NCBI GenBank assembly: GCA_965207735.1
Contig: OZ242296.1
Coordinates: 4,224,001 to 4,288,000 of the forward strand
Length of the DNA: 64,000 nt
Reading direction: 5' to 3'
From: Candidatus Versatilivorator sp.
GTDB lineage: Bacteria; Acidobacteriota; Terriglobia; Versatilivoradales; Versatilivoraceae
The position numbers were made by a program, and so were the translations under genes. The notes under the pieces were generated by a model that ran no database searches, was not told the origin of the DNA, and was given only the letters and a program-made list of their open reading frames with translations. This document shows positions 1 to 64,000 of the stretch, in pieces. The number at the start of each line of letters is the position of its first letter. Position 1 is the stretch's first letter.

Positions 1-2840
1 TCCTGCTGACCGATGAGGGCGACATCATCTACACCGAAATCGATGTGACCGGCACCGTGATCCGTGAAACGCCCATCGACTCGCCCAACTCGGTCTCCAT
101 CATCGACCGGGAATCGCTGTCCCAGCAGGGATCGCCCTCGGTGGTGGAGCTGTTCAAGAACATGAGCGTTAGCGGCGGCGTGCTGGGCGAGTCCAACAGT
201 TGGTACAACGGCACCTCGACCGGCATCGCCGAGACGGTGGCCAACGTGAACCTGCGCTCCCTGGGAGCCTCCCGCACCCTGGTTCTGCTCAACGGACGGC
301 GGCAGACCTACCTGCCGGCCCGGCTGGCCGGCGGCCGCTTCGTGGACGTGAATGCGTTTCCCACCATCGCCATCGACCGGATCGACGTGCTCAAGGAAGG
401 CGCCGGGGCCGTCTACGGCTCGGACGCCATCGCCGGCGTGGTCAACTTCATCACCCGCAGCCAGTTCGAGGGCTTTGAAGTCTCGGCCTCCTACGACCAC
501 TTCTCAGGTTCCAAGGACGGGATGCTGGGCGGGATCTGGGGCAGGAAGTTCGGTTCTTCCGCCCACCTGGTCGTGGCCATGGAACACAAGCGCAGCGGGC
601 ATTTCGGAGCCGAGGAAACCGGGTGGTCGTTGCGTCCTTACCCGGGATGGTGGTGGGGATGGTCGGGGACGGGCAACCCCGGCGCCTTCATCGTGCCCCA
701 GACCGAGGCCACCGGAATATCGGCTCTGGTGGAAGCCCCCCGCTTTATCGACCCGGGCTGCGACGCAATGGGAGGACACACCGACAACGGCTCCCGCACC
801 TGCCGCTTCCGCTATCAGCCCTGGGACAGCCTGATCTATGCTCAGCAGCACAGTCGGGGGTTTGCCGAGATCAACGGAACCTTCGGCGACAACAAGAACT
901 ATCATCTGGAGATGCTCTACGCCGATGCCCGGATCCCCGACTGGGAGACCACTCCGTCGTTTCCGCCCGTGTCGATTTTTGACGGTTTGCAATTGGTCAG
1001 CGCCGATCACCCGGGCAGGCAGGCGTTCGCAGACAACTACCCAATGCTGCCTAGCAGCGCCGGCGAGCCGCTGGACCTTACCGGGGAGGAGCCCTGGTAC
1101 TTCTTCGGCCGCCTGGTCGGCAACTCCGGCCCGGGGCGCAGCTCACCCCGGCAGTCCCGCACCAGGCGGCTGGCGGGATCGGTGGGGAGCGAAATCGGGG
1201 AAACCGGCCTCTTCTACGACCTGGGAGCGACCTACTCCGACGCCAGGGGAGAGTTGAGCCACCCCGGAGAATGGGCTCATCGCAAATTCCTGGCCTATAG
1301 GGGTTTCGGCGGCCCCAACTGTGGGGTCAACGTGGTGGTGGATTCGACGGCTCCCTCCGGGATGGCTCTCGGTCGCATCCCCGAGGGCGTCGCTCCCGGG
1401 CGGGGCGACTGCTCCTATTACAACCCCTTCAGCAACGCCATCGGATTCTCGGCCCAGCCGGGCTCCCAATTCAGAGACACTCAAAACCCCGAGTTTCGTC
1501 CTGAACTGGCAAACAGTCCCGAGTTGCTGGGATGGATCAACCAGAATGTCACCTACGTCAACCGGGCCAGCCTGGTGACGGCCGACGCAACCCTGAACGG
1601 CACGCTGCATTCCAGCGTGGCGAGCTACGCGGTGGGCTATCAGTACCGGCTGGTGGACGTGGGCACGACCCCCAACGCCGCCGGCAACCTGGACATCAAC
1701 CCCTGCCCGGTTCCGGGAGACAACAGTTGTCCGGTGAAGACCGGTTCCTTCACCTTCACCTCCGGCGCCCATCCCTACGACGACCAGCAGGGCACGCACG
1801 TGACCTTCGCCGAACTGGCTCTCAAGCTGGGAGAGAGGGTGGATGCCCAACTGGCCGCCCATTACGAGCGCTACGAGTTCGCCGACAGCTTCGACCCCAA
1901 GGCCTCCATTCGCGTGCAACTGAACAACCTGGTGGCCCTGAGGGGAACTGTGCAGACCTCCTTCCGTACTCCCTCGGTGGACGACCTCAACCAGGACCTG
2001 GTCACCACCACCGACTACGTGGCTGCCAGCGGGACCTGGAAGGCCATCAGTACCTCCGGGAGCACCAGTCTATTGCCGGAGGATGCACTCACCTACAACC
2101 TGGGGGTGATCCTGAAGCGGAACCCGAACTTCGACTTTACCTTGGACTACTGGGGATTCGACTTCAACAACCCCATCGGGGTCCTGCCCCACGCCGCCCT
2201 GGCCTCCGCCTATGCCGATCCGGCCACCCGAGGCGCGGTGCGGGATCGCATCTTCTGTCCGGGCAACCGCAACGACGGCAGTTGCGATCCGGTAGACATG
2301 GAGAGAATCCGGGTGCACCACATCAACTGGCCCGGCATCAAGACCTCCGGCATCGACTGGCACCTGGGCGGCAGCCGGCTCATGGGACCAGGCGTGCTGG
2401 TCGGCCATCTGGACGGAAACCACACCCTGGACTTTGAAGTGGAGGCCCTCCTCCACAACGGCGTGGAACTTCGGCCCAGGGAGCAGGCGGCCGGCTACCT
2501 GAACCGGACCAACCCGCTGGCGCCTCCCCTGCCTCGCTGGAGAACCCACGGCAGCCTGGGCTACCACTGGAGACACTACGGCCTGATCGGCGGGGTGCAC
2601 TACATCTCGGGATACGAGGATCGGGACACCGTGGCCGCCTACAGCCAGATCGACAAGTTTCTGACCTTCGATATGAACTTCCGGTGGCAGATTCCCAATT
2701 CCGGAACCACGCTGACCGTTTCCGGCCTGAATCTGGCCGACCAGCGGCCTCCCCTGGTGAACACCGAGCTGGCCTTCGACTCGCTGACGCACAACCCCAG
2801 GGGCCGCCGGGTAAAGCTGACCGTCACCCAGCGGTTCTGA
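1..2840 (+). CDS. TonB-dependent outer-membrane receptor (5' end runs off the window)
   Basis: Frame open from base 3; plug motifs NVNLRSLGASRTLVLLNGRR and IDRIDVLKEGAGAVYGSDAIAGVVNFIT; C-terminal beta-strand ending in F. Confidence 0.95.
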   Translation, partial: LLTDEGDIIYTEIDVTGTVIRETPIDSPNSVSIIDRESLSQQGSPSVVELFKNMSVSGGVLGESNSWYNGTSTGIAETVANVNLRSLGASRTLVLLNGRRQTYLPARLAGGRFVDVNAFPTIAIDRIDVLKEGAGAVYGSDAIAGVVNFITRSQFEGFEVSASYDHFSGSKDGMLGGIWGRKFGSSAHLVVAMEHKRSGHFGAEETGWSLRPYPGWWWGWSGTGNPGAFIVPQTEATGISALVEAPRFIDPGCDAMGGHTDNGSRTCRFRYQPWDSLIYAQQHSRGFAEINGTFGDNKNYHLEMLYADARIPDWETTPSFPPVSIFDGLQLVSADHPGRQAFADNYPMLPSSAGEPLDLTGEEPWYFFGRLVGNSGPGRSSPRQSRTRRLAGSVGSEIGETGLFYDLGATYSDARGELSHPGEWAHRKFLAYRGFGGPNCGVNVVVDSTAPSGMALGRIPEGVAPGRGDCSYYNPFSNAIGFSAQPGSQFRDTQNPEFRPELANSPELLGWINQNVTYVNRASLVTADATLNGTLHSSVASYAVGYQYRLVDVGTTPNAAGNLDINPCPVPGDNSCPVKTGSFTFTSGAHPYDDQQGTHVTFAELALKLGERVDAQLAAHYERYEFADSFDPKASIRVQLNNLVALRGTVQTSFRTPSVDDLNQDLVTTTDYVAASGTWKAISTSGSTSLLPEDALTYNLGVILKRNPNFDFTLDYWGFDFNNPIGVLPHAALASAYADPATRGAVRDRIFCPGNRNDGSCDPVDMERIRVHHINWPGIKTSGIDWHLGGSRLMGPGVLVGHLDGNHTLDFEVEALLHNGVELRPREQAAGYLNRTNPLAPPLPRWRTHGSLGYHWRHYGLIGGVHYISGYEDRDTVAAYSQIDKFLTFDMNFRWQIPNSGTTLTVSGLNLADQRPPLVNTELAFDSLTHNPRGRRVKLTVTQRF

Positions 2841-2900
2841 CGGGGGCCTCCGGCGACCTGCCGTCCCGGCCGGCAACTTTCCCGACCCTGGAGAATCTCC

Positions 2901-4388
2901 ATGGAACCAGGACTGGTCCAACGGGCCCGCCGACATCCCGACCGTCCCGCGATTCTGGCCGAGGGCGCCTGTTTCTCATACCGCGATCTGCTGCGGGCAT
3001 CGGCCCGCGCGGCCGGGAGATTGCTCCAGGGAACCGGGGACCTCGGGGAAAAGAGAGTCGCCTTCCTGCTGCCCCCAGGGGGTTCCCACGTGGCCACCCA
3101 GTGGGGAATCTGGAGGGCCGGCGGCATTGCCGTACCCCTCTGCACCGCCCATCCGCCGCCGGAGTGGGAATACGTCATCCGGGACTCCGGAGCCCACCTG
3201 GTCGTCGTCCACAAATCCTTTGCGGAACGAATCCGTCCGGTGGCCCGCAGGTGCGACGTGGCCGTAATGGACGACGCCTCTCCGGAATCGGACTCCCCGG
3301 CAGCCCGGCTGCCCTCGATCCCTCCCTCGCGACGAGCCATGATCGTCTACACCAGCGGCACCACCAGCCGGCCCAAGGGGGTGGTCTCCACCCATGGAAA
3401 CCTTGAGGCCCAGATCGAGACCCTGGTGCGGGCCTGGGGATGGCAACCGTGGGACCATATCCTGCACGTCCTTCCCCTGCACCACGTGCACGGAATCGTC
3501 AATGTTCTGTGCTGTGCTCTCTGGTCGGGCGCCACCTGTGAGATGCTGCCCGGGTTCCAGGCCGGCCAGGTGTGGGAGCGATTCGTCCGGAGTCCGCTCA
3601 CGCTGTTCATGGCGGTGCCGACTGTTTACTCCATGCTGATCACCGCCTGGGAGGCCGTCCCTGCCTTCCAACGAAAGATCTGGTCCCAAGCCTGCTCAAA
3701 GATGCGCCTGATGGTTTCGGGCTCGGCGGCGCTGCCGGTGCACGTGCTGGAGAAGTGGCAGCAGATCAGCGGCCATCGGCTGCTGGAACGCTACGGTATG
3801 ACCGAGATCGGGATGGCCCTCTCCAACCCCCTGGAGGGCGAACGGCGGGCGGGATTCGTGGGGACACCGCTTCCAGGCGTCGAGGTGCGATTGGTGGACG
3901 ACCAGGGGAAACCGGTCGAGGCCGGCAATCCAGGGGAGATCCAGGTCAAGGGACCCGGTGTCTTCGGGGAGTACTGGCGAAGGCCCGAGGAAACCCGGGC
4001 GGCGTTCGCCGACGGGTGGTTCCTGACCGGAGACGTAGCCGTGGTGGAGAGGGGCTCCTACCGCATCCTGGGCCGCAATAGCGTGGACATCATCAAGACC
4101 GGAGGGTACAAGGTCTCGGCCCTGGAAATCGAGGAGGTTTTACGAACCCACCCGGATATTGCCGAGTGTGCCGTGGTCGGACTTCCCGACAGGGAATGGG
4201 GAGAGTGCGTGGCGGCGGCGCTGGTTCCCCGCTCCGGCCGGTCCCCCTCTCCGGACCGCCTACGCCGTTGGGCCAAGGCCAGGCTGGCTATTTACAAGGT
4301 GCCCCAAAGTTTCCTGCAGATGGACAGCCTGCCCCGCAATCTGATGGGCAAGGTCAACAAGCGCGAACTGGCCAAGCACTTCCCATAA
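2901..4388 (+). CDS. Acyl-CoA synthetase (malonyl-CoA synthetase MatB/ACSF3-like)
   Basis: YTSGTTSRPKG P-loop, ERYGMTE, WFLTGD, GKVNK adenylation motifs. Confidence 0.9.
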   Translation: MEPGLVQRARRHPDRPAILAEGACFSYRDLLRASARAAGRLLQGTGDLGEKRVAFLLPPGGSHVATQWGIWRAGGIAVPLCTAHPPPEWEYVIRDSGAHLVVVHKSFAERIRPVARRCDVAVMDDASPESDSPAARLPSIPPSRRAMIVYTSGTTSRPKGVVSTHGNLEAQIETLVRAWGWQPWDHILHVLPLHHVHGIVNVLCCALWSGATCEMLPGFQAGQVWERFVRSPLTLFMAVPTVYSMLITAWEAVPAFQRKIWSQACSKMRLMVSGSAALPVHVLEKWQQISGHRLLERYGMTEIGMALSNPLEGERRAGFVGTPLPGVEVRLVDDQGKPVEAGNPGEIQVKGPGVFGEYWRRPEETRAAFADGWFLTGDVAVVERGSYRILGRNSVDIIKTGGYKVSALEIEEVLRTHPDIAECAVVGLPDREWGECVAAALVPRSGRSPSPDRLRRWAKARLAIYKVPQSFLQMDSLPRNLMGKVNKRELAKHFP

Positions 4389-4447
4389 GGAACTTCACGA
4401 AGGGGCACAAAGCCCGCATGCCTTGGTCGTTTCTCATCGTTCCGCTC

Positions 4448-4510
4448 TTTTTGTGTTTTTGTGCCTTTTGTGGCCATTCCCGGCAATGATCCCGGCGCCG
4501 AATTTTGCAA
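4448..4510. repeat. Dispersed TTGTG(C/T)YTTT-type repeat; inverted homologue at ~57640-57703
   Basis: ttgtgccttttgtggccat...gccgaattttgcaa matches the reverse complement of ~57640-57703. Confidence 0.6.
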
Positions 4511-4640
4511 GTGGCTCCACTGAGTGTTCCGCGCGGCAGGGCGGGGGCCGGCTGACCAGGGCTTGGGACGTATCCCGCACTCCTTGCGATTTCTTGTAAG
4601 GTAAGGCATATTTAATCACAGTAAGGACTCAGGGGTTTAT

Positions 4641-4874
4641 ATGGTGCAATCTGCAATCACTTCAAAGGGGCAGACGACATTGCCCAAGTCCGTGCGGCAG
4701 GCACTCGGAGTAAAGACAGGAGACCGCGTACGTTACGTCATCCTGGACAATGAGGTCCGGATCTTGCCCGTGCGTCCCGTCGGGCGGCTGTTTGGCGCAT
4801 TGAAACATGACGGCCCGCCCGTGACCCTGGAGGACATGGAACGGGCTGTTGCCGAGGGAGCCTGCGAGAAGTGA
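4641..4874 (+). CDS. AbrB/MazE/SpoVT-family antitoxin (VapB-like)
   Basis: ITSKGQTTLPKSVRQALGVKTGD swapped-hairpin motif; GTGA overlap with PIN toxin. Confidence 0.92.
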   Translation: MVQSAITSKGQTTLPKSVRQALGVKTGDRVRYVILDNEVRILPVRPVGRLFGALKHDGPPVTLEDMERAVAEGACEK

Positions 4875-5278
4875 TCGCGCTCGACACCAACGTCCTGGTC
4901 CGCTATCTGGTGGCGGACGATGCGAGGCAGGCAGAGGCCGCCCGTTTGTTGTTGGAAGGGTTAACGACTGATCGACCGGGTTTCATCTGCCGTGAGGTGA
5001 TTGTCGAACTGGTGTGGGTGTTGCGTCGGGCCTACGGGTTTTCCCGCGACCGGATTGCGACGGTGCTTGAGAATCTGGTCGCCACCGAAGCCCTTGAGGT
5101 CGAGGCGGCTGACGACGTGGCCCGCGCCGCCGTGAGCTATCGTCGGGGCGGTGCCGGTTTTTCCGACCTCATGGTTGTGGCGGCCGCAAAACGGGTGGGC
5201 GCGGGCACTCTCTACACTTTCGACCGAAGGGTAGGGCAGGTAGAGATCGCAACGCTGTTGGAGGATCCCGCTTCGTAG
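4871..5278 (+). CDS. vapC: PIN-domain toxin, VapC family
   Basis: MIALDTNVLVRYL, ELVWVL, FSD, LYTFD acidic PIN motifs. Confidence 0.92.
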   Translation: MIALDTNVLVRYLVADDARQAEAARLLLEGLTTDRPGFICREVIVELVWVLRRAYGFSRDRIATVLENLVATEALEVEAADDVARAAVSYRRGGAGFSDLMVVAAAKRVGAGTLYTFDRRVGQVEIATLLEDPAS

Positions 5279-5450
5279 TTGTAGATTGTCGATTTACGGC
5301 ATATTCAGTTGTCCGTACTCCCCAATCGACAATCGACAATCTGCAATCAACAATTCCCTTCATGCCCCTTCGTGGATATCCTTTTTCCCTTCGTTAACTG
5401 TCGGTCTGAGGCTCCGCCTCGCTAAACCATCCAACCAGGAGGTTCATCCC

Positions 5451-6425
5451 ATGGCTCCCCGTATCAAGGTTCTATTGCTTGCCTCGCCCCCTCCCGACTT
5501 CTGGGTGAAGGAGGCAATGAAGTTGATCGCCCCCCGTCACCAGGTTGTCCGTTTCGACCCTCAACAGGACCCGGCGCCGCAATTGCAAGGAGTGGACGCC
5601 GTGTTGGACATGGGCGGTCCCAAGGACAAGAGGCCGCTGGCCGACCTGCTGTCCGGTTCGGTCAAGCTCTGGCAGCTGGTCAGCACGGGATTCGACAACT
5701 TCGACGTGGACTACTGGCGTGAAAGGCGGATTCCGGTGGCCAACACCCCCGGCGGCTCCAGCGCCGTGTCCCTGGCCGAATGCGCCCTGATGCTCATGAT
5801 CATGGTGTCCCGCCGCTGGCCGGAAGCCGAGGCTCTTCTCCGGGACCGGGTGGTGGGCAGACCCAAGGGGCTGGACCTGGAAAACCGGCGGTTGGGTCTG
5901 GTGGGCTTCGGCGCCAGCGCCATCGAGCTGGCGCGGCGGGCCAAGAGCTTTTCCATGAAGATTTCGGCCATCGACATCCGTTCCATCTCCCAGGAGGAGC
6001 AGGAGGAGCTGGGAGTCGATTTCGTGGGTGGACCCGATGAACTGGACCAGGTCATCGGTCACAGCGATTACCTCTCCCTGCACCTCCACCTCAACCGGGA
6101 AACCCGAAATACCATCGATGCCCGCCGGCTGCGGCTGATGAAGCCCACCGCCTACCTCATCAACGTGGCTCGAGGGGCACTGGTGGACCAACCAGCTCTC
6201 TATGAGGCCCTGATCGAAAAGCAGTTGGCCGGGGCCGGCCTGGACGTCTTCGCCGAGGAGCCGGTCGATCCCGATTCCCCCCTGCTCCAGCTCCCCAACG
6301 TGGTGGCCGCGCCCCACATCGCAGGCCAGACCCAGGAGACCGCCGAGCGCCGTGCCGCCATGGCGTCTGAGAACCTGGACCGGGTGGCCCAAGGACTCGA
6401 CCCGATCTACCGTATCGATCGATAA
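5451..6425 (+). CDS. D-isomer-specific 2-hydroxyacid dehydrogenase
   Basis: AGGAGG RBS before ATG 5451; GLVGFGA Rossmann motif, LINVARGALVD, LDVFAEEP, APHIAG. Confidence 0.92.
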   Translation: MAPRIKVLLLASPPPDFWVKEAMKLIAPRHQVVRFDPQQDPAPQLQGVDAVLDMGGPKDKRPLADLLSGSVKLWQLVSTGFDNFDVDYWRERRIPVANTPGGSSAVSLAECALMLMIMVSRRWPEAEALLRDRVVGRPKGLDLENRRLGLVGFGASAIELARRAKSFSMKISAIDIRSISQEEQEELGVDFVGGPDELDQVIGHSDYLSLHLHLNRETRNTIDARRLRLMKPTAYLINVARGALVDQPALYEALIEKQLAGAGLDVFAEEPVDPDSPLLQLPNVVAAPHIAGQTQETAERRAAMASENLDRVAQGLDPIYRIDR

Positions 6426-6490
6426 ATTGCCGAGGGATAGTGCCGAATGCCGTGGCAGGAGAACAATCGGGCAACCACAACGGTTTGCCC

Positions 6491-8056
6491 CTACGCCTCG
6501 ACCTCCGGCCAGGGATGGCGGGCGGGATCGATCAGGCGGCTGGGAGCGAAGTAGGCGGGGGGATAGTCGTCGGGCTCGTCGTCCAGGCCCAGGATGCGGT
6601 TGACGATGCAGCGACCGCCGTTGAAGGAGACGCCGCTGCCGGAGCCGGCCATTCCGCCGATGATGTGACGCCGCTTTCCGTCCAGCAGCCCGACGATGGG
6701 ATATTCATCCGGGGTATAGCTCACGGTGCCGCTCCACTCATTGGCCAGGCGGAGCCGATAGGGACCGAATTGCTTCTTCATTTCCGCCGCCACGAACCGA
6801 CTGAGAAAGCGTGAGGGCCGGTTGCGGCCCGCCTCCCCATCGGGGACACGGGGGCCGCCCGAACCGAAAAGGACCCGGCGGGCGTAGCGTCCGGCAAAGT
6901 ACCAGGAGCCGCTGATCCCCACGTGGGGCTTCATGTTTTCCGGACCGCCGTCGCCGCTGGCGCCCTGTTGCTGCATGGGAAGGATGCAGTCATGCAGCAG
7001 CGGATAAATCTTGGGCGTGTAGGACTCGGTGGCGTAAACCAGGTGCCGGGTCGAGAGGGAGCCCCGGGTAGTGGACACGCGATAGCGCTCTCCCTCGTCC
7101 TCGACCCCCACCACCCGCGTTCGGGTCATCAGTTCCACGCCCGGCTTTCCGAGAGCGGCTCCCAGCAAACACCAGACCCACTTGGCCGGGTGCCAGGAAG
7201 CCGCCGCCCGCGAAAACCCGGCCGGATGTTCCACCTGCATCCCGCTGCGCTCCAGGACCTCTTCGGGACCGATGGAAGTCCAGTCGGTGAAACCGGTTTC
7301 GACCGCCATCTTCACCGATGCTTCCAGTCCCTCCTGCCCCAGGGCATCCTGGCCCTGAACCCAGCCCGAGCGGGAATAGTCGCAGTCGAAGCCCTCGCTC
7401 CGGATGGTCTTCTCGATCAGGTCGGCGTTGCGGTAGGCCGCCGCACAATAGACCCGGGCGAATTGACGGGCCAGCCGCGCCTGCTGGTCCCGATTCAGAT
7501 CGGTACGCAGCCGCGGCAATGCTTCCAGCACGGTGTCGTAGACATACTTGAAATAGCGGCCCATCACCACCAGCCCCTCGTTGCGGCCGGAACTGCCGCT
7601 GGCGGGATCATCCATCTCCAGCACCAGCAAAGGCCGGTCCCCGGAGCACCGGCGAGCCCAGTGATAGGCCACGGCCGCACCGGTGAACCCGGCGCCGATC
7701 ACCACCGTGTCGACCTCCTGCGGCAGACGGGCCGAGGGATCGCTTTCCCAGGGGTGGTTGGCCAGGGGATTGGCGTCGATCAACCACATGGGCGTCCTGG
7801 AGATCCTGCCTTCGATGATGAGTTCCTGGCTTGCGTCCGGTATGGTGACCCACATCTGGCGCCAGGCCCACCCCACCAGCTTCGCCCACCTCACCACGAT
7901 GGAGCGACCGGCGAATTGGGCGTCGGCATAGATCCTGGCTGTCTGCAGGTCGGCCGGACGCAGGCTGAACAGCAGCTCCAAGGCAACCCGAAGCCGTGTG
8001 CACAAAGACACGGCTGCCGGCGAATGAGAACGGGTGGATGAGGTTGGTTCGGACAT
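6491..8056 (-). CDS. FAD-dependent oxidoreductase (DAO/PuuB-like) with N-terminal extension; start could extend to 8119
   Basis: VVIGAGFTG, GSSGRNEG, WSGTVSYTPDEYPIVG, GMAGSG motifs. Confidence 0.88.
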   Translation of the reverse strand: MSEPTSSTRSHSPAAVSLCTRLRVALELLFSLRPADLQTARIYADAQFAGRSIVVRWAKLVGWAWRQMWVTIPDASQELIIEGRISRTPMWLIDANPLANHPWESDPSARLPQEVDTVVIGAGFTGAAVAYHWARRCSGDRPLLVLEMDDPASGSSGRNEGLVVMGRYFKYVYDTVLEALPRLRTDLNRDQQARLARQFARVYCAAAYRNADLIEKTIRSEGFDCDYSRSGWVQGQDALGQEGLEASVKMAVETGFTDWTSIGPEEVLERSGMQVEHPAGFSRAAASWHPAKWVWCLLGAALGKPGVELMTRTRVVGVEDEGERYRVSTTRGSLSTRHLVYATESYTPKIYPLLHDCILPMQQQGASGDGGPENMKPHVGISGSWYFAGRYARRVLFGSGGPRVPDGEAGRNRPSRFLSRFVAAEMKKQFGPYRLRLANEWSGTVSYTPDEYPIVGLLDGKRRHIIGGMAGSGSGVSFNGGRCIVNRILGLDDEPDDYPPAYFAPSRLIDPARHPWPEVEA

Positions 8057-8215
8057 GGCCTGCCGGGATTCTACCATGGGCTTCCCGCAGGCATGGTATG
8101 TGTTTCCCCATGCCCCCACCCGGCCTGCGGATCATACGAGAGTGAAACAATGAATCGTCATGGCCTGTCGGGAACAAGGACCATGTCCCGTTAGACCGGT
8201 TTTTTACCTAGTTGA

Positions 8216-8421
8216 ACATGGATACACAGGATGGACAGGATAAACGGCGCGAGAGGCTATGCCACAGAAGCAAACCCGCTTGATGATCGGGTGGGTATTG
8301 GTAGTGATCCAGGAGCCTGGGAGCGGGTTTTGGGAAATCTATGTTGGAACAGTGGCGATGGTTCAACTCAAGACGGTGGAAACTCCCGCCCAATAATCCT
8401 GTGCATCCTGTGCATCCATGT
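8216..8421. repeat. Short inverted 9-mer repeat clusters bracketing ~155 bp
   Basis: acatggatacacaggatggacaggat (8216-8241) vs atcctgtgcatcctgtgcatccatgt (8396-8421). Confidence 0.6.
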
Positions 8422-8510
8422 AAGTTAGCCGTCTAACCATGCTTGACTTTGAACGGATGTTCCGCCACCCGGCTCAAGGCGCTGTTTCCAATAAACATCA
8501 TTCCGTATTC

Positions 8511-8555
8511 CGTCGGCTTGTGCTTCACTTGGGCTCACCGGCATTTGCTGCCGCC
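8511..8555 (+). repeat. Left half of a REP/MITE-like repeat split by the island (attL junction, core GCCGCC 8550-8555)
   Basis: 45/45 identical to reverse complement of 57580-57624; identity stops at GCCGCC. Confidence 0.85.
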
Positions 8556-8709
8556 GCCGCAACGGCCATTCAAATTCCAGTGATGTCTAGTGCCGTCCAG
8601 TAGAGTCTATAACTGTCTTATTTATGAGTGTCTTATATAAGTCTTGCCGTGGCTTGTCTTGCCACCAACATCCCTTGCAATCCACTGCCATCCCTCATAT
8701 AATGGGGGG

Positions 8710-9936
8710 ATGGATACTGTAACGGACTTCGCTCCGTTCCGACCCAAGACCAAACCCACCGGTTGCCACCCCAGCAACGCCCTCTCGGCCGCCTTCCTGC
8801 GCTCCGCTCCGCCCGGAAGATACGCCGATGGAAATGGATTGTACCTCTTCGTCCAGCCCAGCGGAACCCGCAGTTGGATTCAACGCCTCGTCGTCCGTGG
8901 CCGTCGCCGGGAGCTCGGTCTCGGCAGCCTTGCCCTGGTTTCCCTGGCCGAGGCCAGGGAGAAGGCCCTGGCCAACCGCAAGCTGGCCCGTGAGGGCGGA
9001 GATCCTCTTGCCGAGAAGCGACGCACCGAGGGTATCCCCACCTTCGCCGAAGCCGCCTCGCGTGTGCTGGAACAGAAGCGGGACGGATGGCGAGGCCGGC
9101 GTCACCACCGCGAGTGGATGTCCAGCCTGAGGCGGTTCGCCTTCCCGCGCATCGGCAAGATGCCGGTCTCCGAGGTCACCAGCGCCGATCTGCTTGAGAT
9201 CCTCACCCCCATCTGGCACCGGAAGGCCTCCAGCGCCCGGCGGGTGCGCCAGCGCCTGCGGGCGGTCCTGGAATGGGCCGTAGCCATGGAGTACAGGATG
9301 GACAACCCCTGCGACCGGATCGGCCCGGTCCTGGGTCCCCAGCAGGACGTTACCGAGCACATGCGGGCCTTGCCGCATCGGGAGGTGGCCGCGGCCATCC
9401 GGACGGTGCAGGCATCGACGGCAGAGGAGGTGGCCAAGCTGGCCTTCGAGTTTCTGGTGCTGACGGCGGCCAGGTGGAGCGAGGTGCGCTGGGCCGAGTG
9501 GGAGGAGATCGATCGGGACGCTGGTGTATGGACCGTCCCGGCCAGTCGGATGAAGGCCAACCGGAAGCACCGGGTGCCGCTGTGTGGACGTGTCCTGGAG
9601 ATTCTCGAGGCGGCACGGACCCTGGGCAAAGGAGCCGGTCCTCTGGTGTTCACCCGTGGGCAGGGGAAGCCGCTCAGTGACAAGGAGCTGCGGTGGCTGG
9701 TCCGCGAGCAGGGGATTGCAGCCGTGCCGCACGGGTTCAGGTCCAGCTTCCGGGACTGGGCGGCCGAGGAGACCGACCATCCCCGGGAGGTGTTCGAGGC
9801 GGCCCTGGCGCATGTGGTCCGGAACTGGGTCGAGGCGGCCTATACCCGCTCCGACCTGTTCGAGCGCCGGCGTGTCCTGATGGACGACTGGGCGCGTTAC
9901 CTGGACCAAGGGCCGGGAGAGGATCTGGAGGTCTGA
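8710..9936 (+). CDS. P4-type tyrosine integrase with N-terminal arm-binding domain (Int1)
   Basis: DGNGLYLFV...SWIQR...RRELGLG arm domain; LTAARWSE, HGFRSSFRDW, ALAH, AAY catalytic residues intact. Confidence 0.95.
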   Translation: MDTVTDFAPFRPKTKPTGCHPSNALSAAFLRSAPPGRYADGNGLYLFVQPSGTRSWIQRLVVRGRRRELGLGSLALVSLAEAREKALANRKLAREGGDPLAEKRRTEGIPTFAEAASRVLEQKRDGWRGRRHHREWMSSLRRFAFPRIGKMPVSEVTSADLLEILTPIWHRKASSARRVRQRLRAVLEWAVAMEYRMDNPCDRIGPVLGPQQDVTEHMRALPHREVAAAIRTVQASTAEEVAKLAFEFLVLTAARWSEVRWAEWEEIDRDAGVWTVPASRMKANRKHRVPLCGRVLEILEAARTLGKGAGPLVFTRGQGKPLSDKELRWLVREQGIAAVPHGFRSSFRDWAAEETDHPREVFEAALAHVVRNWVEAAYTRSDLFERRRVLMDDWARYLDQGPGEDLEV

Positions 9937-10087
9937 GTGTAGTTAGGCCCAAGGGATCGGTGGCGTGAACCAAGTCAAGCAGGGGAACTTCTCCCAAAGC
10001 GCGCCAGGGATCGAGCCACACCCGAAGGCCCACGGCCGTCAAGGCCAGGTTGACGAGAATGACTTGGCTCCAGGTCTTCATTTCGCC

Positions 10088-10500
10088 CTTCCCGAAGGGA
10101 TCACTGTGGTGAGAGCGACCTCCCCGCAAGGGGGGCAAAGGGTGTCCCGACCCCTGTCCCCCTTTGCCCTCCCCCGTGGCGCACCAGCGGCCGAAATAGG
10201 GGGGTCGCTCTCACCACTTTCTCCCCTCTCGTGCGGCGCGCCGCCGCGACGGGAGGGAGGGGGACGCGCGAGGCGCAGCCTCGCTTCGCTTTTTCGCAGC
10301 GGACGCGGGAAATCCGTCCTATCCCGCGTCTGATGCGGCGTTTCGGGAAAGTCCCACACCACAACGGCAGGGCTCCGCCCTCTGAGAGAGAGGCGTTGTG
10401 CATATCAAGATCATGTCCCCCTTAGATGTCCTCCCCCCCGTCTAAAAGGGGGACACCCATCTGACGGCATCTGCTTGACCCCCAGAGGCGGAAATCTTCG
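10088..10500 (+). repeat. Conserved hairpin-rich element, copy A
   Basis: 15-bp perfect IR 10106-10120/10203-10217 enclosing 10-bp IR 10133-10142/10160-10169; homologous to 14841, 27390 and 52195 copies. Confidence 0.85.
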
Positions 10501-11159
10501 GTCATTCCACGGTCATCGAGTGAGCCCGTTTCTTGCTCCGTTTGGTGGACTTTCTTTGCGGCGGCATCGAAACCGCCATGGCGTTCAAGTGTCTCCCAAT
10601 CGGTGTTAGCGATGGCCTGGCGCAGCCCCGCCGCTTCTGTCTTGGCCGCTGCCGGGTCTCGGGTTGTCCAGGCCTGGAGAACCCGCTGGGTGCGGTCGAG
10701 ATGTTGCTGGTCGCACTTATCGGTTCGACCGTCTCAATTCTCGAGCGCCTCAGATCTTCCTTTGACGAGCCGCACATTCTGATCGTCCCGCTTGCAGGCA
10801 GTAATGCACGATAAAGTGGTTTATCGGGAACTGTTCCAGAGGCCTTGAGGACAGGCGCCAAGGCGTCCTTGAGGTCTCTGTGTACATTCAGGGTTCTTGT
10901 CAATCTTGTCAATCAAAAGAGGAGGGGGAGGGGGTAGGGCTAATTTTAGCCTTTTATTGTACAAATAGAGATGTTTTGAGCCTGAAGTGGTGTAGGTGTA
11001 AATTGTTGTATAATACGCACGTTGCAGAGATATTAGAAAATAAATCCCGTTGTTTGCGTATTTGTGCAATAATTGCTCCAACTTGTTGGCAACGTGTCCC
11101 AAACACGTCAAAAACGTGTAGAACTTACGCCCAAGGGATCCGGATTCTGAGGTCTTCTG

Positions 11160-11342
11160 ATGACTCAAGATCAATTCAGCACTATCCTCGCACGCCTCGA
11201 CGGCATGGAAGAACAGAACAATCGTGACCATGCTGCTATGGGAGAGCGTATAGGCGACCTGGAAAAGAAAATCGACAGCTACCACGCCAATATTCATGAT
11301 GACGTGGCCGAAGTTCTCGCTATCCTGAAGTCGGACGTGTAG
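11160..11342 (+). CDS. Small coiled-coil hypothetical protein (phage-like)
   Basis: GAGG RBS; heptad-like 60-aa ORF. Confidence 0.5.
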   Translation: MTQDQFSTILARLDGMEEQNNRDHAAMGERIGDLEKKIDSYHANIHDDVAEVLAILKSDV

Positions 11343-11794
11343 CCCCTTCCTCCCCATAATCTTGTCAACTCTGACCCTTCTAGCGCTGGTCTTGGCGCTG
11401 TCCTCACCAGCTACCTCCTAGGATCTCCTGGTGCCGGCTGAAGTCGTTGACGTCTATGACGGCGATACATTCGTCGCTGACGCCAAGCCATGGCCAGGAG
11501 TCACCATGCGTGTATCGGTCCGGCTCGCTGGCGTGGACACCCCGGAAATGAACGGCAAATGTGAAGATGAGAAGCAGAGAGCCAGGGAAGCCAAGAGCCT
11601 GTTGAAATCGCTCCGTGGCGGCCGCGGTGGCAAGGTTACACTGAAGGGGCCGAAGCGTGGAAAGTATGCTGGCCGAGTGGTTTCACGAGTGATCGTCCGA
11701 GGCGGTCACGATGCCACCACCAGAATGATCAAATCAAATCAGGCTATGGCCGTCCTTATGATGGCGGGAAGCGGAAGGGTTGGTGTAGTGATTA
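11341..11794 (+). pseudogene. Secreted thermonuclease (SNase-like) pseudogene
   Basis: VVDVYDGDTF, VRLAGVDTPE, GKYAGRV; TAG at 11419-11421 cuts off a signal peptide; AAATC duplication 11731-11740 shifts the GYGRPYDGGKRKGWC tail out of frame. Confidence 0.8.
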
Positions 11795-12002
11795 GTAATC
11801 CTGAGCGCGTTTAGGGTTCTTTACGACTTTCCGAGCAGGGCTTTGGCCAGCTCAATCAGGTCGGCGGCGATCGACCCGACAGCCCAAATGATAACGTAGA
11901 GAGCGCCTGCGGAGAAGGACAGCGAAAAGGACTAGGCGAGAAGCGTCTGCAGGGAATTAGGCAACAACTAGGTTCTGTTCACTCCGCCTCGGTGCATCCC
12001 GA

Positions 12003-12209
12003 TCAGACATAAGGGTTCGCTGGTTTCTCGTAGTATTGCAAAGCTGCGGGGGCGAAGTTTTCGTGCTTCAGTTCTTTCCCCGCCCACCACGAGCAGTGCA
12101 GCAGTTCGCCGTAACCCTCGCCTACATTTGAGGATCTCTCCACCGTCATTGGAGGACCGCCTGACTTCAGTTGAACCACGTCTCCGGGCTTGAATTGTGT
12201 ATCACCCAT
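12003..12209 (-). CDS. YodC/DUF2158 family protein
   Basis: FKPGDVVQLKSGGPPMTV...CSWW...F...AL signature; GGAGG RBS. Confidence 0.85.
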   Translation of the reverse strand: MGDTQFKPGDVVQLKSGGPPMTVERSSNVGEGYGELLHCSWWAGKELKHENFAPAALQYYEKPANPYV

Positions 12210-12213
12210 CTCA

Positions 12214-12546
12214 TTAGACCTCCTCCCATTCCTCGGTTGAATCCAGATCTTTGGTTTGTTCAGGAAGCGGCTCTTGGCCAGTGTCGCCAACGCCTGCAAG
12301 GCGCTCAGCGATCACGCTACATTCCCTCTTGAATCCTCTCTCGAAGTACTCAGGCGGCTGAACTTTCCCAGACGTTCCTTGGTCTGCCCTCCTTTCGGTT
12401 ACTGATCGAATGATCTTAAGATTGGCATCATTGAACAAACGACGGGATATTAGGAGCAAGAAAGCGCGATGCGCCTGTATTCTTCCCTGGAGGTCTTCCA
12501 ACGCCTCCTTGTGATTGTCGAGAACGTGGTTTTTGATCTGATCCAT
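12214..12546 (-). CDS. Hypothetical protein
   Basis: AGGAG RBS before MDQIK; co-oriented with and 4 bp from the DUF2158 gene. Confidence 0.5.
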   Translation of the reverse strand: MDQIKNHVLDNHKEALEDLQGRIQAHRAFLLLISRRLFNDANLKIIRSVTERRADQGTSGKVQPPEYFERGFKRECSVIAERLAGVGDTGQEPLPEQTKDLDSTEEWEEV

Positions 12547-12557
12547 GGACTTTTCTC

Positions 12558-12790
12558 CTAGTTTCTTCTTTCTGGTAATCGTGGCTGATCCCCCTCCAAT
12601 TGGCCTATCTTGCTGACGAATGGCAGGGCCTTCGGGAACCTTTCCGCAAAATACTTGTTCGCCCAACCGGGTAGCCAAACCTCATTGAAATACCTTCGAA
12701 AATCAGGGAGGCAATCGACCGGATAGAGACGTGCACGCACAGGCGGACGAGTATCATCAAGAAACTCATGCTCATGGGTAGGGAACTGTT
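12558..12790 (-). pseudogene. C-terminal fragment of a KilA-N-associated phage protein
   Basis: HEHEF...ARLYP..CLPDFRRYFNEVWLP..A.KYFAERFP.AL resembles the tail of KilA-N proteins; no N-terminal domain. Confidence 0.55.
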
Positions 12791-13172
12791 CAGGGTCAAT
12801 ACCCTTAGTCTCCCCTGACGATTAATACTAAGGGTGTGTTTACATTCGAATGTGAACGGTTCTAGAGGCGGCGATATATGAAGCTCATGCACGAACCCGA
12901 ATCAGTCCTGCGGTGCGAAGGCCTCCGACAAACACGGCCGGAGGGACACCTAGTATCCTCAGCAGGAATAACTTCTAGACTATCCAAACTTGTATGATTT
13001 GAGTGTGATAAATTATGCGAGAATCATGAGTATATAGTGACTTACCTTAGAAAAAGGCCAGAACCGTCATTGGGGATGGTACAGTTTCGCGCAACCCCGC
13101 AAACGACTGTTGCATTAATGCGGCTCCTGTCCGGATCAGTTCCCGGCCGGCCCGGAGAAGGAGGATGAACCG

Positions 13173-13315
13173 TTGAACAGCCACGACGAACTACGGCAGG
13201 AGATCGAGGCACTGCGCGCGTGCATCTCCTGGCTGGGCGCGGCCAACCGGCGCATCAGCGAAAGTCCCGCCCTCGAAACCGTCCTGCGCGAGGCGCTCGA
13301 ATGCGCCCGTGCCGT
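13173..13315 (+). pseudogene. N-terminal remnant of a GAF-containing sensor kinase (second copy ~52032-52155)
   Basis: GGAGG RBS; ELRQEIEALR..IS.L.AANRRISES..LETVLRE coiled coil leading into a GAF start. Confidence 0.55.
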
Positions 13316-13485
13316 ACGGGTGCCGCTCCAGCTTCTCGTACTGGGCGGCCGAAGAGACGGACCATCCCCCGGTGCAGAGTCCAGAAAGTTCCAGAGATAT
13401 CTACTAAAGTATTGTAAGTAGACCTTTATGAGTCACTTATGGTATATTGGTGTCTATTGATGTCCAGGGTGTTCCCGGACGTTCA

Positions 13486-13520
13486 GGGTGATCTTAGGGG
13501 TGATCTCACAGGGGGTGATC
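13486..13520 (+). promoter_or_regulatory. Three GGGTGATC direct repeats upstream of Int2; putative arm-type sites
   Basis: gggtgatcttaggggtgatctcacagggggtgatc, preceded by an AT-rich tract. Confidence 0.55.
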
Positions 13521-13522
13521 CG

Positions 13523-14701
13523 GTGACCCGATACCGCAAGAAACTCTCCGCCGCCTTCGTCCGCTCCGTCGAGCAGCCCGGACTCTACTGGGACGAGCAT
13601 GGCTTGATCCTACGGGTCAAACCGTCCGGATACAAGCAATGGATCCAACGGCTCTTCATCCACGGCAAGCGCCGCGAGCTGGGTCTGGGCTCTCTTCGGC
13701 TCGTGACGCTGGCCCAGGCCCGGGAGAGGGCCATCGCCAACCGCAGGCTGGCCCGCTCGGGAGGCAATCCCCTGGCCTCCCGGCGCCACTCCGTCCCGAC
13801 GTTCGAGCAGGCCGCCGCCAAGGTCTACGCCATGTACCGGCCCAACTGGAGAAGCGACCATCATGCCGCCCAGTGGAAAGGCAGCCTGCGCAGCTACGTC
13901 TACCCCAAGCTGGGCCGGATGCGGGTGGACGGGATCACGACGGCCGATGTCATGGCCGTCCTGTCGCCGATCTGGAACACCAGGCAGGCAACGGCCCGGC
14001 GGGTGCGGCAACGGATCGGCACGGTGATGAAGTGGGCCATTGCCCAGGGCTACCGGATGGACAATCCGGCCGGGGAAGCGCTCGGGGCCGCGCTGCCGAA
14101 ACAGGGCGGCATCCCACGCCACTTCAAGGCTCTGCCCTATGGGGAGGTGGCCGGGGCGATCCGGACGGTGCGGCAATCGGAAGCAGACGTGGGGGTCAAG
14201 CTCGGCTTCGAGTTCCTGGTGCTGACGGCGTGCCGGTCGGGGGAGATGCGCGGGGCGCGCTGGGCGGAGATCGACCTGGAGGCGGGAGTGTGGACGGTTC
14301 CCCCGGAACGGATGAAGCACCAGAGAGAGCACCGGGTCCCGTTGTCTGCGGGAGCGCGGAGGATTCTGGCCGAGGCGAGGCGGATCGAGAGATCTTCCGA
14401 TCTGGTGTTTCCGACTCCGGCCGGTGGCCCACTGCCGGACCGCGATCTCAGCACCCTGCTGCGGGAACTGGGAATCGGGGCCGTGCCGCATGGGTTCCGC
14501 TCGTCGTTCCGGGACTGGGCGGGGGAGCGGACCGATGCTCCCCATGCGGTGATGGAGGCGGCGTTGTCGCACGTGGTCCGCAACCAGGTGGAAGCGGCCT
14601 ATGCCCGCTCGGACCTGTTCGAGCGGCGGCGTGTCCTGATGGAACAGTGGGCGGAGTTTCTGGCCCGGGGGACGGAGGAGGACGCGGAGCTCCTTGCGTA
14701 A
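13523..14701 (+). CDS. P4-type tyrosine integrase (Int2), paralogue of Int1
   Basis: HGLILRV...WIQR...RRELGLG; LTACRSGE, HGFRSSFRDW, ALSH, AAYARSDL intact. Confidence 0.95.
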   Translation: MTRYRKKLSAAFVRSVEQPGLYWDEHGLILRVKPSGYKQWIQRLFIHGKRRELGLGSLRLVTLAQARERAIANRRLARSGGNPLASRRHSVPTFEQAAAKVYAMYRPNWRSDHHAAQWKGSLRSYVYPKLGRMRVDGITTADVMAVLSPIWNTRQATARRVRQRIGTVMKWAIAQGYRMDNPAGEALGAALPKQGGIPRHFKALPYGEVAGAIRTVRQSEADVGVKLGFEFLVLTACRSGEMRGARWAEIDLEAGVWTVPPERMKHQREHRVPLSAGARRILAEARRIERSSDLVFPTPAGGPLPDRDLSTLLRELGIGAVPHGFRSSFRDWAGERTDAPHAVMEAALSHVVRNQVEAAYARSDLFERRRVLMEQWAEFLARGTEEDAELLA

Positions 14702-14840
14702 AGAGGCCCACGGCATCGGTCGCCCGCACCAGGGCTGGCAGGGCGACCTGCCCCGGACCGGCGAGGGTGAGAGCCAAGCGCGAAGTCCGGAAGCAGTCAA
14801 GACCAGGTTGGGCAGGACAACCCGGGTCCGGGTCTTCAGC

Positions 14841-15240
14841 CTTCCCGCCAGGGATCACTGTGGAGGGAGCGACCCCGAAAAGGGGAGGTTAACCGTGAAC
14901 TGTGAAGTGAAACGGCTAACCCTCCCCGATGCCGCACTAGCGGTCAGAAAGCAGGGTCGCTCCCTCCACCTTCTCCCCTCTCGTGCGGCGCGCCGCCGCG
15001 ACGGGAGGGAGGGGGACGCGCGAGGCGTAGCCTCGCTTCACCTTGTGGCGTCAGACACGGAAAATCCTTGTTGTCCCGTGTCTGATGCGGTGATTGGGGA
15101 GAGTCCTCGACCACGGCGGCGAGGACTCCGTCCTCTGAGAGAAAGGCGTTGTGGGTGTGGAAATCATGAAACGGCCGAGTGAACATCGCTGCGTTGTAGC
15201 CGTTTCACCCATACGACGGCATCTCCTTGACCCCCAGAGG
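14841..15240 (+). repeat. Conserved hairpin-rich element, copy B
   Basis: 15-bp perfect IR 14860-14874/14955-14969; shares downstream blocks with copy A. Confidence 0.85.
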
Positions 15241-15574
15241 TAACAATCGTCGATCAGTGCAGGGTCATTGTTTTACGCCGATTGGTCCCCCAACTGGAGG
15301 ACATTCTTAATGGTGACCTCAATGCCACCATGGCGTTTGACGGTGTCCCAATTAGCATCCGCGATGGCCTGGCGAGGGGAGGCCACGGTAACCCCTCATT
15401 ACTCTCATACATTGCTCCCGTTTCTCTGGAAATCGGTCGCGATAATCTTGGATTGCCTCCAGGCATCGAGACCAGCGGTCTCTGAGACGAAAATCGGGGT
15501 TGTGGCCATTTTCAGTGTATTATGGGTATGCTGAGGGCCGGGGAAATACGTACTACGCGGCCTAGCTAGAGGAC

Positions 15575-16771
15575 TTAGGGGGGGCTGTTCGAGTAATAAC
15601 GACCGATGCTCGCTGCCACATGAACACTTGTCGTGTAAGAACGTCCATCGGATCGAAGGCAGTCCGGATCGCGGTCCGGGCCAAAAGCACGTATGCCCGT
15701 TTGCATCCGGGCGGCGAGCTCGTTCCTGATGGTATCAGATAAGTCGTTCCACCAGCTTGGTTTCATGTAGACGTTCTCAAGATGCTCGACCGCCAGCTGG
15801 ATTCCCCTGTTGGCCTTCTCTTCATCCGGCACATCTTGGAACGAGCGCCCGAACAACGCCGCAGGGCCCTTGTGCCCTTCAGTCCAGCCAATTACAAGCA
15901 CGCTTCTGCCATTGAGAACTGTCAAGTTAAGACCCACGTGCTCGTGTGGTGAATCACCGCGGGTGACTATTTGCAGTAGATTGCCAGCAAAGTCATACTC
16001 GGGATGAAATGCTCCACAACCCACGACAGGCAAGACAGCCGAAAAAACCACGCCGACAAATCGATATTCTTCGAATTGCTCCTCGATGAAGATTGTGTCG
16101 TATTGTTTCTTCCACCGCTCGCAGTCAGTCAGACCGCGTTTAGTTCCCTCTTTGTGAAGGTGGATATGCTGCTGCAATTCGCACTGTTCCCAATAGGGCT
16201 TTCCACGGTCGAATTCCCGCATTATATTCACGGTTCGAAGTGCGGCCTTCTTGTTAAATAGTTCATAGGAGATTGCCCGAAAGCCCAACAGGAAACAAGA
16301 CTTTGGAGTGAGCGGGACAGTGTGGCTTTCGACCGGCTGGAACATCGAGTGGTCATGGGTATCACAAAATCCCATGAATGTGGAAGCGCTCCGCACCCCG
16401 ACCTTACTGGGCACAAAGGCGCCATGGTTCCGTAACCGGTCTCGGAATCCTGCTTTAGCGGAAATGACATGGCCGTTTTCGGCTATGGCAGCGAGCCCGC
16501 CACGTCGTTGCACCGTGTGTGATCGAATTATTCTACGCCCGCAGTTTTCAGAACTAGCTTCCGGATGAGAACAGTACCCCCCTTCGAATTCATGGTCCAG
16601 CTGTGACAACTGGTCGTGGAAATTGACGGGCGGTTGAGACTCCCGGTTTCGGTGGCACTGCTTCCATTTTTTGCCGGAGCCGCACCAGCAAGGGGCATTG
16701 CGCGGCATTTTAAGGTGGGGCGTAAGGTCATCTGGTGGAACGAACTGCGCATGGAGGGAAGCGTGAGCCAT
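15575..16771 (-). CDS. SEC-C zinc-motif protein with putative HNH-like nuclease region
   Basis: RNAPCWCGSGKKWKQCH; C...C...IRSHTVQ...ASTFMGFC..HD..MF..VE. Confidence 0.7.
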   Translation of the reverse strand: MAHASLHAQFVPPDDLTPHLKMPRNAPCWCGSGKKWKQCHRNRESQPPVNFHDQLSQLDHEFEGGYCSHPEASSENCGRRIIRSHTVQRRGGLAAIAENGHVISAKAGFRDRLRNHGAFVPSKVGVRSASTFMGFCDTHDHSMFQPVESHTVPLTPKSCFLLGFRAISYELFNKKAALRTVNIMREFDRGKPYWEQCELQQHIHLHKEGTKRGLTDCERWKKQYDTIFIEEQFEEYRFVGVVFSAVLPVVGCGAFHPEYDFAGNLLQIVTRGDSPHEHVGLNLTVLNGRSVLVIGWTEGHKGPAALFGRSFQDVPDEEKANRGIQLAVEHLENVYMKPSWWNDLSDTIRNELAARMQTGIRAFGPDRDPDCLRSDGRSYTTSVHVAASIGRYYSNSPP

Positions 16772-16889
16772 TTAAGGTGGTAAATCTAATTCTGACCGTC
16801 GACTTCTAAATGGTACGCGGTCAGCTTCTTGAACACAATGAGTCTGCTGGCGGGAACGCAAGCGTCGACGAGGTCGACGGTTATCGCGA

Positions 16890-17066
16890 AAGCGGTCTCC
16901 TGAGGCATGTCCTGGCGTTGGCAGACCTATTCTCCAAGGATGTGCCACTGGAGGATGTGCTGTACTTGGCCGGCCACGCTAACCCTAGGACCACTTTATT
17001 CTATAATTCTATGATCGCTGACGGTGGAGCGTTACCCTAAATGTTGTGGAGAGATTTTCCGTGTGA
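16890..17066 (+). pseudogene. 3' remnant of a XerC/D-like tyrosine recombinase
   Basis: DLFSKDVPLEDVLYLAGHANPRTTLFY followed out of frame by NVVERFSV*. Confidence 0.7.
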
Positions 17067-17462
17067 GCACTCGCTCAATCCTTCCGGAGGGACTGCCGAT
17101 TGGCCAAAAAGAAAGAGTCAGAAAGGGCGCTCAACCAAACATCGCCCGTAGGGGCACTGCCGGCAACGACCACTCATGACAACGGCCAGCGTTGGCGACC
17201 GCATCGCGTCCAGGTTCTCTGAAACGATTCCCTCCTGGTCAAAATCGGTCACTGCCTCGATAATGACCACCGTAACGTCACCGGTGTGGTCGGTCCGGTT
17301 GCGGCCCTTTTTAATAGCTGTGGGTACGACGGAACGTCCATCTAGACCTCAGCCTCATCCTGGAGCCAGGCTCCCCCGTTCCAACTGGGGATTCGCGGCG
17401 ATCCGAGCCATCCCAGTGCTAGATTACAGCGCCGTCACCTACTCACGAAGGTTCGGACCAGA

Positions 17463-20400
17463 GTGAATGTCCATATGAATTCGGAAAACAATGCACGAAA
17501 GGTTGCGGCCGTTCTGGCGCACCCTTCGATTTTGCGTGGGGCTTGGTTGCGCGTGGACGCTTGGTACAAACACGGGGAACTCGCGCCGCAGCCGGAACTT
17601 GCGCGATGGCGTCTGCACCCCGAGGCCATGCTTCGGGATCTGGCACAGCGGTTGCGCGAAGATGACTGGAAACCGGAGCTATGGCGGCAGGTGCCCTATC
17701 CCAAGAAGGGCCGGTGTTTGAGGCACTACACGATGCCGACGGTTCGGGACCAAGTGGCGTTCATGGCTCACATGGTCGCGTTGGGACCGATCCTCGATCA
17801 ACAGTTCGCGAATTTCGCGTTTGGGAACCGGTGGTACCGTCCGATCGCGTGGGACCGAAGGCAGCATCCCCCAAGGTGGGTGCATCGCCCATATCCAGTG
17901 CTCACGGACAGGAGCTATCTATCTTACGCACGATCTCACGGGTTGTTTCGGCGCGTGGCGCATTGGACAGTGGCTCGGATGACGCAGGCAACTCTCCCCG
18001 CGGAAGACAGCTCGGGCCGGATGCTGCGTCCCGAGGACTACCAGGATGGGACGCTCCCGGAGTGGACGAAACCGGAGTGGTGGACGGGAGCAGTTAACTC
18101 GGCGCGCGCTTTCTGGGCTTACTTGGACATTGAACTCGCGTATCCATCTGTTCGCATCGAGCGGTTAGCCTTGGCGATGGAACGCGCACTCCTGCAGCCG
18201 GTCCAACTCGTCCAACTCGAACAACTATACGACGGCTGCCCGGAACCCGTATTGAAAGCACTTGCCATCACAGACGTACGAGTGGAGGTCGGGCGCCGAC
18301 TGACCACAACGTTGGGCGAGATCACTTTGGACGCTGGCGGAATTCCGCCAGATGCGTGGAGCCCTCCTCAGGGACACGATTTCCCTAGTGTGACAACAGA
18401 ACGTTTCAACGGGATACCTACTGGACTCATCATTTCTGGAATGTTGCTCAACGTGGCGCTGATGGAGGCGGATCGAGTGATCCGCCGATATCTCGAACAG
18501 ACCTCGGGGAAACGACGCGGAGCGATCGTCAGGTTCGCGGACGATATGTACATTCTGTCCCGATCGTCTGAGGGCCTCTTATCCTTGGTTGAAGCCGTTC
18601 ACGGAGCACTGTCGGGGACCGAGGAGTCTTCCCTTGCAGTACCTAACGAGGTTTCCAACATCTGCATCAATTTGAGAAAGATAAAGCCGGATGCGGTCCG
18701 GGGAATCATCTACAAGTACCTCCTTGATCAGGGTTGGACCGAGTGTGGAAGCAACAAGTGTAAACAGCCGTTGCCCCCGTCCACAAAGGAGTCAAAGAGT
18801 AACCAGGCATCGAGCGTACGGATATCGGACTTGGGAACGGCGCTCTTGCCCGGCGGCCGGTTTGCGTCCGAACAGGAAGCCTTGGAGCGCGCAGCTGTCG
18901 AAAAAGGAGATGTCGGTCCGTTCGTCACGCGGCTAGTCGAACGGCTGAGCGACATGGGGACGGACACGCTTCGACAGCGATTCGGTGAGGGCGCTCGGGA
19001 TCATCTAGCACGTTTACACGAACTGGCACGCTTCGACATAGAGGACGAGCAGGTACCGCCTGAGACGCGTCGCACCTTCGCGGTCAACCGCCTTGTTCGT
19101 GCATGGTTGCCAAGGTCCTCAGAGCTGGGCGAAGAGGATAGAGAGTTGCGCCAGATCCGCGAGACCATCGGTTTCGTGCTGGACCGCACGCCATGGAAGT
19201 TCGCGATCTGGCGGGCGTTGGTTCGCGGCGCGGCGCGACGCCCGCTTTTTGAGGCGAAGGACAACGGGATAGCGGCTCAAGAGGCGGCAGCGTGGTTGTG
19301 CGACCGCATCCGTCGAATCGCGTGTGCAACGGACTCCATAAACTCGACGACTTGGCTATCCGCTTGGCCGGAGATCGATCGTGACGACGGCCACACCGCT
19401 GAACGGACAGACGAATGGCAGCACCTCTATCTGTCGTTCCTACGAGCTGTCTTTTGGCGCTCACTCGCGGAAACCGTGCGTGAACTCGGGCGTTATGCCA
19501 AGCCGGTGGAGGACGATGAATCAACTGAGCGGGTGCCATCGCCGTTTCTCTGGACGGCAAGAGCGGTTGGAGACGGACGCTACGGACAAGCGGTGGATGA
19601 CTTGGGCCGCATCGACGAATGGGTCGAGATACTGTACCCAGCAGCGAATGACGTGAAAATCGACACGTGGCCGTGGGAACTGGACGAGTTCGTCGGAGCA
19701 GTTTTGGCCGTGCACACGACCACAGAACTCGCGCAGGCATGGCGAAGCACTAAGGGTCCGGGATCCGTGTTGCGCGTGCCTGAGTCCCCTCGATTGGAAG
19801 GAATGCCGAAAGCGACCCGGCTGTTGTCTCGGACGGGAAGGCTCCAGCAGAAGGGATCGAGGCGTAATCGGAAACTCGACCTCTGGGCGCTGGCGAACGT
19901 GCAGTTGGGTCGTTGGGATCAAGGGTTAGGAAGTGTTCTCTTCCCGCCGTCCGGAAAGCCGCGCATACGGCAAGCGGAGCGCAATGCACAGGAGGCTGTG
20001 GCCGCAGGATTCTCCCTAGGGTGTTTTAAATGGATCGGTCTAAGGCTTGCGAACCGAGCGGCTCCCAAGATGGACGAGGGTGCAGGCGCTTTTGATCGGA
20101 ATGCGTTTGTGCTCCATGACTATGATCGAGCACGGCGCGTAATCGTCGGCCAAACGACTGAGGCAGCGTCGCGCCCAACGGTCCACCGGCTCCTTTGGGG
20201 GAGGCCGACTGCAGCCAGGCTGAATGGATGGCAAATGGCCCAGTGGGAGATTCCAGCGGTGGGATTACCCCTTCGCGTTGCTGCGGCACTGTTCAGTGTC
20301 GTCCGTGAGACAGCAACTACTGTGGGATGGGAATGCAGTTTGGGACCGCTGACGTGGCTGATCGACGATGACGCGGGAGTCTTGGTCGCGGGTCGCTGCG

Positions 20401-21923
20401 AGCAGTTGGAAGGACTCGAAAAATCCAACGACTTGGCCAACCACCCACAAATCAAACCGGAAACGGATGAGGAACTGATATCAGTACGAAGGTCGACGGC
20501 GTGGGAGGTTCTGCCGCACGCGGCGTTTTATCTGCCGTTTGAGTCGGCTGCTGCGGGTAGAGTGCACGTGGAGAGCTACGTCCTGTACTGCGATGTGCTG
20601 CTTCTGTTGACTTTGCTTGACGGTGCCGAGCGGATTCTCGATATCTTGGCTAGATGGGGAATTAGGGGAACGCCGTTCGTGGACCGATGGGGCTGGCGGT
20701 CGCGGATTCACCTGCCGCTCCAGGCATGGAAGTCCATTGAGTCGATCCTCCGCTGGAGCGCGTCGCCGGGGTCCAATATTACGTCATCCGGGAGGCAACT
20801 CGTCGATTCGCTGGCCCAGTACTCCCGCAAATATGTCTCCTGGGAGGATTTCCGTCCTGAGAGGATTGACATCGGTCTTTCTCCTCGACGGGATCTCGAC
20901 ATCGTTAGGACGGTCCGTCCGGCGGGCGAATTAATCGGCCCAGAGCTACCTCCCGAATTGCACATCGACGAGACTCAGATTATGGATGTGCTTGTCGCAC
21001 GTGTGGGGCAGGTGGCCGCATGGCCGAACAACGCGCACGTAGTTAGACGATTCCCGAGGATCCCGTCTACCATGGCGAACTTAATGATCGAACAGGTTGC
21101 CAATGTGTTCCTTGCGCCCGCGCAAGCCGTCGACGAAGCGGCTCCGCAATTGGTAGTCCTTCCGGAATTGTCAATTCCGCAGCAAGAAGTCGGGAGTCTA
21201 AGGGACTTGGTGAGAGCCGAGGGTAAAGGAGCAGTAGCGGGACTCTATTGGCGCGCGCTGAAACCTGCATTTCGGCCCTCAAGGCCTTCGACACCAACAC
21301 AGGCTTGGTTGGTAAACGAAGCCGAAGTTGTAGTACCCGTCGGCCGTGACAATGGACCGCCGACAGTCAGGTGGTTTCGTGTCCGAAAGCCGGTGTCTGC
21401 GCACACCGAAGACGGTCTAGCGAGGGCGCTATCGAAAGTGTCGGGGACAAGGTGGCGAATGCTGCGGGGTAACCAGTGGTTTCGATTTGTGCATCCGAAT
21501 TGGGGGGACTTTACAGTGGCGATCTGTGCGGACCTGATCGAATCGGCGCCCTGGAGGGCGTTTCGGGGTGAACTCTTACACCTTCTAATGGTGGCATTTA
21601 ACAAGGATGTCGACCTGTTTGACTCGCTGACATGGGTGCGTGCGTACGAAAACTACGTCAACGTCGTGTCTGTGAATCACGGTCGATTCGGCGGGTCGTT
21701 CCTGTGGACTCCACGCAGGACCCATGAGCGTGAGTTAGCGAGACTTCGCGGCGGCCACCTGGTGTTGACAGCCGACGTTCAGTTGCCGGTCAAGGAACTG
21801 CTGGGAGCACAGAAAGCGGGTACAGCGCAGGCGATCGAGGAATCCGCCAAGAAGTGGCGTAACGAAGCCTCAGTGGAGACGAAGTTCAAGACTCCGCCTC
21901 CTGGATTCCGTAGAATTTTGTAA
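17463..21923 (+). CDS. Reverse transcriptase-nitrilase fusion (UG/Abi class, DRT1-like); start 17463 or 17475
   Basis: RT: VPYPKK, TVRDQVA, FAFGNR, LDIELAYPSV, GIPTGL, VRFADDMYIL; nitrilase triad VVLPELS, VRKPVS, AICADL. Confidence 0.9.
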   Translation: MNVHMNSENNARKVAAVLAHPSILRGAWLRVDAWYKHGELAPQPELARWRLHPEAMLRDLAQRLREDDWKPELWRQVPYPKKGRCLRHYTMPTVRDQVAFMAHMVALGPILDQQFANFAFGNRWYRPIAWDRRQHPPRWVHRPYPVLTDRSYLSYARSHGLFRRVAHWTVARMTQATLPAEDSSGRMLRPEDYQDGTLPEWTKPEWWTGAVNSARAFWAYLDIELAYPSVRIERLALAMERALLQPVQLVQLEQLYDGCPEPVLKALAITDVRVEVGRRLTTTLGEITLDAGGIPPDAWSPPQGHDFPSVTTERFNGIPTGLIISGMLLNVALMEADRVIRRYLEQTSGKRRGAIVRFADDMYILSRSSEGLLSLVEAVHGALSGTEESSLAVPNEVSNICINLRKIKPDAVRGIIYKYLLDQGWTECGSNKCKQPLPPSTKESKSNQASSVRISDLGTALLPGGRFASEQEALERAAVEKGDVGPFVTRLVERLSDMGTDTLRQRFGEGARDHLARLHELARFDIEDEQVPPETRRTFAVNRLVRAWLPRSSELGEEDRELRQIRETIGFVLDRTPWKFAIWRALVRGAARRPLFEAKDNGIAAQEAAAWLCDRIRRIACATDSINSTTWLSAWPEIDRDDGHTAERTDEWQHLYLSFLRAVFWRSLAETVRELGRYAKPVEDDESTERVPSPFLWTARAVGDGRYGQAVDDLGRIDEWVEILYPAANDVKIDTWPWELDEFVGAVLAVHTTTELAQAWRSTKGPGSVLRVPESPRLEGMPKATRLLSRTGRLQQKGSRRNRKLDLWALANVQLGRWDQGLGSVLFPPSGKPRIRQAERNAQEAVAAGFSLGCFKWIGLRLANRAAPKMDEGAGAFDRNAFVLHDYDRARRVIVGQTTEAASRPTVHRLLWGRPTAARLNGWQMAQWEIPAVGLPLRVAAALFSVVRETATTVGWECSLGPLTWLIDDDAGVLVAGRCEQLEGLEKSNDLANHPQIKPETDEELISVRRSTAWEVLPHAAFYLPFESAAAGRVHVESYVLYCDVLLLLTLLDGAERILDILARWGIRGTPFVDRWGWRSRIHLPLQAWKSIESILRWSASPGSNITSSGRQLVDSLAQYSRKYVSWEDFRPERIDIGLSPRRDLDIVRTVRPAGELIGPELPPELHIDETQIMDVLVARVGQVAAWPNNAHVVRRFPRIPSTMANLMIEQVANVFLAPAQAVDEAAPQLVVLPELSIPQQEVGSLRDLVRAEGKGAVAGLYWRALKPAFRPSRPSTPTQAWLVNEAEVVVPVGRDNGPPTVRWFRVRKPVSAHTEDGLARALSKVSGTRWRMLRGNQWFRFVHPNWGDFTVAICADLIESAPWRAFRGELLHLLMVAFNKDVDLFDSLTWVRAYENYVNVVSVNHGRFGGSFLWTPRRTHERELARLRGGHLVLTADVQLPVKELLGAQKAGTAQAIEESAKKWRNEASVETKFKTPPPGFRRIL

Positions 21924-22171
21924 TCCGCTTAAGGTTAACGTGATGCGTCAACGGTGTGTACGAACACAATCAACTTAAGGGGATGCGGGCTGAGTCATAC
22001 GACGTGGGCGTAGGGTCGGTGCCGACTTTCGGCACCGAAAGAGCACCTCCCGTGGAACGCACTGCGGAGGTTCTCGATGTAAGTTGTTCCATACAAGCTC
22101 GTTAGATTGGCATTGTCACACCCCAGACTGAGGCAGAATCTGAGATAATAGCACCTGAGTAGAGGCAGGAC

Positions 22172-25100
22172 GTGACAGATCCAGTTTCCGATATAGACGA
22201 GACGCTTGCAACCTTGCGGATCAACAGGGACGCGCGGCGATCTGACGGGACGGCGTTCGAGGACGCGGTGCTTCGGCATGCCGAACACATTCCCGGCTGG
22301 GAAATCGCTCGGTGTTGGAGATACCCGGAGTGGCCGCATCGAATGTCGGTCGGTGTGCCGCTGCCGTCTCACGACGCCGGCATCGACCTTGTTGCCGTAA
22401 AGCATGATGGTTCGCGCGTCGCCATCCAGTGCAAGGCCCGTAGCGGTGGCGGGTCGGTAACGATAACGGAGGTGCAGAAGTTCGCGGGGGCTGCGCCGCC
22501 ATCGGTATTCGCGGAGCGCTGGTTCGTGGCGGAAGCCGGTCGGAGCGAGGCGACGGAGAAAGCGGCTGCAGTGGCACAGGTGACTTTCGTCGATTTCGAG
22601 ACGGCGCTGGCCGAAGCACTGGAGGATGCGCGGGAACGGGAGCGGGCAGCGACGGAACCTGATCCTCGAACGGCAATGCAGCAAGAGGCGGTGGCCGAAT
22701 GCGTGCAGGCGCTTCGCGCCGGTTTGCCGGAACACAAGGATCTCTGGGTCGGCAGCAATCCGAAAGAATGGATGCCTTCTGACGCGACGCGGGCGACGTT
22801 GGTGCTGCCGTGCGGCACCGGAAAGACCCGCGTATCGATGCGGATAATGTCAGAGTTGGCGGAGGCAGGTGACCTCGGCGTCGTGCTCGTGCCGAGCATC
22901 GCGCTTATAGCACAGGTGCGGCACGAGTACCTGTCGCACATCGGGTGTCCGGTGCGGACGCTGGCCGTGTGCAGCGACGCGACGGCGGGTCATGTCGATG
23001 TCGAGCGGGATCCGGATCTCGTGGTGGACCCCACTCGGGACACGGGACAGGTCCGCGCGGCCGATGTCGGTTGCCGGGTAGCGCAGAGCACCGCCGCGGT
23101 CGCGGATTGGCTTCGCACTGGCAGGGACTCGACCGACCTGCGTATCATCTTCTCGACGTACCAGTCAGCGCACCACGCGGCGGAGGCGCTACTGGCGGAG
23201 CGCCGGTTCGCGCAGGTCCTGATTCTGGACGAAGCTCACCGGACGGCCCAATTGCGGCCAGCTAAGAGCCAGCGACAGGCTGAGCGACTGCGAAGGTTCA
23301 CGCTGTGTCACGACCAGGATGCGTTCCCGGCCCGGTACCGTCTGTACCAGACGGCGACGCCCCGCGTCTACGATGCGAGCAATGCGAAGGTGGCCCGTAT
23401 CGACCGCACGAAGTGGATCGTGGCGAGCATGTCGGACGAGTCGATCTTCGGTCCGGTAGCCTACCGGCTTCCGTACCAGGAAGCGGTCAAGAAGGGCTTT
23501 CTGTCGGACTACCGGATCATCGCGATCGGAGTCGATGGGCGGGCATGGGCCGCGGCCAATCGGATTGTCCAGTTGTTCGAGCAGTCGAACGAGACGCGCG
23601 GGCTGACGACCCGAGAAGCGCTCTCCTGGCTGGTCTACGGTGTGACCCTGGCCGGGGGCGCGGTCGGAGACGATGGCAGCGTGCGCGTGAGCCGGTCGCT
23701 GGCGTTCCTGAACAAGGTCCAGCGTTCCAACCAGATGGTGAGGTGGCTCAACAGCGACGAGGGACGCGCAGAGATCGAGCGGTACTTTACCGAGGGCGGG
23801 GTTGAAGGGATCGGTCGGCAGTATGCCGTGGAGCATCTCGACGCCGGGCACCCCGTTCGCGAACGGCGGCGGGCGCTGCGCGATCTCGCGGCGGCGCATA
23901 CCGAGAAGCCACGCGGGATCGCGAACGTTGGTATCTTCGGCGAAGGAACCAATAGTCCGAGTCTCGATGCGGTGGCTCTGCTGGCTCCGCGCCGCAGCCC
24001 GACCGACGTGATCCAGATCGTCGGCCGGTGCATGCGCCGGGCGCCGGGAAAGCAATTCGGGTACGTAATCGTACCCGTTCCGTTGCCGCGGGGTATCGAC
24101 GCAGAGACGAGTCTATCGATGGATACGCTCGGCGACGAGTGGAAGGCGCTCGGTGAGGTTCTGCGGGCGCTACGAGCACACGATGGACGCATTGAGGACG
24201 AGATTTCAAGCCTGCTGCAGATCTACGTCCCGCCGGAGGCTGAGGAACCGGTTCGGCAGCCTGTGATCGTCAGGGACGGCGCTGTGACTCGCATGGGCGT
24301 TTGGAGTGGACCTCGGGGCCACGCCGAAGACGCCGTGGCGCGAGCGGAAGTGCCAGCGTGGCGTGAGCCTGCGGCGGGCGGGGCTCCTGTCACCGAGTAC
24401 TTGACGGAGGACAAGGGCTTCGCGTGGCAGGAGGCTCCGGCCACAGGCAGTGAGTCTGGGCGTTTCACCGACGGCCAGGCTGCCGACGATGAGAGGATGT
24501 TGGATGAGTCGCCGGTCGTGTTGGTCATCCAGCGCGGACGAGGCGGCGTCCATTGCACTGTGCAGGCTGCGGCGCGGTCCATGGAGCGGCATGGCGGCGT
24601 CGATGTGGCGAAAACCGTAGAGCGGGCGCGTGAGGCTGCCGAGTCACTCAACCCGCTGCCGAGGCGTCCCAGGCGGCGCGTCTCCCCGCGCGGTGGGTCC
24701 AAGAACGGCCGGTCGGCTGGGTTGTCGCCGACGCAGCGACTTCTAAAGCAGATCCGGCAGGATGGCGTAGGCCGGGATTTGCGTGTCGAAGTGATGGAGA
24801 AGTCCGGGCTACGCGGAAACGAGGTGCGCGACTTCAACCTGCTGATGGAGCCCGTCCAGCGCTCATCGGGGTATTTAAGTCGCGAGGGACTGGAGGGGCG
24901 ACTGCGTGCGGTGCTCGGCATGGAGCACTTGCAGTCCACCGACGCCTTTGCCGATGCGTGCACGGTCAGCGTGTTGTTACTGATGAACGCGGCACTGTTG
25001 CACGCACGGCTGGAGGACACGAAGGGTCAGGCGGCGGATCTGGCTCGTGTCGGGCGCCTTCACGACGTGGCCATCGGGAGCGAACCGGTCAAGGTACTGC

Positions 25101-27148
25101 GCGAGGCATGGACGGCCGTGCTGCGGTATGACTATGAGCCGGTGTTGCGGCCGGCACTCGATGTTCTTGAGGCGCTGGCTGCAGCGGACGCGCACGGCGG
25201 CGTCAACCAGGCGCTGCGAGCGGTCGCCGCCTGGGCCGAGGAGAACGCTGAGATCTACGTGTCAATGGGAATGGAGTATGCAGGTGAACTGTTCAGTCGC
25301 GTTCTGGGTAACCAGGCGTCCGACGGCGCGTTTTTCACACGTCAACCGGCCGCAAGGCTGCTCGCTGAATTGGCGCTTGACGGTACAGGCGAATCTGAAT
25401 GGACCGAGCGGCGGACATGGCAGCGACTCCGAATGGCGGATCTTGCGTGCGGTAGCGGAACTCTACTCAATGCGTATGTGGAGGCAGTCAAGGATCGGAT
25501 ACGCGAGGCCGGAGGCGACGAGCGAAGCGCCACGGAGTTCCACAAGTACGCTGTAGAGAGGCTCGTGACCGGTCTGGACATCAATCCTGTGTCCTTGCAA
25601 ATGGCGGCCGGCCGACTGACGCTAGGGAACCTCCAGGTCGATTACCGGAAGATGGGTCTCCGAGTTCTGCCGTATGGTCCCTTCGATGGCGACGCGGTAC
25701 GGCTCGGGTCGTTGGAGTTGTTAACCGACGAAGATGTGGTAGGGCCGGCACCGGCGACTACGGGCTCTGCGGAAAGGAAGGGACAGAGCGCGCTGTTCGA
25801 GTGGTCTACTGTGGACCCGGAGGTCGTGCAGGATGTTGAGGAGCGGCGGATCGTAATGATGAATCCGCCGTTCACTGCAAACGACAAAAAGGGCCGGAAG
25901 TTCACGCCGGAAGTCGTAAAGGCGCTTCAAAGGCGGGAGTTGCAGATCCGCGATCGGCTAGCGGTTAGCGATTTCGACGCGGCAAGCGTCATCGACGCGA
26001 ACAGCATAAGAACGATGTTCACGCCGCTCGCGGAAAAAGTCCTGTCCGAAAGTGACGGCGTTCTCGCCAAGATCATGCCGGTGACGGCCTGCACGGGAGC
26101 CTCCGGACTCGAAGAACGGCAGTTTCTCGCTTCTCGGTTCCACATCCACATGATCGTGTGCTGCCATGAGCCGCAGGAGCCGAATTTGTCTACTCACACG
26201 TCGATCAACGAGTGCCTGTTAATCGCGACGCGGCACGGGGCCGATTCCAGGCCAACCACCATGTTTGTCAACCTACGCCGCTTCCCGAAATCAGTGGAAG
26301 CTGTCCAGCACGTCGTAGCCGCGATCCGAGACCGGCGTGTCGACGAGGTGGGCACGCTATGCAAGTGGCCGGCCGATCGCGTGCGCGCCGGCGACTGGTC
26401 TCCTGTCCAGTGGTTCGATCCGAGGTTAGCCGAAGCGGCAACGGGACTTCGAGCTGCATCCGGTCTGTGCCGGCTGGATGTACTGTACAAGATGGGACCG
26501 GCCGGCCGACGTATCCGTGATGCGTTCGAGCGCGTGACGGACGGATCTTCGACGGCAAGCGATGTGGCTGTATTCGATTCGATCTCAAGCGACCTTCGCG
26601 TCTCGTTGGCCGGCGAGCCGGATGCTATGTGGCGGCCGAGACCCAGAAAGGAGCGCATGGTACGTTCATATCTTGCGCAGACGGGCTGGATGCTGCTGAT
26701 GAACCGTGCCGACACCCATGCGGCCTCGGTCGTGGGTGTGTGCGCTTTGGCGAAAGGCTTTGGGTCCGGCCTAATGCCAGTGGTGACGGAGACGCGCGAG
26801 CAGGCCAAGGCCCTAAGCGTTGTGTGGAACGGTACTCCCGTTCTCCTGCAATTGCTGAACATGCGCACCAAGAAGTTGACGTACCTGAACTGGTCGGTCG
26901 CGCAACTTGGATCGGTACGTGTCCCGGTAACGCTAGATGACGTGGGAGAGCAGGCTGCGCTGGTAGGTGTCTATGACCGTCTGTGTCGGGAGCAGCTGCA
27001 ACCCTGGACACACGCGGATATAGATCCCGTCCGGCGTGAGATCGACGCCGCCGTTGCCCAAGCATATGGGCTCTCGGAAAGTGTACTGGCGGATTGGCGC
27101 AAGTGGTTGGCGAAGGAGCCGACTATAGCCAACCGGAGTCCGGTCTAG
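22172..27148 (+). CDS. Single-chain RM enzyme: Mrr-like nuclease, SF2 helicase, N6-MTase, putative TRD (Type ISP-like)
   Basis: GIDLVA...AIQCK; PCGTGKT, DEAHRT, TATP, QIVGRCMR; GAFFT, DLACGSGTLL, MNPPF. Confidence 0.88.
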   Translation: MTDPVSDIDETLATLRINRDARRSDGTAFEDAVLRHAEHIPGWEIARCWRYPEWPHRMSVGVPLPSHDAGIDLVAVKHDGSRVAIQCKARSGGGSVTITEVQKFAGAAPPSVFAERWFVAEAGRSEATEKAAAVAQVTFVDFETALAEALEDARERERAATEPDPRTAMQQEAVAECVQALRAGLPEHKDLWVGSNPKEWMPSDATRATLVLPCGTGKTRVSMRIMSELAEAGDLGVVLVPSIALIAQVRHEYLSHIGCPVRTLAVCSDATAGHVDVERDPDLVVDPTRDTGQVRAADVGCRVAQSTAAVADWLRTGRDSTDLRIIFSTYQSAHHAAEALLAERRFAQVLILDEAHRTAQLRPAKSQRQAERLRRFTLCHDQDAFPARYRLYQTATPRVYDASNAKVARIDRTKWIVASMSDESIFGPVAYRLPYQEAVKKGFLSDYRIIAIGVDGRAWAAANRIVQLFEQSNETRGLTTREALSWLVYGVTLAGGAVGDDGSVRVSRSLAFLNKVQRSNQMVRWLNSDEGRAEIERYFTEGGVEGIGRQYAVEHLDAGHPVRERRRALRDLAAAHTEKPRGIANVGIFGEGTNSPSLDAVALLAPRRSPTDVIQIVGRCMRRAPGKQFGYVIVPVPLPRGIDAETSLSMDTLGDEWKALGEVLRALRAHDGRIEDEISSLLQIYVPPEAEEPVRQPVIVRDGAVTRMGVWSGPRGHAEDAVARAEVPAWREPAAGGAPVTEYLTEDKGFAWQEAPATGSESGRFTDGQAADDERMLDESPVVLVIQRGRGGVHCTVQAAARSMERHGGVDVAKTVERAREAAESLNPLPRRPRRRVSPRGGSKNGRSAGLSPTQRLLKQIRQDGVGRDLRVEVMEKSGLRGNEVRDFNLLMEPVQRSSGYLSREGLEGRLRAVLGMEHLQSTDAFADACTVSVLLLMNAALLHARLEDTKGQAADLARVGRLHDVAIGSEPVKVLREAWTAVLRYDYEPVLRPALDVLEALAAADAHGGVNQALRAVAAWAEENAEIYVSMGMEYAGELFSRVLGNQASDGAFFTRQPAARLLAELALDGTGESEWTERRTWQRLRMADLACGSGTLLNAYVEAVKDRIREAGGDERSATEFHKYAVERLVTGLDINPVSLQMAAGRLTLGNLQVDYRKMGLRVLPYGPFDGDAVRLGSLELLTDEDVVGPAPATTGSAERKGQSALFEWSTVDPEVVQDVEERRIVMMNPPFTANDKKGRKFTPEVVKALQRRELQIRDRLAVSDFDAASVIDANSIRTMFTPLAEKVLSESDGVLAKIMPVTACTGASGLEERQFLASRFHIHMIVCCHEPQEPNLSTHTSINECLLIATRHGADSRPTTMFVNLRRFPKSVEAVQHVVAAIRDRRVDEVGTLCKWPADRVRAGDWSPVQWFDPRLAEAATGLRAASGLCRLDVLYKMGPAGRRIRDAFERVTDGSSTASDVAVFDSISSDLRVSLAGEPDAMWRPRPRKERMVRSYLAQTGWMLLMNRADTHAASVVGVCALAKGFGSGLMPVVTETREQAKALSVVWNGTPVLLQLLNMRTKKLTYLNWSVAQLGSVRVPVTLDDVGEQAALVGVYDRLCREQLQPWTHADIDPVRREIDAAVAQAYGLSESVLADWRKWLAKEPTIANRSPV

Positions 27149-27389
27149 TTCGAGTTTACTTGACGATCGGCTCAAAGCCATACGGATGATGAAATTTCAT
27201 GGCCAAGACTGCCTGCCGTGCTTTCCCTCCACAGGCCCCGCTCACCTCTTCCAGTCACCCTTGCAGTTCCACCTCGTCGACGGTTAAGTGTTCCACATGG
27301 CGGCCTCGACGCCGTCGTGGAAAAGTTCGACCAAGCGGACGAGGACAGGCCGCCCTCGGCCGGAGCGGGATGGGTCGACGATTTCCGGC

Positions 27390-27803
27390 TCCGGGGGTCA
27401 AGGAAGTGGCGTCGTATGGGTGGCCACCTTTCAGACGGGGGGTGGCTCACACAGGTGGCGCACCAAGTGGCTCACGCACTTGACCAACACAACGCCTTTC
27501 TCTCAGAGGGCGAAGTCCTCCTCATTGTGGTCCAGGTTGTGCCCGGAAACCCGCATTGGAAGCGGGTTGGCAAGGATTCTCCGAATCCTCTTCGGCAAAG
27601 CTCCGTGCGGCGCCGGCTTGAGTTGTCCCCGCCTCGCACGGCGCGTCGTGGCGCCGCACAGGAGGGGGAGGAAGTGGAGGGAGCGACCCCCCCTTTTTGG
27701 CCGCTGGTGCGCCACGGGGGAGGGCAAAGGGGGACAGGGGTCCGGACACCCTTTGCCCCCCTTGCGGGGAGGTCGCTCTCACCACAGTGATCCCTACGGG
27801 AAG
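27390..27803 (-). repeat. Conserved hairpin-rich element, copy C (inverted)
   Basis: 27690-27803 is nearly the reverse complement of 10088-10200; 27390-27700 is close to copy D. Confidence 0.85.
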
Positions 27804-28126
27804 GTTGTCAGACAGGCTCGGGCAGCCGGGCACGATGGCTCTTGCTACCGACGGCCAGCGTCGGCAATGCAGCCGGGGTTGGATCGGATTTTTCGTTAGC
27901 CTTGAGCTGGTCCAGGTAATCGGCCCACAATTGCATCATCTCTCGCCTCTGCTGCAAATGAGCCGTGCGGTTGTAAGCCCGCCCAAGAGGATCTCGCACT
28001 ACATGTGCCAACTGGTGCTCAATGACGTCAGGACGAAAGCCCAGCACTTCATCGAGGTGGGTTCTTGCCATGGCCCGAAAGCCGTGCCCCGTCATTTCCT
28101 CCTTGCCAATGCCCATGCGCCTTAGG

Positions 28127-30055
28127 CCGAAGTTCCTGACCCACCGACAAGATAACTCCTTTATCTTCAATCATCAATCAGGAATCTCAGGTTGTCTTGC
28201 CTGGGAACATCCTGATGAGCTCGAAGGCCCTTTGCTGTAGCGGGGTCGGCTCGGTCAATCGCTGGACTCGCGGACCATCGGGTTCGGAGGGCAATCGGCA
28301 CTGGTGGCGGGCCCGCGTCGCCATCTGCGCCATCAACGTCTCCAGGCTCTGCAGCGGCAAGCCGTCCTCGGTGAGGCGTTTGCTCTTCTTCCGTTTGGCG
28401 GAGTCCGACGGCTGGGCCGCCAGCACCGGGTCTCGCCGTGCCCGTTCCGCTTCCAACTCCTCGTCATCGAACAGCAACGGAGCCAGGGCCAGCCGCAGAT
28501 GCCACTGAACGTAATAGGCCAGCAGGCACAGGAACAGATGAGCCCGCACCCGGCTCTCCACCCGATGACGGATGGGGCGGATGTGCAGGTCGACGGTCTT
28601 GAGGGAGCGGAAGGCCCGCTCCACCCGCGTCAGGTCCTTGTAGCGGCGCACCACCGCGGCTGTTGGCAGGCGATCGGCTGGCTCGCTGGTCCTCAGCATG
28701 TAGAACCCGTCCAGTTGCGCCTCCCGGATGATGGCGTCGGTGCGCCGTTCATAGTGGAAGGACCCGTCTGCGATCTGGGTCCGGAAGTGTTTGGCCACCT
28801 GGAAGCGGTTCTTGACCCGGCCGACTTTCTCGGCGATCTCGGTCGCCGACAAGGGCGTGCGGGTCCGTCTGGCCACCTGGCGGGCGATTCCGGCCAGCGC
28901 CTCCTCGGTGGCTGTCAGCAAAGCCTCCCGCTTCCGCCGCCGATGCTCGGCCAGCAGCGGGTTGTGGCAGACGATGAGCCTCTCGCCCGGATAGTCCGGG
29001 CTGCGGACTTCGGCCAGATGACGCTCGTCGAACAGGGAGAGCTGAACCGCCTCGCTCTCCACCAGACGGCGTATCTGGTGGTGGCGCAGGGCTGAGACCC
29101 ACCCCACTCCCGGATGACGCTTCAGATGGCTGATCTGCGTCTCGGTCAGCAGCCCGCGGTCCCCCACCAGCACCACCCGCTCCAGACCAAACCGACCCCG
29201 CACCTTCTCCACCTGATCCCCCACCGTGGTCGGATCCCCCGTGTTGCCGGCATAGGCCTGCACCGACAGCGGCCGCCCCATCTGGTCGGCCAGCACCCCG
29301 TAGACCACCATGGGCCGGTCCCGCCTGCCGTCCCGGTTGTGGCCGAACTGCATCAGCGAGCAGGTCTGGCCTTCGTAGTAACTGCTGCTGACGTCATAGA
29401 GCACCGCATCCCCTTCCGCCAGGTGCCGCTTGGCCAGCTTGCGCTCAATCCGGTCCTGACGCTCCAGCAACCAGTCCATGGCCTCATAGAGATCGTCCTC
29501 GTCGGTGTCCTCAAGGGACAGTTCCTCACCCAACGTGGTGGTGTGCCAAAGACGGGTGGTGGCCAGCTTGGAGGCCGGATAGAGCAGACGCTGCAGGATC
29601 ATGGCCAAGACCCGGTCCCGTTGGGGAGAGGGTCGGGAATCGATCAGCGCCGGCAGCTTCAGCTGCCGCACCACTTCCAGCAGCAACTCGACGTGGCCAT
29701 GAGGCAGGGAGCGTTCGATGGCGAAGAGTTGGTCGGGATGGACCAGGGGTTCGTTCTTGAGCACGCGCCGGAGGCGCTCGATCTTGTCCTTGGGCCAATG
29801 GGAGAGATTGGCCAGGGTGCGTTTATGGACCTTTTTACCCTCACGGCGGCCTTCGCGCAGGAGGATGGCAGGGGGAGAGTTGCGGTTGGGGACGGTTTCG
29901 ACGTACATGGGACTACGATATCACATACAACTATCATGTCAAGATAAATGCTAATCATATACATGGGAACAACACTCCACACGCCTCAATCCTCTTCCCC
30001 AAGAAAACAAATGGCTTAAGGCGATTTTTTGGGTGTAAAATGGGAGGAACTTCGG
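28127..30055 (-). mobile_element. IS1634-family insertion sequence
   Basis: Terminal IRs CCGAAGTTCCT/AGGAACTTCGG; 6-bp target duplication CTTAGG at 28121-28126 and 30056-30061. Confidence 0.93.
28187..29908 (-). CDS. IS1634-family DDE transposase
   Basis: MYVETVPNRNSPPAILLREG, LYDVSSSY, VGDRG, VERAFRSLK, IRHR. Confidence 0.93.
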   Translation of the reverse strand: MYVETVPNRNSPPAILLREGRREGKKVHKRTLANLSHWPKDKIERLRRVLKNEPLVHPDQLFAIERSLPHGHVELLLEVVRQLKLPALIDSRPSPQRDRVLAMILQRLLYPASKLATTRLWHTTTLGEELSLEDTDEDDLYEAMDWLLERQDRIERKLAKRHLAEGDAVLYDVSSSYYEGQTCSLMQFGHNRDGRRDRPMVVYGVLADQMGRPLSVQAYAGNTGDPTTVGDQVEKVRGRFGLERVVLVGDRGLLTETQISHLKRHPGVGWVSALRHHQIRRLVESEAVQLSLFDERHLAEVRSPDYPGERLIVCHNPLLAEHRRRKREALLTATEEALAGIARQVARRTRTPLSATEIAEKVGRVKNRFQVAKHFRTQIADGSFHYERRTDAIIREAQLDGFYMLRTSEPADRLPTAAVVRRYKDLTRVERAFRSLKTVDLHIRPIRHRVESRVRAHLFLCLLAYYVQWHLRLALAPLLFDDEELEAERARRDPVLAAQPSDSAKRKKSKRLTEDGLPLQSLETLMAQMATRARHQCRLPSEPDGPRVQRLTEPTPLQQRAFELIRMFPGKTT

Positions 30056-30468
30056 CTTAGGGCGGCCAGAACGGCATTCTCGCTCATGGGTCGGTCTCCT
30101 CTGGGAGTCCGACCGCTCGGAAAGACATAGCGTCCCTGTCCGGTCAACGGGTAGAGTTCGCGCAGAACCCCCACCGCCTGGCGGGAAAGGGGCACCAGAT
30201 GCTGGGAATCGGTCTTGATGACGGTGAAGCGCCATTCGGCCGTTTCCAGGTCGATATCGGACCATTCGGCTCGGCGGAGTTCGCCGGGCCGGACGAAAAC
30301 CAATGGGGTCAGTCTGAGGGCACAGCGCACAATCAGTGATCCCTCGTAGCCGTCCAGGACTCTCAGCAATGGGCCAATTTTCTTGGGATCGGTCAGGGCA
30401 GCGAAGTGCCCTCCCTTCACAGGTGGCAAGGCACCTCGCAAGACCTGGAGGCTACTGTAGATGTTTCG

Positions 30469-30532
30469 TAAACCGTTGATTTATATAAATCAAAGATCTT
30501 TGATTAGATTGGGTTGCCCCCACAGTTGCCCC
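30469..30532 (-). promoter_or_regulatory. att-like accessory region: IHF consensus plus two GTTGCCCC direct repeats
   Basis: Minus-strand AATCAACGGTTTA (30469-30481) fits WATCAANNNNTTR; gttgcccccacagttgcccc at 30513-30532. Confidence 0.55.
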
Positions 30533-30674
30533 TGGATCATTGGGAGTAACAGCCACCCTCCCAACAGCCACCCTCCCAACGGCCTCATGGTTCCCGGCGG
30601 CGTCATGTTCTGCCCGGCGCTCACACCTGCAACAATGCCAGCAACGCACTCCGCGTTACTGGCCCGCCGTTGCT

Positions 30675-31499
30675 TCACTCCGGTGACACAGCAACCTCAA
30701 CATCGGAGAGCTTAATTTCAGGCAACTCCTGGACGGGATCATATTCGGTTTCCGCCACCCGGCAGATGATCCTCCTGATGACCTCCATCAGGAAACGGCG
30801 TTCCACGTCCGTGAGGGGAACCAGATCAGTAGGGGAGCGGTACGCCTTCCTGGCCTCGTTACGACTGCCTCTCTCAGACGAGAGTTCTCCGATCTTGTCC
30901 AGAACTTCCGGCTCGATGCGAAATTTCTCGGCAGCCTGTTTGCGCTTTTGGCTACGCCTCCGCTTGTGTTGCTGGTCAGATTGACTGACCGATGCCTCCA
31001 AGACAGTCAGACAGAAATAGGCCATGCTCGCCAATGGCTCCTTACCTGCACGACTATGAATGAAGCGGTCGTGCATGCTTTGCGCATTTGAAGAGACGTG
31101 CTTGAAGGTTGATGGCGGCGCGGGGTAGGGACGGGGAGTGATCACCGTCAGTTCGCCCTGCACATTCGGCGGCGGAACCACCAAATCGCCACGGAGGCTA
31201 ACCTTACCCGGCGTTGGTTTCCGGTCCTCAATCTTGTAATCCCTGAAGACCAGCTTGAACACCTTGGGTCCGTATTTAAGACTCGCAGAGAACTCCCACG
31301 CGCAAATGAAATTGCGAACGGCTTCCTGGGCCTCATTTGCCGACGCATAGTGCGCCTTCATCTCGAAGCGGACCTGCTCCTGCTCTGCGTGGACGCGAAA
31401 CGCCTCTTCCTCGTGATGGTATGGCTTCGCGTCACTGTAATCTACAGACCGGTCGGGCTTGATCTTGTAAAGCAGCGAGACGACGTGCGGGTCGTTCAT
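30675..31499 (-). CDS. Hypothetical protein, possibly with a HEPN-like C-terminus
   Basis: Long ORF from MNDPHV; helical C-terminus AYFCLTVLE...NEARK; no canonical RxxxxH. Confidence 0.55.
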   Translation of the reverse strand: MNDPHVVSLLYKIKPDRSVDYSDAKPYHHEEEAFRVHAEQEQVRFEMKAHYASANEAQEAVRNFICAWEFSASLKYGPKVFKLVFRDYKIEDRKPTPGKVSLRGDLVVPPPNVQGELTVITPRPYPAPPSTFKHVSSNAQSMHDRFIHSRAGKEPLASMAYFCLTVLEASVSQSDQQHKRRRSQKRKQAAEKFRIEPEVLDKIGELSSERGSRNEARKAYRSPTDLVPLTDVERRFLMEVIRRIICRVAETEYDPVQELPEIKLSDVEVAVSPE

Positions 31500-31950
31500 C
31501 GGTAGTAGACCTGTTCGGTTTCTCCGATCTGCTTGCACACCTACCAGAAGACGCGGGGAGACTCTGAATGCCCCACAATTCGTGATCCTAGCCGGCCTGG
31601 CTGGGCAGCTACCTTGAAAATACTGCCTGGGCGAATTTCGACCCTTTACGGCCGGGAAAGAGGTCCGGAAATGCTCGCCTCCCGCACCAGAGGCCGCAAA
31701 TGCGCCAGGATGTCCGGCTCCACTTCCTACAGTGGCGAAAGCCAGTCTTGGCCGGTGTCGATTGTCCGCTGAATCAACAGCCCGGTAGCCGACTCGGTGG
31801 TAGAAAGTTCACGCCATTCTCCACGGCTTCGCCAAGGTAGGCCAACTCCTGCCAACTCCACAGGCGGAGAGTGAAGAACTCGCAAAAACCGCAACATGCG
31901 AGGGGTGACTCAATCAATATTGGGGAATTATATACCTAAGTAACGAGGGA

Positions 31951-32112
31951 TTATTGAAAGCATCCAGACGTAAGGTGAAAAACAATGTTGGCAATCGTTG
32001 CTCCGGCGAGCACCATTGTAAAAAATGCCAAGACCCATGTGGCTCTGGCTAGATTTTTCGCATGTTTTTCCAGAATCTCTTGGTGTTGCAATTCCCGTTG
32101 GTAAGGGTCCAT
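31951..32112 (-). CDS. Small single-pass membrane protein
   Basis: AAGGAA RBS; hydrophobic ATWVLAFFTMVLAGATIANIVF. Confidence 0.5.
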   Translation of the reverse strand: MDPYQRELQHQEILEKHAKNLARATWVLAFFTMVLAGATIANIVFHLTSGCFQ

Positions 32113-32270
32113 TAAACTTTCCTTATTCAACCGACTCAATGCCGTGGTAGTTCTCGCATGGTCTGGTTCGGCGACAGGCTTCCAGAAACGACACAGGACG
32201 GCAGAAATCGTACGGGTTGCCGCCGTTTTGCATTGCCGCAACAATTTCTTGGATTTGTGACGGTTCCACG

Positions 32271-33371
32271 CTATTCGGATCGCCAGTCCGCGGCAAGCAG
32301 ACTGAGCGCCTTGGGCGCTCCTTCGCATTTTAAGACTGGGTAGGAACGAACCATACGGTTGAGGTTCATGTATGCGGTCGGGGATTCTGAAAACGTACCG
32401 TTCGTCTTTCTCACATAGATGGCATAGCGGATGCCATCCGTCAGGACAAGGCGACTGCACTTTTCGCGTCTGGAACTGCAAGCGTATTGAGTACCCTGGT
32501 TTTTGGACGATAGGCACGAATGGCCGAGTCTCTTAACCTCAACGACAGCTGCCAGGTTTTCATCAGTGCGCTGAAAACAGTCGAAATCCGTGAGTTGGAG
32601 CCTGTCGAAAAGCGCGATGTCGATTTTGTCCCATTCGACGGCCATTCGTTGTGGCGTCCAGCCCAATGTCCGCAGCAAGGGCACAACCAGGTACGCAACT
32701 GTTTCGGACTCCGAAGGATGTGTACCCCTACGTCGATACCATGAGGCGATCTGCTGGAGGCCACGCATGCTTTCGGCAAGTGCATTGATCGCGCCTGCCG
32801 CCGTTCCCTGGTCGAACAGATACTCGGCGAGCTCGCCTATGTCGATTTGCGGGATGGGTTCGTTAGGGCGGCACGACGACGGAAGTGCAGGTAACTCTGT
32901 ATCGCCCTCTGGTAGTTGCAATAGCCATTCGAACACCGGCCCTGTCCGGTATAACCTCTGTATCGTGTCACCCCATTTGAGCGTCCTCGTGCCAAACCTC
33001 TTAGGTTCGCCGTTCGCGGCCTTCCAGCACCACCTCACGCGACGGACGAGCTGAATGTCCCACCCGTCAATGTCGCCGAAGTCGTCGTACCATTTCACCG
33101 GGCCTTCTACCCGGCCGACTCCATAGACTTCGCTGGTGCCCAACCTTAGGACAACGATGTCGCCACCGTTGATGTCTTCGTGGTATTTGCGTATCATGCC
33201 AATCTTCTTTTGCGTCTCTTCGTCGTCGCGAAGAGGGGCCTCACAATCAGGCCACGGCCCTCGGGAGCCTGGGCCAAATAGAACGACCCCCCATTGCAGG
33301 CACAAATCCGCATACGACCGAACAGTGTCCCCAGCAGCTATTTGCCAAACCTCTTCATCGCCGACGTTCAT
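32271..33371 (-). CDS. EVE/PUA-like N-domain fused to an HsdR-N-type PD-(D/E)xK nuclease
   Basis: WQIAAG...GDIVVL...GVGRV...RRVRW; SESETVAYLVVPLLRTLGW, IDIALF, VEVK, QYA, LTDGIRY. Confidence 0.7.
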   Translation of the reverse strand: MNVGDEEVWQIAAGDTVRSYADLCLQWGVVLFGPGSRGPWPDCEAPLRDDEETQKKIGMIRKYHEDINGGDIVVLRLGTSEVYGVGRVEGPVKWYDDFGDIDGWDIQLVRRVRWCWKAANGEPKRFGTRTLKWGDTIQRLYRTGPVFEWLLQLPEGDTELPALPSSCRPNEPIPQIDIGELAEYLFDQGTAAGAINALAESMRGLQQIASWYRRRGTHPSESETVAYLVVPLLRTLGWTPQRMAVEWDKIDIALFDRLQLTDFDCFQRTDENLAAVVEVKRLGHSCLSSKNQGTQYACSSRREKCSRLVLTDGIRYAIYVRKTNGTFSESPTAYMNLNRMVRSYPVLKCEGAPKALSLLAADWRSE

Positions 33372-33557
33372 GAGACGTTTCCTTGTGAGCCTGTAGCCGT
33401 GGCGAAGCTGCGGAGGCCCCGCCATCGCTACAGCAGCTGACTTTCGCGGTTCTGGGTTAAGGCCTCGTCCATCATGCAATCTAGGCGGGTGACGCCGGCC
33501 CTGGTGCAGGGCCCCGGACTCACTGGTTAAGCCAATGCCCTCCTATGTGCGCCTTCT

Positions 33558-33995
33558 CTATGTGGCCAGGTCCTCGGCTGTGAGCTCGGTCGGTTCGACT
33601 AGGCGATAGTGTTTCTCGTCCAACACTTTGACCTCTCCCTTGATGAGTTCGAAAGCGAACAAAGCAATCACGTCATCGCTCATGAATTGTGCAGCTACCG
33701 GACGGCAAACAAGATCAGGATACTTCTCGTGGCACAATGCCATGTCTTGCTCGATTTGAACGATGTTCAATTCGTCTCGGCCGCCCTTTGCCTGAACGGG
33801 AATGACGTACTGGCAGCGTTTTGCGTCTACACCTACAAACAACTCGTCCGTTTCAACCTGTCCGATGCCTTTGACAGCGGAGCGAAGGTGATTTTGCAGC
33901 TAATAGCAAGTGATTCCGGTGAAGATGTCAATCAGCCGGTTGTACCGGACTTTTGACAGCAAAGCTTGCTCGTCTCCAAGCGCGTACTTGGCGAA
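33558..33995 (-). pseudogene. Decayed Type II-like restriction endonuclease
   Basis: YALGDEQALLSKVRYNRLIDIFTGITCY*LQNHLR...QVETDELFVG...PVQAKGG; internal TAG, no N-terminus. Confidence 0.7.
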
Positions 33996-34045
33996 TCACG
34001 GCTACCAACTGTTTCACACTATCGGCTTCCGCCATCGATAAACCC

Positions 34046-34130
34046 TCACACGAAATTCCTCTCCACAATATTCCGCGTAGTCCGTCGCCGACGGCGGACC
34101 ACGGCCGCTCGAACCAGCATGGCCGAACGG
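34046..34130 (-). pseudogene. Second 3' remnant of a XerC/D-like recombinase
   Basis: GHA...RRRRRTTRNIVER tail, homologous to the 16890-17066 remnant. Confidence 0.5.
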
Positions 34131-34738
34131 GAGCGAACCACTCCATAAGTGTAGACCTTCACCTTGTCCGTTTTCAGTTCGCTTGCGATGTTCCAGGGAC
34201 CGCTCTTGAACTCCACCCCGTCATCATATTCCCCCCAAAACCGTGAGCTTTGTCGGGTAGGCTGCGTTTTCCCGGCCTCCGGCGTGCCCCAATATCCCCA
34301 CAGGACTTCCAGGGCGATTCCGGATCTCTTAGCTGGCGAAGCCCTTGCTCGTTGTGGTCCATCCGGGTTTTCATCCCGAGCCGCACGATTACAACGCACA
34401 CAGTTGCGCTGTGCTGCATCTTCTCAGGGTCGGATGACCGTAGTACCCAGGATTTCAGAGGCCTTCGGGATCTTATCAAAAGTATGAGCAACGGTTACAC
34501 ATTAACGGTTTGAAGCAGGAAGGGAGAGCGACAAAACGATTTACCTCTACTTGAAAATCACCTTCTGATGGTCCTTTCTTGGAGTTCCTTTTCTCATAAA
34601 GTATCTCAAATCACGGAACCTACGTCGGAGAGTAACCACAGCCAGGATTTTCAATGATTTTCAACGACTTACAGACACCCGCAAGGGCGGGATCTTTTTT
34701 TGGGAAGTGAAACCTGATACTGTCTTGCGGGGGCTGTC

Positions 34739-35236
34739 TTGAAGCAGCATGTGTTTAGGGTTTTCTCTGCCCTGTTCTCGGGGGTGGTGGAGTATTTCAT
34801 CACTCAGGAGTGGTCGCCTTTCAGAGCGGCACTTACCGCAATAGCGGCCTACCTGGCCTTGATTGGCCTAGACAAAGCCACCACGTGGTTTCGCCCCAGA
34901 AATCCCAATGCTGGTTCGCCCAGAACTCCGAAAGAAATGATGGCAGAGGTTAAGGGGAAAACCGACCTAGCTGCCAACGAGATTTCCAAGAGACACTCAG
35001 GGCGTTCACTCAGATTCAGTGGTTATATCTCTGACATTATTGATGATCCCAGCTTTACTCTGGTTTTTTGTGAGTCAAAGAAAGGGGACAGGTGGGCCTG
35101 TAGTTTCTGTCGCAAAAAGTGGCGACGCAAGCTATCAACCTACAACCAAGGAGATAAGATCGAAGGTATCGGAATCATTACCTCTGTCTCCTCACACTCG
35201 GTGAGTTTAGACAAGTGCAGATTAGAAGAACCCTAG
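34739..35236 (+). CDS. Membrane-anchored OB-fold (tRNA_anti-like) protein
   Basis: Two N-terminal hydrophobic segments; FSGYISDI...CSF...QGDKIEGIGII...SLDKC. Confidence 0.6.
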   Translation: MKQHVFRVFSALFSGVVEYFITQEWSPFRAALTAIAAYLALIGLDKATTWFRPRNPNAGSPRTPKEMMAEVKGKTDLAANEISKRHSGRSLRFSGYISDIIDDPSFTLVFCESKKGDRWACSFCRKKWRRKLSTYNQGDKIEGIGIITSVSSHSVSLDKCRLEEP

Positions 35237-35316
35237 CTGAAGGGGGGGCAGAACGAAGCGTACCATTCTCTGATCCGCTTCCGACAAACCTGTGAATCAA
35301 GGAGAATCCAACCCTA

Positions 35317-35597
35317 TGACCAACATAAGGCTGCTTCAGTCGATCGTGAGATATTGCGATAGGCGAATGTCCGAAGGGAAACTACCCGCCACACTCGATG
35401 GCAGCGATGATTTTTGGACACATTTTAATGACGAACACGCAAACCGCCTGGTTTCTCTCCTCACTTCGGGAATTGACTCAGGGCTCTTATCTGGAAAACA
35501 CGAAGTCAATCCTTTAGACGGTGGCGCTACATTCTCCATCACGATCTATGGAGTCACTCTCGAGGGACTCAAGTTTTCCCAAATTAGAGGACTGTAA
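35317..35597 (+). CDS. Hypothetical protein
   Basis: AAGGAG upstream of MTNIR; winged-helix-like tail GVTLEGLKF. Confidence 0.45.
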
Positions 35598-36146
35598 GCA
35601 GTCGCTCGACCAGCCAATAAAGGATTCATCGTACAGGCAACATGTCGGAGGGAAAAAGGTGCCTACCATGGGTGGAGCCGAGTGGCTTGTGATACTGATT
35701 ATTTTTTTTTGGATGGATAATCAGTATGATTATTCAGACTCACCGGGCGGTTCATAGAATTGAAAAGAGGCTGTCTGAAGAACAAGAGCCAACCAGAAAA
35801 GCGAATGCCTGACAACAAAAGGAGGTCGGAAGTCGGTAGGTCGCTGAAATCCATCGCTCTCGTAGGCCACGTTTGATCGGAAGCAAAGCGCGTTGCAGAT
35901 CGTCAGGTCTATTTCTCGCTGGCCACAACAACCCGATCGGGACGGAGCCTGCTTAGACAGGAGTATGCGGCTGTGTGCCGAAAAACCCCACTATGAACCC
36001 GCGCCTTGGGGTTGCGGAAAAGGGAGAGGGTCGGTGTGTTTGGCTCCCTGGAATATACGTACTATCATGATTCTAAGGAGTGGGTGCAGACCAAACCGCA
36101 GATCGTCGCCACACAGATTATCCAGTCGGGGTGAGGAGGGAGTTAC

Positions 36147-36371
36147 ATGGAAGACACGTCCACGACAGTTCAGCCTGCCATCGGAAAGGCTAAACCGATC
36201 AGTGTCCACGTCGGGATTTCAGCGCCCACTGGGACAGCCGGACCGCCCCCCACACCCCCGGACGATTACTGGGCGATTTTCGACAAGATCATCAAGCTGG
36301 ACCGGATTGCAGAGATTCTGGCGGATCTTGTGAAAGTGTTCTTCCGAAGTAGTAGCCCGGTAAGTCGCTAA
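36147..36371 (+). CDS. Small hypothetical protein
   Basis: Strong GGAGG RBS; 74 aa, Pro-rich linker and amphipathic C-terminus. Confidence 0.35.
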   Translation: MEDTSTTVQPAIGKAKPISVHVGISAPTGTAGPPPTPPDDYWAIFDKIIKLDRIAEILADLVKVFFRSSSPVSR

Positions 36372-36711
36372 ATGATGCTCGACACTATTCCCCTTGAAGT
36401 GACCGAGATCCGGCAGTACCGTTACCACACTGTGCACACCTACCTCGTAATATCACTTGCCCGCACCAGGTCCAGCAAAGCGAGCTCCTTCGGGGTAGGT
36501 CAGCGTAAGCAGGACAACCCGGGTCCGGGTCTTTAGCCTTCCCACAGGGAATGCCGCTTCAGAATGGGCTGATCGTCCAACCAGGTCCCATAGTGTACAT
36601 AACTGACTTAACTACAGTCCGTTATGAGCATGATTGAGCATCCATCCATTCCCATAGCGTTCTGCGCCGTACCCTTGTATCCCACCTATTTCGGGGAGTA
36701 TGATGGTGGGT

Positions 36712-36885
36712 ATGACGCTTTCCAAACGCCCTCCCCAACGCAAGCCCCCCGGCCAGCACCCCGACAACGCGCTCACGCCCCTCTTTGTCCGCAGCGTGAG
36801 CCAGTCCAGACGCTATTTGACGGCCAGGGCCTCTATCTCGACGTGCGTCCCTCGGGCAGCCGGGGCTGGATCCAGCGCCTCACCT
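36712..36885 (+). pseudogene. 5' remnant of a P4-type integrase arm domain (frameshifted)
   Basis: HPDNALTPLFVRSV / FDGQGLYLDVRPSGSRGWIQRL, homologous to the Int1 N-terminus. Confidence 0.8.
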
Positions 36886-37329
36886 TCCGATTCCTCCCCC
36901 TCGCGAGCGGCGCGCCGGCGCACCGCGCGAGGCCGGGGGGACAGCGAGGCCGGCGCCGCACCGCGTAGTGCCGGGGAGCCAGCCTACCCAAGTAGAGTCG
37001 AGGACTGGCGCGTTGACTATAGGGTCCGCCCTGGCTGCTACCAACCGGAGCGACAGTTGTTGGGCGGGGTTCGCACCCGCCAGAAGAAGGCGCCTTTCCA
37101 CGGCGCACTGTAATACATTGGGGCTGGCGAGGGGCTCCGCCCCTTCGAACCCCCGACCGGGGAGAGCTCTCCCCTGGCCCCCCCATCACCCCCGCCGCTC
37201 CCGTCTCCCTCTCTCATGCCGGCGTGGCGTTCAATGGGGTCCTGCCACCCCCTGATTCCACGAACCTTGCCGGGCAGGCTGGACTTCGTACGGGTAACCG
37301 ATCCCTTCATGCATGCCCTCTTTGCCGGC

Positions 37330-37495
37330 CGTGCTGAACCCGAATAGGGGCTTCAGGGGCTTCGAGGAATGGGGTAGAGTGCTCGGCGACGAAGTGATAG
37401 CCGCGGCGCTCATCGACCGGCTGCTGCACCACTGTCACATCGTCAATATCTGGGGCAACAGCTACCGGATGTGGGAGAATCAGGTCTGGCTCCGG
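37330..37495 (+). pseudogene. istB: IS21-family IstB ATPase C-terminal fragment
   Basis: FEEWGRVLGDEVIAAALIDRLLHHCHIVNIWGNSYR. Confidence 0.85.
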
Positions 37496-37562
37496 GTCGC
37501 GAGGTGACCGTCGGCCCGTCGGCCTTGCGACGCGTTTCGGGCCGTACTCTGGCCGCTTGAAA

Positions 37563-37601
37563 ATGGTGCGCCTTATCTGTCCAAGAAATCAGGGGCGGTA
37601 C
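37563..37601 (+). mobile_element. IS3-family right-end remnant
   Basis: ...TGTCCAAGAAATCAGGGGCGGTACA; near-reverse-complement of 50735-50773. Confidence 0.6.
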
Positions 37602-37609
37602 AGAAGAGC

Positions 37610-38878
37610 ATGCGATTAATGTCTATCGTTTCCACGATATCAAATGGAAGTAGACCCTGTGGAAGTAATGGGACCGGACCGCATCGAAGACGGAGAGTGA
37701 GTCTCCTGCCGCGCTCAGCCGTTCTTTGGCTCTTGATTGTGGCTGTTGCTCCCGTAACAGCGTACGTCGCAGCATCTCTTAAGCCCTCCAACGCTTGGGC
37801 TGAGCCAAAATCGGGTTGGCTTTACGTTCTGGATCCGAGAGTTGCGAGTGGGAAGTCCATGGTGTGGCTGGTAGATCCAAGAGAGGGGATCAAAGGAAGA
37901 CTGGAAGCCGGCTACGCTCCTTTCTTTGCTCTGTCTCCCGATGGGACCCGTCTCTATGTTTCGTCGCGGCCCCCCGGTCCTCCCGGCTCAGGTGTGTCTT
38001 CCGACAAGCTCTGGACAATCGATACTGCAACCGGGGATCTGCTTCAGCAAGTCAAGCTTTCCGATAGGGTTACTTACACGTTGCCCGCACCCGGGGGACT
38101 GGCGGTGTCGCCGGATGGCCGTTATGTCTATGTAGCCAAAAGCCGCACGATTCGTCCAGGTGTGCACGAGCAGGCAATACAAACCTTTGACACCATCAGG
38201 AAAAGATTCTTGTCGGAAGAGGCTGTGTTGCCACGTTGTGGTTTCCCCGAGATCATTCCGGTCTCCGGGACATGGCAGTTGGTCGTGATGTGCGGCTCCA
38301 GGGGAGCCCGTTGCATCAACCTGGCTTCCGATGGTTCTGTGAAGCAATCTCAGTTTGTGGAAGTGCCGATCAGCTTGTCCGCAGTTACGTCAGGCAGGAG
38401 GGTATTGAAGAGACCCCTCGCGCAGACCTCTCCTTCAGCCGATGCTCGGAAACTCGGACTGATTATGAACAACGGAGAGATATTTGAGGCGGAGATCGGA
38501 GACAGTCCGTTTCGGATCAATCCAACGCTGGCTCCTCCATTGCATCCGTCGCACACAGTACTTCAGGTCGGGGGCTCACGCCGTTCCTCCAACGGCGCCA
38601 AAGCATTCGTCAGCTGCGCCTCGAAGGAGCTTGTACACACGTCGCTCACAGCCGATGAGATCCACATCTATGACACCACAAACTCTTGGACCCGTGAGGC
38701 GATTATCAGGACCCCAGTTCCGTGTAGCGATCTAGTGTTGAGTGGCGATGGCCGGAATGTCTATGGCATCAGTCCGCAGACGAGGACTCTGCTGACAATA
38801 AATTTAGGCACCGGACAAGTGGAAACGAGCGTTGGAGGAATTGGAGTACAACCTAGGCTCCTGGCCATTGCACCATAA
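37610..38878 (+). CDS. Secreted YVTN/YncE-type beta-propeller protein (true start probably downstream)
   Basis: Hydrophobic signal-like segment; repeated ALSPDGTRLYV, AVSPDGRYVYV, LSGDGRNVYG blades. Confidence 0.8.
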   Translation: MRLMSIVSTISNGSRPCGSNGTGPHRRRRVSLLPRSAVLWLLIVAVAPVTAYVAASLKPSNAWAEPKSGWLYVLDPRVASGKSMVWLVDPREGIKGRLEAGYAPFFALSPDGTRLYVSSRPPGPPGSGVSSDKLWTIDTATGDLLQQVKLSDRVTYTLPAPGGLAVSPDGRYVYVAKSRTIRPGVHEQAIQTFDTIRKRFLSEEAVLPRCGFPEIIPVSGTWQLVVMCGSRGARCINLASDGSVKQSQFVEVPISLSAVTSGRRVLKRPLAQTSPSADARKLGLIMNNGEIFEAEIGDSPFRINPTLAPPLHPSHTVLQVGGSRRSSNGAKAFVSCASKELVHTSLTADEIHIYDTTNSWTREAIIRTPVPCSDLVLSGDGRNVYGISPQTRTLLTINLGTGQVETSVGGIGVQPRLLAIAP

Positions 38879-38974
38879 TCTTTCGCACACCAACCAGAAC
38901 ATTTCGACTCACCAGTGCATCGCCGCTTTCCCAGTTAACCTCCGACTTGCGGATATCGCTGAAAATCAGGCTCA

Positions 38975-39140
38975 ACACGTTGCATCATCTTTCGCCGTCC
39001 CGGCAAGTGGGCCGTCCGGTTGTAAACCCCCTTATGATGAACCCGCGCAGCGTGAGCCAGCTGGTGTTCAATTAAGTCGGGTCGAAAACCCAACACTTCA
39101 TCCCGCAGGATCCTCGCCATGGCCCGAAAGCCGTGCATCC
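38975..39140 (-). pseudogene. IntA-type integrase C-terminal fragment
   Basis: HGFRAMAR..DEVLGFRPDLIEHQLAH...YNRTAHL, paralogous to 27808-28120. Confidence 0.85.
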
Positions 39141-39203
39141 TCATCCGATCCGGTTGTACGTCCATGCCTCAAATCCCTGGTAGCGTCAGACGTTAGGTCC
39201 CCA

Positions 39204-39341
39204 GTAACCGTTCGGTCAAGCCGTGGAGTCCATCCGCCGTCCGGAGGAGGCAAAGCGAGCAGAACCGACGGATCGCCTGTGATTGCAGGCACCTCCAACT
39301 TCGTCCGGGTCCAAGCCATCACGGCTTGACCGAACGGTTAC
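39204..39341. mobile_element. 138-bp MITE with IS66-like GTAA...TTAC ends
   Basis: Perfect 22-bp IR GTAACCGTTCGGTCAAGCCGTG (39204-39225/39320-39341); GGTCCCCA at 39196 and 39345. Confidence 0.65.
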
Positions 39342-39623
39342 CATGGTCCCCACAGCAAAACGGATTCCGAAACCACATTGATTGAGGGTGACCAATGGGG
39401 GGACCACTCGCTGCTTGACGGGACATAAATATAATCTAGTGAACACCTTAACTGAGTTCACCAGCAATCGGACCATCCCCTCAAATCACTGTCCAAAGAA
39501 ATCGTGGGGCGGCGGAGGCCGTCACAATGACCGTCGATCCAGCACCCTAAGCCAAATGGCCATGATGGTCCAAGGTGCGGGTTGCAAGCGGTTGCAGTAT
39601 TGGGATGTGGTGGGGTAGGAGAT

Positions 39624-39908
39624 CTACTGATTTGTTATGTTTTTTGAGACATTGGGCAACCAGATATCAATCATTCGTCCCCACATGCGAGTAATTTGAA
39701 GAATTGCTTGGTCAACGACTTCCTTTTTGGATGCGGTTTTCGACAGCTTGACGTGTTCAGAAAAATCGTAGACACTCCCGACCCGACAGTCTTTGATTTG
39801 AAAACTCACCTTCCAACATTGATCGTGCTGTTTGTAGGTGCGCGTTACATGAATTGAGCCCGAAGAATTGTCATTTTGGTAGCAATCCTCTGTCATGTCG
39901 TCAGTCAT
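39624..39908 (-). CDS. Hypothetical protein
   Basis: AAGGA RBS; low-GC 94-aa ORF between two copies of the 46-bp repeat. Confidence 0.4.
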   Translation of the reverse strand: MTDDMTEDCYQNDNSSGSIHVTRTYKQHDQCWKVSFQIKDCRVGSVYDFSEHVKLSKTASKKEVVDQAILQITRMWGRMIDIWLPNVSKNITNQ

Positions 39909-40020
39909 TGTTGTTTTTCCTTATGTTGGACGGGTTGCGACCGTCCGGTGTGCTACCAGCCCGGGTTCGGGGCCGATCCTTATTGCTGGCGTTTCCTGAC
40001 CAGCGGTTCATCACTCCCTC

Positions 40021-40066
40021 GCCCCACGATTTCTTTGGACAGTGATTTGAGTGACTGTTTGAGAAG
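40021..40066 (-). repeat. 46-bp repeat, inverted partner of 50682-50727; partial third copy at 39481-39510
   Basis: 42/46 match to the reverse complement of 50682-50727. Confidence 0.85.
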
Positions 40067-40082
40067 ACACAGGAGAGAAGAA

Positions 40083-43000
40083 TCACGCTATGTCGATGTC
40101 CAGAGGAAGGCCCGACTCGCCCTTTTCCGCTTGGAAGGCGGTGGGCCAACCGCCGTGCAATTCAATGATTTCGTCGGCCTCGATCATCCGGCGGCGGGTT
40201 TCAGCTAACGCTGCAACGATTTTGCTGTAGTGTGCGACATCGTCCGCTGAGAGTCGGCGGCCTTTGCGGTCGTTCAACCACTTTTCCGCTGGGCGGTATC
40301 CCCCGATGGCAAAAGTGTATGTTTTCGGATCCACACCGTTGAAGTACTGAGCGCGGTTAATCCAGACGCGTCCCGGGCGACTGCCCTGCGGCGGTGTGTA
40401 GCGGACCCTTTCCACTTGGTTGCTGCCAGGAACGGGGGGACTCGCGCTAGCGTCCGTGCTCTCGATTTCCATCAAGTGAAGGCCGACGAGACGGGCTCCG
40501 AGTTGGCTGAGGTCCGCGAACAGGGCACGGTTGCCTGGCAACGGCACACGGGGATAATCCGACTTCAGGAAATCGGCATAGCGGCGGCGGTATTTAGGGC
40601 TGTGGAGGACGGCGTAGATGTAGTTCAAGACATCCTCTGGTCCAAACCCTTCCTCAAGGTTGCCGGGACCGTTGGATTGGAATCCTAGACCGACAGCGGA
40701 ACCGAACGCATTAACAAACTCCCTTTTAAGATTTACACGCCGCGCAACAATGGCTGAGGGCTTTAGGGTGTGCTTCAGGTAAAGATAGACAGGCAAAAGA
40801 CAATTGCCCCCACGTCGAAAGAGATTGAAATCCGAGCAAAGGCTTGAAACAAAAACAACGTCCCATGCGCTCGATCCAATAACTTGCCCGGCTCGCCCAA
40901 TGCATAACCCCAAATTCTCCCCCACCAGCATCTGCTGCATGACTTCCGGCCTAGGCCTACATATAAATCCACGGGACCTTCCGGTGTAATGAGTGAAGCG
41001 CTTGTCAAAGGGCCGGTAGAGAACGGGAACGACGCGCCCATCCGCGCGCAGCACATCTTCCTGTGCCAGACGAACTTTCCAATCACGAGCATCCTTCCCC
41101 AGCCCGTAAAACGACCGTGCGTCCTCGGTTTCTCGGTCTGCAAAGTCTGTCACGACTTGTTCCATTTCCTCACGGGTCCAGCATATCGCTAGTTTGTCAC
41201 GGGCGGTGACGATTCCCACTGAATTGATCGGGAAGATGTCAATAAGCGACCAACCAGCTTCGTACTCCTCATGCAGTGCCTCGTCCCGTGGAACGAACAG
41301 ACGTAGCGGCGGTTTGGAGAGCAGTTCCTTCCACTCCATGCTCCCTACATCGCCGGTGGCAAGCCTATCGTACTTGCCAGCGCCAGCAGTCTGTTCACGC
41401 ACACCCCAAAGGTTGGCGTGTTTGTATACGGGTCGGGTCGGTGAAGGGCCACTAGCAGCGGGGCACGCGAATAGGCCAACGGCCACCCCCTGCTGGATGT
41501 CGAAGACATTTTCGTCGTTACCTCCATCGGGCGCGCGTTCTTTCTTTTTCGCGTTGCCGTGCAGGTCGAGAAGGTACCCGACTGAAAGCGTGGCGATCAG
41601 GCTGTCGCGCATGCCACGGAAGGTCGGATTGTCTAAATAGCTATGGTTGGTGATGAAGCCGATCACACCGAGGCTCGTCCGTTCGATTTGCCAATGAGCA
41701 AGGCGAATGAACTTCACATAGTCATCGTTCAGCCACTTGGGGTTACGTTCATTTAGCGGGCTACCATCAACTTCGAAGTAGTTTTCAACTCGTCCCTCAC
41801 CCGCACTGCCACGCAGCAGGTCGCGAATCCATTCACCCTTGTTTGCAGAATGCCCCGAATAGGGCGGATTGCCGATAACGACCGTAAACCTCTGCCAATT
41901 CTTGACCTTGTTGACAGCGCGGGCCTCATGTGCAAGTGCCGGCAGAAAGTCCAGTGTCATCTGCTTGGAGCCCGCCGGTTCCAGGGCGTTCGTCAAAAAG
42001 ATACGCGCCCGCTCGTCGCTTTGGAAGCGATAACCGGTCCCGTAGAGCTTAAGGCCGACCTTGAGGTGTGCGATAGCGTAAGGGGCCATTAGAAGTTCGT
42101 AGCCGTGCAGGCGTGGCAGAAGGTGTCTGCGAACATACTCGTTCCACAGCGGTGCGATTTGGCTATCACGGAGACCGTGTGCTCGCCACCTCTTGAGGAG
42201 CGTTCCGTGGATTACGTCGATGGCCTCGATTAGGAAGGTGCCGGTACCCGCAGCCGGGTCGAGAATCTGGACGAAATCTTGGTTGGGTGACAGGCCATCG
42301 GGAATCTTTAGATTCTTGTGGCGCTCCGCCATCTCACCCCAGGTCGTGGTATCCGCCAAGCCATCAGCAAGTCCAAACTCCTTGCGAAGCAACTTGTCTA
42401 CCGACCGAACGATGTATGTAACCACCGGACGCGGGGTGTAGAAAACACCACGCTGCATGCGCTTCTCCGCGTCGTACTCCTTTAGGAACCATTCGTAGAA
42501 GTGAATGACTGGATCTTCCCGCGGGTTCCGGTCACCGAAATCGCGGATGACCGCCTCCATGTTGGCGTTGTCGAGCAAGTCAACAACCTCAGCAACGCCC
42601 AGTTCGTCGAAATCGATTCCAGAGTTGTAATTCTTGCTCTTAGTGCCGCCGATATGAAGGAACGCTTCCATCAGCTCGCGGAGAAACGGATTGGTGCGCA
42701 TGTGCCCGGCGAAGTCGTCGGCCGTCTTCTTCTGCGGGTCGGCAATGCGAGCTGAGAGCAGGCCGTAAGTGATAGTCTGGGCATACATGTCGGAGAAACT
42801 TTCGGAATCTAGGTCATGCAGTAGCGTCTGTTGGAACGCCTTCACGAGTCTTGTGACGGGCCCGTCTGCGGTTTCGATATCAAGTACGGCGCGAATTCGG
42901 TTGCGGATGGCGCGGGCCAACCTGGCTAAGCGCACAGACAGATCACGCGATGTAGTGACCACTTCCTGGTGGCGAAGGGTAAAGGCAGAACGCCACTGTT

Positions 43001-43604
43001 CGCGCCAAGAGTTGGCATTGTCCTCATCCTCGGGCCAAGCAAGGCTCTCTGTCAGTTCACGGGCTACGTGATCCAGGTGCAGCACGGTATCGCGGTCGTC
43101 CCAACCGAGCACCTTAAGGGTAGGCAGCTCTCGGCTTCCGGCAGGGGCGGCGAAGTGGGCGAAGCTAATCTGGCGAACCTCGCCCTCCCCGTAGTTCGAG
43201 ATGAACAGCAGGTCTTCCGCAGCCCAAGCTTGCCGCTCTGCACTGTTGGCGGACGCACGTTTCTTGAGCGCCACCCGCCCCAGGATGCTGCGCAACGCCA
43301 CCACGGGAAGGCGCTTTGGCTCAAACTTCACGAAGAAGACACCCCAGGGCTGGTTTGTTGCCAACGGGCGTAGGCGCTTGATTTCTTGAATTTTGGCTGC
43401 GTTTCTTACGTCTATGCCGAGTTCTTCCGGCGTGTACTCGAAGGTCAGTTCCTCGAAGTCCTCGCTGTCGATTGGCCAATACATCTCGTCGCGTAGAAAC
43501 ACGATCAACTGGTCGAACCGCTGGATGGCCGCAAGCTCGGTGCGGTGGTCGGTAGGCATGGGTTCAGTCTCCACTCCAAACGCGTTACGTCCTGCCATCA
43601 ACAC
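40083..43604 (-). CDS. N6-adenine MTase with Type ISP-like C-terminal TRD, no helicase (start possibly 43559)
   Basis: RGVFYTP, ILDPAAGTGTFL, IGNPPY, DENVFDIQQG, IGGYRPAEKWLNDRKGR. Confidence 0.9.
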   Translation of the reverse strand: MLMAGRNAFGVETEPMPTDHRTELAAIQRFDQLIVFLRDEMYWPIDSEDFEELTFEYTPEELGIDVRNAAKIQEIKRLRPLATNQPWGVFFVKFEPKRLPVVALRSILGRVALKKRASANSAERQAWAAEDLLFISNYGEGEVRQISFAHFAAPAGSRELPTLKVLGWDDRDTVLHLDHVARELTESLAWPEDEDNANSWREQWRSAFTLRHQEVVTTSRDLSVRLARLARAIRNRIRAVLDIETADGPVTRLVKAFQQTLLHDLDSESFSDMYAQTITYGLLSARIADPQKKTADDFAGHMRTNPFLRELMEAFLHIGGTKSKNYNSGIDFDELGVAEVVDLLDNANMEAVIRDFGDRNPREDPVIHFYEWFLKEYDAEKRMQRGVFYTPRPVVTYIVRSVDKLLRKEFGLADGLADTTTWGEMAERHKNLKIPDGLSPNQDFVQILDPAAGTGTFLIEAIDVIHGTLLKRWRAHGLRDSQIAPLWNEYVRRHLLPRLHGYELLMAPYAIAHLKVGLKLYGTGYRFQSDERARIFLTNALEPAGSKQMTLDFLPALAHEARAVNKVKNWQRFTVVIGNPPYSGHSANKGEWIRDLLRGSAGEGRVENYFEVDGSPLNERNPKWLNDDYVKFIRLAHWQIERTSLGVIGFITNHSYLDNPTFRGMRDSLIATLSVGYLLDLHGNAKKKERAPDGGNDENVFDIQQGVAVGLFACPAASGPSPTRPVYKHANLWGVREQTAGAGKYDRLATGDVGSMEWKELLSKPPLRLFVPRDEALHEEYEAGWSLIDIFPINSVGIVTARDKLAICWTREEMEQVVTDFADRETEDARSFYGLGKDARDWKVRLAQEDVLRADGRVVPVLYRPFDKRFTHYTGRSRGFICRPRPEVMQQMLVGENLGLCIGRAGQVIGSSAWDVVFVSSLCSDFNLFRRGGNCLLPVYLYLKHTLKPSAIVARRVNLKREFVNAFGSAVGLGFQSNGPGNLEEGFGPEDVLNYIYAVLHSPKYRRRYADFLKSDYPRVPLPGNRALFADLSQLGARLVGLHLMEIESTDASASPPVPGSNQVERVRYTPPQGSRPGRVWINRAQYFNGVDPKTYTFAIGGYRPAEKWLNDRKGRRLSADDVAHYSKIVAALAETRRRMIEADEIIELHGGWPTAFQAEKGESGLPLDIDIA

Positions 43605-43668
43605 TTAGACTGCCGCCACGTTGCAGGGCAATCTAAGCCCGAGGAATAGACAAATTCTGAATAGACGC

Positions 43669-44916
43669 TTAAAACAAATCCCTCAAATCGTCTTCGGACT
43701 CACTTCCGGATCCGCCGGAAGGTGGTTCCGTAGACTGGGGTAAATCGCCTCGCGTGATTGTCAACTGCCGCTCTTGTTTAAGTTTTTTGAAACGCTCAAT
43801 AAACGCGCACTGGCCGCTGGCACTGAAATATACCCACCGGGTAGCGCGGGTAATGCCGACAAACAGCCATCGCTCCAGCCGGTTCACGTGCAGAAATTTC
43901 GGGAACTTGTTCCTCCTCAACAGGGGCATCAATACCGTGTCAAAAGTCAATCCTTTGGCGCTCGGATACGCCATGACCTTTGGGCGCGAAGTGCTGAAGT
44001 CAATGGTTGGTGATGGGTTCGCCTTCACTCTTCCCGGTTGGGATGGAACCTCAACCTCCAAGCCGACTTCTTTCAGAGCATTGGCATAGCCATAGACGTG
44101 CCTTTTCGTTGGAAACAGGATGGCCACCCGGTCACCTTTGTCGATGCAGGTGCGAACCATCTCGATCATGTGGTGGCGTTCGTCCTCAAAGCTTTGGGCG
44201 ATGTACAGCAGCGGGCTTTGCCGCTCGCCTTTTTCGATTGGTGGATTTTGTGCGATGAAGGCTTGGCGTTCCGACTCGTCACGAATAAAAGCTGCCGCTA
44301 CGCGTACGATGTAGGGTGAGCAGCGATAGGCGTCGAGCAGCGTCAGGTTGCGTTTGTGTAATCCCAAGGTGGCCAGGACACTCGCCTCATCAACACCTTT
44401 TTCGTAGACTTGCTGCTTGTGATCCATGAAGACCGTGACATGCTTCGCCACGGCTTTGAGGATTTCGTATGCTCGAGTGTCGAGGTCCTGTCCTTCGTCG
44501 ATCATCGCAAAATCGTAGAGTCGGGTGGAGTGCTTCAGAGAGCGTACCTTTTCCCATACTGCTTGGCGGATTGCCTCGAAATCAGGGCCTTGTTTCGCCC
44601 GGGGAAGCCTTCTATCAATCCACGCTTCATGGAATCTTCGACACCAATCGTCGAAGGTAAGGACGCAGTCATCGGGGAGTCTGAGATCCTTGAGAGCTGT
44701 ACGGATATATGCCTTCAGGGTCTTGGTGAACACAAAAATCCGGTATCGTTCCGGCGGGACACGAAATTCATCAACTAGGTGCCTCGACCGGTGCAACAGG
44801 ACTATGGTCTTCCCGGATCCTGGCGAACCAAGCACCAGGCGATGTGCTCTTGGGTGCATCACGACCGCACGGACTTGCTCGACGGTCAGTTCATTGCGGG
44901 GGATGAGCCAACTCAT
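43669..44916 (-). CDS. Compact SF1 (UvrD-like) helicase
   Basis: GSPGSGKT, IDEGQD, DHKQQVY, YRCS, SAKGLTFD, FVGITRA; ATGA overlap with the Hsp70 gene. Confidence 0.88.
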   Translation of the reverse strand: MSWLIPRNELTVEQVRAVVMHPRAHRLVLGSPGSGKTIVLLHRSRHLVDEFRVPPERYRIFVFTKTLKAYIRTALKDLRLPDDCVLTFDDWCRRFHEAWIDRRLPRAKQGPDFEAIRQAVWEKVRSLKHSTRLYDFAMIDEGQDLDTRAYEILKAVAKHVTVFMDHKQQVYEKGVDEASVLATLGLHKRNLTLLDAYRCSPYIVRVAAAFIRDESERQAFIAQNPPIEKGERQSPLLYIAQSFEDERHHMIEMVRTCIDKGDRVAILFPTKRHVYGYANALKEVGLEVEVPSQPGRVKANPSPTIDFSTSRPKVMAYPSAKGLTFDTVLMPLLRRNKFPKFLHVNRLERWLFVGITRATRWVYFSASGQCAFIERFKKLKQERQLTITRGDLPQSTEPPSGGSGSESEDDLRDLF

Positions 44917-47312
44917 TGTCGCCTTACGATTTCAGCTCTGGTATCTGGCAAGTCACCGCTGGCAGAGATGGCCGAAGTCTTCTCCCGGCGCGAACGTTCC
45001 TCATTGGCCTCCTGCTCTCGTTCGCCGTCACGGGCAAGCCTGGCACCGGTCAGATACCAAACCAGTTCAAAGTCACTCAAAGTTGCCAGAGGCTCAAACA
45101 TACCGAAAGCTTTGTCAAGCAGGCTGTCGCGCAGTAATGGTTGCTTCAGCTTCTCAGCCAAAGTCGCTTTGAGAACCCAACAAGGTGGATCGGGATCGAT
45201 GGAGATGGCCTCGTCAATTACCCGTATTGCTTCATCCAACTTGCCCTGACCTCGCTTCGACAATGCAAGGTTGAAAAACGAACCGTTCCAGCGGCGCCAA
45301 ATGAGGGAGGCCTCTCGGTAAAATTTCTCTTCACGTTCGTAATCCCCCACCTCGCCACAGATGATGCCCATGCGGTGGAGAATTCCGCCATCCGGCCTGG
45401 GGCTGTTCAAACGGCTCAATAGATACAGCGCCCTTTCGTACCTACCCAGGTCTGCTTCCAGCAGGGCAATCTGCTTTACGGTTTCCCGTTGTTGCTGTCC
45501 TGTCATCTCTTGCTCTGTGCGCATTTGCTCTTCCAACTCGAGAATCCGGTTGCGCTGAGCGTTTGGATTCACCACGTTCGTCAAGGGGTTTGCGATCTCA
45601 CCATGAAACTCCCCCCGATCAAGATCATTCATCAGGGCAAGACGGAGATGGAGCACTTGGTTGCCGTCCATGCGGTAACGCAGTCTCAGTGGATCACCCT
45701 TGGAGACGATCGGTGGGATTTCCCAGAGCCGTTCCATCAGGACATTCTTGTGAGAATCTTGTAACTCCACACGAAGCTCCACCGTCTCGGTCAGGCCGGT
45801 TTTCGGAACGAACAGGTCGTTTTTCTGCGCCCAATCCTTGTTGGATGGATACGGAAGTTCGGTTCCAGATCTAATCAACTCCACTGCGCCACCTGAAGTC
45901 TGGATGTTGATGCTGTCGCTCGTGACAGGGCAGAAGATGCCCTGTTTGTACAGGGCCAGCGACAACGCCTGCCAAGCCGCACCTTGGGCGACGGCGGTCT
46001 GAGTCTGCTCCAAGTCATAGAAGCGCAAGAACCGTGCTTTTCTGAAGAAGCCCTCAACGGTCTCCCTAACCTGTGGGATGAGGCTGCTCCCGCCAACCAT
46101 CAGACAAAGGTCGACGTCGTGTGGTTCCAGCCTTGCGCGTTCCAACGCATCTTGCAATGGGGCAAAAATCGAACAGGTCCGAAAGTAGTCGGTCTCTCGG
46201 GGGTAGGGGAGATCTTTGTCGAAGAAGGGTTCCAGAACCTTCTCAAGCTGGACCGCGCTCAACGTGGGCGATTGCAGCCGTAGCGTACGATCTGGCAGAG
46301 AGCAGGAATAAAAATTAGGGATTTTCCGAATCAGGTTAGCACGTTCCTTATCGTAGAGATCAGATTTTTTTAGGCGGGTAATCTCTTGGCACAGGCCGAT
46401 CTTCAAGGATTCGGCAGCACCAAGCAGCGCAGGCATCACCCAGTTGGATTTCTGGCCGTAGTCCAAATCTCGGGCGTTCGATCCATTTTGCTCGATCAAT
46501 TGGGGAAGCAGCACCTCGGCGACAATTGCCCGGTCAATGTCGCCGCCGCCAAGTCTGAGGTAGCGGGAAACGGTAAGGGGTGCGATTCTAACCGGACGCC
46601 CGGGTTTTGCGGGCAGCAGTTGAAAGAGGGCAACGTCGCAGGTGCCGCCGCCAAAATCGAAAACCACAAACCGCTGAGGCGATGAGACCTCCGCAAAAGC
46701 TCGTTTGCCGTGAGCAACGAGGTAGGCGATGAAAGCGGCAATGGGCTCGTCCACCAAGCCGCCCTCAAGCAACTCAACGCCGGCGAGCGCCGCCGCCTGC
46801 ACAGTGTCCTGCCTCTGGGCAGCCTGGAAAGAGGCGGGCGTGGTGACCACCGTTGTTGTCACCGGTGTGGGGTCCTCGGTGAGTGCTGCGTCCATAAGGA
46901 ATTTCAGCAGGCATCCGCCGATCGTCTTGGCGGAATTAAGGCCGTCCGGTGCCTTATGGTAAGTCCGGCGGACGCCAATGTCGTTCTTGCACTCCCAGAA
47001 GATGTTTCGGTTCTGCTCCAGGTCACTGTCACGCAGGCGGGTGCGCAGCCTCTTCGCCCCCTCCCCAACAAGCCGTTTGCCGTCGTGTAGCGCCACCACC
47101 GACGGTACCAACGTGTGGATATAAGGGCCTTGCTGCGTGTCTTGTTCGACTTCGAGGCAACGGACCTCCGGCAGATTCGTGCCGCCGGGTTGCATGAGGA
47201 TTTCAGCGATGGCCGAATTGGTTGTGCCTAGGTCGATGCCGACGACCCGTACGGGCTCGTTCGGTGCTCGAACCCTGACATTTTCTGGTGTGACCAGTGC
47301 AAGAGTGTTCAT
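44913..47312 (-). CDS. Atypical Hsp70/DnaK-family ATPase with C-terminal TPR repeats
   Basis: GIDLGTTNS, TPASF, DEPIAA, FDFGGGTCDV, LGGGDID, VGGSSLIP, AVAQGAA; TPR-like helices at the C-terminus. Confidence 0.9.
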   Translation of the reverse strand: MNTLALVTPENVRVRAPNEPVRVVGIDLGTTNSAIAEILMQPGGTNLPEVRCLEVEQDTQQGPYIHTLVPSVVALHDGKRLVGEGAKRLRTRLRDSDLEQNRNIFWECKNDIGVRRTYHKAPDGLNSAKTIGGCLLKFLMDAALTEDPTPVTTTVVTTPASFQAAQRQDTVQAAALAGVELLEGGLVDEPIAAFIAYLVAHGKRAFAEVSSPQRFVVFDFGGGTCDVALFQLLPAKPGRPVRIAPLTVSRYLRLGGGDIDRAIVAEVLLPQLIEQNGSNARDLDYGQKSNWVMPALLGAAESLKIGLCQEITRLKKSDLYDKERANLIRKIPNFYSCSLPDRTLRLQSPTLSAVQLEKVLEPFFDKDLPYPRETDYFRTCSIFAPLQDALERARLEPHDVDLCLMVGGSSLIPQVRETVEGFFRKARFLRFYDLEQTQTAVAQGAAWQALSLALYKQGIFCPVTSDSINIQTSGGAVELIRSGTELPYPSNKDWAQKNDLFVPKTGLTETVELRVELQDSHKNVLMERLWEIPPIVSKGDPLRLRYRMDGNQVLHLRLALMNDLDRGEFHGEIANPLTNVVNPNAQRNRILELEEQMRTEQEMTGQQQRETVKQIALLEADLGRYERALYLLSRLNSPRPDGGILHRMGIICGEVGDYEREEKFYREASLIWRRWNGSFFNLALSKRGQGKLDEAIRVIDEAISIDPDPPCWVLKATLAEKLKQPLLRDSLLDKAFGMFEPLATLSDFELVWYLTGARLARDGEREQEANEERSRREKTSAISASGDLPDTRAEIVRRQ

Positions 47313-47347
47313 GCTCCTGTCCCTGAATTAGTGATTGAGAACTCCGC

Positions 47348-50300
47348 TCAGCCGTTCAGTTCCATCCAACACTTCAGTGACGGCTTTATTCCTACCGGGG
47401 CATCGACCCGCCTGAGATAGGTGTTCTTGATATGTCGTTGGACCTTGGTTCGCGTTTCGATGAGAGTTTTCTCTTCCATAGCGCATTTGCGAGGGATCTT
47501 ATGCTTGGAGCGAATGCTTGCGACGATCTCTCCCGGCTCCTCGACGATTACGTTTCGATCAAGATCGTAGAGGTACCATCGTGTGGACCCTGCCTCCTCG
47601 CTAAAGGTACCGGTTTCTTTGTCGAGGGCTGGTAGCGCATAGCAGAAGAACACACCGCGCGCGCCTTTGGACAATCGCTCACGACCACTGAAAGTAGCGC
47701 CGGGCAGGCGATTGAGACGCGTTTCCAGATCAGGATCATCCCGCTGCAAGGCTTGGTATTCGAGATGCATGTTTTCAATCTCGGTACGCGTCCCCTCATA
47801 GGCGTGGTTGAATTCCCTAAGGGCATCGAAGTTGTCCTTGGGCGTGAGAAGCTTCCTGCCTTCGATTCCAAACGTCTTTGAGATTCGGAGGGTCTTCTGG
47901 GTAACCCTGGTGTAGAGTGTGAGGATGGCGTTCAGCTCTTCAGGAGGCAGAAAGTTCCAATAACTCACACTGCCACGAGAGGCGGCGACCTCCGGGTGTT
48001 CTGCGATCAGACGTTTTTCGACCTCCAGGTTCATGCGGCGGTCAACCCGTCCTATGCGCTGCATTAGCCGCACCGGGTTCCAGTGGATGTCGTAGTTGAT
48101 CATGCGAGAGGCGTCCTGAAGGTTCAGTCCTTCCGAAAGAACATCGGTTGAGATCAGAACGCGAATTTTCTTTAGGCCAGATTCTGCAAGCTCAGTCGAG
48201 GAGGACCCATTGTAGAACGGTGAAAATTGCTGGATTACCTCAGCTCGGTTGGCTTTGGTTGCACTGTCCAGTTGGGCTACTCCGTCGATTCCGCCATGGT
48301 CGAGTTGGCGTTTGAGATAACGAGCCGTGTCGGCGAACTCAGTGAAGATGAGCACCTTCTGGTCGTCCAATTCCTTGGTCTTGAGCAACCGGATGAGCTT
48401 TTGAAGCTTGTCGTCCTGCTTGGGCTTAAACCTCCGAGCCTCGCCGAGAAATTGAACGATCTGGTCAAGATCCAGATAGGTCTCCAATATCATCTCTTCG
48501 ACGTTGTACTGGTCACGGTCGAGCCGCTCGACGGCGTCGAGCATTTCCGGTGGCACGATGTCTTCGTCTTCGGGTTCGTCGTCATCCCCGCCCCAAAGGT
48601 CGAGTTGGCGTTGCTTTGTGTACCCCAAAATCTCTGCGTTTTGCGTCTCCCACCGAGTGTGTAGTCTTTTTTCGCCATCAGTCACGCTATGGACCTTAAT
48701 GAAGGCAAGCAGCTTTTTCAGGAGCCGGTTGCAGGATAGCTCGAAGGCCACGACGGAACTCTCGAAGCGCTTGAGAAAATTGGTCCGGATCAGACCCACA
48801 ACCTGCTGCTGCCGGTTCTGTTCGAAAGCGTCTATTTCTTCGTCTGGACCCTTGTACCAGTGAAGTGGATAGTACATGGGAAGCGTGAAGAGTGGATTCT
48901 CACGCTGGAACGCCTTCTGGAAGAGTTGCAGCAGCCGACCATAGGTCTTATGGATTGAGTAGGCAGCAACCTTTGGAGCTTTGCGTTCCGGAAAGGCGGC
49001 GGCCTGGCCAGTCTCGCGGATCTGGCTCTCGCGGGCGTAGGCGCGGCTACGCTGGACCACAAGTTGTCGAAAGATCGCGTCTGTCGAAAGTGTCTCATGA
49101 GCTTCGCTCATTTGCTCGGTAACGTCAGTCACGGTGTGCCCTATGCGCTGACGAAATGCCTGTTCCATCTGATTGACGTGGGCACGCAGGTTGTTGACAC
49201 CGAGGGTCCGGGCAAAATAGGCTTGGTCCCGCCGGGTGAATAGTTCAACCATGTGGCGGAAGTCGCTCAGCCGGTTGTTGATTGGGGTTGCGGTGAGCAT
49301 GAACAGGGTCTTGCGCCGCACCGAGTTGTCGAGAAGATCGTATAGGCGGTAATAGCGGGAGGGCTCCCTTCCGTTATCGCTACCGCGTGAGCCCGGATTC
49401 CTGAAGTGGTGGGCTTCGTCAATGATCACAACGTCGGCCAATTCGGCAATTCGCTGGAACCGAGCCGGGAAATCGCCCTTCCTGGATAAATCAGTATGAC
49501 TGAAGACGGCTAGGTTGCTGAAATCGGCGCGGCTCCCGACACCGCCGATGTGAGGCAGCCATTCCTTCAAGTGGGGTTCCCAAACTCCTTCTTTCGCAGC
49601 CTTGGGTGCAAACAGCGCTACTCGCCTGCCTTCGTGGAGCACCAAACGCTCTATGAGCATGAGCCCGACGAAGGTCTTGCCAAGACCCACGCCGTCGCAG
49701 AGGAATGCGCCACCGTGCTGACGAGCGATCTTCATGAGCCCCCAATACGCTTCCTGTTGGTAGCGGTCGAGGTGGTGGAACATTCTGGATTTCGTTTCAT
49801 CCCATTCAGTTGCGGTCAGTTCGTGGCCACGAAAGAACTCCTGCAGGGCCTTCGCGTACACTTCAAAGGGTGAATGAAGACGGATGTGCCGTTCGACCGT
49901 CTCTATGACGGCGTCGGTAACTTCTTTGGCTTCTTTCCAATGGGCCTCGAACCACTCTTGAAGTTGGGATACCTCACGAGCGCTTTGGATTTGCACGTTG
50001 AGCTCGATGTTCTCCGTGAGTCCCGGTTTGGTGAAGTTGCTGGAACCTACCAACGCCTGTGAACCGACGACCGCAAGCTTGGCATGGGTTATGGAGGTCT
50101 TCGCATGAAACTTGCCCTTGTCGTAGATCCGGCACTCGATTTGACCCCGCCGCAGACCCTCGAGAACAGCAGGGACGCCGTGCAAGAAGGGGTTGTCTTG
50201 CTTGTCGTACTCAATGCTCTGGTTAAGAATTTCTACAGCCCGCGAACGCACCGAGTCGAGTAGCGCCCTGCGTGTGCGGTGAGTTGTTTCAGCTCCCATT

Positions 50301-50491
50301 AGCACTCGGATCTTCTCAAGGCCTTGCCACTTTCCGTCCAATGCGAGCAATGAACCGATCTCGAAGAATCCCGTTGCCACGTCGAATGCTCTGGCGATAT
50401 CGGCCCACTCTTCGAGGTACCGTAGTCCGGTCCATCCGGAAATGCTGTTGTCAACGATGAACAGACTACGCCCTGCGGAGTTAGCATTCAT
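47348..50491 (-). CDS. PLD-nuclease + SNF2-family helicase
   Basis: ATGFF, FHAK, GSSNFT...ENIELN; DGVGLGKT, DEAHHFRN, LTATP, SEGLNLQ, WNPVRLMQRIGRVDR. Confidence 0.92.
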   Translation of the reverse strand: MNANSAGRSLFIVDNSISGWTGLRYLEEWADIARAFDVATGFFEIGSLLALDGKWQGLEKIRVLMGAETTHRTRRALLDSVRSRAVEILNQSIEYDKQDNPFLHGVPAVLEGLRRGQIECRIYDKGKFHAKTSITHAKLAVVGSQALVGSSNFTKPGLTENIELNVQIQSAREVSQLQEWFEAHWKEAKEVTDAVIETVERHIRLHSPFEVYAKALQEFFRGHELTATEWDETKSRMFHHLDRYQQEAYWGLMKIARQHGGAFLCDGVGLGKTFVGLMLIERLVLHEGRRVALFAPKAAKEGVWEPHLKEWLPHIGGVGSRADFSNLAVFSHTDLSRKGDFPARFQRIAELADVVIIDEAHHFRNPGSRGSDNGREPSRYYRLYDLLDNSVRRKTLFMLTATPINNRLSDFRHMVELFTRRDQAYFARTLGVNNLRAHVNQMEQAFRQRIGHTVTDVTEQMSEAHETLSTDAIFRQLVVQRSRAYARESQIRETGQAAAFPERKAPKVAAYSIHKTYGRLLQLFQKAFQRENPLFTLPMYYPLHWYKGPDEEIDAFEQNRQQQVVGLIRTNFLKRFESSVVAFELSCNRLLKKLLAFIKVHSVTDGEKRLHTRWETQNAEILGYTKQRQLDLWGGDDDEPEDEDIVPPEMLDAVERLDRDQYNVEEMILETYLDLDQIVQFLGEARRFKPKQDDKLQKLIRLLKTKELDDQKVLIFTEFADTARYLKRQLDHGGIDGVAQLDSATKANRAEVIQQFSPFYNGSSSTELAESGLKKIRVLISTDVLSEGLNLQDASRMINYDIHWNPVRLMQRIGRVDRRMNLEVEKRLIAEHPEVAASRGSVSYWNFLPPEELNAILTLYTRVTQKTLRISKTFGIEGRKLLTPKDNFDALREFNHAYEGTRTEIENMHLEYQALQRDDPDLETRLNRLPGATFSGRERLSKGARGVFFCYALPALDKETGTFSEEAGSTRWYLYDLDRNVIVEEPGEIVASIRSKHKIPRKCAMEEKTLIETRTKVQRHIKNTYLRRVDAPVGIKPSLKCWMELNG

Positions 50492-50681
50492 ACGATCCTC
50501 TCGGTTCCGTCCCACGCAGCAGCTCCAACATCATCGTCAGCTTCGCCGGGCCGACCACCGTCCCTTCCTCCTACCCATGGACTTAAGGGCCGCCTCGACG
50601 CCCGTTGGGCGACCGGAGGTGCTCCTGAGGCTCCATTCCTTCTCTTGGACATGGACCAAGCGTGATCCTTCTCCCCTGTAG

Positions 50682-50727
50682 CTTCTCATACAGTCACTCG
50701 AATCACTGTCCAAAGAAACCGAGGGGC
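50682..50727 (+). repeat. 46-bp repeat, inverted partner of 40021-40066
   Basis: cttctcatacagtcactcgaatcactgtccaaagaaaccgaggggc. Confidence 0.85.
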
Positions 50728-50734
50728 GGGGGAC

Positions 50735-50870
50735 TGTACTGCCCCTGATATCGTGGACAGATAAGACGCACCATACTCAAGCGGTTAGTTTCAGCGCAAG
50801 GCGTTGTCTTGCCTGAACCGGAGGCTTTAATCCCAGCCGCTCAATCAGCCAGTGGTGGCTGTTAAGCGCG
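50735..50870 (-). mobile_element. IS3-family right-end remnant with transposase tail
   Basis: End TGTACTGCCCCTGATATCGTGGACAG; minus-strand tail NSHHWLIERLGLKPPVQAR...*. Confidence 0.65.
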
Positions 50871-51182
50871 CAAGAATCTTCCAAAGCGATCCATCCCGTT
50901 GCGAATCCAATAGACGGCGGATCGCCTGCAGCGACAGAGGCTCTGTCATGACGACCGCACTCCCGGCCCGTTGCCCCACACCGGTCGCTCCGCTCCCTCC
51001 GTGGGGCAACGCTCGGACCCTGACACATTCGGTTCCCAAAACCCTTGCAGTTTTCGATGCCCATTGACATCAGCAGATCGTCGATTCGGCAAAGACCAAG
51101 GTATACAATCCAGATCAGGAACAAGAAAGCTGGGGTGCCGATCCTGGCCAGCAAACCGGCTTGGCTTAGAGCCTGATGACAT

Positions 51183-51788
51183 TCAGCCCGTCGACAGGAG
51201 TATCAGTATACCCAACAGGATGATGGCTACCATGGCGATCAAGGCTGGGTCGATCCGTTTGGGTTTGTAGAGCTGTTCCATTTGCTCGCGGTGCAATCGG
51301 TAGGCAATGCGTCTTTGCTTTCGGGTTCTTTCCCTCCGGACGTTGTCCTCCAGCTCTTGTTGGCATCGTTTTTCGGCTTTCCAGTACAGGTAATCCTGCC
51401 ATTCGGCCTCGTCTTCTGCGCGGCCGATTTCGTCAAGCTCGTAGATGGATGAGGTGAAATCCGTGTCGAGTTCGGGTTCAGTCGAGGAAAGCAGCTCTCC
51501 CCAGTGGCCCGAGTCCCAGTCGTCGACGTTCTCTGGCGGAGGCCAATCGTGTTCGTCGTCCAAGGGTGGGGAGAGATGTGGGGGGGAGTTGCCTCCGGAG
51601 GGGGTGTCGGCCGAATCCAATTCACGGGCCGGTATATCGGCGGCATCTCGGCTGCCGCGCCCGAGGCGCCGCCCCTCGTTTCGATCGCATTGGGCGGCAA
51701 TGCTCTGAATGGATCTTTTTTCTGACACGCCAATTGGACCTCCTGCTTCTCCTGCTGCGTCCAGGGCGTGTTTTCTCTCCCCAGACAC
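51183..51788 (-). CDS. Hypothetical acidic protein with C-terminal TM helix
   Basis: 201-aa ORF ending ALIAMVAIILLGILILL. Confidence 0.35.
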   Translation of the reverse strand: MSGERKHALDAAGEAGGPIGVSEKRSIQSIAAQCDRNEGRRLGRGSRDAADIPARELDSADTPSGGNSPPHLSPPLDDEHDWPPPENVDDWDSGHWGELLSSTEPELDTDFTSSIYELDEIGRAEDEAEWQDYLYWKAEKRCQQELEDNVRRERTRKQRRIAYRLHREQMEQLYKPKRIDPALIAMVAIILLGILILLSTG

Positions 51789-52194
51789 TCACGGTGCTTT
51801 TTCTTCGCCAGTAGGGCATGGATAATCAGGTAGCCTAGTATGCAGAACAATTTATGAGAACTGTGTGATAGTTTTGCTGTTTACAGTGAGCTTGTAGTGA
51901 CCCTTCAGTGGAGCGGTGCGAAAGCAGCCGTCAGGACTGCGGTAGTTCCACGCAATCCCGCATCCGACGTTCCCTCGTATCCGTGCCGATGGTGCTGGCC
52001 GCGTTCTGAAGCGGGAGTGGAGATGGAAGCGTTGAACACCCACGAAGTACCGGAGCGAAAGATCGAGGCGCTACGGGTGTCCATCTTCCGGCTGAGCGCC
52101 GCGAACCTGCCCATCAGCGAGAGTCCCGACCTCGAAACCGTCCTGCACGAGGCACAGAAACCCCTTCGCCACGGCGGCCCTCAACTTCCACCCC

Positions 52195-52608
52195 CGGGGG
52201 TCAAGGACGCTGCGTCGTATGGGTGGCCACCTTTCAGACGGGGGGTGGCTCACACAAGTGGCGCACCAGGTGACTCACGCTCTTGACCACTCCAGCGCTC
52301 CTCTCTCAGAGGGCGGAGCCGTCGCCGTTGTGGTCCAGGTTGTGCCCGGAAAACCTGCATTGGAAGCGGATCGGCACGGATTCCCCGAGTCCTCCGCGGT
52401 AAAGCGTAGTGCGGCACCGGCGCCGCGCGTCCCCGCCTCGCACGGCGCGTCGTGGCGCCGCACAGGAGGGGGAGGAAGTGGAGGGAGCGACCCCCTCATT
52501 TTTGCCGCTGGTGCGCCACGAGCGGGTGGAAAGGTGGCCAGGCCTCTGGCCACCCTTCCGCCCCTCGTTTTCGGGGTCGCTCCCTCCACAGTGATCCCTG
52601 GCGGGAAG
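52195..52608 (-). repeat. Conserved hairpin-rich element, copy D (inverted)
   Basis: Perfect IR 52478-52492/52575-52589 enclosing an 18-bp imperfect stem of different sequence. Confidence 0.85.
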
Positions 52609-52964
52609 GCCTCCAGCGCCTCGTCATCCAGCGGCACCTCAACGTCGGCTCCCGGCTGCGCGCCCTCGTCTATGAAGCCCTCGAAGAACAGAAGACCACA
52701 GATGGCCAGAGGCCGAGAAGGGCAAGGCTGGAGGATGCTCACAACCCGATATCTCCGATCCGAACCCACGGGCAGCCTACCACCCGGCTCGACGGTCTCG
52801 GAGGCAGAGTCTCGGGGGTTGCAACATCGTAAGACCTGTCCACCAACGTCCTGAATAGTCCAGTGGATTCCCGTTCAAATAGAGGGATATAATGAGGGGA
52901 TTACAACAGGGTTAACCATAGTAAGTCTATTATAATGAGCAGTTACAAGTTTTCTGTTGTAGTC

Positions 52965-53272
52965 GCCGCCTACGCGGCTCGACACCCATAGGCGACGTTT
53001 CCCATGGGCTGACGCCCACGGCTAAGTGCTGCCGCGGCTTCGCCGCTCTCAAGGAAGCCGGCTTAAGCAACAGATTCTCAGGTAAGTCCGACCCCTGCCC
53101 TGGTGTGCGGATCATACGAGAGTGAAACAATCAGAAATCGAAAATCCTTTCGTGACCTTGGTATCCCGTCGCGGTTAACCTCAACGCCTTAGTGCCCCTT
53201 CGTCGTCCTTCGTGGCCCTTCGTGGATAACTCTTTTTTCTTTTGTCTTTTTTCGGTTGTTTCAGGCAAGCCG
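52965..53272 (+). repeat. Right half of the split REP/MITE-like repeat (attR core GCCGCC 52965-52970)
   Basis: Aligns over ~300 bp to the reverse complement of ~57281-57585, starting at GCCGCC. Confidence 0.88.
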
Positions 53273-53616
53273 GGCCCCCGCCCTGGTGTGCGGATCATAC
53301 ATAGAGTGAAACAATCGGAAATCGATCAACCCTTCGCGAACTTGGTACCCCGTCGCGGCCAACCTCAGCGCCTTCGTGCCCCTTCGTGGAAATGTCTTTT
53401 TCTTTTGTCTTTTTTCGGTTGTTTCAGACAAGCCGGGCCCCCGCCCTGGTGTGCGGATCATACATAGAGTGAAACAATCAGAAATCGATCAACCCTTCGC
53501 GAACTTGGTACCCCGTCGCGGCCAACCTCAGCGCCTTAGTGGCCCTTCGTGGTCCTTCGTGCCCCTTCGTGGAAATGTCTTTTTCTTTTGTCTTTTTAGG
53601 TTGTTTCAGACAAGCC
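53098..53616 (+). repeat. Three tandem ~165-180 bp repeat units
   Basis: Each runs CCCTGGTGTGCGGATCATAC...GTTTCAG(G/A)CAAGCC (starts ~53098, 53281, 53444); fragment also at ~8127-8151. Confidence 0.9.
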
Positions 53617-53636
53617 AAGTTCGCAGCCCCTTCGCC

Positions 53637-54491
53637 TCAGCCCCAGTGCTTGGCGATCAGAGGGTCGAGGAAGGCCTTGCTTTCGGCGAGGACCTTCCGG
53701 TAGTCCTTGGAATAGCCCCAGGCAAAGGCCTCGTATTCCATGGCGATGTACCCGTTGTAGCCGGCCCGGGCCATGGCCCCCAGCAAGCCGTCGAAGTCCA
53801 CCTCCCCCTCACCGAGGGGCGGAAAGACGATGTTTTCCGGATCGCCAGCAGCATCCTTGGCATGCATGTGGACCACGCGGTCTTTCAGGGTGTTGAACAC
53901 CGTGACCGGGGAATCCCCCCGAATGTGGTAGTGGGCGCAATCGAACAGGGCCTGCAGTCCTTCCAGACCGCTGGTGTCCAGCAGCTTCCGCATGGTCTCG
54001 AGGTTGTAGATCAGGGAGCCGGCCGGACTGCCGGCTTCAATGGCCAGAGCGACACCCAGGCGCTCGGCTGTCGGCAGCACCTGGCAGAGGACCTCGACGG
54101 CCCAATCAAAGAACCACTGCTCATATCCGTAGGCGTTCTTCCCTCCCCCGGCGGTGACCACGATGGGGGCCCCCAGGTCGGCCGCCATTCGGACGGAACC
54201 TTCCAGAAAACGGGCATTGGCGGCGCGCTGGGCCGGATCGCGGGCGCAGAGGTTGGTGTGGGCATTGAGGGCGGCAATGGCGATGCCGGCCTCTTCCGCC
54301 CGCTTGCGCACCCGGTCGCGCTTGGCGGCACCGTCCCCGGGGCTAAGGTGCGGGGTAGGTATCGGAACGAAGGGCGGCGCGATTTCCAGGCAGATGTCAA
54401 TGGCCGCGTAGCCCTGCTCCCCCAGCACGTCCATGGCCTGCTCCACCGGCAGGTCGCTCAGCAGGTTGGAGTTGCAACTGATTCCCTTCAT
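53637..54491 (-). CDS. Sugar phosphate isomerase/epimerase (xylose isomerase-like TIM barrel)
   Basis: LAIE, FDCAHY, HMHAKD, PLGEGEVDF, GYNGYIAME. Confidence 0.9.
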   Translation of the reverse strand: MKGISCNSNLLSDLPVEQAMDVLGEQGYAAIDICLEIAPPFVPIPTPHLSPGDGAAKRDRVRKRAEEAGIAIAALNAHTNLCARDPAQRAANARFLEGSVRMAADLGAPIVVTAGGGKNAYGYEQWFFDWAVEVLCQVLPTAERLGVALAIEAGSPAGSLIYNLETMRKLLDTSGLEGLQALFDCAHYHIRGDSPVTVFNTLKDRVVHMHAKDAAGDPENIVFPPLGEGEVDFDGLLGAMARAGYNGYIAMEYEAFAWGYSKDYRKVLAESKAFLDPLIAKHWG

Positions 54492-54557
54492 ATGCGGCCA
54501 GTGTTCTGTCTCAGAAATAGGGTTGCCATGTTTCGGAGCGCAACCGCGCCGCAGCGC

Positions 54558-55469
54558 TCACAGGCCCACGATTCGCCGGGCTTCCTCCGGCGAAGCGATG
54601 TCCCTGCCGATTTCCCTGGCAATGCGCACGGCCTTCTCCACCAGCTCGGCGTTGGTCTTGGCATAGACCCCGTCCTCCAGGTAGGGGCAGTCCTCCATGC
54701 CGATGCGCACGTGCCCTCCGACGGCAATGGTGTGGGCTACCATCGACCAGTAGACCGGCGGCTCCATGCAGCTCATGCTCCAGTTGGCATTGGGCGGAAG
54801 GTTGTCCACCATGTACTGCAGAGCCCGCACCGTGGGCGGGGCCCAGCTCTGGCCGTCCCAGCCGAAGAAAAGAGTGAGCCACAGGGGATCGGCCAGCAGG
54901 CCGGGTTCCTGCTCCCGCACTCCCTCATCGGTCCAGAAGTCGCCCGATCGAATCTTGCCGATGGCCCAGTAGGCTCCGGTGCTGAAGCATTCGATCTCCA
55001 GCTTCACGTCTCGTTCCTTGGCCAGGCGCGCATACTGCCGGAGCTCGGTGATCGGATGGACCGAGTAGACGCTGAAGGGAGGATATTCCGGGTCGGGCTG
55101 GAAGTATTCGTCGTGGGAGTTGAAGTTGATGGAACTCATGTCGGGCCGAAGAGTCTCCCAGAGCTCCAGCTTCTGCTCCAGGCGCATGCTGGCCATTCCA
55201 AACTGCATGATGGGATTGAACCTGGCGCGAATCCGCTGGCTGATGTCCCGCCATCCCTCCATGTCCGGGATAGACAGTTTGCGCCCGTCGGGCTGAATGA
55301 CCGGATCGTGGGTGTAGGCGCCATGGGTGTGCACGACCGCGGCGCCGGCATCCAGGGCACGCAGGTACTCCTCGGCCACGCCCCTGGCATCGGTGCAGGG
55401 CGTCAGGTAGGGATTGCGGGGATAGGACCCGGTGGAGTCGGTGGTGACGGTAATGACGAGCTTATCCAT
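54558..55469 (-). CDS. 3-keto-5-aminohexanoate cleavage enzyme family (BKACE/DUF849)
   Basis: MDKLVITV, AGAAVVHTH, GGHVRIGMED, TNAELVEKA, IASPEEARRI. Confidence 0.92.
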   Translation of the reverse strand: MDKLVITVTTDSTGSYPRNPYLTPCTDARGVAEEYLRALDAGAAVVHTHGAYTHDPVIQPDGRKLSIPDMEGWRDISQRIRARFNPIMQFGMASMRLEQKLELWETLRPDMSSINFNSHDEYFQPDPEYPPFSVYSVHPITELRQYARLAKERDVKLEIECFSTGAYWAIGKIRSGDFWTDEGVREQEPGLLADPLWLTLFFGWDGQSWAPPTVRALQYMVDNLPPNANWSMSCMEPPVYWSMVAHTIAVGGHVRIGMEDCPYLEDGVYAKTNAELVEKAVRIAREIGRDIASPEEARRIVGL

Positions 55470-55705
55470 GGCAGTCCCTCGTGAGGCCCCGCGCAAACAA
55501 CCCTGACGGGGGTAACAGGCTGCTCACTATACTGATTACGGCTTCCCGTCGTAAACCCCATAGTTCCAGCCCGCGGGCACGGTGGCCGACTCGTTCACCC
55601 ACAGGTCGCGGCGTCCGGCGACGGGCGCGCAAGGGCGGGGTTCCCCGCAGTCGCCCCGTGTGCGATAATTCCCGCTCTTGTACGTTACCGGGAAAAGGGG
55701 AAGAG

Positions 55706-57187
55706 ATGAACCAGAGCAGCATACGAGGGGGCTTGGCCCTCTTGACGATGGCGGCCGCCTTCCTCGGATGCGGTCAGGTGAAGGATCCGGAGCAGGAACG
55801 GATCGATCGGGCCGTGGAGGCCATTGAAGCCGCCGCCCCGAAGGCGGCCCGGGATTCCACCCGTCCGATTTACCACTATCGCCCACCCGCCCTTTGGATG
55901 AACGACGTCTGCGGAGCCTTCCACTACCAGGATTATTACCACCTTTTCTTCCAACAGGGTCCATTGTCCGACGGCCACAACCGAGGCCGCGGCATCGGCT
56001 GGGGACACGCCAGAAGCCGCGACCTGGTGCATTGGGAGCACTTGCGCCCGGCTCTGATGCCGCCGGAAGGCGCCAGGCTGGAAGCTTCCGGCAGCGCCTT
56101 CATCCGAAAGGACGGCAGTCCTATCCTGTTCTTCGCGCATACGCCCATGGATCTCTCCAAGAACAAGCGCGAGCAGTGGGCGGCCGAGCCGGTCGATGAG
56201 GACCTCATGGTCTGGCGCCGTTTCGACATCGGTTTGGAGGCGGGCAAGAGTGGCATTCCCGAGGACATCAGGGCCAACTGGGCCGACATGTTCGTGTTTC
56301 AGGTGGGAGACGGCGTCTTCGCCACCTTCAAGGAGACCGATGGGCTGATCTGCAAAGCGCAAAACGATCGGCTCACCACCTGGCAAGCGGTGGGCAAGGT
56401 CGAAGGCGTCGACGGCGAGTGCCCCAATATCTTCTCGCTGGACGGCCGCCAGGTGCTGATCCGGTCCACCTATCCCATCAGCTACCTGATCGGCGACTTC
56501 GATCCGGACTCCATTGCCCTGGATCTCAAAACCCAGCCTCGGGTTCTGGACTACGGCTATGGCGGCGAGGAAATGCCGTCACCCCTGCAGCGGGGCGTCT
56601 ACGGCACCACCGTATTCGCCGATCCGGCCGGTCGCACCATCCTGCTGGGATGGGTGAGCGGCTTCAAACCCGATCGCGGCTGGAACGGCTGCATGTCCCT
56701 GCCCCGCCTGCTGAGCCTGGATCAGGAGGATCGTCTCATTCAGACCCCGGCGCCGGAGCTGGAACAACTGCGGGGAAGACATCTGAAGGTGGAGAATCTG
56801 AGCCTGACCGATGAGTTGAAGGCCATTGAGGGCGCCGGCGGGGATGCGCTGGAGATCAAGGCCGAATTCGTCCCGGGAGATGCCGCTGCCTTCGGGCTGA
56901 AGGTTCGTTGCAGCCGGGATGGGCAGCACGGCATTTCATTGCGTTACAGCGACGGGACTTTGAACGTGGCGGGAACCGAAGTGCCCCTGGAGACCGGTTC
57001 CCGGACACTCAAGGTGCATCTGTTTCTCGACAAGTCCGTCCTGGAAGTGTTTGTCGACGAGGGACGCTCCGCGGTCACACGGGTCAACTACGCTCCTGCA
57101 GAAGATCTTGGGATCGCCGTTTTTGCCGAAAACGGCGGCGCCGTGCTGAAATCGCTTGACGTCTGGTCGATGAATGCCATCTGGTGA
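55706..57187 (+). CDS. GH32 glycoside hydrolase lipoprotein
   Basis: Lipobox FLGC; WMND, WGHARSRDLVHWEHL, GECP, WNGCMSLPR, DKSVLEVF. Confidence 0.9.
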   Translation: MNQSSIRGGLALLTMAAAFLGCGQVKDPEQERIDRAVEAIEAAAPKAARDSTRPIYHYRPPALWMNDVCGAFHYQDYYHLFFQQGPLSDGHNRGRGIGWGHARSRDLVHWEHLRPALMPPEGARLEASGSAFIRKDGSPILFFAHTPMDLSKNKREQWAAEPVDEDLMVWRRFDIGLEAGKSGIPEDIRANWADMFVFQVGDGVFATFKETDGLICKAQNDRLTTWQAVGKVEGVDGECPNIFSLDGRQVLIRSTYPISYLIGDFDPDSIALDLKTQPRVLDYGYGGEEMPSPLQRGVYGTTVFADPAGRTILLGWVSGFKPDRGWNGCMSLPRLLSLDQEDRLIQTPAPELEQLRGRHLKVENLSLTDELKAIEGAGGDALEIKAEFVPGDAAAFGLKVRCSRDGQHGISLRYSDGTLNVAGTEVPLETGSRTLKVHLFLDKSVLEVFVDEGRSAVTRVNYAPAEDLGIAVFAENGGAVLKSLDVWSMNAIW

Positions 57188-57193
57188 TTTATT

Positions 57194-57259
57194 AGTGGAG
57201 AGTGGAGAGTGGAGAGTGGAGAGTGGAGAGTGGTGAGTGGTGAGTGGTGAGTGGTGAGT
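57194..57259 (+). repeat. Heptamer tandem repeat (AGTGGAG)5(AGTGGTG)4
   Basis: Directly visible just after the GH32 stop codon. Confidence 0.95.
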
Positions 57260-57280
57260 TATTGGATCGATGCGTTCAGC

Positions 57281-57640
57281 GGCTTGTCTGAAACAAAGGA
57301 AAAAAGACAAAAGAAAAAGAGTAATCCACGAAGAGACACGAAGAACGACGAAGGGCCACTAAGGCGTTGAGGTTAACCGCGACGGGATACCAAGGTTAGG
57401 AAGGGTTGGCCGATTTCTGATTGTTTCACTTTCGTATGATCTGCCGGCAGGGCAGGAGTCCGGCTTACCTGAGAATATGCTGCTTTAGCCGGCTTCCTCG
57501 AGAGCGGCGAAGCCGCGCCAGCACTTAGCCGTGGGCGTCAGCCCATGGGAAATATCGCCTATGGGTGTCGAGCCGCGTAGGCGGCAGCAAATGCCGGTGA
57601 GCCCAAGTGAAGCACAAGCCGACGCAAGGATGAGCCTTTT
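57281..57640 (-). repeat. Intact copy of the REP/MITE-like repeat (empty-site equivalent)
   Basis: Reverse complement reads ...GCATTTGCTGCCGCCTACGCGGCTCGAC... joining the 8511 and 52965 halves; palindrome TAGCCGTGGGCGTCAGCCCATGG. Confidence 0.88.
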
Positions 57641-58295
57641 GCAAAATTCGGCAGCGTGACCTTTGCCGGGGATGGCCACAAAAGGCACAAGAACACAAAA
57701 AGAGCAGAACGCTGAAAGCCTGCAAGACGTTGACTCCCGAACCCATCGCACAAGTTCCGCGCTATCTGCATACATCCGGTCAACCCGTCGCCATGGGGAT
57801 CAACTTCGGATTGCCAAGACTCGAAATCACGAAATCCGTTTTGTGCCTTTTGTGCTTTTTGTGGTGAACTCCCCTTTTCCACCAGGTCGCACCCGACTAT
57901 TGAAATAGGCAGAACATCACGATTGCCGGCAAGATGACCTGTCCCACTGCCAATATTGCAAGAGGCTCTCTGGCATGATCTGCACGGCAGGGCTGCGGCC
58001 CGGCAACCCGACACGCTCTCTTGAGGAGCAAGAGTGAATGGGAGAACGCCCACCCGGGAGCGCGGGCGAGACGCCCGCGCTCCCGGGGGGCTCCCTCCCA
58101 TGACGTCGGGATATCAAGGTCACGATATCGAAGATACATTCGGGCGCGGTTGGTCATTGAAGGGGGTCCATCCCCATTCGTGTTCATTCGTGGTTCATTT
58201 TCAAAAACGAGCGCCCGTTTTTCCTCGAATGTTCCCCACGCCAGGGCAGGGCTCGGCTAAGCTCTCTCAATCCCAGCTACTGCAGTGACGATTCG

Positions 58296-60806
58296 ATGCA
58301 AGCCCGGCACGGCAGCCACATGCGCGTACCGGTCCTTGTCCTGGCAATGGGGATTAGGATAAAATTACGCTTTCTGTTTTGCCCTGCTTCCGTGATTGGC
58401 TCGAACCCGCGTGGACCCCAAAAAGTGACCGTGTCGGCAAGCATTCCTACCCGAAAATCTCTGGGCCTGGCCTTCCTGCTGCTGGGGGGACTCCTCTCGA
58501 CAGCCTCATGGTCTCCGGCCTCCGATGCCGACGTCCTGATACCCCAGGTCCTCAAGCCGGCAGAGGTCGAATTCTTCGAATCCAAGATCCGCCCGCTACT
58601 GGTTGAACGCTGCTACGCCTGCCATTCGGCCGAACCCGCTCCCATGGGGGGATTGCGCCTGGATACCCGGGAGGGATGGGTAACCGGGGGAAGCCGCGGC
58701 CCCGCCATTGTTCCCGGCAACCCTGCCGGAAGTCTGTTGATTCAGGCCGTCAACTACAAGGATCCCGATCTGTCCATGCCGCCCGAGGGGACCCTGCCAC
58801 CGGAGGAAGTCGAGCTGCTGGAGCAGTGGGTGGGGGTCGGCGCTCCCGACCCCAGAACCGACGCTTCCCAAGCCGCGCCGGTGCAGGACGCCATCGACCT
58901 GGAGGAGGGGCGCAAGTTCTGGTCTTTTCAACCCCTGGCTCAACCGGCGCTTCCCGCCGTGCGGGACGGTGGCTGGGCCCGTTCCTCCCTCGACCGCTTC
59001 GTGCTGGCCCGCCTGGAAGAGAAAGGACTGAAAACGGTGGGACCGGCCGACCGGCGCACCTGGCTTCGCCGGGTCACCCTGGATCTGATCGGTCTGCCGC
59101 CCTCCCCGGAAGAGGTCGAGGTTTTCCTGGGGGATACCTCACCCCAGACCTATGAAACCGTGGTCGACCGCCTGCTGGCCTCTCCCCACTACGGCGAGCG
59201 CTGGGCCCGCTACTGGCTGGACCTGGCCCGCTACGCGGAAGAACAGCGCGCCAACAACCATAGTCGAAAGCACCTGCGTTACGCCTACAAGTATCGGGAT
59301 TGGGTAGTGGAGGCCTTCAATCGGGACCTGGGCTATGACCAGTTCATCATGCAGCAGATCGCCGGGGACCTGATGCGCGGTGTGGGTATGGAAGGGTGGA
59401 GCGCACTGGGTTTTCTTTCCCTGGGCCCCATCTACGAGTCCGATGGCGGTGGAAAGGAAAGCAAGCTGCGCCACCGCTACGACACCATGGATGACAAGAT
59501 CGACACCATGTCCCGAGCCGTTCTGGGCCTGACGGTCTCCTGCGCCCGTTGCCACGACCACAAGTTCGATCCCATCCCCACCGAGGACTACTACTCCCTG
59601 GCGGGCGTTTTCTTCAACACCGAGTATGTGTCCCGCAAGTGGACGGTGCCGTCCAAGGTGTCCGATCGCTACGAGTTCCTGGAAGCCGTGCTCAAGGACA
59701 AGAAGAAGTGCGTCGAAGTGGCCAAGACCAAGAAGATCTTCTTCCAGGACGACGAGGTCGACGCCATGAAGGAGCAGCAAAAGGCCGTCGACGCTCTGAC
59801 GGCCAAGCTGGAAGCCTTCAAGAAGACGCTGCCCCCAGAGCCGACTCACCTCCACAGCGTCGCAGAGGGAGGCTCGAAGGACATCCCGGTGGCCATCAGA
59901 GGAGATCCGGTGCATCCGGGCAAGATGGTGCCCCGCCGATTCCTGCGCGTCATTGCCGGGGACCGGCCGGCGCCCTTCACCCAAGGCAGCGGCCGGCTGG
60001 AGCTGGCCCGAACCATCGTCAGCGAAAACAATCCGCTGACGGCCCGGGTCATGGTCAACCGCATCTGGCAGCACCACTTCGGTCAGGGCCTGGTTCGCAC
60101 GCCCAGCAACTTCGGATTCATGGGGGAGCCTCCCACCCACCCGCTGCTGCTGGACTGGCTGGCCCGTCGCTTTATCGACTCAGGCTGGTCCATGAAACGC
60201 ATGCACCGGGAAATCGTGCTGTCCGCCACCTACCGCCAGAGCAGCGCTTTCGACCGCGGCAATTTCGAGGTGGATGGGGAAAACCGCTGGCACTGGCGGA
60301 TGAACCCCAGGCGGCTGGACGTGGAGGCTTGGCGGGACGGACTGCTGGCCGCCGCCGGCGAGCAGGATCTGCAGATCGGAGGGCCTTCGGTCGAGGACAT
60401 TCTCGGCAGCCGCCGGCGAACTCTCTACGCCTCTGTCCACCGGGACATGCGCTCGGCCTCCGACCAGTTCCTGCGCCTGTTCGACTTTCCCAGCGCTTGG
60501 CTCTCCCGTAGCCAGAGAACCGTCTCCACCGTGCCTCAGCAGCAGCTCTTTCTGATGAACAGCCCCTTCATAGTGGCTCGAGCCCAAGCCCTTGCCCAAC
60601 GCCTCTCGGTGGTGGAGGAAAACGGCAAGCGCGTCGATGAGGCCTTCCGCCTGGTGTTCTCGCGTCCCCCATCGGAAACGGAACGGAGATTGGCGCTGGA
60701 ATTCCTTGAGGAAGACCCGGGAGGTATCCAGCCTGCGCGGCTGACCCGCTGGGAACAGTACGCCCAGGTGCTGCTGAGCTCGAACGAGTTGATGCACGTG
60801 CGCTGA
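58296..60806 (+). CDS. Planctomycete cytochrome c + DUF1549 + DUF1553 protein (true start probably ~58430)
   Basis: FFESKIRPLLVERCYACH, SPHYGERWARYWLD, CARCHDHKFDP, SGRLELA, NPLTARVMVNRIW. Confidence 0.92.
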   Translation: MQARHGSHMRVPVLVLAMGIRIKLRFLFCPASVIGSNPRGPQKVTVSASIPTRKSLGLAFLLLGGLLSTASWSPASDADVLIPQVLKPAEVEFFESKIRPLLVERCYACHSAEPAPMGGLRLDTREGWVTGGSRGPAIVPGNPAGSLLIQAVNYKDPDLSMPPEGTLPPEEVELLEQWVGVGAPDPRTDASQAAPVQDAIDLEEGRKFWSFQPLAQPALPAVRDGGWARSSLDRFVLARLEEKGLKTVGPADRRTWLRRVTLDLIGLPPSPEEVEVFLGDTSPQTYETVVDRLLASPHYGERWARYWLDLARYAEEQRANNHSRKHLRYAYKYRDWVVEAFNRDLGYDQFIMQQIAGDLMRGVGMEGWSALGFLSLGPIYESDGGGKESKLRHRYDTMDDKIDTMSRAVLGLTVSCARCHDHKFDPIPTEDYYSLAGVFFNTEYVSRKWTVPSKVSDRYEFLEAVLKDKKKCVEVAKTKKIFFQDDEVDAMKEQQKAVDALTAKLEAFKKTLPPEPTHLHSVAEGGSKDIPVAIRGDPVHPGKMVPRRFLRVIAGDRPAPFTQGSGRLELARTIVSENNPLTARVMVNRIWQHHFGQGLVRTPSNFGFMGEPPTHPLLLDWLARRFIDSGWSMKRMHREIVLSATYRQSSAFDRGNFEVDGENRWHWRMNPRRLDVEAWRDGLLAAAGEQDLQIGGPSVEDILGSRRRTLYASVHRDMRSASDQFLRLFDFPSAWLSRSQRTVSTVPQQQLFLMNSPFIVARAQALAQRLSVVEENGKRVDEAFRLVFSRPPSETERRLALEFLEEDPGGIQPARLTRWEQYAQVLLSSNELMHVR

Positions 60807-60891
60807 AAGGACCGACGAGTCCGGACTCACAATCATGACGCACGCTCTTCTTCAAACACCTTCGGAAGAAACGGTATAGGGCACTCCGCGG

Positions 60892-62133
60892 ATGGGTTCT
60901 TCCACAGCCCCTCAGGCGCCGAATTCGGCACCAGGCTTGATACGATCTCAATTGGATGCGATAGACAAATTCAAGAACGGTGAGGGGTTGGAGCAAACTG
61001 GCGGGGACATCGGCGAAAGAATCACCACCGGGGCGCGGCTGGAGGAAGTCGTCGAGTCGGCGCTAAGTCAGCCGCGAGTTGCGGTGGATCTGGAGTCCGA
61101 CAACTTCTACCGCTACCCCGATCGGGTGTGCCTGGTACAACTTGCAACCTCCGACGGCGTATACATCGTCGATCCGCTTGCAATCAAGGACATTACACCT
61201 CTCGGGAAGCTCCTGGCCGACGACGCCGTGGAAAAGGCGTTCCACTCTGCCAACTCCGACCTGCGTCTCCTGGATCGTGATTGGAAGTTTCCCGTGCGGG
61301 GCCTGTTCGACACCAGCATAGCCGCCGCGTTCCTGGGATCCGAGAAGCTCGGCCTGGCAGCGATCCTGAAGGAACATCTGGGCATCGAGATAACCAAAAA
61401 CAAGAAGCTGCAGCGTGCCGACTGGTCCCGCCGACCGCTTACGGGCGCCCTGCTGCGGTACGCGGCCCTGGATGTGCTTTACCTCGACCGCCTTACGACA
61501 TTCCTGTATGAAGGGCTGGACAAGCTTGGCAGAACGGAGTGGGTGAAGGAGGAATGCCAACGGCTCGAGGGCATTCGCTATGTGGCGCCGGACGCCGAGT
61601 GGAGATTCCTCTCGGTCAAGGGCAGTCGAGACCTCGACGGACAGGGATTGGCGATCCTCCGATCGCTCTACGCCTTCCGCGAGAAAGAAGCGGTGCGGTG
61701 CGATCGGCCACCGTTCAGGATCTTCTCCGACGCGGCGATGATGGCGCTGGCGGCCAGCCCATACTCCGATATTTCCCGCTTCAAGGGCCTTGGAAGATAC
61801 GGCGACGGCCGGTTCTCCTTGGGTGTGCGCCATGCCATCGATGAGGGTTTCAGGACAGGCCCCGTCCAGCGTCCGCGGAAACGCACGGCGGACCGGAGGG
61901 AGAATCGAAGCAGCTTGCGTCTCCTGAAAGATTGGCGAGCCAACGAAGCGAATCGCCTCGAGCTTTCTCCGTTTCTGCTCTGGCCAACCACCAGCCTGGC
62001 GCGTCTCTCCACGACGTGGACGGACGGGTTCGACGACGAGATGGAAAGCGAGGATGTTCGACGATGGCAGCGTCAGGAGCTTGGAGAAGCACTATGGATG
62101 TTCATGAACCGTTGTCGCGCCGGGAACTACTGA
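60892..62133 (+). CDS. rnd: Ribonuclease D (DEDDy exonuclease + HRDC)
   Basis: AVDLES, LVQL, FHSANSD, LFDT, QRADWSRRPL, YAALDV; REKEA..DRPPFRI HRDC. Confidence 0.85.
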   Translation: MGSSTAPQAPNSAPGLIRSQLDAIDKFKNGEGLEQTGGDIGERITTGARLEEVVESALSQPRVAVDLESDNFYRYPDRVCLVQLATSDGVYIVDPLAIKDITPLGKLLADDAVEKAFHSANSDLRLLDRDWKFPVRGLFDTSIAAAFLGSEKLGLAAILKEHLGIEITKNKKLQRADWSRRPLTGALLRYAALDVLYLDRLTTFLYEGLDKLGRTEWVKEECQRLEGIRYVAPDAEWRFLSVKGSRDLDGQGLAILRSLYAFREKEAVRCDRPPFRIFSDAAMMALAASPYSDISRFKGLGRYGDGRFSLGVRHAIDEGFRTGPVQRPRKRTADRRENRSSLRLLKDWRANEANRLELSPFLLWPTTSLARLSTTWTDGFDDEMESEDVRRWQRQELGEALWMFMNRCRAGNY

Positions 62134-63560
62134 GCCGGGTCGGCACGGGAATCGGTTCCCTGGGACTGGCAGCCGTGATGGACCAGGCCGGCTGGCTGGA
62201 CTCCGGCCCGCTTCACGCCTCGGAAGCGCGGCTCGGCAACTCCCTGACCCCCAAGGCGCCGCACTTTGCCCCCCGGGCCAAGCGGGTGATTCACCTGCTG
62301 ATGAACGGCGGCGTCTCCCACGTGGACACCTTCGACCACAAGCCTCTGCTGGAGAAATACCACGGCCAGCGCCCGGCGGCGGTGGACATCAAGACCCTGC
62401 GCAAGACCGAGGGCCTGATGAAGTCGCCCTTCCAGTTCCAGCGCCATGGCGGGTCCGGCCGCTGGGTCAGCGAGCTCTTTCCCCACCTGGCCCAATGCAT
62501 CGACGACCTCTGCATCATCCACTCCATGCATACCGACCTTCCCGAGCACGTGGCCGGGCTGTTGATGATGAACACGGGGGCGATTCAACCCAACCGGCCC
62601 AGCCTGGGCGCCTGGCTGGGATACGGCCTGGGCACGGAAAATCAGAACCTGCCCTCCTTCATTTCCATGTGTCACAAGGGCCGCCACCGTCCCGGTGAGC
62701 CCGGCTGGAACAGCAGCTTTCTGCCGGGCATCTACTCGGGCACCTTCGTCGACACCGGGAACCTGGACCCCAGGAAGGTCGTCCCCGACCTGCGCAACCC
62801 CTACCTGTCCCGCGCCGAGCAGCAGCGGCAGGTCGACCTGTTGGCCCGCATGAACCGATTGAACCTGGAGCGGGTGGAGCGGGACCAGGCCCTGGAGGCC
62901 AGGATTCAGTCTTTCGAGCTGGCCTATCGAATGCAGACGACCGCCCCCGAGGCTTTCGACCTCAGCCGGGAGACTCAAGCCACCCGCGATCTCTACGGGA
63001 TCACCGATGAGCCCACCTACAGCACCATCGGCGGGCGCCCCTTCGGAGGCTTCGCCGAGGGGTGCCTGCTGGCCCGCCGGCTCTCGGAACGGGGGGTCCG
63101 GGTGGTGCAGTTGGCCTTTGCGCCCGACATCGCCTGGGACGACCACGGCGATATCCTGTGGCACCGGCCCAAGGCCAAGGACTGCGACCAGGCCATTGCG
63201 GCTCTGCTCAAGGACCTGAAAGCCCGGGGACTATTGGAGGAGACCCTGGTGCTTTGGGCCGGGGAGTTCGGCCGGACGCCCACCGCCGATCCCAGCACCA
63301 AGAGACCGGGACGGGACCACAACCACTACGGCTTCACCGTTTGGATGGCCGGAGGCGGGGTCAAGGCGGGCATGACCTATGGCGCCACCGACGATTTCGG
63401 CATGCGCGCCGTCCACGACCGGGTGCACGTCCACGACCTGCACGCCACCATCCTGCACCTGATGGGCCTGGACCACGAACGGCTCACCTACCGCTACTCC
63501 GGCCGCGACTTCCGCCTCACCGACGTCCACGGACGGGTCATCCACGAGATCCTCGCCTAG
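62094..63560 (+). CDS. DUF1501 family protein with Tat-like RR leader
   Basis: SRRELL, AKRVIHLLMNGGVSHVDTFD, GEFGRTP, GRDHN, DFRLTDVHG. Confidence 0.93.
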   Translation: MDVHEPLSRRELLSRVGTGIGSLGLAAVMDQAGWLDSGPLHASEARLGNSLTPKAPHFAPRAKRVIHLLMNGGVSHVDTFDHKPLLEKYHGQRPAAVDIKTLRKTEGLMKSPFQFQRHGGSGRWVSELFPHLAQCIDDLCIIHSMHTDLPEHVAGLLMMNTGAIQPNRPSLGAWLGYGLGTENQNLPSFISMCHKGRHRPGEPGWNSSFLPGIYSGTFVDTGNLDPRKVVPDLRNPYLSRAEQQRQVDLLARMNRLNLERVERDQALEARIQSFELAYRMQTTAPEAFDLSRETQATRDLYGITDEPTYSTIGGRPFGGFAEGCLLARRLSERGVRVVQLAFAPDIAWDDHGDILWHRPKAKDCDQAIAALLKDLKARGLLEETLVLWAGEFGRTPTADPSTKRPGRDHNHYGFTVWMAGGGVKAGMTYGATDDFGMRAVHDRVHVHDLHATILHLMGLDHERLTYRYSGRDFRLTDVHGRVIHEILA

Positions 63561-63591
63561 CCAGGGAGCAACCTCCACGGAATTCTCGGCT

Positions 63592-63838
63592 AGCCCGCAT
63601 TTCTCACCAGGGGGCATGATCATGGCGCAGGATTTTTCCCTTCGGCGCGTGCTCGCGACCGAAGAGCGTAGCGGTCACTACGCGCGAGGGAGCATGTGCG
63701 CGCTGAAGGGAAAAAGACAAGCCAGGGCATGCCCAGCGCCGTCTGTTGCCCGCAAGCCCTTACCAGAGAGCCAATCAAAGTACTGAAGATAAACTACTTT
63801 TCGTCATGGCACCAGCGACCTGGTGAGAAATGCGGGCT
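63592..63838. mobile_element. 247-bp MITE
   Basis: Perfect 20-bp terminal IR AGCCCGCATTTCTCACCAGG (63592-63611/63819-63838); internal palindrome; no transposase. Confidence 0.7.
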
Positions 63839-63887
63839 CGCCGTTGGTGAGGTCGCTCGGCGCTGATGTCCGAGTTGGGAGACGCGG

Positions 63888-64000
63888 ATGTGCGGAATCG
63901 CCGGTGAGTTCGCGTTCCAGAGGGAACAGGTCACGGCAGCCGCCGGCGGGATGATCTCCGCCCTGCGCCACCGCGGACCGGACAGCAACGGACACTACCT
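63888..64000 (+). CDS. asnB: Asparagine synthase (glutamine-hydrolysing), N-terminus only
   Basis: MCGIAG...M...LRHRGPD Ntn-amidotransferase start; GGGAG RBS. Confidence 0.85.
   Translation, partial: MCGIAGEFAFQREQVTAAAGGMISALRHRGPDSNGHY

Follow-up and report, generated by a model that had tools for sequence, protein, structure and literature searches.

A probable composite of two gene pairs, an Hsp70-TPR/mini-helicase cassette and a PLD-SNF2/methyltransferase pair, between IS3-family ends in Candidatus Versatilivorator

A four-gene block in a 64,000-nucleotide stretch of Candidatus Versatilivorator DNA (hereafter the window) is very probably a composite of two independent gene pairs, bounded by insertion-sequence (IS) ends. 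Its inner pair, an Hsp70 that ends in TPR-like helices (Hsp70-TPR) and a minimal SF1 helicase, is likely to be an unnamed, new anti-phage module. Its outer pair combines a PLD-SNF2 protein with an adenine methyltransferase (MTase).

Results

The block holds only four large ORFs, all uninterrupted and on the minus strand, in agreement with the original prediction of four co-oriented intact genes. In the direction of reading they encode a PLD(HxK)-SNF2 nuclease-motor (47348-50515, likely start ATG at 50491; Pfam PLDc_2, SNF2 and Helicase_C), the 799-aa Hsp70-TPR (44913-47312; Pfam HSP70 and TPR), a minimal, 415-aa ATPase of the UvrD/Rep type (43669-44916; Pfam UvrD-helicase and UvrD_C), and an N6-adenine MTase with a Type ISP-like TRD (40083-43604, likely ATG at 43559; Pfam N6_Mtase and Type_ISP_C). 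The claimed spacing also holds: 35 bp lie between the SNF2 and Hsp70 genes, an ATGA overlap joins the Hsp70 and helicase genes, and the MTase gene follows after 64 bp to its GTG or 109 bp to its ATG, where about 65-110 bp had been given. Neither dnaJ nor grpE had been noticed nearby, and a scan of 21 ORFs around the block turned up no DnaJ or GrpE; the ordinary DnaK of the host genome lies ~3.1 Mb away. Promoter and terminator scans stayed at chance level, and no tRNA gene was found in the 64-kb window.

IS3-family ends bracket the block, a feature that the earlier reading had overlooked. A 99-bp left-end copy (40012-40110, plus strand) is aimed into the block over the MTase stop, overlapping the final 28 nt of that gene; it matches an intact IS3-type element in the congener G009 and is 84% complementary to the right arm. 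Directly upstream of PLD-SNF2, a left end with a decayed orfA start (50504-50738, minus strand; 74% over 237 nt to the G009 element) abuts a right-end remnant (50734-50883, minus strand; 81% over 150 nt to the right end of that element), forming a right-end/left-end junction. The C-terminus of the MTase is cut by the IS end, while a congener's MTase runs on into an S24 domain. The left end upstream of PLD-SNF2 may, we infer, be a promoter source. Inspection by eye revealed no target-site duplication at these ends to mark a clean transposition; the best reading of the sequence is that the block is carried as cargo between IS3-family left ends.

The two pairs are found apart. Hsp70-TPR is absent from all 73 close PLD-SNF2 loci, 23 of which have at least 2.5 kb after the MTase gene, and the SNF2/MTase clade of the block occurs at just 4 of 80 Hsp70-TPR loci (L006, L009, L024 and L029). 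At all four of these GTDB loci the gene order differs from that of the block, and the Hsp70-TPR/helicase cassette never lies between the two genes. Mapped onto the Hsp70 tree, the SNF2/MTase label is not clustered (its 5 rows require 4 changes, and 146 of 500 shuffles need no more). Congener G009 carries SNF2 and MTase side by side with no cassette, and the cassette is broken beside intact RM genes in G013 (an IS in Hsp70) and in L009 and L029 (truncated helicase). Its distribution is patchy, with 7 of 300 genomes of the phylum and 1 of 13 congeners positive. The nested four-gene order was found again in G013 and in the run X3 contigs of another study, the latter with different flanks, and is therefore stable within this lineage. 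The original reading offered two options, one a four-part methylation-based system and the other a two-gene module lodged within RM-like genes. These distributions bear out the second, and there is no case for listing the whole four-gene operon as one system.

The outer pair is widespread in its own right. MTase is the next gene after PLD-SNF2 in 55 of 62 loci with at least 600 bp of room, at a gap of no more than 17 bp in 47. The HxKxxxxH variant motif is present in all 74 PLD-SNF2 homologues with a motif match (77 loci scanned), and PADLOC matches the protein to C3a139 HKD+Snf2 (E 2.5e-54). The MTase core is complete, with NPPY and DPAAGTGTF motifs, and the protein matches Type_ISP_C (PF18135, E 5e-81) and PADLOC REase_MTase_IIG (E 1.7e-212). 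We take PLD-SNF2 to be the likely restriction subunit of this two-gene pair, acting on unmethylated DNA. Eight PLD-SNF2/MTase loci have an intergenic gap of 0.4-1.2 kb, and three inserted ORFs that were scanned are YhcG, KilA-N and Fic; judged by such content, the space between the two genes is a known cargo slot.

The genes of the inner pair are tightly coupled and, by sequence comparison, co-evolving. The helicase lies directly 3' of Hsp70-TPR in 63 of 69 loci with room for it, across 16 named phyla, with gaps of -4 to +24 bp in all 62 cases measured; searched reciprocally from the helicase, Hsp70-TPR is the upstream partner in 6 of 7 loci. A mirror-tree comparison of the two proteins gave r 0.85 over 58 pairs, from FastTree trees that carry long-branch warnings. 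Part of this correlation is due to shared transfer. In two natural fusions, P0273 and P0293, the Hsp70 NBD is joined straight to the helicase, with SBD/TPR and helicase tail both missing; the helicase ATP motifs are kept and those of Hsp70 have decayed. The two fusions are sisters on the tree (support 99) and so count as one event, and a weak search for longer helicase fusions returned P0273 alone. This joint absence of tail and TPR half suggests that the two together tether the pair. Five loci hold an intact Hsp70-TPR, with N646 and N681 kept, and no helicase, which was not found elsewhere in their MAGs, for which completeness is not given; such persistence alone is a poor fit with the helicase as sole output.

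All Hsp70 nucleotide-binding motifs are kept, as first read from the translation, and the terminal TPR-like helices also proposed there are placed at residues 585-779 by the AF2 model (pLDDT 87.7). In this model an NBD (21-455) is followed by a beta domain (461-574) alignable with DnaK SBD-beta, and the TPR helices stand where the lid would be. ATP residues are unchanged in 78 of 78 aligned homologues. The motif R-x-x-N-E-P-T, whose residues we take to be the DnaJ contacts of DnaK, reads G/A/D-x-x-D-E-P-I/V. A housekeeping DnaK or HscA was rejected as an identity for the protein, with scores of 113-119 bits against cut-offs of 620-823 and with lid and DnaJ-contact residues replaced. In the TPR half, N681 is kept in 78 of 78 homologues and N646 in 56 of 78. 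Variation of the third putative clamp residue, K/R715, among distant loci led us to downgrade the idea of a full TPR carboxylate clamp. Residues 330-799 as query retrieved 491 homologues, and the ESM Atlas returned two unnamed clusters of Hsp70-TPR type besides generic TPR ones. A single Hsp70 query had no match in viral contigs, an alignment query matched four viral loci, two of them full-length family members, and plasmids gave no match at E 1e-40.

The helicase has an AF2 model in which a disordered linker leads to an acidic C-terminal D-L-x-D-L-F tail (tail pLDDT <50); across the family, D stands at position -3 in 101 of 120 tails and the final residue is hydrophobic in 113 of 120. Its ATP site, like that of Hsp70-TPR, is invariant in the alignment, and it bears no nuclease domain. 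The nearest folds are Rep (Z 28.2), HelD (Z 26.6) and SLFN11 (Z 26.4), PDB sequence matches are to PcrA, UvrD, Rep and HelD, and the best PADLOC matches are Gabija GajB (E 1.2e-23) and the candidate C3a187 (NERD+UvrD; E 2.7e-17). Among PcrA positions that contact ssDNA, F/Y64, T65, T91 and Y257 are kept, and of 104 rows 71 retain the equivalent of T563 and 64 that of H565; equivalents of H93, W259, R359 and E571 (PcrA numbering) are altered. Loss of nucleic-acid binding had been entertained and was downgraded after this wider census, with T563 and H565 mostly retained. An alignment query for the helicase matched no viral contig.

Restriction or defence genes accompany the pair well above background. 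They were found at 16 of 36 Hsp70-TPR loci of at least 20 kb by leave-one-out (21 of 36 counting each locus's own queries) and in 657 of 19,808 random host windows (3.3%), a ~13-fold excess that is to be read with the defence queries having been picked from the same loci, the control being one genome and related loci not being independent. The nearest defence genes are mostly of RM type (Type I, IIG/Eco57I, III, MmeI, BREX, DUF499/DUF1156 and Dnd); 35 of 38 are co-oriented with the pair, 18 of 38 within 1.5 kb upstream. No defence neighbour was detected at 15 of the 36 long loci, and in several loci the pair sits among housekeeping genes. Hsp70-TPR had no PADLOC match in single-protein scans (PADLOC-DB 2.0.0), and the literature searched contained no description of its pairing with a mini-helicase. 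The linkage of the pair and its linkage to defence islands both stand, where their absence had at first been named as refuting.

Discussion

We consider that the Hsp70-TPR/helicase pair probably serves in defence, judging from its neighbours and conserved features. Whether it does so within the composite as a stand-alone sensor-switch-effector module, beside a likely restriction pair, is evenly balanced. Under the mechanism that we propose, the tail of the helicase would bind within the TPR/SBD half, keeping the helicase beside the Hsp70 ATPase domain, a tethering role for the acidic tail that we think reasonably probable. A phage protein or peptide on TPR/SBD would then flip the nucleotide state of Hsp70, a step for which DnaJ, its contact residues having been replaced, would not be needed, and this would free or activate the helicase-like ATPase. 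Since the helicase has no nuclease, its likely output would be to stall infection, either by turning over ATP without restraint or by clamping onto single-stranded nucleic acid; we give slightly less than an even chance to the helicase being the output of the pair. The pair contains no effector domain of known toxicity. From the cargo slot, it would provide a second line of defence, independent of the restriction genes. The complete picture is a tentative one, whose parts may well not all hold: a DnaJ-independent Hsp70 would act as an NLR-like receptor, with TPR in the lid's place holding the helicase by an EEVD/SSB-like acidic tail, so that Hsp70 allostery would couple the sensing of phage proteins to a motor effector free of nuclease, and the module would plug into many unrelated restriction operons, here bounded by IS ends.

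The predominance of RM-type neighbours, nearly half of them co-oriented close upstream, could also mean that the pair is a plug-in helper or guard for modification and restriction, which we think unlikely. The helicase would here bring the Hsp70 to DNA-bound complexes, replacing DnaJ, to load an MTase, to strip DNA-mimic inhibitors, or to sense RM inhibition as does PrrC, a guard nested in Type I RM. The altered DnaJ-contact positions agree with this, and ATPase-assisted MTase loading is described for MANTIS (10.64898/2026.09.23.753747). However, partners switch freely on the Hsp70 tree (the Eco57I label shows 7 changes over 9 rows, with 240 of 500 shuffles as low), many long loci stand alone, and the fused form lacks the substrate-binding domain that a chaperone needs. 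RM genes are, in any case, the commonest defence genes, and our neighbour counts were made without an RM-versus-other control.

Polarity might also run the other way, with the helicase sensing single-stranded or forked nucleic acid and Hsp70-TPR as the effector that seizes an essential host or phage protein. SLFN11, itself a sensor of such nucleic acids, fits with a smaller rmsd than the other top whole-core matches (2.9 A over 292 residues), the ssDNA-contact residues F/Y64, T65, T91 and Y257 are kept, with T563 and H565 in most distant members, and intact Hsp70-TPR occurs without helicase in the five loci above. The fusion lineage argues the opposite, having lost SBD/TPR and degraded the Hsp70 ATP motifs while retaining those of the helicase, and leaves this reading distinctly improbable.

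The housekeeping surroundings at several loci, the high structural match to HelD, and the want of a nuclease and of a PADLOC match to Hsp70 would all suit a non-defensive mobile stress, proteostasis or transcription/replication-rescue machine, a HelD-like motor with a private chaperone carried as cargo in islands. The ~13-fold excess of restriction and defence neighbours, the patchy, horizontally spread distribution and the repeated breakage of the cassette stand against such a machine, and we think it more doubtful still. An obligate four-part methylation-based system is largely refuted and scarcely credible: the nested order seen again in G013 and run X3, and the four loci where the SNF2/MTase clade adjoins the cassette, are outweighed by SNF2 loci devoid of Hsp70, by the discordant orders and scattered label, and by cassettes broken beside intact RM genes.

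If the Hsp70-TPR/helicase pair does defend, its immune switch would be an active Hsp70, classically a folding chaperone, and not a STAND ATPase, a GTPase or a cyclic-nucleotide circuit. A TPR/acidic-tail tether, if true, would be a bacterial likeness of the eukaryotic Hsp70-EEVD/TPR code in which the partners have exchanged roles. The pair is directly testable, since sharp mutants can be drawn from its natural fusion, its six-residue tail and its invariant ATP residues. The locus also illustrates how defence operons are assembled: an RM-like pair offers a cargo slot, IS ends capture the composite, and the cargo decays as the RM genes persist.

Comparison with known systems

Among the known systems closest to the Hsp70-TPR/mini-helicase pair is CoCoNuT type III (PMC11090510), where CnuD and CnuH likewise combine a separate Hsp70-like NBD/SBD with C-terminal helical repeats and an adjoining SF1 helicase in restriction-linked operons. 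That system is built on McrB/McrC homologues (CnuB, CnuC) with nuclease effectors, whereas the block has no McrBC core, 1 of 80 loci has McrBC close to the pair, and the host's own McrBC is at 1.62 Mb. The ATP motifs of CnuD are described as degenerate, and those of Hsp70-TPR are invariant; CnuH, compared by description, is a large UPF1-like helicase with helical insertions, unlike the 415-aa UvrD/Rep-type protein with its acidic tail and no nuclease.

For cutting by the outer pair, MANTIS/Gao_RL/Type-2 BR would by analogy be the best model (10.64898/2026.09.23.753747, PMC12839542): it too is a four-gene system, in which an adenine MTase and a PLD-SF2 helicase-nuclease are joined by another ATPase. 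There the ATPase is a DUF499 AAA+ protein, accompanied by DUF3780 and its own DUF1156-type MTase, whereas the four block proteins gave no Pfam match to DUF499, DUF3780 or DUF1156, the block MTase has a Type ISP-like TRD, and the host's DUF499/DUF1156 locus lies at 1.87 Mb. PLD-SNF2 shares the domain order but reaches just 133.8 bits on NF042964, whose cut-off is 1100. Type ISP RM enzymes unite nuclease, SF2 helicase, MTase and TRD in a single polypeptide. The block MTase resembles Type ISP/IIG enzymes in its N6 MTase and Type_ISP_C TRD, NPPY motif and REase_MTase_IIG match, but its chain has no helicase domain, the motor and PLD nuclease being on a separate gene; nor did inspection by eye of five aligned N-termini reveal a PD-(D/E)xK motif.

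DISARM is defined by a YprA/DrmA helicase with DUF1998. ARMADA type II, as described in the main text of PMC12458937, and DISARM class 1 share with the block an SNF2 helicase, a large adenine MTase and a UvrD-family helicase in one operon; both are centred on a YprA/DrmA-DrmB helicase, and no such ORF lies in or beside the block. ArmD of ARMADA has an N-terminal RelE domain that the block helicase lacks, the DrmD score is 132 against a cut-off of 610, and the word Hsp70 occurs nowhere in the ARMADA main text. BREX has a core of PglZ and BrxC (PMC12839542), both absent from the block, where the PglX match is only E 0.0008. Short SF1 ATPases in defence are represented by Gabija GajB and PADLOC C3a187. 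Gabija sets GajB beside the OLD-family nuclease GajA, but here there is neither a GajA/OLD nor a NERD nuclease (no GajA match on the four proteins), and the partner is Hsp70-TPR. A parallel in organisation is provided by the nuclease-protease pairs of PMC12799240, two-gene modules that unrelated defence operons have acquired again and again; they follow the same logic with entirely different proteins.

Results

The Hsp70-TPR and mini-helicase genes form a conserved pair

The block comprises four reverse-strand genes, encoding a PLD-SNF2 protein (window 47348-50515), an Hsp70-TPR (44913-47312), a UvrD-like mini-helicase (43669-44916) and an MTase (40083-43604), whose identity, spacing and motifs hold as originally described when checked in the sequence and with Pfam. 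The two inner genes, hereafter the cassette, constitute a real, unnamed and mobile module. Scanning GTDB genomes with a 78-sequence Hsp70-TPR alignment returned 387 stretches encoding a relative, and the best 80 of these, which span 16 named phyla, were analysed. Of the 69 loci with at least 300 bp of room (11 short loci were left out of the linkage count), 63 have a helicase downstream, truncated in two cases, and the gap is between -4 and +24 bp in all 62 measurable cases. The remaining six loci comprise a truncated Hsp70, a single lone locus and a four-member clade. A search anchored on the helicase covered 300 genomes from the host's phylum and found the gene in seven, with Hsp70 directly upstream in six of these (two duplicate earlier loci), and Hsp70 and helicase distances are correlated (r 0.85, 58 pairs, FastTree). 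The Hsp70/UvrD linkage on which the original prediction turned is thus conserved.

A possible replacement partner is seen at one helicase-less locus (L077, 12394-12960), where an HD-domain gene and Hsp70-TPR overlap by 4 bp at the Hsp70-TPR stop. A Ser/Thr kinase domain is fused to the N-terminus of one Hsp70-TPR match (P0045), and locus L045 also has a kinase upstream. A distant pair from a viral contig collection (L002, 9929-13521), with 25-26% identity and a different tail, adjoins Type I RM and AlbA genes.

The outer genes are independent of the cassette

A four-part methylation-based system, as had been proposed, is rejected. The block's SNF2/MTase clade occurs beside Hsp70-TPR at only four of the best 80 of 387 loci (three ordered SNF2-MTase-Hsp70(-helicase), one convergent), and on the Hsp70 tree this label is unclustered (4 changes for 5 rows; as few in 146 of 500 shuffles, FastTree). 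Reciprocally, a metagenome scan for PLD-SNF2 yielded 303 relatives, and Hsp70 was absent from all 73 of the 303 loci analysed (68-80% identity), 23 of which extend at least 2.5 kb past the MTase. Room for an MTase is available at 62 of these 73 loci; it follows PLD-SNF2 at 55 of the 62, in 47 cases at 17 bp or less. Eight loci have a gap of 0.4-1.2 kb, and the three inserted ORFs scanned (six of the eight loci inspected) encode YhcG, KilA-N and Fic; the SNF2-MTase junction is therefore a cargo slot.

Congeners of the host carry both arrangements. SNF2 is directly next to MTase in G009, where our search found no helicase gene, and the nested order is present in G013 at another site, with approximately 85% DNA identity to the block. 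The G013 copy differs in having an IS within Hsp70, a 474-aa orphan gene between helicase and MTase (L171 9577-11001) with no Pfam or PADLOC match, and an S24 domain on the MTase, followed by DRT1. The outer genes are intact while the cassette is broken in G013 and at loci L009 and L029. A PLD-SNF2/MTase pair with a C-terminal S24 peptidase domain on its MTase, and with DRT1 directly after it, is seen in both congeners (L171 1660-9332 in G013; L173 11864-19051 in G009), and 15 of 31 MTase homologues bear a 180-220 aa extension. The PLD motif of the PLD-SNF2 protein (47348-50515) is HxKxxxxH rather than HxKxxxxD, as in all 74 homologues in which the motif was matched.

The block lies between insertion sequence ends

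The block (GC 54-57% versus 61.9% for the genome) is surrounded by a decayed island containing integrase remnants separated by a 573-aa DDE transposase (27808-30441, 38935-39165), a C-terminal fragment of a Type II REase (33558-33842), and a 402-aa ORF (32271-33479) that by eye resembles a restriction-fold nuclease and has no family match. A 99-bp inverted repeat (84%) brackets the block, with 11 copies in the host and representatives in all five congeners searched. This repeat represents the left end of an IS3-type element, of which G009 has an intact example (HTH_Tnp_1, HTH_21 and rve ORFs). The host yielded no intact copy, and the IS ends of the block showed no target duplication. In the region upstream of SNF2 a right end adjoins a left end; the other left end truncates the MTase beyond its core, about as early as 16 of 31 MTase homologues end. 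Positions 39480-39517, 37551-37603 and 39204-39341 contain additional IS3-type end fragments and a perfect inverted repeat of 22 bp. Two contigs from another study's run (X3) span 40020-50734 at roughly 90-95% identity and run into different DNA at either end of the block; the composite therefore likely moves as one unit within this lineage.

Anatomy of the two proteins

The predicted Hsp70-TPR structure (pLDDT 87.7) contains an NBD and SBD-beta, with TPR helices in the lid position, and D27, T30, T31, K109, E189, D219, T224 and D226 are invariant in all 78 aligned sequences, in keeping with the retained nucleotide-binding motifs and TPR-like end first reported. The R-I-V-N-E-P-T of host DnaK, whose R, N and T contact DnaJ, is replaced by G/A/D-L-x-D-E-P-I/V. 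N646 and N681 lie one TPR repeat apart, the spacing of peptide-binding TPRs.

The mini-helicase model (pLDDT 87.5) has a two-RecA core and a disordered tail, and its nearest folds are Rep (Z 28.2), HelD (Z 26.6) and SLFN11 (Z 26.4). K36, D140, E141, Q168, R198 and R357 are invariant (61/61). Of the PcrA contact residues aligned, F/Y64, T65, T91 and Y257 are kept, H93 is changed to D, W259 is lost and R359 is changed to P. The ATPase of the mini-helicase is therefore predicted to be intact and its single-strand path altered. Beyond a variable linker its C-terminal end is conserved (D at -3 in 101/120, DLF in 64/120), and the last residue is hydrophobic in 88 of 103 distant representatives. In one match, P0324, a PcrA/UvrD tudor domain precedes the tail, a hint that some members contact RNA polymerase.

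Two natural fusions, P0273 and P0293, emerged when 1.84 billion representatives were searched; in each, the NBD (to about residue 465) is joined straight to the helicase, with SBD, TPR and acidic tail all absent. With 42% identity over their length and a sister relationship on the NBD tree, they represent one old event. Both keep the helicase motifs, and their Hsp70 ATP motifs are degraded. The simplest reading would be that the acidic tail and SBD/TPR form a putative tether, for which a covalent link substitutes in the fusions, and that the helicase may be the working end of the pair. Five intact Hsp70-TPR loci that persist without a helicase, keeping both N646 and N681, count against this.

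Defence neighbourhood

Pfam scanning of 249 of 376 neighbouring ORFs of at least 200 aa, plus 12 extras, identified genes of Type I, IIG, III, MmeI, EcoRV/Dam, GmrSD, McrBC, BREX, DUF499/DUF1156, Dnd, Hachiman and CRISPR type. With 56 defence proteins picked from these loci after the Pfam results as queries, leave-one-out counts (own-locus queries excluded) gave a match in 16 of 36 loci of at least 20 kb and in 30 of 80 of any length; 21 of the 36 match when own queries count, and none of the 56 matched in the other 15. The control, 657 of 19,808 random 22.4-kb host windows, was drawn from a single genome, and the loci do not count as independent. Nearest defence genes are co-oriented with the cassette in 35 of 38 cases, 26 of the 35 within 1.5 kb. 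Defence is the likeliest predicted role of the module.

Discussion

The PADLOC scan suggested with the original prediction gave partial matches only, to C3a139 HKD+Snf2 for PLD-SNF2, C3a187 NERD+UvrD and GajB for the mini-helicase and Type IIG REase-MTase for the MTase, with no match for Hsp70-TPR; every NCBIfam match to the four proteins falls far under its cut-off. A full-text search, by titles and abstract starts, found no description of the pair, which subscription papers or bioRxiv supplements may hold, and one supplement of PMC13069673, when searched, gave no Hsp70 match. The comparison literature also took in parts of PMC12458937, PMC7159879, PMC8195603, PMC12839542, PMC12799240 and 10.1101/2025.07.10.664194. 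According to a ParA preprint (10.64898/2026.10.19.760177), HSP70-like NTPases can stand in for STAND switches in tripartite systems, and the two papers it cites for them may hold a prior description of the pair. The module lies outside every family tested for membership. Membership fails for its nearest analogue, CnuD/CnuH of CoCoNuT (PMC11090510), and likewise for the nearest analogue of the PLD-SNF2 nuclease-motor, MtsD of MANTIS (10.64898/2026.09.23.753747).
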